NCBI GenBank assembly: GCA_977017645.1
Contig: OZ360237.1
Location: 30,380,001-30,444,000 of the forward strand
Direction of reading: 5' to 3'
Source of the DNA: Torpedo marmorata
Taxonomy: Eukaryota
Length of the DNA stretch: 64,000 nucleotides
Shown piece after piece: positions 1 through 64,000 of the stretch. Both the position numbers and the translations under genes were made by a program. Below the pieces are notes generated by a model that saw only the letters and a program-made list of their open reading frames with translations, did not search any database and was not told the DNA's origin. The first letter of the stretch is position 1, and every line of letters starts with the position of its first letter.

Positions 1-934
1 GCTGCCTTTCTTGTGGTCCCCCTGTTCATTTGCCATCCTTCAGTTATCTGAACCTCACTTGAATTTCACCTTCCCCATTGCTGAATCCTCCATCTTTCAA
101 GCCTGTATCCTTTCTGAACATTGATTTGGTAGGGAAGTGGGGATATTCATTTTGTGCCTTGCTTGTATCTTCAGGCTCCACTCGCTTATTCTCCATGTTG
201 GCCCCAATGGCCTCTACTCTTTTCCTTGTTATTCTTTTGGCCTTAATGTACCTTAAATGCTATTCAAATTATCCTGTCCACCAGTAATGTTTTGTGACCC
301 TTCTTTGCATTCATAATTTCTTTTTCAGAGTGCTTCTCTGACACTTCCCCCTGATTTTAATCCTCTCAAACCTGCCACATGCTTCCCTTTTTCTCTTTGT
401 CTAACCTTTGGTAATCCTCTACATTCATGATTCCCTGCACTTGTTGCACTCGAAATGGAATTTGCAATAATCCCATTGTACTGTTTTGCTTATTGCAGAG
501 ATCATCCATATAAACTGATGAAAATTTAGATTACTTTTATAGATCATCAGCTGATACAACTCCCAGATGTTTTGTGCAAATCTGGTTCAAGTTATTCATT
601 TACCGTAATTAGAACTCTACAATGGTAACTGGCATTGCTGATTTGAGTGCTGTTCATTATTTTTATTGAGTTCGTTGTTCAATATTCCACTTCATTGTTT
701 AAAGTAAATTCAGCAGAATATAATTTTTTGAGCTGTTATGGAAAAGGTATTATTTTTCTGCAGAATATAGGTGTCCTTTCAAGCCACATCACAGAGAAAG
801 AGATAGATTTCCCTTCTGTTTCTAATGTTAAATGTGTTTGGTCCCATTGTTTCTCTCATGGAAGAGATGCCACGGGACCCATTAGTTTGCAGAACTCCTG
901 CAGAGCTGTAATGATCTTCCAGTGGGAGAAGGTA

Positions 935-1630
935 AAGTAAAACCCCTGGTATCCGGCACCTATTGGGATTGGTAGATGCCGGATAAGCAAATTTTCCAGT
1001 TGCTTGAGACTCACCTCTTAAAATGCCTAACTAATACATCTTCATTAAGAATAAACAGTTTAAAAGACAAAAATACTATAGTGCACTAAACAAACTTCAC
1101 TTGCATGCATATATATTAACCTTAAAGCATTTTACTTTATTTTCACTTCCATTCTTTGAAAATATTTAACCATCGTTGCATCTGCCGGTTGCTTCCCCTC
1201 CACGGAGCCACCCGAAAGATGAACCATAACATTATAGATAATGTTATTAACCCCCCCCCCCCAAAGTTTACAGATAGAACCTCTGACCGGGGCGCCTCTT
1301 ACTAAGCAGGAATAAGGAGAAACTGTAAGAGAGTCACCCCTATGGCGAGCGGCATCAACCAGCTCTTCAACCTGGGCGATGCCATTTTATTCAAACACAA
1401 CTTCATTCAAACAGCTGCTACAAGCAAAGCATGACCAAGACACTATGCTGGCTGAATATTTGCTCCCATCTTCACCAAACGTTTGTGTGTTACTTCAGAG
1501 AACATTTACTTTTAAAATTTTAAACTTTTATTTAAATTTTTATTTATTCTCATTCATTTTATTTATTTATTTATTTTACTCTTTTTTTTTTTGCCGGTTA
1601 CTTGAATTCTGAATAACAGGGTTTTTACTG
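935..1630. mobile_element. Tc1/mariner (pogo/Tigger-like) non-autonomous DNA element, long copy
   Basis: Termini (c/a)AGTAAAACCCCTG ... CAGGGTTTTTACTG, flanked by TA on both sides. Same family as 37368, 41388 and 49964. Confidence 0.8.
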
Positions 1631-1953
1631 TAGTTAGAGGGCCAATGTTGTCCATGGCTTCTAGAAACTCCTCATTAATATAGATGTGTTATGCAAGTAA
1701 TTATAATTATTTATTTGTAGGCATCATTGTACTCATTCAAATTAATTTATCACTAATGGGGAATATTTTATCTGACCGTTTGGTAATTGAGCAGTTTATT
1801 TATGTCTAAACTAAATTTTCATTGATTACAATAAACTTTGCTTGGTTGTTTGGGTTTACAGAGTACTGAGTTTGGAGTGAACTGTGAAAATCTTGGTTCA
1901 ACCAGAGAGAAGGTTCAAAGTCAAAGGCAGCTCTCAGTGTGCAAAATTGCAAG

Positions 1954-2331
1954 ATGTGGCGTTCAGTTGCAAAATATTTTCTCAATAACAGAATATATCG
2001 AAGTGGAATGCAAAAATTACTGCCTGCACAGAACGCTCTGTGTCATCCTGTACAAGATGTTCTTCATCAAGGCAGCAGGCTGCACAGCCGTTCAACTTTA
2101 AAACTAAATGTGCCAGTTTTAGCTATCCAAAAAGTAGAGACCTTTCATGAACAACGATGGTGCATTGTCCACTGGGAGGATGGAAACCATAGCCTGTATC
2201 CTTATGCATGGTTAAGGGATAACTGCCAGTGTCCCCACTGCTTTCTGTCGTCAGCTAAAGCAAGGAAACATCCCGTAAAAGATTTGGACGTGAACATTTT
2301 TCCAGAGAAAATCACCTTGTCTGACTCTAAG
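1954..2331 (+). CDS. BBOX1: Gamma-butyrobetaine dioxygenase, first coding exon (126 codons, phase-0 donor)
   Basis: Translation ...AIQKVE...SLYPYAWLRDNCQCPHCFLSSAKARK...DLDVNI matches the BBOX1 N-terminal Zn domain (human SLYPAVWLRDNCPCSDCYLDSAKARK). ATG at 1954, donor AAG|GTATTA at 2331/2332, likely acceptor ttacag ending at 1861. Confidence 0.93.
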
Positions 2332-2899
2332 GTATTATTATCTTAAAAATTATTTGGAAAGTGATTAAATGTTGCTCCCTAATTTCATCATTAATCTACA
2401 AATTGGCATAGAGCCATTAGGTGAAAGATTAAGTTATACCTGTCCTCTTTACTGTGAATTTGTTTAATATGTATGATTGATATATTATGAACATTTAATT
2501 GGCTTAAAAGCATTTTGAACAGGAAATGGCAAATCTATCGTATCAGTATGTATCTTTTTTTTAAACCAGGGAATAAAGTCAGTTTTTATATTTTAAAAAG
2601 TGTGGTAGCTTTTAGTATTCATGTGATACCACTACAAAATAAATTCTAATAATATAGAAAGACTATGTATTTTCCTGTTTAGAAATAAACGGAATGAAGT
2701 TGCCCTTGGGTACATTGATTAGGATTTGCTTTCCATATTTTGTAAACTGATTATATCATTCTGACAGAATTACAAATACAAGAACATTTACAACCTTTGA
2801 TAATCTTTTCCATCCTTGCCTTGCCCTCAGTAATTATTTTTCACTTCTGATGATTTCGCGCAGTAGTTGTTTTGGGACTCAGTTTAATTTTGAAATGTA

Positions 2900-3818
2900 C
2901 CGTATTTGACGGCATATAAGACCCCCCCTTTTTTTACTAAAAAAAATTGCCTCAAAAACCACCCCGGGTCTTATACGCGAAGGTGACGTTTTGGTGCCGC
3001 CATTTTGGGCACCGAGTGGAGTCCAGGAAGCGGGACAACAGCTTTGCGGACCACATTCCCTTGGGTGGCCCGTGCTTTCCGGACTCGCCGCCGCTCACTT
3101 CCCCGGTAAGAAGGCTCACTCTCTCCCTCCCATTCGTTCTCCCCACCAGCCCGCTAGCTCACTCTCGCCCGCTCCCTCCCCGCCTGTTCGCTATCCCCGC
3201 CCGCTCGCACTCACCCGCTCTCTCCTCGCTCGCCGCCCGCTCGCTCTCTCCCCGCTTGCTCTCCCCCGCTCTCTCCCCGCCCGTTCGCTCTCACCAACAG
3301 TGCTTTGAGGGGAGCGCTGGGCCTCGATGATCAGCCTTTGTTCGACGAACACGAACCATCGAGCAAATTGAATGAGGCGCGGGGGCGGGTGGCAGTGAGC
3401 GAGCGGCCTGTTAAGCTCAGCTCAACAGGCCGCCTGCTCGCTCACTGCCACCCGCGCCTAATTCAATCTGTTCGGGGGGCCGTGCGCGTCGAACAAAGGC
3501 TCAGCGTGGAGCCTGATCACCGACGCCCAGCGCTCCCCTCAAAGCAAGCGATCGATCATCTGCTCCCCGCGACGGTGGGCCTGGGCCCTGCCCATTGTCC
3601 TGGCTTCTCTCCCTCCCACCCTTGCGTGCCCGCAGGTCCCGTCACACCTGTCAATCAATTAGCGTTTGGACGGTGGGGGGGAAGCAGCCTGAGCCTCGGC
3701 GTGCGGCGGGCAGGAGGACGTGATGCTGCTGTGAAGGTAAATACACTAAAACAACTTTTTCCTGAAATCTCACGCTAAAAATGGGGGGGAGGGGGGTCCT
3801 ATATGCCGTCAAATACAG
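2900..3818. mobile_element. TA-flanked non-autonomous DNA transposon (Tc2/pogo-like TIRs) with GC-rich palindromic interior
   Basis: TIRs CCGTATTTGACGGCATATAAGACC / GGTCCTATATGCCGTCAAATACAG, with TA on both sides. Confidence 0.85.
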
Positions 3819-5084
3819 TACTTTGAAGGGCAGTGATTTCTACTTTTTTTTTTCAAATAATCATCTCTGTGCCAGTCAGTAAACATGGCATTGCATGTAA
3901 TTACAAAACATTGCTAAATGGAAATGTGAGACAATAGCTGTCAGAAATTTAATTTTTTTTTTCAAATTGGAATATTGATTGTAGTTCTGGTTATGAGTCA
4001 TTTTTTTGAAGCCTCAAGCTAATTTTTTTTATTTTTACTTTGGATCGATCCCCAATGCAATGCTCCCTTTGGAGCATTATTGGACAATGTTGTCCTCTTG
4101 ATGTCTTTCTCCACCATGCACATTATGCGAAGTCCTATACTTGCATCTTAGGGGCTCTGTATAGTCAGAGGGTAATGTTATACACCTTCTAAAATTGAAT
4201 ACCGGATATCTTAACAATAAACACAGCAATCCTTTACAATTAGAGGCCTTTTTAAAATACACTAACTTGAACAAGAATAAACCCTATTCCTGATTTTGGG
4301 GACAGTAGAGAAAAAACATGTTATTTGTGACCAATTTTTGAACATGAGACTCCCAATTTGCATCTTGACGATTACATAAAATTAAGTCAGGTATTTCACA
4401 TTTGTATTATACTTAAATTGGCAGAGAAATACGTGGCTCTCTTATTTCTGTACAAACTAATTTTAAGTATATGGCTCAAGATTATAATTTGTCTTCAGAA
4501 ATTACTGAACAGAAAATTACCACCATCCTTTTTCACTGTTATTTGTCTGGTGGTCTACACTGCCAGTAACAATTTTTTTTTTTTTTTTTTTTTGTTACTT
4601 CTCACGAAGACCTGCTTTACTCAATACTTTCTTGGAAACTTGAATCGAGTGAACTATAATTTTAAGTGATCCATGTTATTTCTTTATCCTGCTCTATATC
4701 TTTCACAATCTTACAACTGGAATCGTATTCTGTTCCACCCAAAAACATTAATGTCATACCAAAATTTGAAGGCAGTAACGAAACTGAATTGCTTTTGCAT
4801 GTTTGACGTTCTGTAGGATAGTAACTGAAACAATAATTGTACTGCTACTTTATCTTTTGAAGTTACTTTGCTCCAAAGCAGATTTGGATACAAGCCATTT
4901 AATACTAACTTAGATGTGAATGATGCAATTGTACTTGTCAGTTTTCATCTAAAGTTATGGTCTGCCACAGTGGCTGAACATTTTTCAAACTCTTGGTAAT
5001 TTTACTGAAGAAAATGCATTTTGCCATTGATCATACTATGACTTATATTTTTTTCTTGAGCATAGGGAGATTATTTTCACAATA

Positions 5085-5303
5085 CGGGTATACCCCGCTT
5101 TACGAAACTAGAGCGTTCCTATGAAATCTTTCGTAAGCCGAAATGGAGTAAAGCGAAGCCCCATTCACTACTATTGGAGGCTATTTTCGTAAAAGCGAAA
5201 ACCTATTCAAAACCCATTCAAATCCTTTCGTAAAAGCGAACACGGCTTTCTTCGTAAAAGCGAATTTTCGTAATTCGAGTATTCGTAAAGTGGGGTATAC
5301 CTG
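5085..5303. mobile_element. Tigger-like MITE
   Basis: TIRs CGGGTATACCCCGCTTTACGAA / TTCGTAAAGTGGGGTATACCTG, TA flanks, internal repeats of TTCGTAAAAGCGAA. Confidence 0.85.
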
Positions 5304-6798
5304 TATATCAATACTTTATTCTGAATTAATGTTATAACAAACATGCATAAAATATTTTTTGTTTTTTCCAAAGTTAATTATTTTTATAGTATTCAATATT
5401 ACAAGTGAAACGTGTGACTATTTTACATTCATTGATTAATTTTTACATTCATTGATTAATTTTTATTAAACTCTAGGGATAACTTTTGAAGTATATGCAA
5501 GACTTGTAAAATAGGAATAAATATATTATTTTCATCCAGCCATCTGCTACATTTTATGACCGTGCATGTTGATGTGAAAATTGGCATCTGTGCTTTTCTT
5601 GTTTTCTTGCAAGTTGAAACTTAATTTCCAAATCTTGCATCACTTTATAGATTTTAGGTGCTTTCCTTGCACACAAATTAAAAATGAATAAAGTAGTAAA
5701 ACACAGGAAACACAATTTTTTTGTGCAACAATAAGAATTCCCCTGTAGATGTGCAGCTTCAGCATGTTCATGTATATTTGGCTACCGGTAATTAAAAAAG
5801 TACTTTTTTTTTCCCCCAAGGTTGACAATCAGTGCAGTTATAAATTTGTCCAATTTTATTAATTAAAATTCATTGTTTTTATGAATCACGTTTCTAACCA
5901 TGCTGTTTCATCTTCTGTTGAATTGGTTTTATGATCTTACTTTGTGTTTTCGGTAGACTGAAAGAAATGTTTGTTTCGCTCACTGGTAATGTAACATGTC
6001 CGAACTGAGGCCACTTCTTCCTTGGAGGCTCTCATCTAATTGCATGTCATCCTGGTAAACCCTTTGATTCCCAAGTCAATTTTGAATCTCTACTTCTCTG
6101 GTATTGACTGTATCATAACATTTTGTTTTCGATTTATAAAAATTTAAAAAAAAAAAAAATCTCATTCAAATAGAGGACTTTCATCATCAGGTTACATGGG
6201 TTCTACTTTCAATGCAACTTACATGTTAATATTAACAAGTTTCATTACTGTATTTCGTATTTACTCCATTGTTTTTACTGTAATCTTTAAATCTGTTTCA
6301 CATGCCACTTCTTCAACTGGCACATCTTTTATCCTGCTCCTAGGTTTTGCCAAATAAATCTCTTCCCTTTATGGAAACTGGCAGTTTGTCCATTTGTCCT
6401 GTGTCCAGCTGCAATTGTGAATGTCCCTTTGTGCAAGCCCACATTGTGCTATGAAGCTACATTATCATGAGTGCAACAGTGGATCAAACCACATCTTCAT
6501 TTTTTCATTCCCTCAAAATGCTCAGGCTTGCATAAGGTGAAGTGCCAGGAACCAGGTAGACACAACCCTGTCAACAATAATTTAAAAGATCTAGTAAAAT
6601 GTGAAGTTATTGGTACATGTATACCCATCTCTGCCAGACAGCGATAAAGATGAGTGTTTGAACCTTGAACCTATCCAAAAGTTGTCAGTTTTACACTTGC
6701 AATATTAAAAATAGTTGATACTGGTATGGTTCTTAATGTAAGCTGCTGATTTTAGTTACAAATTCCCACTTTTAAAAATCATCACCATCTTGCTCTAG

Positions 6799-6913
6799 AT
6801 TTCAGTGGTATGGCCTGACCAGCACATCAGTGAATTTGATTCAAATTGGTTGAAAGCAAGATGTTTTCAACAATCTTCAAGAGAAGAGAAACAAAAACAA
6901 CATTTCTTGAAAG
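6799..6913 (+). CDS. BBOX1: Gamma-butyrobetaine dioxygenase, second coding exon (115 nt)
   Basis: ctctag|ATT...AAA G|gtaaga. Translates ISVVWPDQHISEFDSNWLKARCFQQSSREEKQKQHFLK, matching human VYITWPDEHYSEFQADWLKKRCF and including the Zn-ligand His. In phase with the previous exon. Confidence 0.95.
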
Positions 6914-7009
6914 GTAAGAACATAAATCTTTAGCCATTGAATCTGCAAAGGTGCCCGAGAACAATTGAGCAAGCCAATACTATTCATCAAATGCTTATAG
7001 TTTGCATAT

Positions 7010-10000
7010 GGTGGGCGGCGCATTGGAGTACGCAGCGGCCCCTCCAGGATCAGTAGTTTTTAGTAAAGGTAAAGGTTCCATTATTGTCACGTAATACTAC
7101 ATTTAGAATGTAACATACATGAAATTCTTTAATTTTTGTCTACCGTAAGGCAGACAGAGGGTCGCTATTTTGTCCAGCGCCCCTCACAGAAACCTACAGC
7201 ACCTGGTGTTCCTTGGCGGTCTCCCCTCCAAGTACTGACCAGTCCTGTGCCTGCTTAGCTTCCGAGATCAGACAATCCCAGTCGTATTCAGGCTATTGGT
7301 GCTGTTATAGATTATAGAGTTAAATAGTGTGTTTTAATTTTTAAAAAAAAAAAAACATTTGGAATATAGTTACCCGTTGCAACTACAATCTTCAGTCTTT
7401 AAAAATACTCAGAAACTCCTCTACTTACCTCCGGGAAGATCTGCGGGTTAAGCTACGCGACCACAGGCTGCTGCGGGGATTAGGCTTTAAAGCCTCGGGA
7501 TCGCGGAGAAGACGGAAGCGGTGCGCGAGGTGGAGGAAGCGCGGTAAGCGAGCAGGGGTGCGCGCTAGACTGAGAGCGAACCCGTGCCGTCTGGCTCTCC
7601 CGTCCATCCTGCTCGCCAACGTCTGTTCCCTGGAGAATAAAATGGACCACATCCGACTCCAGAGGTCTGCGCAGCGTGAGTACAGGGACTGCTGTGTTTT
7701 GGTCTTTGTTGAAACGTGGCTCAGCGACAGGGTCCCGGACGCCGCCATTCATCTGGATGGACTCGCTTTATTTCGGGCTGACGGAGATGCTGCTCTCTGG
7801 AAAAGTCCGTGGCGGTGGCTTGTGTGTTTACATCAACACAGAATGGTGTAAGGACTCTGTACTAGTCTCCAGTCACTGCTCAGCACTGGTGGAATTTGTG
7901 ACTGTCAGATGTAGACCATTTTACCTACCGCAGGAATTTACCGCGGTCCTCATAGTTGGAGTGTACATCACCCCCAGCGCTAATTCCAAGGAGGCGATCT
8001 GGGAACTGTGTGGGGCTATAGGCGAACTGCAGACCGCACACCCTGATGGATTGCTGATTATCACTGGGTACTTCAACCAGGCGAACCTCAAGTCAGGGCT
8101 ACCTAAATTCCATCAGTATGTGGACTTTGCTACGAGAGGGGCGAACATGTTGGACCTTGTGTTTACGAACATTTCCGATGCGTATCGGGCGGTGCCCTGC
8201 CCCCACCTCGGATACTCAGACCATATCTCTGTAATGCTAACCTCAGCATACAGACCGCTCGCCAGACGCTCCAGACCAGTTCTGAAGCAGGTTAAAACCT
8301 GGCCAGCAGGTGCCATCCATGCACTTCAGGACTGCTTTGAGCGTACTGATTGGCACATGTTCAGGGAAGCAGCAACCGATGGCGACTACATCAATCTGGA
8401 GGAGTATACGGCATCGGTGACTAGCTACATTAGTAAGTGTACTGACAAAGTCACTGTGCCCAAGACCATCATTACTCGCTCTAATCAGAAGCCATGGATG
8501 ACTGCGGAGGTGCATGTGTTGCTGAGGAGCCGAAACTCTGCCTTCAGTGGGGGTGACAAGGTAACCCTAGCTATTGCGAGAACCAAGCTGTGTAAGGCCA
8601 TCAGGGAGGCAAAACGTGCACATGCCCAGCGAATTCAGAGTCACTTACAGGACAGCAAGAACACGCGACGCATTTGGAAGGGCATTCAAGATATCACCAA
8701 CCACAAGACTACACTATCTGAATGTGCTGGTGATGCCTCCCACCCAGATGCACTGAACAACTTCTACGCGCGTTTTGAGGCAAAATATGATGTAGCGGCA
8801 AAGAAGACCACCCCTCCTCCAAATGATCAGGTGCTGTGTTTCACAGTGGCCGACGTGAGGAGAGTGTTAAGCAAGGTTAACCCACAGAAAGCTGCTGGTC
8901 CAGATAACATTCCCAGCAGAGTGCTCAGGTGATTTGCGACCCAGCTGGCTGATGTTCTCACCGACATCTTTAACATCTCCCTGACCAGTGCCGTGGTTCC
9001 AACGTGCTTCAAAGCCGCTACCATCATCCCCGTGCCGAAGAAGTCGACGGTGTCCAGCCTCAATGACTACCGCCCTGTCACACTCATATCTACTGTCACG
9101 AAGTGCTTCGAGAGGCTCGTCATGGGGCACATCAAGCTTCTGCTGCCCCCCCTCACTGGACCCCCTGCAGTTTGCATATAGATCAAACCGCTTTACGGAT
9201 GATGCCATCATTACCACCCTCCACCTAGCCCTCACCCACCTGGAAAATAAGGACGCGTATGTTCGAATGCTGTTTATTGACTTCAGCTCGGCATTCAACA
9301 CGATCATAGGGAAGTTGAGGGGGCTGGGCCTAAACAACACTCTCTGTAATTGGATTCTAGACTTCCTGACGGGAAGACCTCAGGCAGTCCGGATTGGAAA
9401 CAGCACTTCTAAGGTCATTACATTGAGCACGGGGGCTCCCCAGGGCTGTGTGCTTAGTCCATTGCTGTTCACTCTGCTGACTCATGACTGTGCAGCAAAA
9501 CACAGCTCGAATCACATCATCAACTTCACTGATGATACGACCGTGGTGGGCCTTATCAGCAAGAACGATGAGTCCGCATACAGAGATGCGGTGCAGTCGC
9601 TAATGGAATGGTGCGGAGCCAACAACCTGCATCTGAATGTAAATAAAACAAAAGAGTTGGTTGTCGACTTCAGAAGGGCCCGGGGGGATCATTCTCCATT
9701 GACCATGGACGGCTCTACCTTTGAGGTCGTAAAGAGTACCAAATTTTTTGGAGTGCACTTGGCGGAGAGTCTCACCTGGTCCCTCAACACCAGTTCCATA
9801 GTCAAGAAAGCCTAGCAGCGTCTTTACTTCCTGCGAAGGCTGAGGAAAGTTCATCTCCCACCCCCTATCCTTACTACATTCTACAGGGGATGTATTGAGA
9901 GTATTCTGAGCAATTGCATCACCGCTTGGTTTGGAAACTGTACCATCTTGGACCGAAAGACCCTGCAGAGGATAGTGGGGTCAGCGGAGAAAATTATTGT

Positions 10001-10348
10001 TGTCTCTCTTCCCATCATGACGGACATCTACAACACACGATGCATGAGGAAGGCTAATAACGTTGTGAAGGACTTCTCACACCCCTTTGGTAAACTTTTT
10101 TCCCTTTTTCCACCTGGAAGGAGGTACTGAAGCACTCGGGCTCGTACATCCAGATTGTGCAACAATTTTTTACCCCAAGCCATCAGGCTCCTCAATTTCT
10201 AGATATATGTGTGTATTAGCATGTCATAGTTTTTTTTATTGTATTATGATATTTATGTACATCTGCCCATGGTCCTGGAGAAATGCTATCTCGTCTTACT
10301 GTGTATGTGGTAATGAATGACAAATAAAGGTAACTTGACTTGACTTGA
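7010..10348 (+). mobile_element. Rex1/Babar-type LINE, near full-length, degenerate (APE endonuclease + RT with frameshifts and stops)
   Basis: ORF pieces 7558-7851, 7676-8932 and 8988-9815 contain [56 protein letters not shown]. 3' end is TGACAAATAAAG followed by (ACTTG)n. Confidence 0.9.
7064..7306 (-). mobile_element. 5S rRNA-derived SINE (SINE3-type), inserted in the 5' UTR of the Rex element
   Basis: Minus strand reads GTCTGATCTCGGAAGCTAAGCAGG...GGTCAGTACTTGGAGGGGAGACCGCC.AGGAACACCAGGTGCTGTAGGTTT (5S-like, boxes A and C), then a ~120-nt tail ending (CCTTTA)n. Confidence 0.9.
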
Positions 10349-10528
10349 TGGGTTTATCACTATTAAAAGCATGGAATTGGTTTCTAATGTGACTTTTTAT
10401 TATTATTTGGCAAATGTTTCAATTTGTACGTTTGTAAATATTAAAACAAGAAAGCAGTGCTGCAACATTTCATGGAGAGGAAATTGAGGCAAGGACAAAC
10501 AATTCCAGTTTTGGTGCGTGAAACAGTA

Positions 10529-10892
10529 GGCCCTTTTACACTGCCATTGAAAGATGGTAATTAACTGACTTTTTACCGTTTCACTTACCTGTGTGAACGG
10601 GATGGGGGGGGTCATTTTCATCCCGGTACTTACCCGCCAAGGTAGGTAGTATCAGAGTCGATGCATTTCGCATCAGCTCCAGTGTAAAAGGCTTACCCGC
10701 CTTCCCGGGACACCGCTGCTGTAATGCTGCAGGTCCCGCCTCCTTTTGACCCGGGATGCCGGGTTGCTGTGTAAAAGGTCGCACTGAACCGGCTTTTCTT
10801 GGTTCAGTGTGAACGCTCCGATCCGACCCGACCTGGCTTTAAACACGGGTCGTTGACACGCCAATTTAGTGGGATCTCCGTGTAAAAGGGGT
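10529..10892. mobile_element. PIF/Harbinger-like MITE
   Basis: TIRs GGCCCTTTTACAC / GTGTAAAAGGGG, TWA-like flanks, internal copies of GTGTAAAAGG. Confidence 0.7.
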
Positions 10893-11155
10893 AAGTGATG
10901 ACAATTCTATTAATATATTGTGTAATTTTTTAATCAAACTATAGACCAGCATTTATAGTACTAAATGCTAGGATAAGTATAAACTCTAGTTGTTCTCAGT
11001 GGAGCAAAGGAGGATGGGCTTGTTATGCTGAATGGCTGTCTCCTTTGCCATAATATTATTGACTCCTTGGTAAGGAGGATTTTTTTTTTTTGCTTGGTTG
11101 GAAATTTTGGATTTTTGGAAGCATGGTTTTAAAAATTAAAAGCCAGGCTCCGTTG

Positions 11156-12133
11156 ATGGGTACGGCGGCAGGCACTGATCCCTCCCGACGCCAAGAACAT
11201 GGCGCCGGCAGGGAAATCGGGCCTGCTACGCGCATGCGCGAAAAGCCGGCAACAACGTCCTCAGACCAGGAAGGCACGAGTGGCTCCGATTTGGAAGACG
11301 AGGATGATCAGCTGGAGGCCGAAGCGCTACAACAACAACCGCCGGAGACGTCACAGCAAGTATTTAAAGGGGAACTGTCAACAAATGCAGCTATACTAAC
11401 AACACTTAGGGAATTAAAGGAAGATATGAACTATGTGAAAAAGGTAATTGATGATATGAAAGACTTGAAGTTAAAAGTAAAGAAGATTGAATATAAAGTT
11501 AAGAAAATAAAAACAGAAGTGGAAAGTACTGAAGGAAGAGTGGAGGCATTGGAAAATAATTACACTGTTTTAGAGATGGAAAATAAAAAACTCAAACAGC
11601 AAATGGACATAATGGAAAATTTTAGTAGAAGAAATAACATAAAGATCGTTGGTCTTAAAGAAGGTGAGGAAGGACAAGACATGATCGCTTTCATGAAGAC
11701 TTGGCTACCGGACGTGCTGGGCGCGGATAAGTTTGAGCGTGAAATTGAAATTGAAAGAGCCCACAGGGCTTTAAGAGCAAGGCCAACACAAGATCAATAC
11801 CCACGTTCTATATTAGTCAAGTTTTTAAGATACCAAGACAGGGAGCGAATTTTACAGACCGCAATGGAGGCAGCAAGACAGAGAGGAGGTCCCTTGATAT
11901 ATAAAGCAGCCAAAGTTCTTTTTTACCCAGACATAAGCGCCGACTTGATGAAGAGGAGGAAAGAATTCAATACAGCTAAAAAGACTTTGTGGGAGAAGGG
12001 GTATAGATTTGTGCTGCGACACCCAGCGACCCTGAAGATCTTTATACCGGACCAGCAAAACAAATTCTTTACAAACTATGTTTTAGCAGAGGAATTTGCC
12101 AATGAACTGCCACCGATTAGAGAGGAACGTTGA
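11156..12133 (+). CDS. L1 ORF1p (coiled coil + RRM/CTD RNA-binding protein)
   Basis: Coiled coil followed by ENFSRRNNIKIVGLKEG, IEIERAHR, PRSILVKFLRY and FYPDISADL motifs typical of L1 ORF1. First ATG inside the element is at 11156. Confidence 0.88.
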   Translation: MGTAAGTDPSRRQEHGAGREIGPATRMREKPATTSSDQEGTSGSDLEDEDDQLEAEALQQQPPETSQQVFKGELSTNAAILTTLRELKEDMNYVKKVIDDMKDLKLKVKKIEYKVKKIKTEVESTEGRVEALENNYTVLEMENKKLKQQMDIMENFSRRNNIKIVGLKEGEEGQDMIAFMKTWLPDVLGADKFEREIEIERAHRALRARPTQDQYPRSILVKFLRYQDRERILQTAMEAARQRGGPLIYKAAKVLFYPDISADLMKRRKEFNTAKKTLWEKGYRFVLRHPATLKIFIPDQQNKFFTNYVLAEEFANELPPIREER

Positions 12134-12582
12134 AAGATGAATGTGTTTTTCTTTTTTCTAGTATATATTGGTAAAAAAAGGGATATACATCAGTTTACAA
12201 CCTATATCTTGGAAATCTTAATGATAAAGAATGGTTTATGTTAAAAGTGTGATATCAGGGGGGTCGGGGAGAGGAGGGTGAGTTCCTGACTTCTGCTATA
12301 ATCATGTGTACTTCCGCGGCTAAGGCCGCGGCCCGTAAAATAGAGGGGGGTAGCGCTGTATATATTAGCAGCGCTAGTGGGGTTATAGTTAGAGCATGTT
12401 TTCTTTTTTATAGGGAGAGGGGAATGTACTTAGTAACTGTATATTTTTATTATAGTAACTGTATATATCACTGTAAGGACTATATGTTGGCTCGATGGAA
12501 ATTGAAGAAAGTAATTATGGAGGGTGAGAGGGGGGTCTGGGATGAAGAGGGTGACATTAATAGGAACGAAACATAATTAAAA

Positions 12583-15500
12583 ATGAGTAACGTATTGAGA
12601 TTCCTGAATTTTAACATTAATGGGATAAATGGACCAATTAAAAGGAAAAGAGTTTTAGCGTATATTAAAAAACTGGGTGTGGATGTAGCTTTTTTGCAAG
12701 AGACGCATTTAACAGAGAAGGAACATTTGAAATTAAAAAGAGACTGGGTGGGATATGTAAGGGCATCTTCATTTAACAGCAAGGCAAGGGGTGTGGCAAT
12801 TTTAATAAAAAAGAATCTTCCAATTAAGATACAAAGTGTTGCATCGGACCCCGCAGGAAGATATGTAATGATTAATTGCCAGATATTCTCTGAATTTTGG
12901 ACATTTTTAAATATATATGCTCCTAATATAGACGATGATAAATTTATTCAAGAGACCTTTCTCAATATAGCGGAAGCGCATGAAAATATCATAATTGGGG
13001 GAGACTTCAACTTTTGTTTAGATCCGGGGCTGGACAAATCTACAAGAGGAGGAAGGAGAACTAAAGCAGCAAAAGCCACGTTGGTGTTAATGAAGGATCT
13101 AAATTTGATTGACGCGTGGAGGAGAATCCACCCTAGAGATAAAGATTTCTCATTTTATTCTACTAGACATGATACTTATTCTAGAATCGATTTATTTTTA
13201 GCCTCAGCTCAAATACAAGATAGAATTTTGGAAATAGATTATAAGGCTAGAATCCTGTCTGATCATTCTCCTTTACTGATGACAGTGACGGTACCTGATA
13301 AAGAGAAATCGATATATAGATGGAGACTAAACCCTATGTTATTAAAAAGAACAGACTTCTGTGATTTTATAAAGAGACAAATTCAGATATTTTGTGAAAC
13401 AAATCTAAATTCAGTGACTGATAAATTTGTAATATGGGAAACTTTAAAAGTATTTTTAAGAGGTCAAATTATAAGCTACTCTTCAAAGATTAAAAAAGAC
13501 TATATGAAAGAAATAGATAAATTAGAAAAAGAGATAACGATTTTAGAAAAAGACTTGCAAAAGAGGAGTTCTACAGATAAAAGTAGGCAATTAACTAATA
13601 AAAAGTTACAGTATAATATGTTACAGACTTATAGAACGGAAAAAACCATTATAAGAACTAAACAAAGATACTATGAGCTAGGCGAACGTGCACATAAAGT
13701 ATTAGCATGGCAATTAAAAACGGAGCAGGCATCTAGAACAATCAATGCAATTAAAACAGAATCCGATGTCATTAGTTACAAACCCCAAACAATAAATGAT
13801 TCTTTTAGGAAGTTCTATTCTTATCTATACAAATCAGAATCATTACAAGATGATAGAAAAATTGATAATTATTTATCTCAAATAAATTTGCCAACATTAA
13901 ATGTACAAGAGCGTCTAAATTTAAGCACACAGATTACACAAAGGGAAGTAAAGGATGCAATTAGCGCACTACAAAGTAACAAAGCACCGGGAGAAGATGG
14001 TTTCCCACCAGAGTTTTATAAAGAATTCAAAGAATTATTGACTCCCATTTTTATGGATATGTTACAACAAGCGTCAGTGACCCATACACTCCCAGAGTCC
14101 TTCTCAACTGCAATAATTACAGTAATACCAAAAAAAGATAGAGATCCATTGAAACCCTCATCCTATAGACCAATTTCACGACTGAACACAGATTATAAAA
14201 TTGTAGCAAAGATCCTGGCAAATAGGATAACAAATTTTCTGCCAAAGTTAGTAAATATGGACCAAACAGGCTTCATAAAAAAAAGACAAGCAGCAGATAA
14301 CGTAGCAAGATTACTCAGTATTATGTATTTAGCTCAAAAAAGGAAAGTACAAAGTGTAGCAGTGGCACTGGATGCAGAAAAAGCTTTCGATAGGTTAGAG
14401 TGGGACTTTTTATTTAAAGTTTTGGAAAAATTCGGGTTTGGGAAGACGTACATAGACTGGATTAAAGCGTTATATAATGCCCCAAAAGCCAAAGTAGTGA
14501 CAAATGGACAATTATCAACCCCCTTTTACTTAACAAGATCTAGTCGACAAGGGTGCCCATTGTCACCAGCTTTATTTGTACTAGCGATAGAACCGTTGGC
14601 AGAAGCGATTAGAAGTGATGTGGAAATCAAAGGATTTACAGTTGGTCAAGAGCGACATAAAATAAGTCTATTCGCGGATGACGTATTAATATACTTGACC
14701 GAACCTGAGACCTCTTTGCAAAAACTACATCTTAAGTTGGAGGAATATGGAAAAGTTTCTGGATATAAGATAAATTGGGATAAAAGTGAAGTTATGCCTC
14801 TTACGGAAGGAGATTACGCTGTATGCAAGAGAAGTACCCAGTTTAAATGGCCACATAATGGAATAAAATACCTAGGGGTCCGGACAGATAATAAATTAAA
14901 GAATTTATACAAGTGGAATTATGTACCATTGCTTAATAAGATTAAGGAGGATCTAGAGAAATGGATTAATCTGCCAATCACATTGATAGGAAGAGTTAAT
15001 TGTATTAAGATGAATATATTTCCAAGGATACAGTACTTGTATCAGACTATACCTATTACACTACCACAGGTATTTTTTCAAGACTTAAATAAACAGGTGC
15101 GAAAGTTTTTATGGAAAGGAAAAATGCCAAGAGTTTCGATGGAACGTTTAACATGGAAATATGAACTGGGAGGTTTACAGCTCCCTAATTTTAAGAACTA
15201 CTATAGAGCGACACAGATGCGTTTTATTGCTTCTTTTTTTGAATCTGAAGAAAGACCTGCGTGGGTTGGAATAGAGCTTGGAGAAATAGGAGAGAAGAAG
15301 TCACAAGAATTTATATATAAATGGAACTCAAAACTGTTGACAGGTGTTAAAGAAACACCGCTATTAAAACATTTGATTAATGCTTGGAATAAGGTTAATG
15401 ACGATATAGGATTAAAAGGAAATGAATCACCTAAAATGCCATTGATACAGAACAATCTGATACCATTTACAAAAGATAACCCTTTTTTAAATATATGGTC

Positions 15501-16362
15501 ATTAAAAGGAATAAAGAAAATAGAAGATTGCTACGAAGGAAATCAAATGATGTCATTCATACAATTACAGAATAAATACGGAATACCTAGAAATACATTT
15601 TTTTGCTATCTTCAACTAACAGCTTACTTAAGAGGAAAATTAGGTCCAGACATGTTGTTACAAGAATGCAGCGAGGTAGAAACTATTATTAGGAAAGGAA
15701 ACATTAAGAAATTTACTTCCATAGTATATTCTTTGTTACAGAAGGGAGCTCAAAAACGAGGACTTCATAAGTCCAGACAAAGATGGGAACAAGATCTTAA
15801 TATTATAATTGATGAAAAAAGATGGTCAGATCTATGCCTAGATAGTATGACTAATACTGTTAATGTAAGATATAGACTGGTACAATATAACTTCTTACAC
15901 CAAATATACTTCACACCACAAAAACTGAGCAAGATGAATTCTGCAATACCAAATAGATGTTTTAGATGTGGAGAAGAAGAAGGAACATTCTTACACTCAA
16001 CGTGGTCATGTTCAAAAGTTAAAGATTTTTGGGCAGAGTTAGGAAACCGGTTGAAACTAGTTACAGGTGTTGCATTTCCTCAAAACCCTGACTTGTTCTT
16101 ATTGGGGAATATAGAGGGAACTAGACCAAAATTGAAATTATCCATATGGCAATAAAAATTCGTGAAAATTGCACTAGCAGTAGCTAGGAAATGTATAGCA
16201 GTAACCTGGAAATCGGACACAAATCTGAGTATGAGTAGATGGAATTCAGAGATGCAGAGTTGCATACCATTGGAAAAAATAACATACAATATGAGGAATA
16301 AGTATGGACTCTTTTTACAAATTTGGCGTCCATTTATCCAATTATCAGGAATGAATATTTAA
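12583..16362 (+). CDS. L1 ORF2p (APE endonuclease, RT, C-terminal Cys-rich domain) with one premature stop at 16153-16155
   Basis: NINGIN, LQETH, GGDFN, SDH, LDAEKAFDR, QGCPLSP, LFADD, CFRC..H..C motifs. The frame continues past the TAA to 16362. Confidence 0.92.
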
Positions 16363-18709
16363 ATATGTTGCCCTGCATCCCGGTCCCCGCTGACTCTCCT
16401 AAGTTTAAATTTGCTGAATCTCTTACATCGAGCCATAGATGTGTATAGATATATTTTCAATTGTGCTTTTCCCTTCTCTTTTCTTTTTTAGTTCTAGTAT
16501 GGGGAAGGGGTAAGGGACGGGAAGGGTGGAGGGTGGGTTGTTTTAGTAAGGGTGGGTTTAGATGGGGTTAGATTCATGGTAATACGAAACTCCTATGTAT
16601 TGAACTTAACTGATGTTTAATGTATATCTTACATTATTTTGTATTATTGTGAAAAAATTGAAAATCTTAAAATAAAATATTAAAAAAAAAAAAAAAAAAA
16701 AAAAATTAAAAGCCAGGCTTTTCGGGAGTGAAGATGGAAAACACCAATACATGGAGAGAATGGTAGAAACTGGAACTCTCATGAATGGTAAATGGTATTG
16801 GGTTAAGTGTTAATTTAAATCTTAAACTAAGATTTTTGTGAGCAAGAGCATTAAAGAACAGTAGGCAAAAATATAGAGTTAGTTCATCAATCAGCCATGA
16901 TTATAACAAATGAAGTAAAATTGTAGACTAACTGGCTTACTTCAGGCCTATGTTCTCACCACCTCCAAAATATAATTTCTCACCCCCCCGCCTTGTTTTC
17001 TCTCCTTTCCTCCGCGCCCCCCCCCCCCCCCCACAACACGCAGAGGCGCGCACGCACATCTGTGACTTCTTGGAAACTTGTTTGTGGTGCAGTCTTTGAA
17101 ATTTAAATGAAGAAGCAAATCTAGAATAGATAGCAAACATATACCAGAATGGCCCAATAGTTCTAAAGTAATCCAAACAACTTCCTTCTTTCCTCTGGTT
17201 TCGTATATTGAAGAGCCAATCTTATTGCATGGATTAAATTCAATATACCAATATTATTACCATCAATTGCACAGATGACATCATTAGTTTCTTGAGTCTT
17301 TTGTGTCAAAATACAGTCAAATGATGCCAAAGAAAAGTCATATAGAATGCTTCATGTAGGAGTGGCAGGGAGGGGTTTGGTGGTTGTGGAAAGATAGTGA
17401 GCAGAAGACAAAAAACAGTAAGTGAAGGATCTGAAAGACAAAGAAACGATGAAACCCTTGTTTTCACAATGAATCAAACTTAATTGGGGCATAACAGTTT
17501 AATTAGTACAATGTCCAGAAAGAGTACGGGCAGCCAGCAATATTCCACCTAGAGGATGCTGAATGGAACACTGAGAGCATTGCAATTAAATGCAAAAATG
17601 TTTTAAAATTATGATGAATATTCAGAAAAGTATTTACAGCTTAATAGAAATGTAATGTAAACCCAGAAATCAATATTTAATTTGCTGTTTTCTGTTTGAA
17701 ATTTCAAACTTTTCTGTAATCTCATTATTAAAATATGCATTGAGGTGGTATCTGTTTATATATTTTGAATAATTCTGAAAAACAAATGTGATTTTCTGGA
17801 GAGAAAAGATTTTGGCAACAAGAATCACACAGACAAAACTTTCCAGGACAATCATTGAATTGACCCAGTTGTCCTGACAACTGAACATACACAACCAAGT
17901 AATCTAAATCTCTGTGATTGTTTAATTAAATTGCATATTAGGTGGTTAAGATGTGATGGGACTATTTTTATCACCAAAAAAAACAAGAATGCCTTGATCA
18001 ATCAGATTTTTTTAAATATTGTAGATTTGCAAGTAGTCTGAGAGGTTAATATGAAAGATTGGGAGGTTCAGGATGTCAGCAGAAAATCCTTGTCTTTCTT
18101 GAGTATCAAGGTAATGTGAGGGTCAGGAAATCTGACCAGCCAGTGTTTAAAAGTGGATGCAGCTTAATTAGAAGAACTTTTGAATGCACCCAATGTCCAA
18201 AAGGAAACTCTGTTTTGAGATGATTTGGGTTAATGTTTGGAATTTCAAATATTTTGAACTCCTTGACTTCCCATTCCAACAGTTAAGATTATCACTGATA
18301 TTTCAGAATACAGAAGACTGAGGGAATGCTTGATTTTTGACTATATTCATTGTCATTTTAATATAGTGGCATTTTTCTGCCTCTCATTGAATTTTCAGAT
18401 TGATTTGATTTGTGTATTTTCTCCATACTTGCTGCATTTTATTTCCTGTGTCTCTTTTTTTAATGATTCCTCGAAAAGTGCTTTTGTTGGCCATTGAAAT
18501 GAAATTTAGCAGAAATGTCTTCAGCAGAAGAGAGCTGAAACAATGTAGAATAACATTAATTTATCGAAGAAAGCAGAGTGAAATTTAAGATAAGGAAATC
18601 CTGGTGGTATTTGTAGCGTGTATATACTGTACCTATAGGTGGCAGGTCTAAATTTCTCAAGAGCCATTCTATGTGTAATGTATGTCCAAATCAAGAAACG
18701 TGTTACATT

Positions 18710-19092
18710 AGCCCCTTTCACACTGGAACCTTGTCCTAGTAATTGATGGCCGATTTACCATTTAACGGTCCAGTGTGAAAGCGAATTAATCGGCACGCCG
18801 GCGTCAAATCACGCCGGGGATGGACGGCCTCGACCCCTACTCTCATCCCTGGCGTTAACTGATGCCTGCATGCCGATTAGCCCAGTGTGAAAGGGACACT
18901 TACTATCCAGGGACCAAATAGTGATGCATTGATGACGTTTCCGGTAGACTCTCCTATCCCCGGGGATGCCTTGTGGTGAATGTGAAAGGATGCAGTGTCC
19001 CGTTTAACAGTGGCCCAGTGTGAACAGCAAAATCGGCTTCTTTAACCGGGATACTGAACGGCTAATTTACTGGTAAGCCAATGTGAAAGGCT
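18710..19092. mobile_element. PIF/Harbinger-like MITE
   Basis: TIRs AGCCCCTTTCACACTGG / CCAATGTGAAAGGCT, internal repeats of CCAGTGTGAAAG. Confidence 0.65.
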
Positions 19093-19737
19093 ATTGATGA
19101 GCTGGTGTTCCTAAGCACTAATTACATCTTCACCTGGTGGGTGATGGAGATAACAGGATTGGAAACTGCTGCTGAATCATGTGTGATAGACATGTGCTTT
19201 TTATCACTGAGTTGAACAGCATAGAAACTGGCCAGTCAGCCCCCTGTGATAGTCCCAATGGATCCTATGATATTTTTGTTTGGAGATATTGAAGGAACCA
19301 GTGTTAAAGTGAAATTAAATATGTATCAGACAGAATTTTTGCGTATTGCTTTAGCTGTTTCTAAGAAATGTATTGCCATTACATGGAAGTCGGATGTAGA
19401 TTTAGGGTTGGAAAGATGGCACGCAGAATTGCATTCATGTATACCACTCGAAAAAATTACATAATTTACGTGATAAGTATCATTTCTTTTTGAAAGTATG
19501 GAGCCCATATATAAAAACTGTTGGTTTAAGGATTTGAAGATCTCTGGACATCGGATCTGACTGGCGAACCTATCCTCCACAATAAAATCAGTTTATAGTT
19601 GTTCTTTTTAGATTGACATTCTCCTTACTCTATCTTTTTCTTCTTCTTTCTTTCTTTTCGGGAGGGGAGGGAGGGAGAGGGGGTGAAAATGTATCACATG
19701 TAATTTGAGAAATTTGCATTTTAAACTGTGTATTATG

Positions 19738-20598
19738 TGTTATGGACCATGACTGACCATTTGGACTGTGGACGGTCAGCAGGAAGGATGAATTCTTTTG
19801 GAGTATACACTGGGGCCAGGTACTGAAAAAGTTAACTTCCCCAGGACTTGGTGTACCCAGAGAGAGAGAGAGAGAGAGACAGACAGACTGTGGAATAGAT
19901 ACATTGTTGCACTTTTGCAAAAAGCAGGGGCAGATCTCTGCAAAGCAGACAGTTGTGAGTTGCAAGGCTACAGAACAGCCAGATCCAGTTTTGTGTGCAA
20001 AAGTCAGAGAAAGACTGACAAAATAGCACATGGCCTCCTGTCTCAGAGAAAAATTCTGAGAAAAGCAACTTCTGTGGAGAACAGGCGTGAGATCAGCGAG
20101 ACTAGCTGTGAGATTCAAGCATACGCCTAAATCAGAGATATACTGATCTGGAACTTGCAATCCTTATGAACCTACAAGAAGGGGACGTCATCAGAGAAGA
20201 AAACAAGTATTTGTAAGCATAATCAGTCATTTGTCTCTCTCCAACGTTCATTCAGAAGTACTTCTACCAGACCCAGAGGAAAAGTTGAAGCCTGAACTTA
20301 GAGAGTAAATTTGTAGACTGTTTATCTTTTTTTTGACTGACTTGTTTTTATGACTGACCTGGGGTTTTTTGGGGAAAGTTTTTCCATTTTTTTACATAAG
20401 GGTTGGGCACAGACTGTAATGGTCTGGGCTTTACACACACACACATACACCTTTTAGATAAGAATAGAGTTTATAGACGTTTATAGTGGGGTTAATTGTT
20501 GTGAAATTATATGTTTACTTGTGTTTAATAAATAATAATTTCAATTTTTACCCCTTTTGCATTGCGTCTTCTGTCGTTGCTGGTTTGATTCTGTAACA
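19738..20598 (+). repeat. 5' LTR (861 bp)
   Basis: TG...CA ends. Looks identical to the 3' LTR by eye, apart from (GA)n length. Confidence 0.95.
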
Positions 20599-20601
20599 AA
20601 T

Positions 20602-20620
20602 TGGGGGCTCGTTGCGGGAT
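20602..20620 (+). promoter_or_regulatory. Primer-binding site, tRNA-Pro-like
   Basis: TGGGGGCTCGTTGCGGGAT(TTGAA), 3 nt after the LTR, versus the tRNA-Pro complement TGGGGGCTCGTCCGGGAT(TTGAA). Confidence 0.8.
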
Positions 20621-20734
20621 TTGAATCAAAATCCATCTTGGTCATTGAAGGAATCCCAGTTTGGTTTAAGGCATTCCTTTTGGTAAAGCTAATTAAAAGC
20701 TAGTGTGTGTGTAACAAAAAAAAAACCAGCAACA

Positions 20735-23700
20735 ATGGATGTAGAACATTTTTTGGAATCACCTGAACCTGATACTTTAAAAAAGGCGAAAAAGGAACAG
20801 TTAGTGGCTATAGCAACAGAGTTGGGCATTGCTTCTGTAAAACCATCTATGAAAAAGGCAGAGATTGGGAGAAAAATTGTCAAGTACTATATAAAAGAAA
20901 AAAAGTTTGAGGAGAGCATGTTAGAGCAGTTTCCCAAGGGTAAACCTTCTGAAAACATACAATTGGAAATAAAGAAATTGGAATTGGAACAAAAGAACAG
21001 GGAATTGGAGGCAGAGAGGGAACAAAAGAACAGGGAATTGGAGGCAGAGAGGGAACAAAAGAACAGGGAATTGGAACAAAAGAAATTTGAGGCAGACAGG
21101 GAACAAAAGAAATTAGAATTAGAATTGGAATTGGAACGAAAGAGATTAGACTTAGAGAACGATGAGAGAAATAGGAAATATGAGTTGGAAAAGATGAGGT
21201 TGGAAAATGAGAGGAGACAAGAAGAGCGCCAAGATCAAATTCGTCATCCTGCTGAGGGGTTTTTGGCTAGTAGAGAAGTTAGGTTGGTTCCTCCATTTGA
21301 GGAGGCAGAAATAGATAAGTACTTCCAACATTTTGAGAAAGTGGCTGTAAAATTAAAATGGCCACAAGACCAATGGTCTCTTATGTTACAAAGTGTAATA
21401 AAAGGAAAAGCTCAGCAAGCTTATTCTACTCTTACCACAGAACAGGCTGCTGATTATGAAACGGTGAAGAAGGCTATACTCCAGGCTTATGAGTTAGTTC
21501 CAGAGGCTTATAGACAGAAGTTTAGAAATTTAAAAAGATCAGCAACCCAATCTTATACAGAGTTTGCCTATGAAAAAGTTGTGTGTTTTGACAGATGGTG
21601 CACATCTAAGGAAGTAAACAATGATTACAATCAATTGAGAGAATTGATAATAATCGAGGAGATAAAAAGGTGTGTTCCTGAGGATATTAAGGCCTACTTA
21701 GATGAAAAGGAGGTGAAAACTTGGCAAAATTCAGCTAAGTTAGCAGATGAATATGCTTTAACCCACAAGCCTAAGTGGACGTCAGGTAGAATTTTCCAAA
21801 AGGTCACGGTGGATAATCAGAAGCAAGTGGAAAGTAAATTTGGAAGTGGTGGTAAGGAAAGGGATGAAGGAAAGTGGAAAAGGGAAAACAATTCCGGTCC
21901 CATTTGCCACTACTGTAGAAAGGCTGGTCATATGCTAGCAAGCTGTCCAGTGTTGAAAAAGAAGAGAGAAAAGGATGCAACACCTAATGCTTGTATTCAG
22001 AGTGAGAAGATGCATAACACCCAGGAAGGAGATAAATGTACTGACCAAGTTAAAGATGTATTTAAACCTTTTGTGACTGATGGTTTTGTTTCAGTTAAGG
22101 CAGGATCAAAACAGGTTCCAGTGAAAATCTTGAGAGATACTGGAGCTGCTCAGTCACTTGTGTTAGATAGTGTCTTGGAATTTTGTGAAGCTACTGACAC
22201 CGGTGACATAAATTTAATAAAAGGAATTGGTGGTGAAGTTGAGTCCATTCCTTTGCACAAAATAGTATTGGACTCAGACTTGGTGGAAGGACCAGTTATA
22301 ATAGGAGTGAGATCAGAGTTGCCCGTAGAAGGAGTCTCACTGTTGTTAGGCAATGACTTGGCCAAGGGTAAAGTAGTTCCTGCAGTGCGAATGACCACTA
22401 AGCCAGTCATTGATAAGTCAGAGAAAGACTCTGATATTTATCCGGCATGTGCCATAACCAGGGCCATGTCTAAGAAAAATGTCACTGTAGAGAAGGCAGT
22501 GGAAAATAACTTGGTAACAGAAAAAGAAACTGATAATCAAGAAAACCTGGAAAAGGTTGAGCAATCTCCTATGTTACACCCATCCACTGATAAGACACCT
22601 AAAGGCACAGATTTGTCACTATCCCGACAGGAGTTAATAGCAAGGCAAAAGGACGATCAGGATCTTGCTGAGGTGAGGGATAAGGTTCTCTCTGAAGAGG
22701 AGATTAAAAAGGTGCCAGTAGGGTATTATGAAAAAGATGGGGTGTTGATGAGAAAGTGGAGACCACGTGATGTTCCTGCAAATGAAGAATGGGCAGTAGT
22801 GCAGCAGGTTGTGATCCCTAAAGTATATAGGGATGAAATAATAACTTTGGCTCATAGTACACCCTTAGGTGGTCATCTTGGGGTGAAGAAAACTATAAGT
22901 AAGATAATGAAACAGTTTTATTGGCCCAGTTTGAGAAGGGAGGTTGTAAGCTTTTGCCGGGCCTGTCACACTTGTCAGGTGGTGGGTAAACCTAATCAGG
23001 GTCCCCCGGTGGCACCCTTGCAACCTATCCCTGCGTTTAGTGAGCCTTTCTCGAGAGTAATTGTGGACTGTGTTGGCCCATTGCCCAAAACCAAGGCGGG
23101 GAATGAGTATTTGTTAACAATTATGTGTGCAGCCACCAGATTTCCAGAGGCCATTCCTCTGAGAAACATTAAAGCAAAGTCAATTGTAAAGGCCATGGTA
23201 AAGTTTTTCACCTTGGTAGGTTTGCCAAGGGAAATTCAATCAGATCAGGGCAGTAATTTCATGTCAGGCGTTTTCCAACAAGTGGTTGATGGACTAGGAG
23301 TTAAACAGATTGTATCCTCTGCGTACCATCCAGAAAGTCAAGGGGCCTTGGAGAGGTTCCATTCGACTTTGAAAACCATGATTAGAACCTATTGTTGTGA
23401 GAAGGAAAAGGATTGGGATGAGGGGGTTCATTTGTTGTTATTTGCAGCGAGGGAGTCTGTCCAAGATTCGCTTGGTTTTAGTCCATTCGAGTTAGTTTTC
23501 GGACATGAGGTGAGAGGTCCTTTAAGATTATTAAAAGAACAGTGGATTAATCGTGATGTGCATTTAAATCTGTTAGACTATGTTTCAAAATTTAAGGATC
23601 GATTACATAGGGCTTGTGAGATGGCAAAGGAGAATTTAAAGGCCACTCAACAGAGAATGAAGGTTTGGTATGATCGAAAGGCGAAGATGAGAACTTTTAA

Positions 23701-24220
23701 ACCTGGTGAGAACGTATTAGTTCTGTTTCCCATCCATTCAAATCCTCTTAGGGCTAGATTTTCAGGACCCTATAGAGTTAAGTCAAAAATTAATGATGTC
23801 ACCTATGTCATAGAAACACCTAATCGCAGACGAGACACACAGGTCTGTCATGTGAATATGATTAAGCCATATTTTGAACAGGTGCCACACAAAGGGACTG
23901 AAAATGTACCAGAGGTACTGGTTATTGATCAGGGTAAGGAGGAGACAGATGAAACCAGTTTCAGAGAGGGTCATGGGACACAGAAATTGATAAGCCCGAG
24001 GTTAGAAAATTCCATGATTTTGCGCAATCTGGAGACAAAGTTGGCTCATCTGAAAACTTCAGAAAAGGAAGAGATGAGTCAGTTATTTTTAAAATTTATA
24101 AGTTTATTTCCTGATGTGCCTCAGAAAATTTCCATCGCTTATCATGATGTGGATGTAGGAGATGCAAGACCGATAAAACAGCATCCCTATCGAATCAATG
24201 CGGAAAATGCAAACTGGTAG
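20735..24220 (+). CDS. Gag (SCAN-like capsid CTD, CCHC knuckle) - protease - integrase polyprotein
   Basis: EAYRQKFR...LRELIIIEE, CHYCRKAGHMLASC, LRDTGAAQSLV, H..GGHLG..C..C, IVDCVGP, QSDQG, ESQGALER, GPY motif. ATG at 20735. Confidence 0.93.
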   Translation: MDVEHFLESPEPDTLKKAKKEQLVAIATELGIASVKPSMKKAEIGRKIVKYYIKEKKFEESMLEQFPKGKPSENIQLEIKKLELEQKNRELEAEREQKNRELEAEREQKNRELEQKKFEADREQKKLELELELERKRLDLENDERNRKYELEKMRLENERRQEERQDQIRHPAEGFLASREVRLVPPFEEAEIDKYFQHFEKVAVKLKWPQDQWSLMLQSVIKGKAQQAYSTLTTEQAADYETVKKAILQAYELVPEAYRQKFRNLKRSATQSYTEFAYEKVVCFDRWCTSKEVNNDYNQLRELIIIEEIKRCVPEDIKAYLDEKEVKTWQNSAKLADEYALTHKPKWTSGRIFQKVTVDNQKQVESKFGSGGKERDEGKWKRENNSGPICHYCRKAGHMLASCPVLKKKREKDATPNACIQSEKMHNTQEGDKCTDQVKDVFKPFVTDGFVSVKAGSKQVPVKILRDTGAAQSLVLDSVLEFCEATDTGDINLIKGIGGEVESIPLHKIVLDSDLVEGPVIIGVRSELPVEGVSLLLGNDLAKGKVVPAVRMTTKPVIDKSEKDSDIYPACAITRAMSKKNVTVEKAVENNLVTEKETDNQENLEKVEQSPMLHPSTDKTPKGTDLSLSRQELIARQKDDQDLAEVRDKVLSEEEIKKVPVGYYEKDGVLMRKWRPRDVPANEEWAVVQQVVIPKVYRDEIITLAHSTPLGGHLGVKKTISKIMKQFYWPSLRREVVSFCRACHTCQVVGKPNQGPPVAPLQPIPAFSEPFSRVIVDCVGPLPKTKAGNEYLLTIMCAATRFPEAIPLRNIKAKSIVKAMVKFFTLVGLPREIQSDQGSNFMSGVFQQVVDGLGVKQIVSSAYHPESQGALERFHSTLKTMIRTYCCEKEKDWDEGVHLLLFAARESVQDSLGFSPFELVFGHEVRGPLRLLKEQWINRDVHLNLLDYVSKFKDRLHRACEMAKENLKATQQRMKVWYDRKAKMRTFKPGENVLVLFPIHSNPLRARFSGPYRVKSKINDVTYVIETPNRRRDTQVCHVNMIKPYFEQVPHKGTENVPEVLVIDQGKEETDETSFREGHGTQKLISPRLENSMILRNLETKLAHLKTSEKEEMSQLFLKFISLFPDVPQKISIAYHDVDVGDARPIKQHPYRINAENANW

Positions 24221-25425
24221 ATCAGGAAATTGACTACATGGTAAAGAACAATATTATTCGAAAGTCTACTTCCAATTGGAGTTCCCCTTGTGTTCTAGTG
24301 CCGAAGCCTGATGGAACGGTTAGGTTTTGTACTGATTATAGGAAAGTAAATGCTGTAACCAAGACAGATGCTTATCCTATTCCTAGAATAGATGATTGTA
24401 TAGACAAGGTGGGGAAGGCCAAATTTCTTACAAAAATTGACCTATTAAAAGGATACTGGTGTGTTCCTTTGACAAAAAGGGCTAGGGAGATTTCTGCATT
24501 CGTAACACCTTTTGGGCTTTATGAGTATAATGTTATGCCTTTTGGTATGAAGAATGCTCCAGGATCATTTCAGAGAATGATTAATTCAGTGATTCAAGGG
24601 TTGAAAAACACAGGTGCTTACATTGATGATTTAATTGTAAGTAGTGAGACCTGGGAAGAGCATGTCTTTGAGCTAGAACAATTGTTTGAACGACTGTCCA
24701 AAGCAAAACTCACAGTTAATTTAAGTAAAAGTGAGTTTGGACATGCTACTGTTATTTATCTGGGTTATGTAGTAGGACAGGGGCAGTTGGCGCCAGTAGA
24801 GGCAAAGGTTGTCGCTATTTCCGAGTTCCCTGTTCCAACTGGTAAGAAAACTCTGAGGAGGTTCCTGGGAATGATTGGCTACTACCGCAAGTTCTGTAAA
24901 AACTTTGCTGATCTTGCGCTCCCTCTCACAAATTTGCTTAGAAAGAAAGAGAAATTTGTATGGTCTACAGGTTGTCAGGAAGCATTTGTCAAATTGAAAG
25001 CCATGTTATGCCACCAACCTGTGCTTAAGTCACCTAATTTAGAACAGTCGTTTTCTTTAGCCGTGGATGCCAGCGATGAAGCTGTGGGTGCGGTGCTGTT
25101 ACAGAAGAAGAACGAAGAGGACATTGAACATCCGGTATCCTTCTTCTCAAAGAAGTTCAATGATCATCAAAGGAATTATTCAACTATAGAGAAAGAGTTG
25201 TTGGCTCTTGTGTTAGCTCTACAACATTTTGATGTGTATATTTGTACAGCTCAAAAACCACTCATAGTGTATACTGACCATAATCCATTGGTTTTTCTTT
25301 GTAAAATGAAAAATAAGAATCGACGGTTGTTGAATTGGAGTCTAATTTTGCAAGAATATAATTTGGTAATCACTCATATAAAAGGGAGGGATAATGTAAT
25401 TGCTGATTGTCTTTCTAGATGTTAA
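24205..25425 (+). CDS. Reverse transcriptase - RNase H (continuation of pol after a 1-nt frameshift near 24205)
   Basis: WSSPCVLVPKPDG, DYRKVN, KIDLLKGYW, MPFGMKNAP, YIDD, AVDASD, YSTIEKE, TDH, NVIADCLSR. Confidence 0.92.
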   Translation, partial: KCKLVDQEIDYMVKNNIIRKSTSNWSSPCVLVPKPDGTVRFCTDYRKVNAVTKTDAYPIPRIDDCIDKVGKAKFLTKIDLLKGYWCVPLTKRAREISAFVTPFGLYEYNVMPFGMKNAPGSFQRMINSVIQGLKNTGAYIDDLIVSSETWEEHVFELEQLFERLSKAKLTVNLSKSEFGHATVIYLGYVVGQGQLAPVEAKVVAISEFPVPTGKKTLRRFLGMIGYYRKFCKNFADLALPLTNLLRKKEKFVWSTGCQEAFVKLKAMLCHQPVLKSPNLEQSFSLAVDASDEAVGAVLLQKKNEEDIEHPVSFFSKKFNDHQRNYSTIEKELLALVLALQHFDVYICTAQKPLIVYTDHNPLVFLCKMKNKNRRLLNWSLILQEYNLVITHIKGRDNVIADCLSRC

Positions 25426-25545
25426 ACTTTATTAATGAAAATAGTTCATATTTTGTATTTGTGGATAAACATTGTAGATTTTGTTTATATTCTGACACCT
25501 CACTTACTTTCCTAAATTTTGTTCTTGCAGACCAAAATTTCCTTT

Positions 25546-25557
25546 GAGGGAGGGAAG
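25546..25557 (+). promoter_or_regulatory. Polypurine tract
   Basis: GAGGGAGGGAAG lies directly before the TG of the 3' LTR. Confidence 0.85.
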
Positions 25558-25678
25558 TGTTATGGACCATGACTGACCATTTGGACTGTGGACGGTCAGC
25601 AGGAAGGATGAATTCTTTTGGAGTATACACTGGGGCCAGGTACTGAAAAAGTTAACTTCCCCAGGACTTGGTGTACCC

Positions 25679-25710
<32 letters not shown>

Positions 25711-26420
25711 TGTGGAATAGATACATTGTTGCACTTTTGCAAAAAGCAGGGGCAGATCTCTGCAAAGCAGACAGTTGTGAGTTGCAAGGCTACAGAACAG
25801 CCAGATCCAGTTTTGTGTGCAAAAGTCAGAGAAAGACTGACAAAATAGCACATGGCCTCCTGTCTCAGAGAAAAATTCTGAGAAAAGCAACTTCTGTGGA
25901 GAACAGGCGTGAGATCAGCGAGACTAGCTGTGAGATTCAAGCATACGCCTAAATCAGAGATATACTGATCTGGAACTTGCAATCCTTATGAACCTACAAG
26001 AAGGGGACGTCATCAGAGAAGAAAACAAGTATTTGTAAGCATAATCAGTCATTTGTCTCTCTCCAACGTTCATTCAGAAGTACTTCTACCAGACCCAGAG
26101 GAAAAGTTGAAGCCTGAACTTAGAGAGTAAATTTGTAGACTGTTTATCTTTTTTTTGACTGACTTGTTTTTATGACTGACCTGGGGTTTTTTGGGGAAAG
26201 TTTTTCCATTTTTTTACATAAGGGTTGGGCACAGACTGTAATGGTCTGGGCTTTACACACACACACATACACCTTTTAGATAAGAATAGAGTTTATAGAC
26301 GTTTATAGTGGGGTTAATTGTTGTGAAATTATATGTTTACTTGTGTTTAATAAATAATAATTTCAATTTTTACCCCTTTTGCATTGCGTCTTCTGTCGTT
26401 GCTGGTTTGATTCTGTAACA
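25558..26420 (+). repeat. 3' LTR (863 bp)
   Basis: Direct repeat of 19738-20598 with one extra GA unit. Confidence 0.95.
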
Positions 26421-29400
26421 TGTGTGATTTAAAAATTTTAAATAACATATTAAAAAAAAACAAACAGAAAAATACACACAGAACCATAGAGCATACAAAA
26501 CACATTTATTGAGTCACACTAGCGGGAATGAGTAGTATTAATGTCAGGTTGACAGTGTCACCCTAATTAATACCAGAACCGCATTCAAAGATCCAAGGGA
26601 AACAGTACAGTATATAAGGCATTTTCTTGCATACAAATCTGATAGGCATCTCTTTGAACTTATTGTTACAAGCTTACGTTTTACATTTTGCATTGCTATT
26701 TTCTAAAGACAGGGAAATGGTTGACGTCAAACAATTATTCACATGTACAAGTCATAATTAAAAGATATAATTTCTTGCATATGAAATTGGCAGAAGTCTG
26801 GAAAGATTGCTTCCAATACACAGTAACATCCACGTTCTGTATGCCTGATATTTAGTCTTTAATTATCACATGTAAATGGTCGGTCTCACAATAATATTAA
26901 GCCATCAACATTAACAATGGAGAAAGAAACTTCGAGGCTGAAACAATATTAGATCAAAACTGAACTGGCGCCTTCAGTGTGACTGTTTGCCTCCAAAGCC
27001 ATTGATAAACTTAAATCACGACTGACAGGTTGTAACGTTCAATCAGCTGCGTTTGTGCGGGAAGCCAGTTATGAATGGACTGCCTGTTGACAGGTCGTTG
27101 ACTCGACCGGCAAAGCCAGTTAGCGCTATTGTGTTAAAAGGCATTATGCATGGAAAAATTAATTGAAAGAACTAAGCAAAGATATTATGAATTGGGAGAA
27201 AGAGCGCATAAAGTGTTGGCGTGGCAATTAAAGAAAGATCAAACCTCTAGAACTATAAATGCTATAAAAAAGAATTCCAAAAAAATAACTTATAGACCTC
27301 GAGAAATAAATGATTCTTTTAAGGAATTTTATCTGAATTTATATAAATCTCAAATTGATAAAGATGATTCTAAAATTAATGAATTCTTATCTAAAATTAA
27401 GTTACCTAGATTAAATACTCAAAGTAAAGAATTTTTGAACTCGCCTTTTTTGATGAGGGAAGTTAATGAGGTTCTTAGCTCTTTAGCGAGTGGAAAATCT
27501 CCAGGAGAAGATGGTTTCCCATCAGAATTTTATAAAGAGTTTAAAGATTTATTGATACCTCCATATATGGATGTGTTGAAACAAATAACGGAAACTCATT
27601 TGTTACCAGAACATTTTCGAATGCAATAATTACAGTTATACCTAAAAAAGATAGAGATTTGTTGAAAACAGAATCTTATAGACCAATTTCATTGTTAAAT
27701 GTGGATTATAAGATAATGGCAAAAATTTTAGCAAATAGAGTGGCTAATTATTTACCAGATTTAATTCATGAAGATCAAGCTGGTTTTATTAAAAATAGAT
27801 ATTCAAAAGATAATATAGCTAGATTAATTAGTTTAATTAATGTGGAAAAAAAAGATGATTTACCATTAGTATTAACTTTAGATGCTGAAAAGGCTTTTGA
27901 TAGATTAGAGTGGAATTATTTATTTAAGGTATTGGGGAAATTTGGTTTTGGAACTACATTTATTAATTGGATCAAAACTATATATAAAGAACCATCTGCC
28001 AAAGTGGTGACAAATGGACAAATTTCTTCAAAATTTTCTTTGACTAGGTCAACTAGACAGGGATGTCCTTTGTCGCCAGCATTGTTTATTTTAGCAATAG
28101 AACCTTTGGCAGAATTAATTAGACAAGATATTAAGATTGTAGGTATTAAAGTTGAAAGAGAAGAACATAAAATTAGTTTATTTGCAGATGATGTATTGAT
28201 TTATATGACAAACCCTAATATTTCTTTATTACAATTGAATGTTTTATTGAAAGAATATGGGGAAATATCTGGTTATAAGATTAATTCTGATAAAAGTGAA
28301 ATTATGGCATTGACACAAGGGGATTATAGTAAATGTAAAGAAATTACACAATTCTAATGGTCAAAGGAAGGAATTAAATATCTGGGAATAAAGATTGATA
28401 CAAAATTAGCTAATTTATAAAAATTAAATTATCTACCATTATTTACGAAAATTAAAAAATATTTAGAAAGTTGGAAGGATTTACTTATAACTTTAATAGG
28501 AAGGGTAAATTGTATTAAAATGAATGTCTTTCCAAGAGTTCAATATCTTTTCCAATCAATTCCTTACGAAATTCCTTTGAAATTCTTTAAGGATTTAAAT
28601 TTAATTATTAGAAAATTTTTGTGGAAAGGAAAGTTGGCTAGAGTAAGTATGGAGAAATTAACTTGGAATTATGAAATAGGTGGTTTACAACTTCCTAATT
28701 TTCAAAATTACTATAAAGCAGCTCAATTAAAATTTGTTAATGAAATGTTTGATTTAGGTAAGTCTTCTGCTTGGATTAGAATAGAATTAAATAATATAGG
28801 AGAAGATTTGAAAGAAGAAGTTATTTATAAATGGAATTCTAAATTATTATCAATAAGAGGGAATAATTCTCCTATTTTTAAACATTTGTTAGAAATATGG
28901 AATAGAGTGGATAGTGAGATAGGAGGGAAAGGCTCGATTTCTCGAAAAATGCCTCTATATCAAAATAAACTCATTCCATTTACTGTTGATAATCAATTAT
29001 TTAAAATTTGGTTCCAAAAGGGAATTAAGAAAATAAATGATTGTTTTGAAGCTAGTAAATTTATTACTTTTCAAAGAATGAAAGATAAGTTTAATGTATT
29101 GAATAATACACTTTTTGCTTATTATCAAATTAGAGCATTTTTAGTTGGGAAGTTGGGTTATAGTTTGATTCTACCAAGTCAGAGTGAATTAGAATTATTA
29201 GTTACTAATGGAGGTGTAAATAAATTTATTTCTCAAATGTATAGATTGTTTCAGAGAAAAATCCCTAAAGTAGGAATTCATAAATCAAGATTAAAATGGG
29301 AATCAGATTTGAATGTAACAATAGATGAAGAACATTGGAAAGAATTATGTAAATTAAGTATGACGAAGATTATTAATGTTAGTTATAGATTAGTTCAATA

Positions 29401-29775
29401 TAATTTTTTTCATCAACTATATTTAATGCCTAAAAAATTAAAGAAATTTAATTCGACGTTATCAGGTTTATGTTTTAGATGTAATAGAGAGGAAGTAAAA
29501 AACACAAATGCTGGAGAAACTCAGCAGGTCAAACAGTGTCTTTTATGTAGCAACGTTTCGGGCTTGAGCCCTTCATCAAAATATGAGAAAATGCTGGCAG
29601 GCGTCCGAACAAAAGAGTGAGGGGAGAAGGGGGGGGTGGTGGCAAAGGCAGGAGATGATAGGTGGAGAAAGGAGGGAGGGGACAGCAGCAAAGAGGGGGA
29701 GGAGGGATGGCTGGGTGGGTGGAAAAAAACAGGAAGGACAGGTGAGGGGGGAGGGGAAGGAAACGACAAGCAGGT

Positions 29776-32700
29776 TTAGTGGAAAGCAGAAAAGTCCACG
29801 TTAATGCCATCGGGCTGGAGAGTGCCGAGACGGAAAATGAGATGTTGTTCCTCCAATTTGCGGGTAGTCTGGGTGGGATAGTACATAAGGCCGTGGACAG
29901 ACATGTGAGTGTGGGAGTGTGACCCGGAATTGAAATGGTTGGCTACTGGGAGGTTGCTGTTGTTGCGGACGGAGAGGAGGTGCTCAGCAAAGCGATCTCC
30001 CAATCTACGACCGGTCTCTCCGATGTAGAGAAAGCCACAAAGGGAGCACCAGATGCAGTAAATAAGTTCTCTAGATGTACAAGTGAAGTGTAGTTTCACT
30101 TGGAAGGCCTGTTTGGGACCCCGGACCGTGGTGAGGGGGGAGGTGTGGGTGCAGGTGTTGCACCTCCTGCGGGCACAGGGGAAGGTGCCGGGGGTGCGAT
30201 GGGTGGGGAGGGATGAGTGCACGATGGAATCGTGGAGGGAGCGGTCCCTGCGGAAGGACGAGAGGGGAGGAGAAGGAAATATGTGTCTGGTGGTGGGATC
30301 CTGTAGTAAGTGCCGTAAATTCCGTCGGATAATGTGTTGGATGCGTAGGCTGGTGGGGTGGTAGGTGAGGATGAGGGGGATTCTATGTTTGTTGCGTCTG
30401 GGGGCAGAGGGGGCCAGGGCAAATGAGCGGGAAATGGAGGAGATACGGGTGAGGGCTGAGTTGATGGTGGTGGAGGGGAAGCCACGTTTGTGGAAAAAGG
30501 CAGATATTTCAGAAGATCTGGACTGGAACACCTTATCTTGGGAACAGATGCGGCGTAGACGGAGAAATTGAGAGAAGGGGATGGAATCCTTGCAGGGGCA
30601 GGGTGTGAGGAAGTGTAATCCAGATAGTTGTGGGAGTTGGAGGGTTTGTAGTAAATGTCGGTGGAAAGCTTGTCTCCTGAGATGGAGACAGAGAGATCCA
30701 GGAAGGGGAGAGTGTTATCGGAGATGGACCAGGTGAGTTTGAGATCGTGGTGGAAGTTGGATGCGAAGTGGATGAAGTTGACAAGCTCATCACGGGTGCA
30801 TGAGGCAGCCCCGATGTAGTCGTCGATATAACGGAGGAAGAGATGAGGGGTCTTGCCTGTGTAGGCTTGCAGCATGGATTGCTCCACAAAGCCCACAAAC
30901 AGGCAGGCGTAGCTGGGACCCATGCGGGTACCCATGGCTACTCCTTTGATTTGGAGGAAGTGGGATGAGTTGAAGGAGAAGTTATTGAGAGTGAGGACAA
31001 GTTCTGCCAGGCGGAGGAGGGGGGTGGTAGAGGGTGACTGGTTGGGTCTTTGGTCCAGGAAGAAGCGAAGTGCTTTCAGACCTTCTGTGTGGGGGATAGA
31101 GGTATAAAGGGATTGGACATCCATGGTGAAGATGATGCGGTCCGGTTCCTGGAATCTGAAGTCATTGAGGAGATGGAGGGCATGTGAGGTGTCGCGGATG
31201 TAGGTGGGGAGGGATTGGACCAGGGGAGAAAAGATGGAGTCAAGGTAAGATGAAACTAGTTCGGTGGGGAAGGAGCAGGCAGAAACAATGGGTCTACCCA
31301 GATGGTTGGGTTTGTGTATCTTGGGTAGAAGCTAGAAACGGGCAGTGCGGGGGTGGAGGAGAATGAGGTTGGTGGCCGTGGAGGGGAGGTGACCGCAGGT
31401 GATGAGGTCAGAGATGGTGTTGGAGACAGTGGCTTGATGTGCAGTGGTGGGGTCCTGTGGGAGGGGTCGGTAGGAGGAGGTGCCTGAGAGCTGTCGACTG
31501 GCCTCGGCAAGGTAGAGGTCAGTGCGCCAGACCACAACCGTACCGCCCTTGTCTGCGAGTTTGATGGTGAGGTTGGGATTGTTGCGGAGAGAGTGGAGGG
31601 CAGAGCGTTCTGAGGAGGTGAGGTTGGAATACGAGAGGGGGGTGGTGAAGTTGAGACAGTTGATGTCTCGGCGGCAGTTGGAAATAAAAAGGTCCAAAGC
31701 GGGCAGCTGGCCAGGGCGAGGTGTCCAGGAAGAAGGCTTGAAGCGGGAGAAAGGGTCTTGGGAGGGGGGTGGAGAGTCACAGTCATGGAAGTGAGCCCGG
31801 AGGCGGAGGCGACGGAAGAAGAGTTCGGCATCACGGCGTGCGCGGAACTCGTTGAGGTGTTGGCGGAGGGGGACGAAGGTGTGGCCTCTACTGAGGACCC
31901 AGCGCTCCATCTCAGAGAGGGAAAGGTCGGAGGCGATAGTAAAAACCAAGCAGGGGTTAGCGTGGGGATCGGTGTTGTGGAGGGTGTTGGGGGGAGAGGG
32001 AGGGTTGGGGAGGTCAGAGGGGGGAGGTGGAGGGTGGGGGAGGTTGGAGGGAGGAGGAGGGGTGTGGGTGGGGGGAGGGGGGTCGGAGGGGTGAGGTCGG
32101 GGGTGCGGGAGGTAGGAGGGTAGCCAGAGAGATGGGTGGATGGAAGGAAGGGAAGGGATGAGGTCTGAGGGTTGGGGAGGAGAGGGGGGCAGAGAGGGGG
32201 AGATGGGGGTGGAGTAGGGAGAGGTGTAGGAGGATAGGGTAGGAGTGGTGAGGGGGATAGGTAAGTGGTATCTAGTAGCGAGATGAGGACTCCAGTGGCA
32301 GTCAGCGTGGGAGGCTCCAGCAGGTAACAGTCCTTGTCGGGAGTCGGCAGTGGAGGCATAGGGAGCTCTGGTGAGTAGGGGCTCAGGGCCCGGGCTGGGG
32401 TGGGCGGCCGTAGTGTCGGGAGTACCTTCTTGTCGGTGCGCGGGTAGGAGTGGGCGGCTGTGGCTTTGGGAGCTCCGGTGAGACGGCGGCCGGGTCTAGG
32501 CTCGGGTCGGCGGCCGTCGCGTTAGGAGCTCCGGTAAGTCGGCGGCCGGGACCAGGGATCAGGTCGGTGACAGCGGCGTTGGGAGCTCCGGTGAGACGGC
32601 GGCCGGGGTCCAGGGTCGGGTCGGCGGCCATAGCGTTGGGAGCTCCAGAGGGTAAGCGGTCGGGGCCGAGATGGGGATCCAAGTAGAGGGTCGAAGAGGC

Positions 32701-33186
32701 TGCAGTCTCGAGGGAGGCAAGCTTACGGTTCTTGATGGACGCCAGGTGAGTGTAGAGCCGGCGGTTGAACATGTGGATCTGGCGGCGGATGTAGTATAGG
32801 AGGGGTTCGCTGCAGGCCATGGCCAGCGAGGTCCGGAGCTGTGGCAGGGAGAGGGCGAGTTGCCGCTGGTATCTCCGCATCGAGGTGAGGGTGATGCGGA
32901 GGAGTCGTTGGGAGAAGCGGAGAGAGCAGCAGTCGATGTTGTGGAGGTACCTGAGGTCCTTGCGGGGGCCAAACTGCGAGGCCTGGAATCGAAGCTGGAA
33001 ACCACGAGGCACAAGATGGCAGCGGAGGCAAGTAGCAAGGAAGGCAACGTGGCTGTGGAATCAAGTCTGGGTGAGTACATGGTCGTAGAGCTTGAGAGCA
33101 GCAGGGGTTGCAGATGGGGAGCAGTGAGAGAGAATCCCACAGAACTCCCTTCGGAGAGCAAAGGCGAACTTCTTCAGGGTAGGCAT
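29776..33186 (-). pseudogene. PLE polyprotein (N-terminal region, RT, GIY-YIG endonuclease) with several frameshifts and stops
   Basis: Starts MPTLKKF at 33186. Motifs IKLADKGG, DVQSLYTSIPH, GVAMGTRMGPSYA, RYIDD, FLD, YYKP, LIYCIWCSLCGFLYIGETGRRLGDRFAEH, PDGIN. Confidence 0.88.
32469..32650. repeat. 60-bp tandem repeat (about 3 copies) in the PLE N-terminal region
   Basis: GGAGCTCCGGTGAGACGGCGGCCGGG recurs at about 60-nt spacing and encodes GRRLTGAPNA repeats. Confidence 0.8.
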
Positions 33187-33217
33187 CCCTGAGTTTTCAG
33201 AGTTGTTGTAGTATTCA

Positions 33218-34803
33218 GAAGTAAAACACGAAAATCTGTAGACACCGTGGATGAAGTAAAAAACACAAATGCTGGAGAAACTCAGCAGGTCAAACAGTGT
33301 CTGTTATGTAGCAAAGGTAGAAATACATAACCGACGTTTCGGGCTTGAGCCCTTCATCAAAGTATGAGAAAATGCCGGCAGGCGTCCGAACAAAAGAGTG
33401 AGGGGGGAAGGGGGGGGGGTGGCAAAGGCAGGAGATGATAGGTGGAGAAAGGAGGGAGGGGACAGCAGCAAAGAGGGGGAGGTGGGATGGCTGGGTGGGT
33501 GTAAAAAAAAAAACGAAGGACAGGTGAGGGGGGAGGGGAAGGAAACGACAAGCAGATATAGTGGAAAGCAGAAAAGTCAATGTTAATGCCATCTGGCTGG
33601 AGAGAGCCCAGATGGAAAATGAGATGTTGTTCCTCCAATTTGCGGGTAATGTGGGTAGGATAGTACATAAGGCCATGGACAGACATGTAAGTGTGGGAGT
33701 GTTACCCGGAATTGAAATGGTTGGCTACTGGGAGGTCGCTGTTGTTGCAGACGGAGAGGAGGTGCTCAGCAAAGCGATCTCCCAATCTACGACCGGTCTC
33801 TCCGATGTAGAGAATGCCACAAAGGGAGCATCGGATGTAGTAAATAAGTTCTCTGGATGTACAAGTGAAGTGTAGTTTCACTTGGAAGGCCTGTTTGGGG
33901 CCCCAGACCGTTGTGAGGGGGGAGGTGTGGGTGCGGGTGTTGCACCTCCTGCGGGCACAGGGGAAGGTGCCGGGGGTGCGATGGGTGGGGAGGGATGAGT
34001 GCACGAGGGAATCGCGGAGGGAGCGGTCCCTGCAGAAGGCCGAGAGGGGAGGAGAAGGAAAAATGTGTCTGGTGGTGGGATCCTGTAGTAAGTGCCGTAA
34101 ATTCCGGTGCATAATGTGTTGGATGCGGAGGCTGGTGGGGTGGTAGGTGAGGATGAGGGGGATTCTATGTTTGTTGCGTCTGGGGGCAGAGGGGGCCAGG
34201 GCAGATGAGTGGGAAATGGAGGAGATGCGGATGAGGGCTGAGTTGATGGTGGTGGAGGGGATGCCACGTTTGTGGAAAAAGGCAGACATTTCAGAAGATC
34301 TGGACTAGAACACCTCATCTTGGGAACAGATGCGGCGGAGACGGAGAAATTGAGAGAAGGGGATGGAATCCTTGCAGGGGACAGGGTGTGAGGAAGTGTA
34401 ATCCAGATAGTTGTGGGAGTTGGAGGGTTTGTAGTAAATGTCGGTGGAAAGCTTGTCTCCTGAGATGGAGACAGAGAGATCCAGGAAGGGGAGAGTGTTA
34501 TCGGAGATAGACCAGGTGAGTTTGAGATCGTGGTGGAAGTTGGATGCGAAGTGGATGAAGTTGACAAGCTCATCGCGGTGCATGAGGCAGCCCCGATGTA
34601 GTCATCTATATAACGGAGGAAGAGATGAGGGGTCTTGCCTGTGTAGGCTTGCAGCATGGATTGCTCCACAAAACCCACAAACAGACAGGCGTAGCTGGGA
34701 CCCATGCGGGTACCCATGGCTACTCCTTTGATTTGGAGGAAGTGGGATGAGTTGAAGGAGAAGTTATTGAGAGTGAGGACAAGTTCTGCCAGGCAGAGGA
34801 GGG
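33218..34803 (-). mobile_element. Second, 5'-truncated PLE unit (RT C-terminal half, GIY-YIG, pLTR)
   Basis: Near-identical direct repeat of about 29496-31025, extending ~40 nt further at the pLTR end. Confidence 0.9.
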
Positions 34804-34875
34804 TGGATATGCCAGGGATTGAACTCAGGATCTGATACATGCAAAGCACACACTCTCCCACTGAGCCACATCTCC
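34804..34875 (-). pseudogene. tRNA-Ala(UGC)-derived sequence (72 nt) embedded in the PLE
   Basis: Minus strand GGAGATGTGGCTCAGTGGGAGAGTGTGTGCTTTGCATGTATCAGATCCTGAGTTCAATCCCTGGCATATCCA is about 60/72 identical by eye to the recalled vertebrate tRNA-Ala-TGC. Confidence 0.88.
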
Positions 34876-34925
34876 CTTCCCCCCTCATTCTTTTGTTCAG
34901 ACGCCTGCCGGCATTTTCTCATACT

Positions 34926-34958
34926 TTGATGAAGGGCTCAAGCCCGAAACGTCCGTTA
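34926..34958 (+). ncRNA. Minimal hammerhead-ribozyme-like motif of the PLE pLTR (representative copy)
   Basis: TTGATGA-AGGGC-TCAA-GCCC-GAAAC-GTCC-GTT. Related copies at about 29552(-), 33330(-), 44058(-), 45572(+), 51790(+), 54760(-), 54790(+) and 62329(+). Confidence 0.7.
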
Positions 34959-36636
34959 TGTATTTCTACCTTTGCTACATAAAAGACACTGTTTGACCTG
35001 CTGAGTTTCTCCAGCATTTGTGTTGTTTACTTCAGCCACGGTGTCTACAGATTTTTGTGTTTTACTAATAGAGCGGAAGGTTCTTTTGTACATTCTACAT
35101 GGTTTTGTCCAAAGATATATGATTTTTGGTTGAAAGTTAAAAACTTTTTAGATAAAGTATTGAACATTACACTTCCATTGGACCCTATGATAATTTTGTT
35201 TGGAGATATTAAAAGAATTAGTATTAAGATGAAATTAAATATGTATCAAATAGAATTTTTGCGAATGCTTTAGCTGTTTCTAAGAAGTGTATTGCTATTA
35301 CATGGAAATCTGATGTAGATTTAGGGTTAGAGAGATGGCATGCAGAACTTCGTTCATGTATACCACTTGAAAAAAAATTACTTATAATTTACGTAATAAA
35401 TACCATTTCTTTTTGAAAATATGGAGCCCATATATAAAAGCTGTTGGTTTAAGGATTTGAAGATCTCTGGACATCGGATCTGACTGGCGAATATATCCTC
35501 CAAAGTAAAATTAGTTTATAGTTGTACTTTTTAGATTGACATTCTCCTTACTCTATCTTTTTTAATTATTTCAGTAGATTAGTATGGGCTCCCCGTGCTT
35601 CCGGCGAGGTTGTCGGCTAGGTCGTACAGTGTTCTGTGCGACTCGACTGCACCTCATCGGTGAGCTGGTGTTAGTCAGGGGGGTGGGAGGGTTAGGGAGG
35701 GGAGGGAGGAAGGGGGGGTGAAAATGTATCACATGTATTTTGATAATTTTATATTTTAATTTATGTATTTTGTGATTTAAAATTTTAAATAAAATATATA
35801 TTTTTTTAAATTAAAAAAAGGCATTATGCATTTCGTAAGCTTGTATGCGTGCTGTCCACCCAGGAAATGACCGAAGTAATTAATTCAGATGGTTTTGTAG
35901 GGTGAGGTGATTAGTTTTAATTGTTTGTCTGGGATGTGCCTCTGCCTAGTAAACAGGCGGCTCTGTCTGGCCACAGCTCTGAAGCCAGTTTTTAGTGTGC
36001 TTACTAAAGACAAATCTGTGGTTCTTCTCTCATAACTGTCATTTCTGGATAGCATAGAAATACAAACTTCAACACCCCCACATGCACGTCAACCTTTTAT
36101 CCCCTCTATACTAATCATATTAGGACCTCATCCTTCTATGTTTTTTTAAGTGTATGTATGTGTGTGTATATATACCACTCAAACATTGTAAATGTATATG
36201 ATTCCATCACCACCTCTGGCAACATATTCCAGATTTCAACCGCTCTTTTTTTTAAAAAAAAAAGAGCCCTTCAGATCCCCTTCCTCTCATCTTACCCATG
36301 ATCCTTCCTCTCCTCTTAACCATGATGCTCTCCTGTTTTTTGATACTCCTGCCATGCGGAAAAAGATTTTGACTGTCTTCGCCTCTCATAATCTAGTGTA
36401 CTTTTATCAGGCCATCCCTCAGCCGCCTTCACTCCAGGAATACAAGCTGAACTTATCCAGTCTCTCCAAAGTTAGACTGCATCTTGCTGATAGAGTGCAT
36501 TACAGCTGGTGGAAGGGGGAAATGCATGATTAAGACAGTGTATGTAATTCTTATCAAATTGACAGTTGTCCTAGATTGTTCCGTACTTAAATGGTAATGT
36601 AGTTGTAGTTATTGGAAGGTGGTCGACTGCAATCCT

Positions 36637-36973
36637 TTTTTTTTTTTAAATATTTTATTTTAAGATTTTCAATTTTTTCACAATAATACAAAATAATGTA
36701 AGATATACATTAAACATCAGTTAAGTTCAATACATAGGAGTTTCGTATTACCGTGAATCTAACCCCATCTAACCCCACCCTTACTAAAACAACCCACCCT
36801 CCACCCTTCCCGTCCCTTACCCCTTCCCCATACTAGAACTAAAAGAGAAAAGAGAAGGGAAAAGCACAATTGAAAATATATCTATACACATCCATGGCTC
36901 GATGTAAGAGATTCAGCAATGTTCGTTCTTCAAATTTAAACTTAGGAGAGTCAGCGGGGTCCGGGATGCAGGG
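36637..36973 (-). mobile_element. Short 5'-truncated L1 family A copy (3' UTR only)
   Basis: Reverse complement of about 16370-16690. 16-bp TSD GGTCGACTGCAATCCT at 36621-36636 and 36974-36989. Confidence 0.93.
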
Positions 36974-37088
36974 GGTCGACTGCAATCCTGACTTGTCTTG
37001 AACAACCCTTATTGTTTTGTTCTCAAGTTTTATCAATTTTATTTTGTTTGATTATTCTACCTTCCATTTCCTATCTACATAGGAAATA

Positions 37089-37365
37089 GGGCAGCAGGGT
37101 TAGCGTAGCGTTTAGCGTAACGCTATTACAGCGCCAGCGACCCGGGTTCGAATCTGGCATTGTCTGTAAGGAGTTTGTACATTCTCCCCGTATCTGCGTG
37201 GGTTTCCACTGGGTGCTCCAGTTTCCTCCCACTCTTCAAAACGTACCAGAATCATAGGTTAATTGGGGTATTTAGGCGGCACGGGCTTGTGGGCCGGAAG
37301 GGTTCGTTACCACGGTACCATAAATTTGTATGTTCAAATGTAAAATTTAAAAAATTAAATTAAAA
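37089..37365 (+). mobile_element. tRNA-derived V-SINE (HE1-like)
   Basis: tRNA-like head with B box GGGTTCGAATC, then the V-domain GGAGTTTGTACATTCTCCCCGTATCTGCGTGGGTTTCC..GGGTGCTCCAGTTTCCTCCCA. Confidence 0.85.
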
Positions 37366-37367
37366 TA

Positions 37368-37796
37368 CAGTAAAACCCCTGGTATCTGGCAGCTCACAGC
37401 ACATAATAGCCTGAATATGACTGGGGTTGTCTGATCTTGGAAGCTAAGCAGGCACAGGACTGGTCAGTGACCACCTAGGAACACCAGGTGCTGTAGGTTT
37501 CTGTGAGGGGCGCTGGACAAAAGTAGCGATCCTCTGTCTTGCCTTACAGTAGACAAAAATTAAAGAATTTCATATATGTTACATTCTAAATGTAGTATTA
37601 CGTGACAATAATGGAACTTTTACCTTTACTTATGGGGATGCCGGATAAGGGAATTTTCCAGTTGCTTGAGATTGCGTGATTGGCGAACGAACAGCGAGGC
37701 GTGCCAGTTTTAAACTTCGTATTTTTTACCTATTTATTTTCCACGATTTTTTTTTTTGCTGGTTGCTTGAATTCCAAATAAAATGGGTGTTTACTG
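37368..37796. mobile_element. Tc1/mariner-type MITE (CAGTAAAACCCC family) interrupted by a 5S SINE
   Basis: TA|CAGTAAAACCCCTGG ... GTGTTTACTG|TA. Confidence 0.8.
37395..37630 (+). mobile_element. 5S rRNA-derived SINE
   Basis: Same head and tail as 7064-7306, with a ~12-nt deletion in box C. Confidence 0.9.
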
Positions 37797-37879
37797 TATA
37801 TGGGATCTGTCAAATTTGCATTCGTGCTCTGGATCTAATGTTGATGATTGTGGAAGCATAGTTGTGGCAGGTGAGATTT

Positions 37880-39960
37880 TTGCATCTTTTGTTAGCCACT
37901 GGTGGGATGCCAGAAGACTGGAGGATAGCTGATGTTGTTCGCTTATTCAAAAAGGGAAGTCATAATGAGTCTGGAAACTGCAGACTGCTGAGCCTTGCAT
38001 CATTGGTAGGAAAGTTGCTGAAAATTTTGAAGGACAGGATTTGTGTTCACTTGGAAAGGAAGGGATTGCCCAGGAAAGATCGGCATGATTTTGTGCAGGG
38101 GAGATCATGCCTCTCAAACCTATTTTTTTTTTCCACAAATAACCAAGAAAATTTGAAGACAATGCAGTGCATACAACATGCATGGACTTCAATAAAGCTT
38201 TCTTTTTTTTTTGACAAAGTCCTGCGCAGCAAAACTGTTAAGTCACAAGGGATCTGAGGGTGTGTTGACAACTGGATCCAGATTGTGTGATAGCTTCACC
38301 AAATACCTGCACTCTATTTGTGAGTCTAAACGAGTTTCCTTCAGCCAACCATTTTAACTTCCCACAGCAACATGTCTGTTCTTGGCCTCACCCATCGTCA
38401 AGGTGATGCCAAACATAAACTTCAGGAACAGCATATTATTCCTCCTGGACAGCCTTAAACCAAATGCTGTGAGCATTGATTTTTCTAATTTTAGGTAAAT
38501 CACCCCCATCTGATTCCACGGTTTCCATAGTTTCTTTACCTACTCCTGAAATTATTTTTTCTCCTCTCTCACGCTCATCCCCACTTCATTAATGGTCTCT
38601 CACTGTACCTGCCTCTCCACTTCTCATACCTTTTCTCCTATCACCTGTGGGCCCCCTCCTCCAGCCTCTTTACTTCTTTATACAAGTAATATCACCCCCT
38701 TCCCTCTTGTTGTGAATGTTGTCTGACATGCTGAGTTCCTCCAGCAATTTTTGTCTACTCAAGATTCCAGCATCTGCAGATTTTGTTTCTCTGTTTCTGA
38801 ATCCAGAATTGGCTTGGGTAGTGGTGTATAGATTTTTCTCTGACTGTACTAAGCGGTGTACCAAAGAATTGGTGCAGGGACTTCTGTTGTTTCTAATATA
38901 TATAAATGAATAGGCGGCACGGTTGGCGTAGCGGTTAACGCAACGCCAGCGACCGGGGTTCGAATCCCGCGCTGTCTGTGAGTTTGTATGTTCTCCCCGT
39001 GTCTGCATGGGTTTTCCCCAGGGGCTCTGGTTTCCTCCCACCGTTCGAAATGTACCGAGGGTCGTAGGTTAATTGGGTGTAAATTGGGCGGCATGGGCTC
39101 ATGGACTGAAATGGCCTGTTACCGTGCTGTATGTCTAAATTTTTTAAAAAAAGAATGAGAATCTAGGTGGTCTAATTAAATTTGCAGGTGACATTATAAT
39201 TGGTAGAGTTGTAGATAGTGAAAAAGGTTGTCTAAGGATACAGTGGGACATGAATCACCTGGAACATTGGGCAGAATGATGGCAGATTAAATTTAACCCA
39301 GAAAAGTGTGAGGTGATGCACTTTGGGAGGACAAATTCTAGAAGGATATGTTGAGTAAACGGCAGGAGAGTTGATGCATAGGGTGAATGTGGTGCAATCT
39401 ATAGCTTGCTGAAAGTGTTGACATAAGTGATAGGGAGTGCCTTGGGTCAGGGCATTTACAACAAGAATTCGGACATCTTATTGCAGCTGTAAAATAGATT
39501 GGTTGAACCACATTTGGAATGCTGTTCTAGTCACCACACTATAATAAGGACTTGGATGCAACGGAGCGTGCAGAAGAGATTTGCCAGGCTGTTGCCTGGG
39601 ATAGAGGGCTCCAGTTATTGAGTTTATTCTCAATGGAACATGGTAGACTGAGCAGTGATCTTTGTAGAAGTTTTACTATCTGTGCCCCTCATAATTTTAT
39701 AATCTCTTTCACATGGCAGCAGAGTCCAGAACACTATTTAAGTGAGAGGGGAGAAATTTAAAGGTGATCTGAAGGATATGTTTTTCCACACACAGGATGG
39801 TGGTTATTTGAAATGAGCAGCAAGAAGGGGTGATTAATGTTTAAAAGACATTTGAACGTGTACTGAGATAGGAAAGGTATAGAAGGATATGGGCATAATG
39901 ATGTCAAATGGGATTGGTGTAAATGGGCATCCGTGATCTGAATCGACATTACCACACTGT
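37880..39960 (+). mobile_element. Degenerate CR1 LINE RT fragments with nested PLE fragment (about 38290-38790) and V-SINE
   Basis: PEDWRIADV..LFKKG, HDFVQGRSCLSNL, KFAGD, WQ..FNPEKCEVMHFG-like motifs. Confidence 0.7.
38913..39150 (+). mobile_element. tRNA-derived V-SINE
   Basis: GGCGGCACGGTTGGCGTAGCGG...GGGGTTCGAATCCC, V-domain core, A-rich tail. Confidence 0.85.
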
Positions 39961-40099
39961 GACTGAGATTAGTTACATTCTACAACATGCCCAACAGCAG
40001 CTTTGGCAGAGTTGAAGTACAGAAAAGATTGAAAATTTAGTGGCATAGTGTCCAGATCACCTCTCTTTCAACGTCGAAAAAATGACGAAGATAATCCTT

Positions 40100-40620
40100 G
40101 GTTATAGGAGATGCAGCAGAGTCCACACCTCTGTCCACATTAATAGTGCTGAAGTCAAAAGAGTAACTGAGGAATAAATATGTCCAATGACCTGACCTGG
40201 GACAGGTAAATCAACGCGACAATCAAGAAAGCCCATCAATGCCTCAACTTTCTTGGAAGACTAAGGAAGTTCGGCATGTTTCTCCCCTCCAACTTTCCCT
40301 GTCCCTCAACAACTTCTACAGGTGCATACTTGATGCATCACAGCGTGGTATGGGAACTGCTCTGCTCAAGGTTGAAAGGAACTACGAAAGAAGGTAGTGA
40401 TTGCAACTCAGAACATCACAAAAACTTTCTTCCATAAACTCGATCTTCCTATTAGATAGGAAAGGCAGCCAACATACTGAAAGACCCATCACACTCCAGA
40501 CACACTCTTCCATTGGAGAAGGGTTTAAGAATGCAAAAGCACACACCAAGAATCTAAAAACAGTTTCTTTCCTGAAGCCATCAGGCTCCTGAATGAACCC
40601 CATAAGTGTTCTCTTGCTGT
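40100..40620 (+). mobile_element. Degenerate Rex-Babar RT 3' fragment
   Basis: AAGAAAGCCCATCAATGCCTC..CTT..GAAGACTAAGGAAGTTCGGCATG and TGCATCACAGCGTGGTATGGGAACTGC parallel the Rex RT C-terminus at 9800-10200. Confidence 0.6.
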
Positions 40621-41387
40621 CCTTCCATGGTGCTAATTAATCTTGCTTTTCATTGTAATCCTCTACTCTAAATTGTGCTGCAAACGCAGATATGTATAAT
40701 GCTAAATATGACCTGTTGGTCTAGTTTAGAAGAATCCTTTTCACTGCACTGCATATTTTGTTTTAAATGAACGACCTTAAAACTTGCTCTCCACATGAAG
40801 ATTGCTACTATTCAAGAAGTCGCATAATACATTTTTGTGTATTTCTTTTTGTGTTGTGCACATGCTATCCACTAAAAATTAAGTGCTGCTAAAAACAAAG
40901 GTGCCTGTTAATGAAGTTATTTGAGGGCCCATTTCTTAAATTCAGTACCACACAAACCCAAGGTACTGGGTAATACCTCGAACTCTTGTCAGTTGCAAAG
41001 CATACAAAAGATTTGGCTCTACTTATTGTTGGGTTATCTACATGGCAATTGAAATTTGTAAAAATTGCATTAGCCACTGGACCAGAAGGGTTGTGTAAGG
41101 TTGTTGGGGTGTTTGTGGTGGTTGTGAGTAATTTCTGAGTTGGTTCCTGAAGATCAGGTGTCTCAGGGGATGGGTAAGACTCGTGCTCAGTAGGATAGGG
41201 AATCATTGGCTAGTGTACTAGTGAGGGCAGAGGTATTGGGAGAGACGTGGGGAGTTGTTGTTGAAGGTCAACCTTTGGTAGCAAGTGTCCACCTTTTAAG
41301 GGGTTGCATAGCATATAGAAATATCAGCTGATTAGAGGGTGGGTAAGAAGTTGACTTCTCCCACATTGCTGCCACACCATGGAAGTA

Positions 41388-41595
41388 CAGTAAAACCCCC
41401 GGTATCTGGCACCTTTGGGGACTGGTAGCTGCTGGATAAGGGAATTTTCCAGTTGCTTGAGATTGTGTGTTGCGTGAATTGGCGAACTAACGATGAGATG
41501 CGCTAATTTTAAATTAGCTTTTTTTTAACCTACCGGTATTTATTTTCCGTGATTGTTTTGCCAGTTCTTGAATTCCTGATAATGGGTTTTTACTG
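41388..41595. mobile_element. Tc1/mariner-type MITE (CAGTAAAACCCC family)
   Basis: TA|CAGTAAAACCCCCGG ... GGGTTTTTACTG|TA. Confidence 0.82.
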
Positions 41596-43659
41596 TAGTT
41601 GGATTCGTCAGGCTCAAGCAACATTTTGAAACTTTACCAGGTGATGCAAGTCAGCTTGCAAGAGCAGCTGCTGAAGAAAAAGCTTTTAATCTTTAAAAAG
41701 AGGCCTTGTTTCTTTGCCTTGAATGATCCCTCGTGTTGTTCAGTCTCTTGAACAGATATCCCTGTGGACATATTTGACTGGCCATTATAAACCAATTCAT
41801 GGGGTCGAGGCAGAATGCCAGGTGAGCAGCTTCCTGTAGGTTCTCTGGAGGATCTGACGTGCTGGCTCAGCCATTTCTGTGAAGAAAAGGTGGGACAATG
41901 GAGAATGTTCACAACTGCCAGGAATTACATCAGAATTAATAGAATCTGCAGAAATTACTGGGAATTGGGAGAGTCTGAAAATATACAATTAGGTTTTGCT
42001 CACCTCCTTCAACATCTCCTCTGTCTCCCTCTGGTTCCACTTCAGAATCAGAATTTATTGTCATGAACAAGTCATGAAATTCGGTGTTTTGCGGCAGCAT
42101 CACAGTGCAAACATTCATATTATTTCCATCTTACGACATTGTTGTCCTTCTGTCAAAAGAGATAGTCCTGTGATGTAGTTATTTTCCCTCTGACAGTAAT
42201 GCCATATCTCCCACATTCTAATGGAAAGACTTGGACTATTCATGAGTCTTTGATCAAGATATTCTATAATATTAGTTGACATATTCCTACGCTTTAAGGA
42301 CCTGCAGAAAAATTGAAATTCTGCTGCTTTAATGTTGTTTCATGCATTACAGCATTTCAAATAGTTGTGAAGTGTGCATAGCATTTGGGGAGAAAATTAT
42401 GACCTGGGGAGGCTGACATCATGCTAACGTGTGAATAAGTGGCATGTGGTTCGGACGAGTGAATATTTTTTTTGAGAACCTCACAAGCAGTTATGTTTCC
42501 CCTCCTCGTGAGGCCTTTAAATTCCTTTCAGTCAAGTTCTTTGGTGCCACTGGAGTAGAAAGCTTGGCTTGTGTTAAAAGAGTCCAATACCTTTCATCAA
42601 TGGCAATGATGTGTAGCATCTCTTAAAGACCTACATCGGTTATACAGTTGTCTCTTCATCTGAATGTCTCACTGTAGTGAGATGCTATCTCACTTGGGTT
42701 CTGTACCGATTTTGATGGAAATTGTTGTGGGACAAAGATGCTTAACGCAAATTATTGATAAAAGTGTTTAGTTTAAAGTTTAGTCTCATCTTTCATACTT
42801 TTACTTTTATCAACTGATTAAAACCCTACATTCAGCTGCCTCGAACTCCCCATCGATGGCGCAGTATCATCTGTCTCCGGCTGCCTTTTATACAGTTTTC
42901 ACTTGTTCAAACACAATTGTATCAATCCTATCCTGCACCTGGCAATTGGCACCATCATGTCTACTCTTATACCACTAAATCACAACTTTTACATTTGCCC
43001 CGAAATAGCAACCTTTATATTTTGTATGCAAATACTGTCCTTGTCTATGTACAAAACTACTCAAGTCACAAACACTCAGTCACAAAACTATTCTTGAATT
43101 CTACACCTTGACCTTCTTCGTGTTTCTTTACAATAGTTTTTCCATGTATTTAACGTGGACAAGTAGATTTAGTACATCTGGGATCTATACAACTGTTGCT
43201 GATATTTTGCAGCATTTGGAGGTGAGGCATTTGAAAAGAGGTAAGATCTTCCCTTCCTAGATTACCACATGACTACAAATGTGTGTTGTCCCATAATCGG
43301 TAGCATCACGATCTGGTATGGGAACACCAATACCTCTGAGCGTAAAGCCCTCCAAAAGGTAGTGAACACAGCCTAGGACATCACAGGCAAAACCCTCCCC
43401 ACTATCGAGAATATTTACAGGGAATGCTGCCGTCAGAGAGCAGCAGCAATCATCAAGGATCCACACTGTCCAGCACACACTCTGTTCTCACTGCTGCCAT
43501 CAGGAAAGAGGTAGAGGTGGCACAAGTCTCGCACCACCAGGTTCAGGAACAGCTGCTACCCCTCCACCATCAGACTCCTCAACAACAAACTCGATCAGGG
43601 ACTCATTTGAGGACTCTTTACTTTTGCACTTTATTGATTTTTTAAAATTCTCTCTGTAC

Positions 43660-43877
43660 CAATAGCCTGAATACGACAGGGATTATCTGATCTCGGAAGC
43701 TAAGCAGGCACAGGACTGGACCGCCTTAGGAACACCAGGTGCTGTACATTTCTGTGAGGGGCGCTGGACAAAGTAGCGACCCTCTGTCTGCCTTACGGTA
43801 GACAAAAATTAAAAAGAAATTCATGTATGTTACATTCTAAATGTAGTATTACGTGACAATAATGGAACCTTTACCTT
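43660..43877 (+). mobile_element. 5S rRNA-derived SINE
   Basis: Same family as 7064 and 37395, TGTAC direct repeat on both flanks, ~18-nt internal deletion across box C. Confidence 0.9.
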
Positions 43878-43965
43878 TGTACAGTTAGTTTGTTTACATT
43901 TCTTTATCTGTTTTCATGTGTACGTTGTGTACTTTTTTTTGCACTACCAATAAGTGGTAATTCTG

Positions 43966-44135
43966 AAGTAAAACACGAAAATCTGTAGACAGCATGGTTG
44001 AAGTCAAAACACAATGCTGGAGAAACTCAGCAGGTATAGTAAAGGTAAAAATACATAACTGACGTTTCGGGCTTGAGCCCTTCATCAAGGTATGGAAAAA
44101 TGTTGGCAGGTGTCCGAACAAAAGAGTCGGGGGGC
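43966..44135 (-). mobile_element. Short PLE pLTR-derived insertion with hammerhead motif
   Basis: Matches the pLTR at 33218-33410. 8-bp TSD TAATTCTG at 43958 and 44136. Confidence 0.85.
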
Positions 44136-44744
44136 TAATTCTGCCTCGCCCACATGAAAAAGAATCTCAAGATTGTATGTGATGTCATGTATATACTCTG
44201 ACAATAAATAAATAAATACATAGATAAATAATTTGTTAATATTAGTGTGGTTAGTCCACTCATCCTCATTTTTTTTATTGGTAACAAACGTTTGAAGAAC
44301 AGTTGAATTTGTAGGGATGATGCTATCCCAGCCCTAAACTGCGTTGCATGGTAACATTCATCCACTGTACCATAAATTCAATGCTAAACATTTTCATGTA
44401 CTTTATCATTAGTTGTCCTGGGCCTCCCCACAAACAGTGTATCCCATCACAAATAAAATAGTATAATTTTCCACTATACATTTTTCTCATGTCTTGAGAG
44501 GTAAAGGAATCTTGCATCTTTCCCCATTGCCACTGTAACATTTTGGATGTATGCTTCAACTGGTGTAGGTAGTCATCAATAGTCCATTCTTGTCCCGATA
44601 CACATATGTACCACATTGATGGCATAGATGTACCACATTGTCTTCATCTGGGGCTTTTATTCATGGGTACCTGCAAAGATGAGATCGAACATATTTTATG
44701 CTATTATCAACTTATTCTTGTAGTATAACAGAGGGGTAGCAACT

Positions 44745-45330
44745 GATTCAGAAGGTGGAGATGCATGGGATCCAAGGTGAGTTGATTGCTTGTGTGTGAA
44801 ATTGGCTGACCCACAGAAGAGGATAGTGTGGAAACATGTTATTTGGGCTGGAGGTTTGTGATCGGAGGTATTCTGCAGGGATCAGTGTTGAGATCCCTGT
44901 TGTTTGTGATGTAAAGAAATGACGGATGAAAATGTAGGATGGTGTGTTAGTAAGTTTGCAGATGATACATAGGTTGGTGGAGTTGTGGGCAGTGTAGTGG
45001 GCGATGAAGGAATACAACATATTAATCGTTTACAATTATGGGTAGAGAAATGGCAGATGGAGTTTAATCTGGACAAATGTGAGGTGATGCATTTTGGAAG
45101 CTCAAATGTGAGGGTAATGTATACAATTAATGGCAGGAACCTTAAAAGCATTGATGTGCAGACTGATCTGAGGGTCCAGGTCAAAACTCTGAGAAGCTGG
45201 CCATGCAAGTAGATATGGTGGTAAAGAAGGCACATGATATATTTGGCTTTATTGGCCTGGGCATTAAGTATAAAAGTAAGGAAATCATGTTGCTGCTATT
45301 TAACCTTTGCATGTTGGAGATCAATTTGGA
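44745..45330 (+). mobile_element. Degenerate CR1 RT fragment
   Basis: QGSVL, SKFADDT, WVEKWQMEFNLDKCEVMHFG. Confidence 0.8.
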
Positions 45331-45399
45331 GATGATTTGGTTCATTTGTCATATCAGAATCTGGAAGGACTTCTAAAACGGGGATTTATACAAATAGTT

Positions 45400-45702
45400 T
45401 ACCTAAAGGAGACGGGGGGGAAGGAAAGACAGGAGGACAGAGCTACAGGAAAGTAGACATAGGGAGGGAGGGGTCCTCTTCCCCATATCCAATCATCACT
45501 TTTTGTCTGTTGGTCTGTACTCCTCCCCCTGCCATTTCTTTTATTCAGATGCTGCCTGCTTTTTCCATACCTTGAAGAAGGGCTCAGGCCCAAAATGTAG
45601 GTAATATATCTTTACCTCCTATGGATTCTGCAAGACCTGCTGTTCCTCCAACATTTCTGTGTTTTTACTACAATCACAGTATCTGCAGACTTTCGTGTTT
45701 CA
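45400..45702. mobile_element. PLE-derived pLTR fragment (antisense then sense piece)
   Basis: CCATACCTTGAAGAAGGGCTCAGGCCC...CAGTATCTGCAGACTTTCGTGTTT. Confidence 0.7.
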
Positions 45703-46217
45703 CCCCCTCCAATGACAATGTCCATATCAACAAACCACCACAGTGCAGTCACCTGGTAAGTGAATGAAAAGAACTATGCAGTCAAATGAGTGGGAATGGT
45801 GTTCTGTACAAGATAAACAAATAAAAAAGAGATCCAGAACAGATATCTGGAAAAGCTGGGAGTGGATTGGGCACAGTCAAGAACGTTGGGTCAATTTGTC
45901 GCAATGGGTGCTTTCAATGGTCCATAAAGCTTTCGAGCACCCACTTTAGAATAGCACAATTCTACTCAGCAGGCAGCAATGAAAATTTGTATGTTTTGGT
46001 TGGAGCCCACGCCCACCAACCAATCTGATCAAAACTAGCTACTGCATGGAAAATCAACCCCACTACATCATCAAGAAAACGCAGCCAAGTTGTCATACCT
46101 TTGCTTCTCAAGATTTGACATCAATCCAAAGGCTGTGCAGAATAACAGCAATAAATCTTCTCCATTGCTTCCTTTTGGCTGTGGAATTTTATCCCAGTGT
46201 TGTTATTTATGTTTTTC

Positions 46218-46950
46218 TAGAACCATAGAAAACTACAGCACAGAAAACAGGCCATTCGGCCCTTCTAGTCTGTGCTGAAACATCATTCCGCGAGTCCCAC
46301 TGACCTGCACCCATTCCATAACCCTCTAGACCTCTCCCATCCATGTATCTATCCAATTTATTTTTAAAACTTAAGAGTGAGCCCGCATTTACCACGTCAG
46401 ATGGCAGCTCGTTCCAAACTCCCACCACTCTCTGAAGAAGTTCCCACTAATGTTCCCCCTAAACCTTTCAACTTTCACCCGAAAGCCATGTCCTCTCGTA
46501 TTTATCTCTCCTAATCTTAAGTGGAAAGAGCCTACTCGCATTTACTCTGTCTATACCCCTCATAATTTTGTAAACCTCTATAAAATCTCCCCTCATTCTA
46601 ATACGTTCCAAGGAATAAAGTCCTAACCTGTTTAATCTTTCCCTGTAACTCAACTCCTGAAGACCCGGCAACATCCTAGTAAATCTTCTCTGCACTCTTT
46701 CGATCTTACTGATATCCTTCCGGTAGTTTGGCGACCGGAACTGCACACAATACTTCAAATATGGCCTCACCAATGTCTTTTACAACCTCACCATAACATC
46801 CCAACTCCTGTACTATCTTATCTCTCAGAACTCCTTCCAATAATTTACCTACTACTGACGTCAGGCTCACCGGCCTATAATTACCTGGTTTATTTTTGGA
46901 GCCTTTTTTAAACAGCGGGACAACATGAGTTATCCTCCGGCACCTCACCC
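46218..46950 (-). mobile_element. CR1 LINE 3' end (internally deleted)
   Basis: PLFKKG..PGNYRPVSLTSVVGK, VRPYLKYCVQF, LERIRMRGDFIEVYKIM, then a CR1 3' tail ending TTCTATGGTTCTA. Confidence 0.88.
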
Positions 46951-47059
46951 GTGGTTATTGTTGCAGTAAGTCAAAAAGTGCAGAGTATAGTGTTACGAGG
47001 ACGAAGTGCAGAATATGGAGAAAAGTGCAGTTAAACAGTTCAGCGGCATCATTTTTTAA

Positions 47060-48890
47060 CAACTTCAATTCTCTGATAACAGTAAGAAGGAAATTGTCCT
47101 TGAAACTTGAGTTCATGTTTTAAAGCTCGTGTACCCTCTGCCCGACAAAAAGGAGGAAGTGGGGAGAGAAGAGAGTGTGACTGGGTTGGGATGGGTCCTT
47201 TAATATATTTGGCAGCTTTCCCAAAACAATGGGTGGAATAGATGGCCTGAGTTGCAGTTTCTTGCAGTTTTGGGCAAGACTGTACCAAGCTGTGATGCAT
47301 CAGATGCTTTCTATGTTGTAGCTATTTTAAAAATAAAAATTGGAAGAGAAATTGGGCACATGCTGAATTTCCTTAGGTTTCTGAGGATGTAGAGTTTTTG
47401 AACTGCTGTATTTGCTGTCGTTGGACCAGAACAGGTTAGTGATATTTAAAGTTAAAGGTAAAGGTTCCATTATGTCACGTAATACTACATTTAGAATGTA
47501 ACATACATGAAATTCTTTAACTTTGTCTACCGTAAGGAAGACAGGGAGTCGCCACTTTGTCCAGCGCCCCTCACAGAAATGAGGCCCCAGCGGGGAACGA
47601 ACTCGTGGACCCTGCTTTACAAGACCAGTGCTCTAACCACTAAGCTGTGGAGCCTCTTATTCCTAGGAGCTTGAAGTTCTCCACCTTGACACTGTTGATA
47701 CATACAGGGGGAGGTTCCCCCACACTCCATCCACTTCCTGAAGTAGAGAACCAGTTCCTGGTTGTTGTCCTCAGAGTATGACACCATGCTCTCTCCTTCC
47801 TGTACTCCATGTCGCCATTGAGATCTGTCCTGCGACAGTGGTGTCATCTGCAAACTTGTAAATGGCAGTAGATAGGAATTTGGCCATGCTGTCATGAATG
47901 TATTGGCAGTATTGGAGGGAAATAAGTGCACACTGGTATTGAGGATTATCGTAGATGTTTTGTTGCTATTCCTCACTGAGCATGGTTTGCAGGTCAAGGA
48001 TCTAGTTGCAAGGGTGGGTGTTGAGCCCTAGGTTTGGCGATGAGTTTGTCTGGGACTATTGGGTTGACGAGCTATAGTCAATAAATTGGGTCTGGCAAAG
48101 GTATTTCTGAGTGTTCCAGGTCTAAGTGCAGGGCCAGGGAGATGGTGTTACAACAGTTGTAGTGGGAGGTCAAAGTTGATGTGAACCATGACCAGCCATT
48201 CAAAGCACTGCATGATGATGCATGTCAGAACCACTGGGTGGTTGTCATTGAGGCACATTGGCTTGCTTTTCTTTGGTACTGAGATGATAGTGGCCGTCTT
48301 AAAGCAGATGGGAACTTCAGCTGCAGCAGGGTGAGGTTAAAGATCTCCATGAATACTAATGTCAACTCGTCAAGAAATGACCAAGGACTCCATCCAGGCT
48401 GATTGTTTTTCATGGATTCACTCTCAGGAAGGCTATCTGATGTCTGCAATGGTAACCATGGATGCGTCGTGCATGAAGCTGTTGATGTCGGTTCACTGTC
48501 CTTCTGTTCAACGCAAGCATAGAATGCATTGAGCTCATTGTGGAGAGATGCATTGTTATCTTTTGATTCTGCCTGATTTTGCTTTGTAGCCCTTGCTGGT
48601 ATGCATACCTTGTCTCAATTGCCGAATATCTGTGAGGTTTATCTGGGTCTCAAGCTTGGTCTGATATTGCCTCTTGGTGTCCCTGATGGCCTTGCGAAGA
48701 TCATGCCTGGATTACTTGTATAGATCAAGGTCACCAGACTTGAAGCCTAAGACCTGGACTTCAGCAAGGAGTGCATCTTCTGGTTCATCCACACTTTCTC
48801 AGATTGTTTGCTTTGGCACACAGTCATCAACAAATTTGCTAATAAATTCTGTAACGGCATTGGCATTTGTATTTAGATTGGCCAGTGAGA
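47060..48890 (-). mobile_element. Old degenerate Rex-Babar-type LINE
   Basis: Minus-strand remnants of LNDY.PV, IILNT, KFADDT and KFLG motifs across frameshifts. Confidence 0.65.
47447..47654 (-). mobile_element. tRNA-Thr(UGU)-headed SINE sharing the tail of the 5S SINE
   Basis: 47654-47582 reads GGCTCCACAGCTTAGTGGTTAGAGCACTGGTCTTGTAAAGCAGGGTCCACGAGTTCGTTCCCCGCTGGGGCCT (about 65/73 to recalled tRNA-Thr-TGT), then TTTCTGTGAGGGGCGCTGGACAAAG...(CCTTTA)n. Confidence 0.9.
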
Positions 48891-48917
48891 TCTTGATGTT
48901 GAAATTGGAATTCGTAA

Positions 48918-49670
48918 TCAAGATCAAGATTCAATTCATTGTCATAGTAATAAAACAGTGTCATATGACATGAAATTTCTTTTTGCCTGCTGCAAGGCAG
49001 ACAGATTCGCCTCCGCCAGAAATTGCCAGCGCCTTTAACATTCCTTACATTCAGAGAAAGAGAAGCAACAGAGAGTCCCCCCAGAGTCACCGAGTGTCCG
49101 TAGATTCGCCTCCAGCGCTTCCACAGCCTCCGCAGCCACACAGAGTCCAACCCAAGCTCCAGATCCAAACCGACACAGTCAGGAACCCTTCGGCACCCCC
49201 TCGCATCCTGGTTCCGATACCTGGTACTCCTCCAGCCAGTTCGAGCCAGTCTCCAGCAGTCCGCAGCCCGGCGCGAGTCTCCCGACAGCAGTCTCCAGCA
49301 GCCCACAGCCTCCGCGGGTTCCTCGCCTCGAGTCGCCAGCAGCCCGCCGCATGCACTGGTCCTTCAGCCTCCGAGCCCCTCACTGGTCCGCTGCCGTGGT
49401 TTACCGTCCTGTGGGTCGTCTCCTCCGCTTCTCCTTCTCAGGCGGGGGGTGATATTTCCGTCCTCTGGTGCACTGTTCCAGTCCTCCGCTTCCCCGGAGT
49501 CTGCAGCCCCTCGTAGCTGCTGCCGATTAATAGGCGCTGCCATCTTGGGCGCAGACCCCGCGGTCGCCCGATCTCAAATAAAACCACCGTCGGCTCCCTC
49601 AAAGCCTGTGCGGAGCCGACGGCAGTCGACTGGGCGGCTGAACCCCGCGGGTGCGCTGCATCTCCACTCC
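48918..49670 (-). mobile_element. GC-rich non-coding retroposon with a tail homologous to the 5S/tRNA SINE tail
   Basis: Minus-strand 3' end GGCGCTGGC...TCTGTCTGCCTTGCAGCAGGCAAAAGAAATTTCATGT...TGACAATGAA followed by (TCTTGA)n. No credible ORF. Confidence 0.65.
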
Positions 49671-49963
49671 TTATCTCATGTAGTTATCATGTAGATATTA
49701 CTCTAGCTGAGTATATCTGATCACAGTGAAAATGCCCATCACGAGAAGTGCATTTAAATATATTGAAAAACATACAAATACTGACCACACATTTTTGCAC
49801 TACTGGCAAACTGAATATTTATTATTTTAATTTTCTCTTCCTTTTATATTGATCATTTTCTCTTTGTGGCATTTTAAGTGCAAATTATCCTGAAATTCTG
49901 TTGGTGCTTTGCCTTACTGCGAAGCTCCAGCAAGTAAAACTTTCACTGCATCTGTCCATAATA

Positions 49964-50182
49964 CAGTAAAATCCCTGGTATCCGGAACCTATGGGGATTG
50001 GTAGATGCCGGATAAGTGGATTTTTCTGTTGCTTGAGGTTGCGTGGATTGGCGAACTAATGGCGAGGTGCGCCAGTTTTTAAACTTCCGTATTTGTTACC
50101 TATTTATTTTCCGTGATTTTTATTTTTGCCAGTTGCTTGAGGCTGCTGGTTGCTTGAATTCTGGATAACAGGGGTTTAACTG
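49964..50182. mobile_element. Tc1/mariner-type MITE (CAGTAAAACCCC family)
   Basis: TA|CAGTAAAATCCCTGG ... CAGGGGTTTAACTG|TA. Confidence 0.82.
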
Positions 50183-51597
50183 TACTTGCGTATATGACAA
50201 TAAACTCTCATCCATTCATTATTCAGTCTTCATCTAGATTACTGACAAGATTTAAAATATTGTGTACATTCTAATAACTGAAACGTCAGTGGACACGTTG
50301 GTTCAAATAAGAACAATAAGGATGGTTGTTCCACTTAGTGCTTTAATAAAATTAACAATTAGTAAATTTGAACTTGATTTATTAGAAAATAAAGGTGGTC
50401 AAGATTAAACATGATAAATCGATGACATGCCAAAAACCAGTTAATATCAGTTTCAATAGATGAATTGAAACAAGGCAGAATTAACAAACCACAAACAATA
50501 TATACGGTAATTTCTTTTGAAAATGAGTCAGACTAAGTTTCTTTTCTTTTTAAAATATTTTTATTGATTTTAAAAAAGAACATACAGAAAAAGGTATAAA
50601 CCAATAAAATGATATGAACCGTTACACAGAATAATTAAACCATTCCGTATATCATAACATGTAAATTGTAAATCAAAACTATAATTATTTTCTTAATACA
50701 ATATCATAAATCTTATCTAATGCCTTAGGGTTATGATTAGGGTTAACTATTAGACATTTCACTAATATAATATTCCAATTATAATAAGAGTATTTCTCAA
50801 ATTGTGAACAGAATTCAAACCTCCAAAACACATTCTTCTTTCTTTTTGGAATTGATATTAGATAAATGTTAAGTTTAACTGGAAATTGTAAATATTGAAT
50901 ATATTCTAGAAAGGGAAGATAATCTTTGAGAATTGTAAATTCCCTTTTTTTTTAAAAATAAGGGAATTTTTTGTATAACTTACTTGAAAAGAAGGTATCG
51001 TATATTTTCTTCTGTTTTTTTTTCTTTTTTTTTCCCTCAGATTGGGATTTCCCCTTTTTTCTTTTCATTTTATGTTTGGATATGTTTTGGAGTTTTGAAT
51101 TCTGTTCACAATCTAAATTTCTCAATACATTTTTCTTTTTAAGCTACAATGAAGAATTTGGAGCTGGTTGCATTCCTGCCAAAGAACAACACTAAGGGAA
51201 AGTTACAGATGATCAAGATGTAAATACAAATAAATTGCATTTGTCTGATACAGTTTATTATCTGCAAGACATTCCAAAACTCTTGAAGTACAAGTCACTC
51301 TTATTTTCTAGGCATTGGCAAAGCTAATTACACACAATGACATCCCACAAATTGCAAGAATGAGACAATCTCTTTCAAACATTGGAACATCTGGAAAACG
51401 CCCACACTCATGCACGGAGAAATTTAAGAAAATGAACGTTGCTTTAGAGCAGAGCATTTTAAGAGATACTGTAGTTGATTATTTTAAACATTATGAAATA
51501 TTTTAATAGAGCAAGTGAAGAAACATTTTTGATAGTAATTAAAGGAGATTGATTCATAAAAGAGCCAATAGTGCAATGGAGTTAAAAATAACATTAT

Positions 51598-51932
51598 CAT
51601 CACCTTCTCTGGTTTCTGCTAGCCTACTTCCCTCTGTCTTCTTTCCTTCAGCTCTCCACCCCCTTCCCTCTCCATTCACAGAGCCATTCCCACTCCCCTT
51701 GTTTGCTGGTGTGCCATCCCTCCCTTATCCCTACCCTACCCATCCCCCACCATTTTGTTCGGGCGCCTACCCACATTTTATTCATACCTTGATGAAGGTC
51801 TCAAGCCGGAAACATTGGTTATGTATCTTTATCTTTGCTACATAAAGTACATTGTTTGACCTGCTGAGTTTCTCCAGCATTGTGTTTTTACTTCAATCAC
51901 GGACGGTGTCTGAAGACTTTCGTGTTTTACTC
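51598..51932 (+). mobile_element. PLE 3' end / pLTR fragment
   Basis: Homologous to 62100-62470, with the motif CCTTGATGAAGGTCTCAAGCCGGAAAC. Confidence 0.8.
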
Positions 51933-52896
51933 CTCTCATATATTTGAATTGTTATGTCTGGTGTGCATAAAAAAAATTGTTGATGCAGATTTTGCAGTAA
52001 CTTTTAAAATCGAATTGAATAAATTGAGGAAGAAAACTTTGGAGGGTTAGACCAGGAGAATTAGTATAATTGGTAAGTTTTTGGAGAGCCAGCATGAACA
52101 CATTTGGTAGAATGCCCTTTTGTGGTGTACCAATCTAAGGAAGTGTTGCATGTAACTGAAAGAGAAAGTGCTTCTTCATTACTGTATTGATCAAATAATA
52201 TAAACTGCTGTTGTCTCACGTGAAGTTTGAATGCATGACCTCCAACTCTGAAGTGCTACTGCTATGTCAGGGCTGTCATTCAAATCCTGTAGCAAAGCAG
52301 TAGCTGCTCAATGTACAACACAAGATTTAATAGCATCCTGGAATTAGCAAATGTGTTTGCTTTGTAGTGAGATGAGAAAAGAAGCACATGAACTTTATAA
52401 AACCCTGCCAGAAGTAATAAGAGGGGAAGAAAATTTCTGGGAACCAATTAACTAGCCTCCATCTGAAGGCTGATTGTGGAGAGCACAAATAAAGGGCACT
52501 CCTGTTTGATTTAACAAATCACAAGCATGCATCCTGGTAAGGACTTCAGATAGGAATTCAGCTGTTCACCATGTGAGCCAGCTTCCTTACATCATGAATC
52601 TGTTCTCATCATCCTCCCATTTGAGCTAAAACTAAGCATCCCCAGATGCAAGAAAATTGAACTGCTGTCATCCAGAAGAGTGCATTTAATATAATCATAG
52701 CAAGAATCTCTGGTTTGTTTTCAAATGTTTTGTTGGCAAACCTTCAAATAAAACCCCTTCCCTGCCAGGCAACTCCAGTGGCATCAAATGCAGATATATG
52801 CATTACTGGCATTGTAGGAATTAAAACTATCACAGCTGCACTCTCACAAATGAAGTTAGAGTAGAAAACTGTCCAGATTTCTATTCCTGATTTTGC

Positions 52897-54060
52897 CAAG
52901 TTCAAGTACAAATTTATTGTCAGAGTACATGCATGAAATCACATACAACCCTGAGATTCTTTTTCCTGTGGGAAAGGCAGAATTTCTACTTATCGTTAGT
53001 GTAAACTGTATTCAAGAAAAAGATGCGTATACAAAAGAAAGAAATGTAAACTGTGCAATTACAGGTAAATAAATATTCAGTAATTAGTAATGAGCAAAGT
53101 AAGAGTCCTTGAGTCTCTGATTGAGTGTTGTTTAGGAGTCTGATGGTGGAGGGGTAGCAACTGTTCCTGAACCTGGTGGTACAAGTCTTGTGGCACCTAT
53201 ACCTTTTTCCTGCTGGCAGCAGTGAGAACAGAGCATGTCCTGGGTGGTGTGGATCCTTGATGATTACTGCTGCTCTCTGACGGCAGCGTTCCACGTGGAT
53301 TTTCATGATGGTGGGGTGAGTTTTGCCTGTGATATACTGGGCTGTGACCACTTCCTTTTTGCAGGCTTTCTGCTCAGAGGTATTGGCACCCCCATACCAA
53401 GCCATGATGTAGCCTATCAGCACACTCTCCACTACACAACTGTAGAAGTTTACAAATGTTTCCGATGTCATACCGAACCTCCGCAAACTCCTGAGGAAGT
53501 AGAGGCGCTGACATGCTTTCTTCATGATGTCATTAGTGTGTTGGGTCCAGGAAAGGTCCTCTGAGATGGTGACTCCCAGGAATTTAACTTTTCTCACCCT
53601 CTCCACCTCTGATCCTCCAATGATCACTGGATCCTACACCTCTAGTTTTCCCTTCCTAAAGTCTGCAATCAGTTCCTTGGTTTTGGTGACATTGAGTGAG
53701 AGGTTGTTGTTAGAGCACTATTTAGCCAAGTTTTAAATCTCCCTCCTGAAGTTTGCTTAGGTTTTGAATGACATACCGAATCTTCGGAGACTCGAGGAAG
53801 TAGAGGCACTGACACGCTTTCTTCATGATGACATTCGTGTGTTGGGTCCAAGATAGTGACTCCCAGGAATTTAAATTTGCTCACCCTCTTCACCTGTGAT
53901 TTTTTTTTTCTCCCCCCCCCCCCCCCCCAATGATAACTGGATTGTACATCTCTGGTTTTCCCTTCCTAAAGTCTATAATCAGTTCCTTGGTTTTGGTGAC
54001 ATTGAGTGAGAGGTTTTTCGTACACCATTCAGCCAAGTTTTCAATCTCCCTCCTGTATGC
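52897..54060 (-). mobile_element. 5'-truncated Rex-Babar LINE with an internally duplicated ~300-bp RT segment
   Basis: ORF 52986-53627 contains VERV.KVKFLGVTISEDLSW, QRLYFLRSLRRFG and RFRNS.YP. 53749-54060 repeats about 53447-53748. Confidence 0.85.
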
Positions 54061-54686
54061 TCCTAGAGCTGTGCAAGTTTGGCAGAAGATAAGATGGGTC
54101 TTACCTGTAAATCCAAAAGAAGTTCACCATCAAGGGTCACATCTGCACCTAGTTAGACATGGTAATTGATTCTTGAATTTTGGTCTGTTTCATGTTAAAA
54201 TTGCTTGGTCTTTCAGAATTTTAATGCATTAACTCTATGTAATATGTCAAATTAAGTTGCAACAAAATTATATCAAACAGCTGAAAATAATATGATGCAT
54301 CATATGCCAAAGCACTTAGTAAATTTAATGAATAGCCATAGCTGAAACTTTTCCTTCATCAAATGACTTCAGCTTCTATGGAAAGTTTTGTTCAGCTTCC
54401 CTTGTCAGAACATATGAGACTGATTTAGTACAGAGGAGACTGCCTGTGTCTCACTTGCCTTGAGCAATTGGGACACCGCGTGCAAATACCAGATGCAAAA
54501 AAAGTGGTATTGAAGGTTTCCAGAATTACTGATTTCACTCCGACAGAGGCTGTTGTGCAAGTGCATGGCATCTGGAACCCCAGAAGTGAACTTTCACCTT
54601 GTGAACTAGCATTAAAAAGAATATTGTGCACAGCATTTTTAAATATAAAAGATGTGGATGAGGTGTCCAAAACCCAAAATGAGATA

Positions 54687-54928
54687 AAAACTTCATGCTG
54701 GAGCAACTCAGCAGGACAAACTGTGTACTTTATATAGCAAAGATAAAGATACATAACCAATGTTTCGGGCTTGAGCCCTTCATCATACCTTGATGAAGGG
54801 CTCAAGCCCAAAACATTGTTTATGTATCTTTATCTTTGCTATATAAAGTACACAGTTTGTCCTGCTGAGTTTCTCCAACATTGTGTTTTTATTTCAACCA
54901 CGGTGTCTGTAGACGTTAGTGTTTTACT
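54687..54928. mobile_element. Palindromic mini-PLE (two pLTR ends back to back)
   Basis: 15-bp TSD ACCCAAAATGAGATA at 54672-54686 and 54929-54943. Inverted repeat of about 90 bp centred on 54786-54790. Confidence 0.9.
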
Positions 54929-55719
54929 ACCCAAAATGAGATACTGGGCTAAAGCGCTGTCTTCAAAATGTCTCCCAAATTTGTGACCGTTATATTTTAC
55001 ACACCAACATATGGGCTTCTGTAACTTCTACTTTCAAAATGATTTAATTTATTGCTTTGTCTTTTGTCAAATTTCTGATGGATGTTAATGCAAATGCTGC
55101 AGTCAGATAGATATTTAATAGCCTTGCACTTCATCTTAACATTTTTGTATAATGTATAATTCATGCAAGAACCTTGACATCTGGCTCTATTCTACATGTG
55201 TTATGGGTTAATGGTCTTGATTAAGCTATAAGTACTATTCCTTTGAGACTATTTCTAGTTCTGAATTTGGTTAGTGTTAATTCTGAATCTCTCAATGTAA
55301 GATCATTGCTTTGTTGTTTCTGATGAGGTGGAATGGAAGTGGTGATATAATATTGACTCTTTTGCTTAACATTTTCATTCGATAAATTGACCTTGTGTGT
55401 TCCATTATCTTAAAATCTTGTTAGACTACAGATTTGGAGCCCTTTCAATCTATTGGAGACTGGTACAATCTGATGAATTTGCTGCAATTTACAAAAGTGT
55501 ACTATAATGGCCAATGCACACTGATAAGAATACAGTGCTTTGTTTTCAGATGGAAAGTATTAACATTTCCAAAAGCTTGAAAAAGGTATCATTTTCGAGA
55601 TACCTTTTGATTTTTTTGTTCTAAACAAGGTATCTTAACTATTCCTGTGGAGAGAACAAAATAAGCCTGGATTAGCATTTTTTGGAGATACCACATCCAA
55701 CAAAGGCTGTCATATTGCA

Positions 55720-56115
55720 GAGCAGTACACAAACAAGCTGGAAAAACTCAGCAAGTCATGCAGCATCCATAGAGAGCAAGAGGCAGTCAACATTTCGGGC
55801 CTGAGCTCTTGTTCAGAAATGCCAAAAATCATTCAGATGCCCGAATAAAATCTTAGGAGGAAGAGGAGCACAGGCTAGCAGGTGATTGGTGGATACAAGT
55901 GAGAAGGGGAAGAAGAGAAAGGAGTTGAGAAGTGATGGGGAGGGGGGAGGGCAGAGGGCTAAGAAAGATAGCTCTTTGATGGGAGAAAGAAATAAAGGTG
56001 GTGGGGAGTTGGAGGGAGATAAAAGGATGAGCGAAAGGGAGATACCAGGGGAGGAGGAGGGGGTTAATGGAAATCGGAGAAATCAATATTGATGCTGTCT
56101 GGTTGGAGACCATCA
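55720..56115 (-). mobile_element. Older PLE 3' end fragment
   Basis: GCTGGAAAAACTCAGCAAGTC...TTTCGGGCCTGAGC..., polypurine tract, then GGAGAAATCAATATTGATGCTGTCTGGTTGGAG. Confidence 0.65.
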
Positions 56116-56695
56116 AGACCACATATAAAACAGAATGTAACACAACACATTTTGAAATTTTAACTATCACGAGGAAGAAAAGAGTCCCAATGTTAAGTAA
56201 TAACATGGAAAGAAGCCGAATGAGTTGTCAATAAATAAATACAGAAATTTGTTAGAAAATTATTATGAGTGTGATCAGTGGGGGGGGAGGGTATAAAAAG
56301 CTTAACAAGTGGAATATACAAAAGTGCTGGAGAAACTCGAGCTCAAGTTTTTTATCATCCGATTGTACAAATACAAATACAGCGTTCTCCGGTCCTCGGT
56401 GCAAAAACATGCAAACACGCATCCAGATATAACACAGATAAACTATGCATATGCAGTACGTATACACATAAAAACTCAGCAGGTCATGTCTATAGGAACT
56501 AAAGGGTAACCAACGTTTCGGGCCTGAGCCTTTAAAGGTATATTCTTTTTTTTTAAAAAAAAACATAATATTATTTGTAGAATGTTCAATTGCTCTTTTG
56601 TTTTGTGGATATGTTCATCCTATGTAACACAACTCCCTGGAAAATATTGGAAATACATAATAGTAAGCGAGTGCTTGAAGAAATAAGTTCACCTT

Positions 56696-59600
56696 AATTC
56701 TAATTCGATTGATAATAAATTTATTATTTGGGAAGCTTTAAAGGCTTATTTAAGAGGCCAAATAATAAGTTATTCAGCAAAAGTTAAGAAGGACTATGTT
56801 CGGGAGGTGGATAATTTGGAGAGGGAGATTGAATTCTTGGAGAAGGACTTGCAAAAAAAGAGATCAGAAGAAAAGAGGAAAATTTTAATTGGGAAAAAAT
56901 TGCATTATAGTATGTTACAAACATATAAAATGGAAAAATTAATTGAAAGAACTAAGCAAAGATATTATGAATTGGGAGAAAGAGCACATAAAGTGTTGGC
57001 GTGGCAATTAAAGAAAGATCAAACCTCTAGAACTATAAATGCTATAAAAAAGAATTCTAAGAAAATAATATATAAACCTCGAGAAATAAATGATTCTTTT
57101 AAGGATTTTTATTTGAACTTATATAAATCTCAGATTGATAAAGATGATTCTAAAATTAATGAATTTCTATCTAAAATTAAGTTACCTAGATTAAATACTC
57201 AAAGTAAAGAACTTTTAGATTTCGTCTTTTTCAGTGAGGGAAGTTAATGATGTTCTCAGTTCTTTAACGAGTGGTAAATCTCCTGGGGAGGATGATTTCC
57301 CATCAGAATTTTATAAGGAGTTTAAAGATTTACTGATACCTCCATATATGGATGTGTTGAAACAAATAACGGAAACTCATTCGTTATCGGAAACATTTTC
57401 GAATGCAATAATTACAGTTATACCTAAAAAAGATAGAGATTTGTTGAAAACAGAATCATATAGACCAATTTCATTGTTAAATGTGGATTATAAGATAATG
57501 GCAAAAATTTTAGCAAATAGAGTGGCTAATTATTTACCAGATTTAATCCATGTAGATCAAGCTGGTTTTATTAAGAATAGATATTCAAAAGATAATATAG
57601 CTAGATTAATTAGTTTAATTAATGTGGAAAAAAAAGATGACCTAGCATTAGTATTAACATTAGATGCTGAAAAGGCTTTTGACAGATTAGAGTGGAATTA
57701 TTTATTTAAGGTATTGGGGAAATTTGGTTTTGGAACTACATTTATTAATTGGATTAAAACTGTATATAAAGAACCATCTGCTAAAGTGGTGACAAATGGA
57801 CACATTTCTTCAAAATTTTCTTTGACTAGGTCAACTAGACAGGGATGTCCTTTGTCGCCTGCATTGTTTATTTTAGCAATAGAACCTTTGGCAGAGCTAA
57901 TTAGACAAGATATTAAGATTGCAGGTATTAAAGTTGGAAGAGCATAAAATCAGTTTATTTGCAGATAATGTATTGATTTATATGACAAAACCTATTACTT
58001 CTTTAACACAATTGACTTTTATTGAGAGAATATGGGGAAATATCTGGTTATAAGATTAATTCTGATAAAAGTGAAATTATGGCATTGACACAAGGGGATT
58101 ATAGTAAATGTAAAGAAATTACACAATTTAAATGGTCAAAGGAAGGAATTAAATATTTGGGAATAAAGATTGATACAAAATTAGCTAATTTATATAAATT
58201 AAATTATTTACCATTTTATTTATGAAAATTAAAAAAGATTTAGAAAGTTGGAAGGACTTACCTATAACTTTAATAGGAAGGGTAAACTGTATTAAAATGA
58301 ATGTCTTTCCAAGAATTCAATATCTTTTTCAATCAATTCCTTACAAAATCCCTTTGAAATTCTTTAAAGATTTAAATTTAATTATTCGGAAGTTTTTGTG
58401 GAAAGGAAAGTTGGCTAGAGTAGGTATGGAGAAGTTAACTTGGAAGTATGAAATGGGTGGTTTGCAACTTCCTAATTTTCAAAATTATTATAAAGCAGCT
58501 CAATTAAAATTTGTTAATGAAATGTTTGATTTAGGTAAGTCTTCTGCTTGGATTAGAATAGAACTAAATAATATAGGAGAAGATTTGAAAGAAGAAGTTA
58601 TTTATAAATGGAATTCTAAATTATTATTGACAAAAGGGAAGAATTCTCCTATTTTTAAACATTTGTTGGAAATATGGAACAGAGTGGATAGGGAGATAGG
58701 AGGGAAAGGGTTGATTTCTCGGAAAATGCCTTTATATCAAAATAAACTTATTCCATTTACTGTTGATAATCAATTATTTAAAATTTGGTTCCAAAAGGGA
58801 ATTAAGAAAATAAATGATTGTTTTGAAGCTAGTAAATTTATTACTTTTCAAAGAATGAAAGATAAGTTTAATGTATTGAATAATACACTTTTTGCTTATT
58901 ATCAAATTAGAGCATTTTTAGTTGGGAAGTTAGGTTATAGTTTGACTTTACCAAGACACAGTGAACTAGAATTATTAGTTACTAATGGAGATGTAAATAA
59001 ATTTATTTCTCAAATGTATAGATTGTTTCAGAGAAAAATCCCTAAAGTAGGAATTCATAAATCAAGATTAAAATGGGAATCAGATTTGAATGTAACAATA
59101 GATGAAGAACATTGGAAAGAATTATGTAAACTAAGTATGACGAAGATTATTAACGTTAGATATAGATTAGTCCAATATAATTTCTTTCATCAATTATATT
59201 TAACGCCTAAAAAATTAAAGAAATGTAATTCGACATTATCAGGTTTATGTTTTAGATGTAATAGAGAGGAAGGTTCATTTGTACATTCTACATGGTTTTG
59301 TCCAAAGATATATGATTTTTGGTTGAAAGTTAAAAAATTTTTAGATAAAGTATTGAGTATTACACTTCCAATGGACCCTATGATATTTCTTTTTGGAGAT
59401 ATTAAAAGAATTAGTATTAAGATGAGATTAAATATGTATCATATAGAAGTTTTGCGAATTAATTTAGCTGTTTCTAAGAAATGCATTGCTATTACATGGA
59501 AATTTGATGTAGATTTAGGGTTAGAGAGATGGCATGCAGAACTTCGTTCATGTATACCACTTGAAAAAATTACTTATAATTTACGTAATAAGTATCATTT

Positions 59601-59937
59601 CTTTTTGAAAATATGGAGCCCATATATTAAAACTGTTGGTTTAAGAATGTGAAGATCTCTGGATATCAGATCTGACTGGTGAACCTATCTTCCACAATAA
59701 AATCAGTTTATAGTTCTTTTTTAGATTGACATTCTCCTTATTCTATCTTTCTCTTTCCTTCTTTCTTTCTTTCTTTTTATTTTAGTAGATTAGTAGGGCT
59801 GGGAGGGTTAGGGAGGGGAGGGAGGGAGGGGGGGGTGAAAATATATCACATGTATTTTGATAATTTCATATTTTATTTTATGTATTTTGTGATTAAGAAA
59901 TTTTAAATAAAATATTTAAAAATAATAAATTTAAAAA
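56696..59937 (+). mobile_element. 5'-truncated L1 family B copy (ORF2 pseudogene)
   Basis: 18-bp TSD AAGAAATAAGTTCACCTT at 56678-56695 and 59938-59955. ORF pieces 56807-59652 are near-identical to the 27152 copy. Confidence 0.93.
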
Positions 59938-61329
59938 AAGAAATAAGTTCACCTTGAATCTAAAACCTAAAACTATAATTGAGCATTTTAGCAAGGTTCA
60001 GGAAAAAGACTAAGCCAGGAAAAAAGGCAAGACATGGGAGTAAGTGAGAATAATATCCCTATGGATGCAAGAGGCCCTAAATGAAAACAGTGTGTTTTCA
60101 TAAACGAAAAAAGGCAAAGTACGCAGTTCCTTTCCACTGCCAAATTACACATGGACTTCAGACCTTAGCCACATTTGCCATTTTATCTACAGCTTGTGGA
60201 ATTAGTCTGTGATGCGTGAGAGGTGGAGATAGAGGAAGACAAGTCCATATATCAAACTTAAACCTTTTGTGCAAGCCTTAAAAAAGAAATGATGGTCTCT
60301 GAGAACACAGGTTAATGTACTCGTCGCTTAATTTCTGATCCATCCAATTGATACAAGCACTCTAATTGGAACCAATGGCGTTTTATCTATTATCTAATTT
60401 TTAGATCTCTTTCGATTTAAAGTCAAAAACACAAACACTCCATAAATTAAATGGTATCATAAGCTGTGTCTTTCTCCAATCATTGGCTCTAAAATTCTGA
60501 AGTGAATTATTTATAGAATATTCATGTTATAAATATGACAGAATTTCTTCTTTCATCATAGGTTTTATCTGTGTCACTGAAGACTCATTGTAGTCAAAGC
60601 AATGAACTTTTGTAGGTTTATGTATTTTAGAGAAGTATATACAAGAATCTTGTTAAAAGCTATTAAACTACAACACAGTTACCTTGGTTCATTATCTCCC
60701 AAGTTTATTTTGGAATTTCACAATGCATTGTCTAGATCAAAATTATTTAAATTACCCATAGTTTGTTCTTTTTGAGATGCAGGAGACCTCAGATGCAGGA
60801 ATCTAGAGCAAAAAAAACTTCTGGAGGAAATCTGGTAGAGCAACGTCTATTGTGGGGTGGTGGGGGGGGGGGGGGGGGTTGATTGTTGGTGTTTCTGGTT
60901 GAGACCCAGCATGAGGACTGAAAATGGAGAGGGAAGATAGCCAGTATAAAGAGGAGAGGAGGTGAGATGGGCAAGTGGGTGATGTGCATTGAGGAGGGTT
61001 GATGGATGAGAGGCAGGTGAAAGAGGGGGAAGGTGGAGTTAGGAGATAGAGACAGGTGAGTGATTTGTGAAAAGAAAAGGCAGGTAAGGGGATGGGAGGG
61101 TTAAGGTGGAGTTAGCTTCTGGAGGGTGATAAGCAGGGACACAAAGATTATAAATGCTGGAATTTGGCAAGTAAGGAAGATGATAACGGGAGCAGTTTAG
61201 GGAGAGATAAAGGGCAGATGGAACCAGACTCTGGAAGGGATGCAGTGGGTGAATTGCATGGGTAGTGGATGGATGGAACCAGAGACTGGACGGATGTATT
61301 GGAAAGGGAACAGAAACGAACAGACCTAT

Positions 61330-62470
61330 ATTCCCTCCTTCTTCACACCCAGTCCCCTGCAAGGATTCTATTCCTTTCTCTCAATTCCTCCATCTCCGTT
61401 GTGTCTGTTCTCAAGATGAGGTCTTCCAGTCCAGATTATCCGAAATGTCTTCCTTCCAAAAATGTGGCTTCCCTTCCACCTCCATCAGCTCAGCCCTTAC
61501 CCGCAACTCTTCCATTTCCCGCTTATCTGCCCTGGCCTCCTCTGCCCCCAGACGCAACAAACACAGGATTCCTCTTGTCCTCACCTACCACCCCATCAGC
61601 CTGCGCATCCAACACATTGTCCTCCATAATTTCCGTCACCTACAATATGATCCCACCACCAGACATGTCTTCCCCTCTCCTCCCCTCTCTGCCTTCCGTA
61701 GGGACTACTCCCTCCATGACTCCCTCGTCCACTCATTCCTTCCCATTAATCGCCCCTTGGCACCTTCCCCTGCTGCCACACCTCCTCCCTCACCACTATT
61801 CGGGGACCCAAACATTTTTCCAACTGAAGCAACACTTCGCTTGTGTATCCACGGGGGTCATCTACTGCATCCGGTGCTCCGTTGTCGCCTTCTCTACATC
61901 GGAGAGACTGGACGCAGACTGGGAGATCGCTTCATTGAGCTTCTTCACTCTGTCCGCATCAGTGACAGGGATCTGCCAGTTGCCAACCATTTAAATTCTG
62001 TCCATGGCCTCATGTACTGTCATACCAAGACCACCCGTAAGTTGGAGGAGCAACACCTAATTTTCCGTCTGAGCACACGCCAACCGGATGGCATTAACAT
62101 CGACCTCTCCGGTTTCTGCTAGCCTGCTCCCTGTTCTCCCTCTCTTCTCCATCCCTCTGTCTTTCCAACACCTCTCCACCCCCTTCCCTCTCCATTCACA
62201 GAGCCATCCTCCCTCCCCTTGTTTGCTGGTGTGCCCTCCCTCCCTTATCCACCCATTACCTCCTGCCTGTGGGACTGTGCTCCTCCCCCCACCATTTTGT
62301 AGGCACCTGCCTACATTTTGCTCATACCTTGATGAAGGGCTCAAGCCTGAAATGTTGGTTATGTATCGAAATCTTTGCTACATAAAGTACCCTGTTTTAC
62401 CTGCTGAGTTTCTCCAGCATTGTGTTTTTACTTCAATCACGGTGGCTGCAGACTTTCGTGTTTTACTCCT
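61330..62470 (+). mobile_element. 5'-truncated PLE (thumb, GIY-YIG, pLTR), flanked by older antisense PLE pieces (about 60790-61300 and 62490-62920)
   Basis: SSHPVPCKDSIPFSQF, LLYIGETGRRLGDRF, RKLEEQHLIFRL, PDGINID. Hammerhead-like motif at about 62329. Confidence 0.88.
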
Positions 62471-64000
62471 GTATTCCCTCCTCTGTCTCTCTTCCCTTCC
62501 GATCCATCTGCGGTCTTCCCACTTGGAAGACGAGGCGCTGCTCCTCCGACGTGCTTTAGATCTCTTTGTAACAGTGCAGGAGGTCGCAGACCAATGGGAC
62601 AGAGTGGGAGGGGAATGGAGAATTAAAGTGATCGTCGACAGGAAGGTCAGGGTCACCCTAAGAATGAATGTAGGCACTCCACAAAGTATTGAATGCTGTA
62701 CACTAGATTGAAAGAAGTGCACGTGAATTGCTGCTTCATCTAGACAGCCTGTTTGTCTTTCTGGATGATGGGAAAGGAAGAGATTAAAGGCCAAGTGTTG
62801 CATGCCTGTGAATACTAGGAAAGGTGCCGTGAGAGAGGAGGTGGTTGGTGGGAACAGAGACATGGACCAGGGAGTCATGAAGGGAATGGTCCCAGTGAAA
62901 TATTGAAATGAGAGGAGACGGGAAAATGGATTTTCTCTCTAAAAAAAATTTTCAAAATTTGGTTTGCTATTGCCTGTTGTTTGGGCAATAAAAGTGCTTA
63001 ATTGGTTCCAGTACGGCGATGCATTTGTGGTAGGAATTGTGCCAACTGCCACTTGGATGTGACCACTATTGTAGTATATAATTCAAGGAAAATTCTTTCT
63101 TTTATATGTTCTGTGAAAAGAAACTATAAAGCCTTTTGATGTTTACAGTTAAATGATAAATACTGATGGAAGCATTGCTTTTGGCTGATGCAGTGGAAAA
63201 AATGTACCGTATGTTGTAATTAACAGCTGGAGTTAAAGAGCTTTTTTTCATAGGTAACATTGGCAGTTAATTTTTCAATTCCTTCGATGCGTGTCAAATA
63301 ATTAATGGTGAAAGTGGTTTGGGAGTATATTTGTGTAATTGCAGAAATGTACATGACCCATTTACTGGAAAAGATGCCATTACACAAGTATTTTTAATGT
63401 TTTAACACCTGGTGTAGATGTTGAGAATAAATTTTGGATGTGTTTGTTATGGAATATTGATACTTTTTGCGTGTTAATTTCCATGATACTTCTTGAAAAG
63501 GCCAACAGAATACAAGCCCTGTCATTTTAATCTGGTCACATAGGTCGTGCCTCAGTTATGAAAGTTCAATTTATGGACACCTTCATACACGTGATCAAGT
63601 ATTTGGGAGGTTGTCAGGATGGATTTGCCGGCTGCTGTGGGTGTAGGTATCTTCTGTCGGGTGGAAATGGGGCATTACTGCTCACGCTCTCACCTCGCAC
63701 CCCCTTCCCCGTCACCCACCCCATGAGCACCAAATGTTTGGGGCTAGATTGAGCGGAGCAGAGCTGGTAATGCTGAGCAGACTTGCTCGTTCACTGAGTC
63801 AGTAATGCCAGCTGGGTGCTTCCACTTCTGACACTTGCTCACTCCCCTGTCACAGGGGATTCTGTGATCTTCTCCTACACACCGCTTTTGTTCGTTTCCA
63901 ATTCATGAGTACCGGTAGTTCAATTTCTGAACAATTCTCAGGAAAGAAATCCTGTCGTAATCCAGGGACTGCCTGCATCTGCCGTCAATTACAATGTACT

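What the first reader, a model, noticed from the sequence alone, without database searches (positions are those of the whole stretch)
34800..34880. A whole tRNA-Ala captured at the inversion junction of a Penelope insertion
Seen: inside one TSD-flanked PLE insertion, the order on the coding (minus) strand is inverted pLTR (35065-34877), then 72-nt tRNA-Ala(UGC) (34875-34804), then the 5'-truncated PLE unit, then the full unit. The tRNA 3' end (TCCA-CC) joins PLE RT sequence where the intact unit reads CTACCACCCCCCTCC (about 31015-31030), giving a CCACC microhomology with the tRNA ...CCA-CCA end. The tRNA 5' end merges with the GGGGAAGGG of the pLTR. There is no separate TSD or A-tail around the tRNA. 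Known: template switching that yields U6/tRNA chimeras is established for LINE RTs, and 5' inverted pLTRs are typical of PLEs. Inference: PLE RT jumped onto the 3' end of a tRNA-like RNA, copied it end to end, and then joined the second strand. This could seed PLE-mobilised SINEs. The tRNA looks more diverged than the two PLE units are from each other, so the template may have been a tRNA-derived SINE or pseudogene transcript.
Basis: partly seen in the sequence, partly recalled or inferred. Interest (0 to 1): 0.7.

Follow-up and report, generated by a model that had tools for sequence, protein, structure and literature searches.

The report
tRNA copy bridging a Penelope insertion
A complete but decayed alanine tRNA copy sits exactly at the seam between the two halves of one Penelope-type jumping-gene insertion, most likely because the element's copying enzyme hopped onto a tRNA-like RNA, an accident known from other jumping genes and here seen once in this class.

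Summary
The structure is real. One 5.57-kb Neptune-type Penelope-like (PLE) insertion with a 14-bp target-site duplication interrupts a LINE-1 ORF2. On the coding strand it reads inverted pLTR, a tRNA-Ala(UGC) copy running exactly from position 1 to 73, a 5'-truncated unit, then the full unit. Both tRNA ends overlap PLE sequence (GG; CCA) and there is no separate duplication or A-tail. Best explanation (0.6): twin-primed insertion in which first-strand cDNA jumped onto a tRNA-like RNA lacking an intact CCA, copied it end to end, and annealed to the independently primed inverted pLTR. Corrections: only CCA overlap is shown (CCACC needs an unseen CCA tail). The copy has about 10 derived changes in 72 nt against about 2% in the flanks. 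Either the template was already a pseudogene, or the copy hypermutated in place; I could not separate these. T-runs lie between the tRNA and the pLTR, so it is not a SINE seed as it stands. No independent contig confirmed the junction, and no genome was available. Small-RNA chimeras are known for L1, L2 and RTE; ten paper searches found none for PLEs. Verdict: single fossil, new variant of a known kind.

The parts
29482..29495 (+). Target-site duplication, left copy (14 bp); its first 4 nt on the coding strand also match the pLTR continuation (priming microhomology)
29496..33220 (-). Full-length Neptune-type PLE unit with 3' pLTR. The ORF is broken by stops and frameshifts. RT with DKG motif, CX4CxxC linker, GIY-CxxC-YIG endonuclease; this pLTR has a 20-nt deletion just 3' of the hammerhead-like core
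33221..33256 (-). 36-nt PLE 'tail' between the two GTGTTTT(T)AC end sites; present in pLTR2 and in the inverted pLTR, absent from the 3' terminal pLTR
   Evidence: tail concept from PMC11167929 and PMC8557442
33221..34803 (-). 5'-truncated tandem unit (3' half of RT, EN, pLTR2), 4.2% from the full unit
34804..34806 (-). CCA shared by tRNA positions 71-73 and the PLE family sequence (3' junction microhomology)
34804..34875 (-). tRNA-Ala(UGC) copy, positions 1-73, no CCA tail. About 10 derived changes including G3A (loses the G3.U70 pair), U20G and three CpG-to-TpG; G26, A37 and A58 unchanged; A and B boxes intact
34874..34875 (-). GG shared by tRNA G1-G2 and the G-run of the inverted pLTR (5' junction microhomology; 4 nt if position 3 was still G at capture)
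34876..35065 (+). Inverted pLTR with tail and hammerhead-like core, 7 mismatches in 190 nt to pLTR2
35066..35079 (+). Target-site duplication, right copy (13 of 14)
27138..29481 (+). Host LINE-1-type ORF2 (RT) upstream of the insertion; continues beyond 35080

Best explanation
One twin-primed PLE insertion captured a tRNA-like RNA by a template jump. (1, shown) The target, an AT-rich LINE-1 ORF2, was cut with a 14-nt stagger. (2, shown from the layout) One target end primed cDNA at the inner pLTR end site and ran through the full unit and 1.58 kb of the next unit. The other end primed separately at the outer site, 36 nt further on, and made the 190-nt inverted pLTR. (3, inferred) The first cDNA stalled at ...GGGTGG-3' and jumped to the 3' end of a tRNA-Ala-like RNA whose last bases CCA(CC) pair with it. 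The RNA was processed at both ends (starts at G1, ends at A73-C75, no intact CCA) and shows no clear modification scars. (4, shown from orientation) The tRNA was copied as part of this first strand, to G1. (5, inferred) The resulting CC(CC) end annealed to the G-run ending the second cDNA and the gaps were filled, so the tRNA served as an adaptor between the two cDNA ends. Template identity is open; my estimates are already-decayed tRNA pseudogene transcript 0.55, genuine CCA-less tRNA-Ala that hypermutated after insertion 0.35, low-copy SINE head 0.10.
For: A single 14-bp TSD encloses everything and the host is continuous across it. The tRNA spans model positions 1-71 of 71, so both ends coincide with processed tRNA termini. 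It has the same sense as the PLE RNA, so it is complementary to an extension of the first cDNA. Overlap at both junctions: CCA occurs at 137 of 3501 PLE positions (3.9%), CCACC at 26 of 3501, and GG at 60 of 401 pLTR antisense positions. The family sequence at the break is in register (loose ends in X2 and X3; TTTLL in P0001, P0070 and P0099). The inverted pLTR is not a mirror of its neighbour and carries the tail, so fold-back cannot have made it here. A purified PLE protein cleaves and extends both target strands and starts at two sites bounding the tail (PMC11167929). Template jumps onto small RNAs are reported for L1, L2 and RTE (PMC4476161).
Against: No independent contig was seen to bridge either junction. 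It is one event, so there is no recurrence statistic. The enzyme cannot be identified from a fossil, and this window holds a second full-length tRNA fused to a non-PLE SINE tail (47453-47654), so other RTs in this genome also make tRNA chimeras. The microhomologies are short (2 and 3 nt shown) in C/G-rich context. The copy is about 7 times more diverged than its flanks, which simple capture of a functional tRNA does not explain. U20G matches the reported acp3U20 misreading (PMC11100784 figure legend) while G26, A37 and A58 do not show scars, so the modification evidence is mixed.
Confidence: 0.6

Rival explanations
1. Repair patch: the PLE left two unjoined cDNA ends, and a different enzyme (another retroelement RT or a repair polymerase) filled the gap using tRNA RNA, a tRNA cDNA or a genomic tRNA pseudogene as template.
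For: Microhomology at both ends is also typical of end-joining. A DNA template would explain unmodified letters at 26, 37 and 58 and the decayed state. Other tRNA-headed retrocopies exist in the window.
Against: A genomic DNA template gives no reason for both ends to fall on positions 1 and 73 with no flank. An RNA-templated patch leaves the same sequence as the best explanation and differs only in the enzyme.
Confidence: 0.15
2. Pre-formed chimera: a 5'-truncated PLE had earlier joined a tRNA-Ala pseudogene elsewhere; a transcript starting at the tRNA's own promoter carried tRNA plus unit 2 and was copied here as one template.
For: Explains the exact 5' end, the older age of the tRNA part and the intact A/B boxes. 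PLEs are reported to capture and move host DNA (PMC3846280).
Against: Pol III would have to read through T5, T5 and T7-11 runs over 1.65 kb. The 3' end at exactly position 73 would be coincidence.
Confidence: 0.12
3. RNA ligation before reverse transcription (RtcB-type, as proposed for U6/L1): a tRNA lacking CCA or A76 was ligated to a broken PLE RNA.
For: Sense orientation and an end at A73-C75 fit. Ligation is listed as a route for L1 chimeras (bioRxiv 2025.02.02.635956). That nucleases leave cyclic-phosphate ends at these positions is recalled, not checked here.
Against: Ligation does not predict overlap; a 3-nt CCA match is expected at 3.9% of break points and CCACC at 0.7%.
Confidence: 0.08
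4. Assembly artefact.
For: No listed contig bridges the junction. PLE tandem and inverted arrays are known to trouble assemblers (PMC8557442).
Against: The two sides belong to one host element with a matching TSD. The insert is a unique decayed sequence cut at exact tRNA termini, which a DNA assembly error would not produce (inference).
Confidence: 0.03
5. Independent later insertion of a SINE or tailless tRNA retropseudogene into the finished PLE copy.
For: Tailless tRNA retrocopies use 3' microhomology (PMC2912911).
Against: No TSD or tail around the tRNA. Landing within 3 nt of the inversion seam has probability about 0.0013. Tailless copies are described as 3'-truncated and TSD-flanked. 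A later insertion should be less diverged than its host, not more.
Confidence: 0.02

Closest known systems
tRNA/LINE-1 chimeric insertions in the human genome (bioRxiv 10.1101/2025.02.02.635956; passages read)
   Same: tRNA sequence and a retroelement inside one TSD, from one insertion event.
   Different: There 21 loci, typically tRNA halves, mostly antisense to L1 and attributed to twin priming on the tRNA. Here the tRNA is full length, sense, internal between two element-derived segments, and the element is a PLE.
U6/LINE template-switch chimeras of L1, L2 and RTE, and tripartite chimeras (PMC4476161; passages read)
   Same: Full-length Pol III small RNA in sense orientation joined to a 5'-truncated retroelement within one TSD; double-jump tripartite forms are described.
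   Different: The small RNA is a decayed tRNA; its 5' end joins an inverted pLTR rather than target DNA; the RT is telomerase-related PLE RT.
Typical EN+ PLE insertion: partial tandem, adjacent inverted pLTR, 30-40 bp tail, TSD (PMC8557442, PMC3846280 passages; PMC11167929 parts 1-2 of 4)
   Same: Every PLE feature here follows this layout, including a 36-nt tail on the inverted pLTR.
   Different: A foreign 72-nt tRNA lies in the head-to-head seam. The word tRNA does not occur in PMC3846280 and occurs once, in another context, in PMC8557442.
PLE capture and trans-mobilisation of host sequences in Adineta vaga (PMC3846280; passages read)
   Same: Non-element sequence enclosed by pLTRs and a TSD; template jumps proposed for some captures.
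   Different: Those are kilobase host DNA or intron-containing genes between pLTRs, not an end-processed small RNA with matching termini.
Tailless tRNA retropseudogenes (as summarised in PMC2912911)
   Same: No A-tail; microhomology at the tRNA 3' end.
   Different: Those are 3'-truncated and have their own TSD; this copy is full length without one.

Membership tests
EN+ Penelope-like element, Neptune type (the carrier) | PLE-type RT with DKG motif | tested here: met
   RVT_1 E 6e-7; LADKGG; 387 homologs among 1348 candidates, best named ones from rays and sharks at 69-81% identity
EN+ Penelope-like element, Neptune type (the carrier) | C-terminal GIY-YIG endonuclease with two cysteines between GIY and YIG (CCHH) | tested here: met
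   LIYCIWCSLCGFLYIGET by motif match, with downstream His residues visible in the translation; Pfam gave no hit at E 0.001 for this piece
EN+ Penelope-like element, Neptune type (the carrier) | CX2-5CxxC linker between RT and EN (Neptune/Nematis, absent in Penelope/Poseidon) | tested here: met
   CARRRCNTC; definition from PMC8557442
EN+ Penelope-like element, Neptune type (the carrier) | Placement in the Neptune group by RT phylogeny | not tested
   No tree was built; the clade name rests on the linker motif
EN+ Penelope-like element, Neptune type (the carrier) | pLTR partial tandem, inverted pLTR, 30-40 bp tail, TSD | tested here: met
EN+ Penelope-like element, Neptune type (the carrier) | Hammerhead motif in the pLTR | tested here: inconclusive
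   A TGATGA-stem-GAAA core is present in all 3 pLTRs by a recalled motif; Rfam gave no hammerhead match at E up to 5
Small-RNA/retroelement template-switch chimera | Both parts inside one TSD, no TSD or tail around the small RNA | tested here: met
Small-RNA/retroelement template-switch chimera | Small RNA in the same orientation, 5' of a truncated element | tested here: met
Small-RNA/retroelement template-switch chimera | Both parts arrived at the same time (orthologous loci) | not testable with these tools
   No genome held
Small-RNA/retroelement template-switch chimera | Made by the element's own RT jumping templates | not testable with these tools
   Needs biochemistry or a recurrence statistic
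tRNA-derived SINE | Pol III head with A and B boxes | tested here: met
   The only hit of a recalled A/B-box pattern in the window
tRNA-derived SINE | Multi-copy family | tested here: inconclusive
   No second copy in the 64-kb window. In one search summed contig depth over the tRNA was 0-50 against 1e4-1e7 over the PLE, but depth is no copy number and human-like contigs are filtered out
tRNA-derived SINE | Short unit with own 3' tail and TSD | tested here: not met
   No tail or TSD; the pLTR end is about 1.65 kb away behind several T-runs
Functional tRNA-Ala gene | G3.U70 identity pair and intact stems (identity role recalled) | tested here: not met
   A3-U70; G or another base but never A at 3 in 41 of 41 references; mismatches in acceptor, anticodon and T stems, ARAGORN score 102; no folding signal, z 0.63
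Tailless tRNA retropseudogene | 3'-truncated and flanked by its own TSD | tested here: not met
   Full length, no own TSD

The most novel reading that the evidence does not exclude
PLE reverse transcriptase routinely jumps end-to-end onto CCA-less nuclear tRNAs, whose 3' CCA and 5' GG match the C/G-rich PLE cDNA ends, so tRNAs act as recurrent adaptors that close the head-to-head seam (the tRNA 3'-OH could even prime the second strand, like an accidental primer-binding site). In addition, this copy began as a true tRNA-Ala and, keeping its Pol III boxes but free of selection, mutated about 7 times faster than its same-age flanks, making it a dated natural read-out of tRNA-gene hypermutation.
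Probability: 0.12. Interest if true: 0.7.

Novelty: new variant of a known kind. Interest (0 to 1): 0.4.

Why it matters
The later steps of PLE transposition are unresolved; the one in vitro study I read leaves second-strand synthesis and joining unvalidated (PMC11167929). This locus is a fossil intermediate. It shows that the inverted pLTR can arise by separate priming rather than fold-back, and that the first cDNA can continue on an unrelated small RNA. If such captures recur, PLEs join L1, L2 and RTE as makers of Pol III-headed chimeras, the raw material of new SINEs. As one unreplicated event it changes little by itself, but it names a cheap genome-wide test.

Tried and rejected
Whole-genome search for the source tRNA and other junctions: no genome held. 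Sequencing runs: 21 listed, 1 with half the words or more; no RNA holder listed, which is no evidence on expression. Laying 4 of these 21 runs (X1, X2, X3, X6; all contigs) on 34600-35300: no listed piece bridges a tRNA junction; X2 had no cover over the tRNA; 76 difference rows, 244 joints and 241,499 pieces were not shown. In X1 two listed variants account for at most 42.0 of 44.1 depth at 34834-34835, which neither shows nor excludes the window's allele. Flank test for in-place hypermutation: 2 changes in the 30 inner-flank bases have probability 0.11 under a neutral 2.1%, 0.12 under 7x and 0.04 under 10x, so it does not discriminate. Strand bias of CpG decay: 3 of 3 TpG in the tRNA against 9 TpG to 7 CpA in the PLE units, too few. 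Modification-scar explanation for the whole divergence: rejected, because only position 20 of the four RT-sensitive sites reported for zebrafish Ala-TGC/CGC (20, 26, 37, 58; PMC11417395 passages) is changed, while most changes lie at other positions. Folding of the 72-mer gave no signal over shuffles. Rfam found no hammerhead. Look-ups of earlier scan notes found nothing on PLE-tRNA capture. Five other PLE-related fragments in the window were read at their ends; Rfam found no tRNA at them (3 matches in the whole window).

Full report
OBSERVATION. The window segment 34804-34875(-) is a tRNA-Ala(UGC) copy: ARAGORN and Rfam RF00005 at 41.3 bits, model positions 1-71 of 71, E 7.8e-7. It lies inside a 5570-bp insertion bounded by a 14-bp duplication (29482-29495 and 35066-35079, 13 of 14 identical). 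The flanks belong to one LINE-1-type ORF2 and match an uninterrupted paralog near 59.2 kb at 151 of 157 bases without gaps. The units differ at 65 of 1545 aligned bases; the inverted pLTR is 96.4% identical to pLTR2. The tRNA has no duplication or tail of its own.

THE CARRIER. The element has an RT with the DKG motif, a CX4CxxC linker and a GIY-CxxC-YIG endonuclease. The linker marks Neptune/Nematis-type PLEs (PMC8557442, passages); I built no tree. The best named homologs are from rays and sharks, so the host is probably a cartilaginous fish. The inverted pLTR extends 36 nt beyond the end of the 3' terminal pLTR. This is the 30-40 bp tail, which for an anole PLE lies between two RT start sites; that protein cleaves and extends both target strands (PMC11167929, parts 1-2 of 4 read). 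Here the inverted piece is not a mirror of its neighbour, so the fold-back self-priming proposed for palindromic seams (PMC3846280, passages) cannot have made it; separate priming from the second target end is the simple reading.

JUNCTIONS. At the tRNA 3' end the window reads TATCCA-CCCTCC. Unit 1 has six C after its CCA, so comparing with it needs a 3-nt gap. Contigs that stop aligning at 34806 in runs X2 (15) and X3 (178) show the family continuing as ACC-ACC-ACC-CTC, and three ray homologs read TTTLL there. So unit 1 carries a substitution and the junction is in register. The overlap shown is CCA (tRNA 71-73). A further CC would match a CCA tail, but an intact tail paired in its best 6-nt register would leave two CCA, and the product has one. 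The template therefore most likely ended at A73, C74 or C75 (inference). At the 5' end G1-G2 overlap the pLTR G-run, four G if position 3 was still G. Chance rates are 137 of 3501 positions for CCA, 26 of 3501 for CCACC and 60 of 401 for GG. The tRNA has the sense of the PLE RNA, so it was copied as a continuation of the first cDNA strand.

THE DIVERGENCE PUZZLE. The nearest differs from the window at 12 of 72. At 11 positions the window's letter is held by at most 12.5% of the 41; I dropped position 28, which varies between isodecoders, leaving 10: G3A, A9G, U20G, C25U, 43C, G46A, C50U, G52A, C63U, C69A. Seven are outside CpG and three are CpG-to-TpG. In the PLE units non-CpG divergence is 42 of 1417 pairwise (about 1.5% per copy) and 10 of 54 CpG decayed in unit 2. 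Seven non-CpG changes in 62 sites have P 4e-5, or 2e-3 if all pairwise divergence is put on one copy; 3 of 3 CpG has P 0.006. These references are not the host's own genes, which is a caveat. Three explanations were weighed. RT misreading of a mature tRNA does not fit well: zebrafish Ala-TGC/CGC shows misincorporation at 20, 26, 37 and 58 (PMC11417395, passages), and only U20G is changed here, although T>C/G is the reported signature at 20 (PMC11100784, legend). An already decayed pseudogene RNA fits: A and B boxes are intact and the CpG changes leave G.U pairs. Hypermutation in place also fits: active tRNA loci mutate 7-10 times faster than the genome average (PMC6130373, passages), close to the excess seen. 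The flank test, 2 changes in 30 bases, does not separate the last two.

COPY NUMBER AND SINE IDEA. The 72-mer has no second copy in the window. In the four runs laid, summed contig depth over the tRNA was 35-43 (X1), 0 (X2), 44-51 (X3) and 18-19 (X6), against about 1e4 to 2e7 over the PLE parts, and variant rows there rest on 1-2 contigs. The tool warns that depth is no copy number and that human-like contigs are removed, so this is only a hint against a large tRNA-Ala SINE family. As a SINE seed this copy is poor: T-runs lie at +202 (private to unit 2), +595, +812, +1256, +1300 and +1362 from the tRNA start, before the pLTR end near +1650.

INDEPENDENT CONFIRMATION. Not obtained. No genome is held. 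None of the 32 listed contig pieces bridges a tRNA junction and most output was not shown. An assembly error is unlikely on internal grounds (one host, matching TSD, insert cut at exact tRNA termini) but long reads are still needed.

MECHANISM. Most likely (0.6): twin priming, a jump of the first cDNA onto a CCA-less tRNA-like RNA through CCA(CC) pairing, copying to G1, and annealing of the CC end to the G-run of the second cDNA. Shown: layout, orientation, termini, overlaps. Inferred: the jump, the enzyme, the state of the RNA. Rivals: patch by another polymerase (0.15), pre-formed chimera transcribed elsewhere (0.12), RNA ligation (0.08), artefact (0.03), later insertion (0.02; landing chance about 0.0013).

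COMPARISON WITH WHAT IS KNOWN. It works like the U6/LINE template-switch chimeras of L1, L2 and RTE (PMC4476161, passages) and like human tRNA/L1 chimeras, which number 21 loci and are mostly halves in antisense (bioRxiv 2025.02.02.635956, passages; its supplementary table was not seen and may hold full-length sense cases). Template switch as a source of SINE heads is discussed in PMC4494074 (passages). PLEs are known to capture and move host DNA (PMC3846280) and to drive non-autonomous retrozymes (bioRxiv 2026.07.22.740005, passages, no mention of tRNA). I found no report of a tRNA captured in a PLE insertion in ten searches (five of them named Penelope), judged mostly from listings and abstracts. 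The library lacks most subscription papers, and Repbase and Dfam could not be searched, so absence from print is not established.

VERDICT. A real, clean, single fossil of small-RNA capture in a class of retroelement whose joining steps are unresolved. New variant of a known kind. Interest 0.4. The bolder reading, a recurrent tRNA-adaptor route plus a dated read-out of tRNA hypermutation, has probability about 0.12 and would deserve 0.7.

Noticed in passing
window 47453-47654 (-): A full-length tRNA-Thr(UGU)-like head (47582-47654, Rfam 37.2 bits) is fused, at the head/tail boundary, to the same 127-nt tail that follows the 5S rRNA head in three SINE3-type copies (7064-7309, 37396-37630, 43658-43878). 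Either a tRNA-headed sister SINE family or a one-off head swap; no TSD of 6 nt or more was found.
   Followed up: partly
window 7064-7309, 37396-37630, 43658-43878: 5S rRNA-headed SINE3-type family, copies 88-90% alike, ending in ACCTTT repeats.
   Followed up: no
window 29553-29554: The 3' terminal pLTR lacks 20 nt just 3' of the hammerhead-like core that are present in pLTR2 and the inverted pLTR.
   Followed up: no
window 32329-32667 and 31980-32260: The PLE N-terminal coding region holds six 57-nt tandem repeats followed by a long C-rich low-complexity stretch.
   Followed up: no
window 54695-54929: Short head-to-head pLTR fragment of a related PLE subfamily, apparently flanked by a CCAAAATGAGATA duplication.
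   Followed up: no
window 43960-44134, 45537-45703, 51734-51934, 61338-62474: Further solo or truncated fragments of related PLE subfamilies, 74-83% alike to the studied element.
   Followed up: partly
window 37171-37247 and 38980-39056: Two 77-nt repeats that resemble the V-SINE core (resemblance recalled, not tested).
   Followed up: no

Follow-up and report, generated by a model that had tools for sequence, protein, structure and literature searches.

How does one SINE tail come to be carried by heads that belong to two different classes of RNA polymerase III (Pol III) promoter? The question is raised by a stretch of 64,000 nucleotides of the Torpedo marmorata genome (contig OZ360237.1, positions 30,380,001 to 30,444,000; hereafter the window), where an initial annotation, made from the sequence alone, had placed three SINEs with 5S rRNA-like heads and one with a tRNA-Thr(UGU) head. 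All four were found at the positions given there, the tRNA-headed one on the minus strand, which had not been stated. They belong to two young, dispersed SINE families with one 3' tail, and tRNA-Thr(UGU) probably replaced the 5S head once, through a template switch during reverse transcription.

Structure of the tRNA-headed and 5S-headed copies

The focal SINE comprises a tRNA-Thr(UGU)-derived head (47582..47654, minus strand; Rfam RF00005, 37.2 bits), a CA linker that follows tRNA base 73 (47580..47581, minus) and the shared LINE-type tail of 127 nt (47453..47579, minus), which has the letters of the tRNA form at the diagnostic sites (T44, AAAG) and is 93.8% identical to the tail of the copy at 7064. 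Judged by its sequence, the head would act as a type 2 Pol III promoter. It differs from the host tRNA-Thr genes at eight positions (two in the family majority), and ARAGORN makes no tRNA gene call on it; the T in place of A at position 58, reported in the initial annotation, was confirmed. Folding the tail as RNA predicted a first hairpin (47544..47572, minus) and a second one (47525..47543, minus) that is also present in the long elements described below and in a LINE 3' UTR. Further on lies a 3' stem-loop with a CAATAA-type motif (47467..47510, minus), which has the same architecture as LINE 3' ends with different paired letters and is likely the signal recognised by a LINE, and the element ends in an (ACCTTT)n repeat (47453..47465, minus). 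No target-site duplication was found at this copy (47453-47654).

Only one of the 5S-headed copies is full-length (7064..7306, minus; head 7306-7193, tail 7192-7064; Rfam RF00001, 44.5 bits), and it sits within the 5' part of a Rex1/Babar-like LINE with open reading frames at 7345-9815. Near-complete heads had been claimed for all three; those of the copies at 37396..37628 (plus) and 43658..43878 (plus; inserted in a LINE 3' UTR) carry internal deletions of 12 and 17 nt, and Rfam passes only the head of the 7064-7306 copy. The letters before the TTT are not uniform either, as the 43658-43878 copy has CA instead of GG at the junction. The claim of a common tail on both heads stood in that the tails begin at the same TTT and the focal tail shares 91-94% identity with the tail of each 5S-headed copy, and needed correction in that the CA linker parts the tRNA from the tail. 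The 43658-43878 copy combines a 5S head and a 5S-type tail with the CA linker of the tRNA form, so a CA linker may come about with no tRNA involved, or may pass from one form to the other. In the 5S head at 7193-7306, the terminal helix is kept through a G-C to A-U double change, with three additional pairs in the predicted fold.

Copy number and age

Across the 6.2 Gb of genome searched, the tRNA-Thr-headed junction had 866 exact matches (27-letter pattern) and the 5S-headed junction 13,795 (28-letter pattern), while the reversed control patterns had none for either junction; the matches are therefore not due to chance, and the suspicion that the tRNA-Thr fusion might be a lone chimera is laid to rest. 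A further ~200 tRNA-headed copies with a variant junction were estimated by extrapolation. When 30 loci were drawn from a DNA search, every one had the tRNA head at the same joint, and five of seven independent 5S-headed flank copies had the exact 5S pattern. As a rough extrapolation, there would be ~20,000 or more 5S-headed and roughly 1,500-2,000 tRNA-headed copies, the latter being ~13-16 times fewer. A random 200-kb sample contained two copies, too few for a census, and a flank-based copy density was set aside because duplicates, split copies and copies that cluster locally had raised it.

Both forms are young, at ~2-3% from their majority sequences: non-CpG tail divergence was 1.8% for 20 tRNA-headed and 2.9% for 20 5S-headed copies, in sets taken in genome order with an exact junction required, which biases them to young copies. 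The tRNA form is ~205 nt long and the 5S form ~245 nt. In sequencing runs, 0.45-0.70 of the words from one tRNA-headed copy were found under four organism labels (shares of 0.15 or less ignored).

The heads compared with host genes

The pattern of an A58-bearing tRNA-Thr(UGU) occurs at 10 places, made up of five gene-like loci without the tail and five SINE copies. The identical host genes L083 and L089 served as references, and the majority sequence of the tRNA head matches them at 71 of 73 positions, differing at positions 48 and 58 only. Position 48 is changed in 16 of 17 tRNA-headed copies (three of 20 were dropped for truncation or indels), and position 8 is variable, with seven of the 17 differing from the gene. 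Of 706 matches, the first 100 listed all have T58, which was thus fixed in the master. Back-mutation would account for about as many A58 copies as the five seen, two of which share further changes and may form a small early branch. ARAGORN calls these five SINE copies (L081, L082, L084, L087 and L088, half of the 10 places) tRNA-Thr genes, which would inflate tRNA gene counts.

The usual B-box consensus has A58 and T58 should weaken the promoter; the tRNA head spread despite this change. Reverse transcriptase is known to misread m1A58, and repeated misreading is expected to give a mixture with G or A. The initial annotation had taken T58 as the trace of such misreading on a mature tRNA, which is possible, and one ordinary founding mutation fits equally well. 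No account of modified-base traces in SINEs was found in the literature covered, including the available text of PMC5322556. The CA linker lies a single change away from a CCA end, and also from the trailer of gene L089 when the TTT is included. A gene trailer, a fold-back and a CCA end would account for it equally well, so mature tRNA is one of several possible sources.

The 5S head matches the host tandem 5S genes at 92 of 117 positions, with 33/39 in the internal control region, 24/41 in the first 41 nt, and 13/15, 5/6 and 15/18 in boxes A, IE and C. Pol III promoter boxes are thus present in both heads by sequence. The 25 changes from the host gene are shared across 5S-headed copies; together with those at tRNA positions 48 and 58, such shared non-gene changes rule out a set of pseudogenes. 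In the available text of the SINEBase paper (PMC3531059), SINEs are defined as interspersed elements of <1 kb and at least 100 copies whose identity to tRNA, 5S or 7SL RNA is 60% or more across 60 nt; both forms are of this size, dispersal and copy number, and the two head identities (71/73 to the tRNA-Thr genes, 92/117 to the 5S gene) place them within this definition. The host 5S genes themselves lie in a tandem array with units of ~3.2-3.8 kb (G000:C25:86.2-86.6 Mb; L091-L098).

Since the 5S head has diverged by 21% and the tRNA head by 3%, on tails that are 3% apart, the tRNA would have replaced the 5S head, and the 5S form is likely the older one.

Linkage of heads and tails

The two forms differ at three to four of 129 tail sites (97% identity), and these were scored in 199 distinct copies, comprising 93 tRNA-headed, 72 5S-headed and 34 headless ones. 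Both tRNA-type marks were found in 72 of the 93 tRNA-headed copies, another five had one 5S-type mark, 16 were unscored at one site at least, and none of the 93 carried a full 5S-type tail with both marks. Conversely, 62 of the 72 5S-headed copies had both 5S marks, one was mixed with T44, nine were unscored, and the tRNA-type AAAG was found in none of the 72. Head and tail changes are also linked within the tRNA form, in a subfamily (116 matches) that includes the copy in the window.

Odd-junction patterns that excluded both standard junctions gave 49, 33 and 194 matches (276 in all). Reading 30 loci per pattern (90 of the 276) yielded 42 5S heads, 12 tRNA-Thr heads and 36 headless copies. 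A third head (U6, 7SL or another tRNA) was absent from these 90, although the exclusion patterns span part of the possible junction letters (about half, for the first two) and a small family could be missed. At the junction of the 36 headless loci no Rfam family was found, and they share no head, with upstream likeness confined to loci in the same host repeat or in a duplicated locus. A headless master element was rejected on these grounds, as copies with no common 5' sequence fit ordinary 5' truncation.

The near-complete linkage of heads and tails and the lack of a third head among the 90 loci read point to one swap followed by amplification, not to repeated switching. Of the two readings offered in the initial annotation, the one that has held up is a young pair whose Pol III head class changes at a single breakpoint, given 866 and 13,795 exact matches at ~2-3% divergence. 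The other, in which the tail repeatedly switches onto abundant Pol III RNAs, found no support.

Origin of the tail and the partner LINE

The whole tail aligns with the 3' end of ~830-nt elements that lack open reading frames, at ~80% identity. These elements have a defined 5' end and number 5,566 candidates genome-wide (L099-L118 are examples); several subfamilies have different terminal repeats, and no small-RNA head was seen on them. The window contains an older relative of theirs at 48920..49633 (minus), with ~70% identity to the SINE tail. Everything downstream of the head aligns over its full length with the long-element 3' end; this leaves no space for a central body, and both forms are devoid of a CORE, Deu, V or Meta domain, as determined by alignment to the long element and not to the domain consensus sequences. 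With these elements as outgroup, the ancestral states are divided: the tRNA-form tail keeps T33 and a G, and the 5S form keeps G44 and the fourth A. Neither modern tail is thus simply the ancestor of the other.

The predicted layout of the tail (hairpin, A-rich spacer, stem-loop, CAATAA and short repeat) recurs in local LINE 3' UTRs, which differ in the paired letters. This type of LINE encodes Pfam RVT_1 and ALKBH8_N domains, and the LINE in the window encodes the peptide of the Rex1 primer RTX1-F1 and, ~558 nt on, a peptide similar to that of the second primer. The available text of PMC4635592 gives a Rex1 amplicon of ~550 bp, and Rex1 elements are described there and in the available text of PMC6274825 as having a conserved 3' UTR followed by 5-7-nt repeats. 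At the DNA level, neither primer matched the window LINE within five mismatches, so the clade call rests on the peptides and the 3' layout. The tail appears to have the architecture of Rex1/Babar-like LINE ends, and its partner would be a LINE of that kind. Scans for LINEs over 0.95 Mb returned several tail families, and an autonomous LINE with a near-identical tail was found neither in this ~0.95 Mb (tblastn of the LINE C-terminus and motif scans) nor in the odd-junction searches. Target duplications of at least 8 nt were seen in two of 55 full-length copies.

Double changes at the junction

A junction pattern with C in the middle of the triplet had 377 matches genome-wide, of which 30 loci were read and the first 100 were counted by hand: those of tRNA type had CCT (54), CCC (2), TCC (3) and TCT (3), and those of 5S type TCC (27), TCT (5), CCT (4) and CCC (2). 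By extrapolation, CCT-type doublets occur in ~200 of ~1,070 tRNA-headed copies. The single-change rate would give ~0.1 independent doubles in the tRNA form and ~0.02 in the 5S form, against extrapolated CCT counts of ~200 and ~15. Seven further TT sites of the tail were checked for CC, and each had it in 0 of 199 copies. The first 100 members of the 116-member subfamily included five CCT, one CCC, two TTC and one GTT, and neither CTT nor TCT.

Inheritance alone was rejected as the source of CCT, which is seen in two tRNA subfamilies and in 5S-headed copies; a fixed rate of mutation per copy was likewise rejected, as the CCT share is unequal between subfamilies, 6% versus ~19% (Fisher p 0.0006, on extrapolated counts). 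The TCC variant of the 5S form is confined to one subfamily (9/9) and was probably inherited. With the G-rich stretch that immediately follows, CCT, TCC and CCC each complete a short palindrome. The five letters made up of the final three tRNA bases and CA are exactly complementary to five bases close to where the tail begins, a match with a chance of ~0.8% over eight loop lengths that was chosen after the fact. The junction hairpins are weak and do not go beyond shuffled sequences (z -0.3 to -1.1).

Fold-back or slippage during copying is a plausible cause of the doublets, and other candidate sources of CCT are a short direct repeat, on which slippage could occur, and exchange between SINE RNAs. 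A more daring and decidedly tentative idea is that the junction is a built-in slip point: an imperfect palindrome at the start of the tail might make the cDNA fold back or mis-pair in each round of copying, leaving TT-to-CC changes in dead copies and once yielding a cDNA end able to pair with the last bases of tRNA-Thr. If true, this would explain why the breakpoint is exact and why this tRNA was taken, and the slip point would be a readable genomic record of SINE head swapping. Should the junction changes be templated in copying, they would give direct access to how SINE modules are swapped. Palindrome-perfecting changes at a SINE junction were not described in the full-text literature covered, which includes few subscription papers.

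A probable single head swap and its alternatives

The reading that I favour runs as follows. Whichever head they carry, master copies would be transcribed by Pol III from the promoter inside it, and the protein of a Rex1/Babar-type LINE would bind the 3' stem-loop and prime at the (ACCTTT)n end, so that copies would be inserted by target-primed reverse transcription, mostly without target duplications. The 5S-headed lineage would have come first, and reverse transcription would have switched a single time, at the junction, from a 5S-headed RNA to tRNA-Thr, perhaps aided by a junction cDNA end that folded back or slipped and paired with the 3' end of the tRNA. A few tRNA-headed masters would then have been amplified beside the 5S-headed copies.

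The expected intermediate tail was not seen among the 5S-headed copies examined. This, together with the split ancestral states, leaves room for two captures of one donor tail, in which a single donor retroelement, truncated at its 5' end, would have received 5S rRNA in one event and tRNA-Thr in another, at the same point because both transcripts end in U's that pair with the AAA end of the cDNA. I consider such a double birth rather unlikely. Host 5S genes do end in a T run, the trailer of L089 is a near match to linker plus TTT, and each form has kept some of the ancestral tail letters; however, a 5S head diverged by 21% on tails that differ at three to four of 129 sites calls for a young donor, which was found neither in the odd-junction loci read nor in the ~0.95 Mb scanned, and the headless copies have no common upstream sequence.

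That the tRNA-headed form is ancestral and 5S was added later seems less probable still. This is the direction proposed for HaSE3 and AmnSINE1 in the available texts of PMC3272025 and PMC4494074, and the tRNA-form tail keeps two outgroup states, but the tRNA head is 97% identical to the host gene and the 5S head 79%, and tRNA-headed copies are both less diverged and ~13-16 times fewer. Finally, that each tRNA-headed copy is a separate, non-propagating template-switch chimera like U6-L1, as a nearly host-like head and an m1A58 misread at every event might suggest, is very improbable and largely refuted by linkage, given a position 48 change common to 16 of 17 copies, tail letters private to the tRNA form, a 116-match subfamily with linked head and tail marks, a single isotype, and T58 in 100 of 100 listed copies instead of a mixture with G or A.

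Relation to described SINE systems

The family had not been recognised as a described one in the initial annotation. The pair is probably undescribed in print, as no account of a 5S/tRNA-Thr pair was found in the full-text literature covered, which includes few subscription papers, and it may already be listed in Dfam, Repbase or SINEBase; the arrangement itself is known. The comparisons that follow are with the available parts of the papers cited. HaSE1 (tRNA) and HaSE3 (5S) of Helicoverpa armigera have the two heads on the same body and tail, with 94% identity between consensus 3' regions, and a template switch has been proposed for HaSE3 (PMC3272025; the pair also appears in PMC5786205). 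They differ in being from an insect, in the RTE partner, in the central domain of HaSE1, in the direction from tRNA to 5S and in the rarity of the 5S form, whereas the Torpedo pair has a dominant and apparently older 5S form, no body and a Rex1/Babar-like tail. CoeSINE4 (tRNA) and CoeSINE5 (5S) of the coelacanth are likewise a vertebrate pair with different head classes and similar 3' sequence (PMC5786205), but have a bipartite RTE 3' part and a (CAA)n end; four tail motifs of the Torpedo family had no exact match in the searched supplement of that paper (Kojima 2018). Ped-1 (5S) and Ped-2 (tRNA) of the springhare also place the two heads on one LINE-derived 3' part, with a Bov-B/RTE partner and in a rodent (PMC3747384).

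Both head classes are also found on the RSg-1 LINE tail in salmonids, in SlmI and HpaI (tRNA) and OS-SINE1 (5S) (PMC3747384, PMC3272025); these share a tail of ~70 nt and have CORE or Deu bodies, whereas the Torpedo pair shares the whole 3' part. Sauria has the same (ACCTTT)n end, and a 5S-headed relative, 5S-Sauria, has been named (PMC13295347, PMC5786205). Its Bov-B tail comes with target duplications, unlike the Torpedo copies (2/55), whose tail resembles local Rex1/Babar-like ends; this sets the two apart by description and not by sequence. The cartilaginous-fish SINEs HE1, SacSINE1 and the CmiSINEs have tRNA heads throughout, on bodies of the V, Deu or CORE type and tails of the CR1/L2 type, and the descriptions covered contain no 5S-headed SINE from cartilaginous fish (PMC3747384, PMC5499810). 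Recurrent addition of heads has been reported for SINEU (PMC4494074).

Exchange between 5S and tRNA heads is usually inferred from old and diverged families, while here both forms are young and abundant. Their activity fell in one period and their tails are 97% identical, so that type 1 and type 2 Pol III promoters can be compared on a single retroposition signal under almost controlled conditions. That the 5S form outnumbers the tRNA form runs against the weakness expected of retroposed 5S promoters in the available text of PMC3272025. Apart from this, the pair makes a useful entry for repeat libraries.

Other features of the window

A tRNA-Ala(TGC)-like piece (34802-34875, minus; called by ARAGORN and by Rfam with 41.3 bits) lies at a rearrangement joint inside an RT/GIY-YIG element, which I take to be Penelope-like, and is possibly another template-switch product. 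Long open frames at 11063-16155 (plus) and 20693-25425 (plus) presumably belong, judging from their motifs, to an L1/Tx1-type LINE and a Gypsy-type LTR retrotransposon, respectively. An exon-like stretch at 1888-2346 (plus) matches Pfam GBBH-like_N (gamma-butyrobetaine hydroxylase-like), and the window is probably in or near a gene of this kind.
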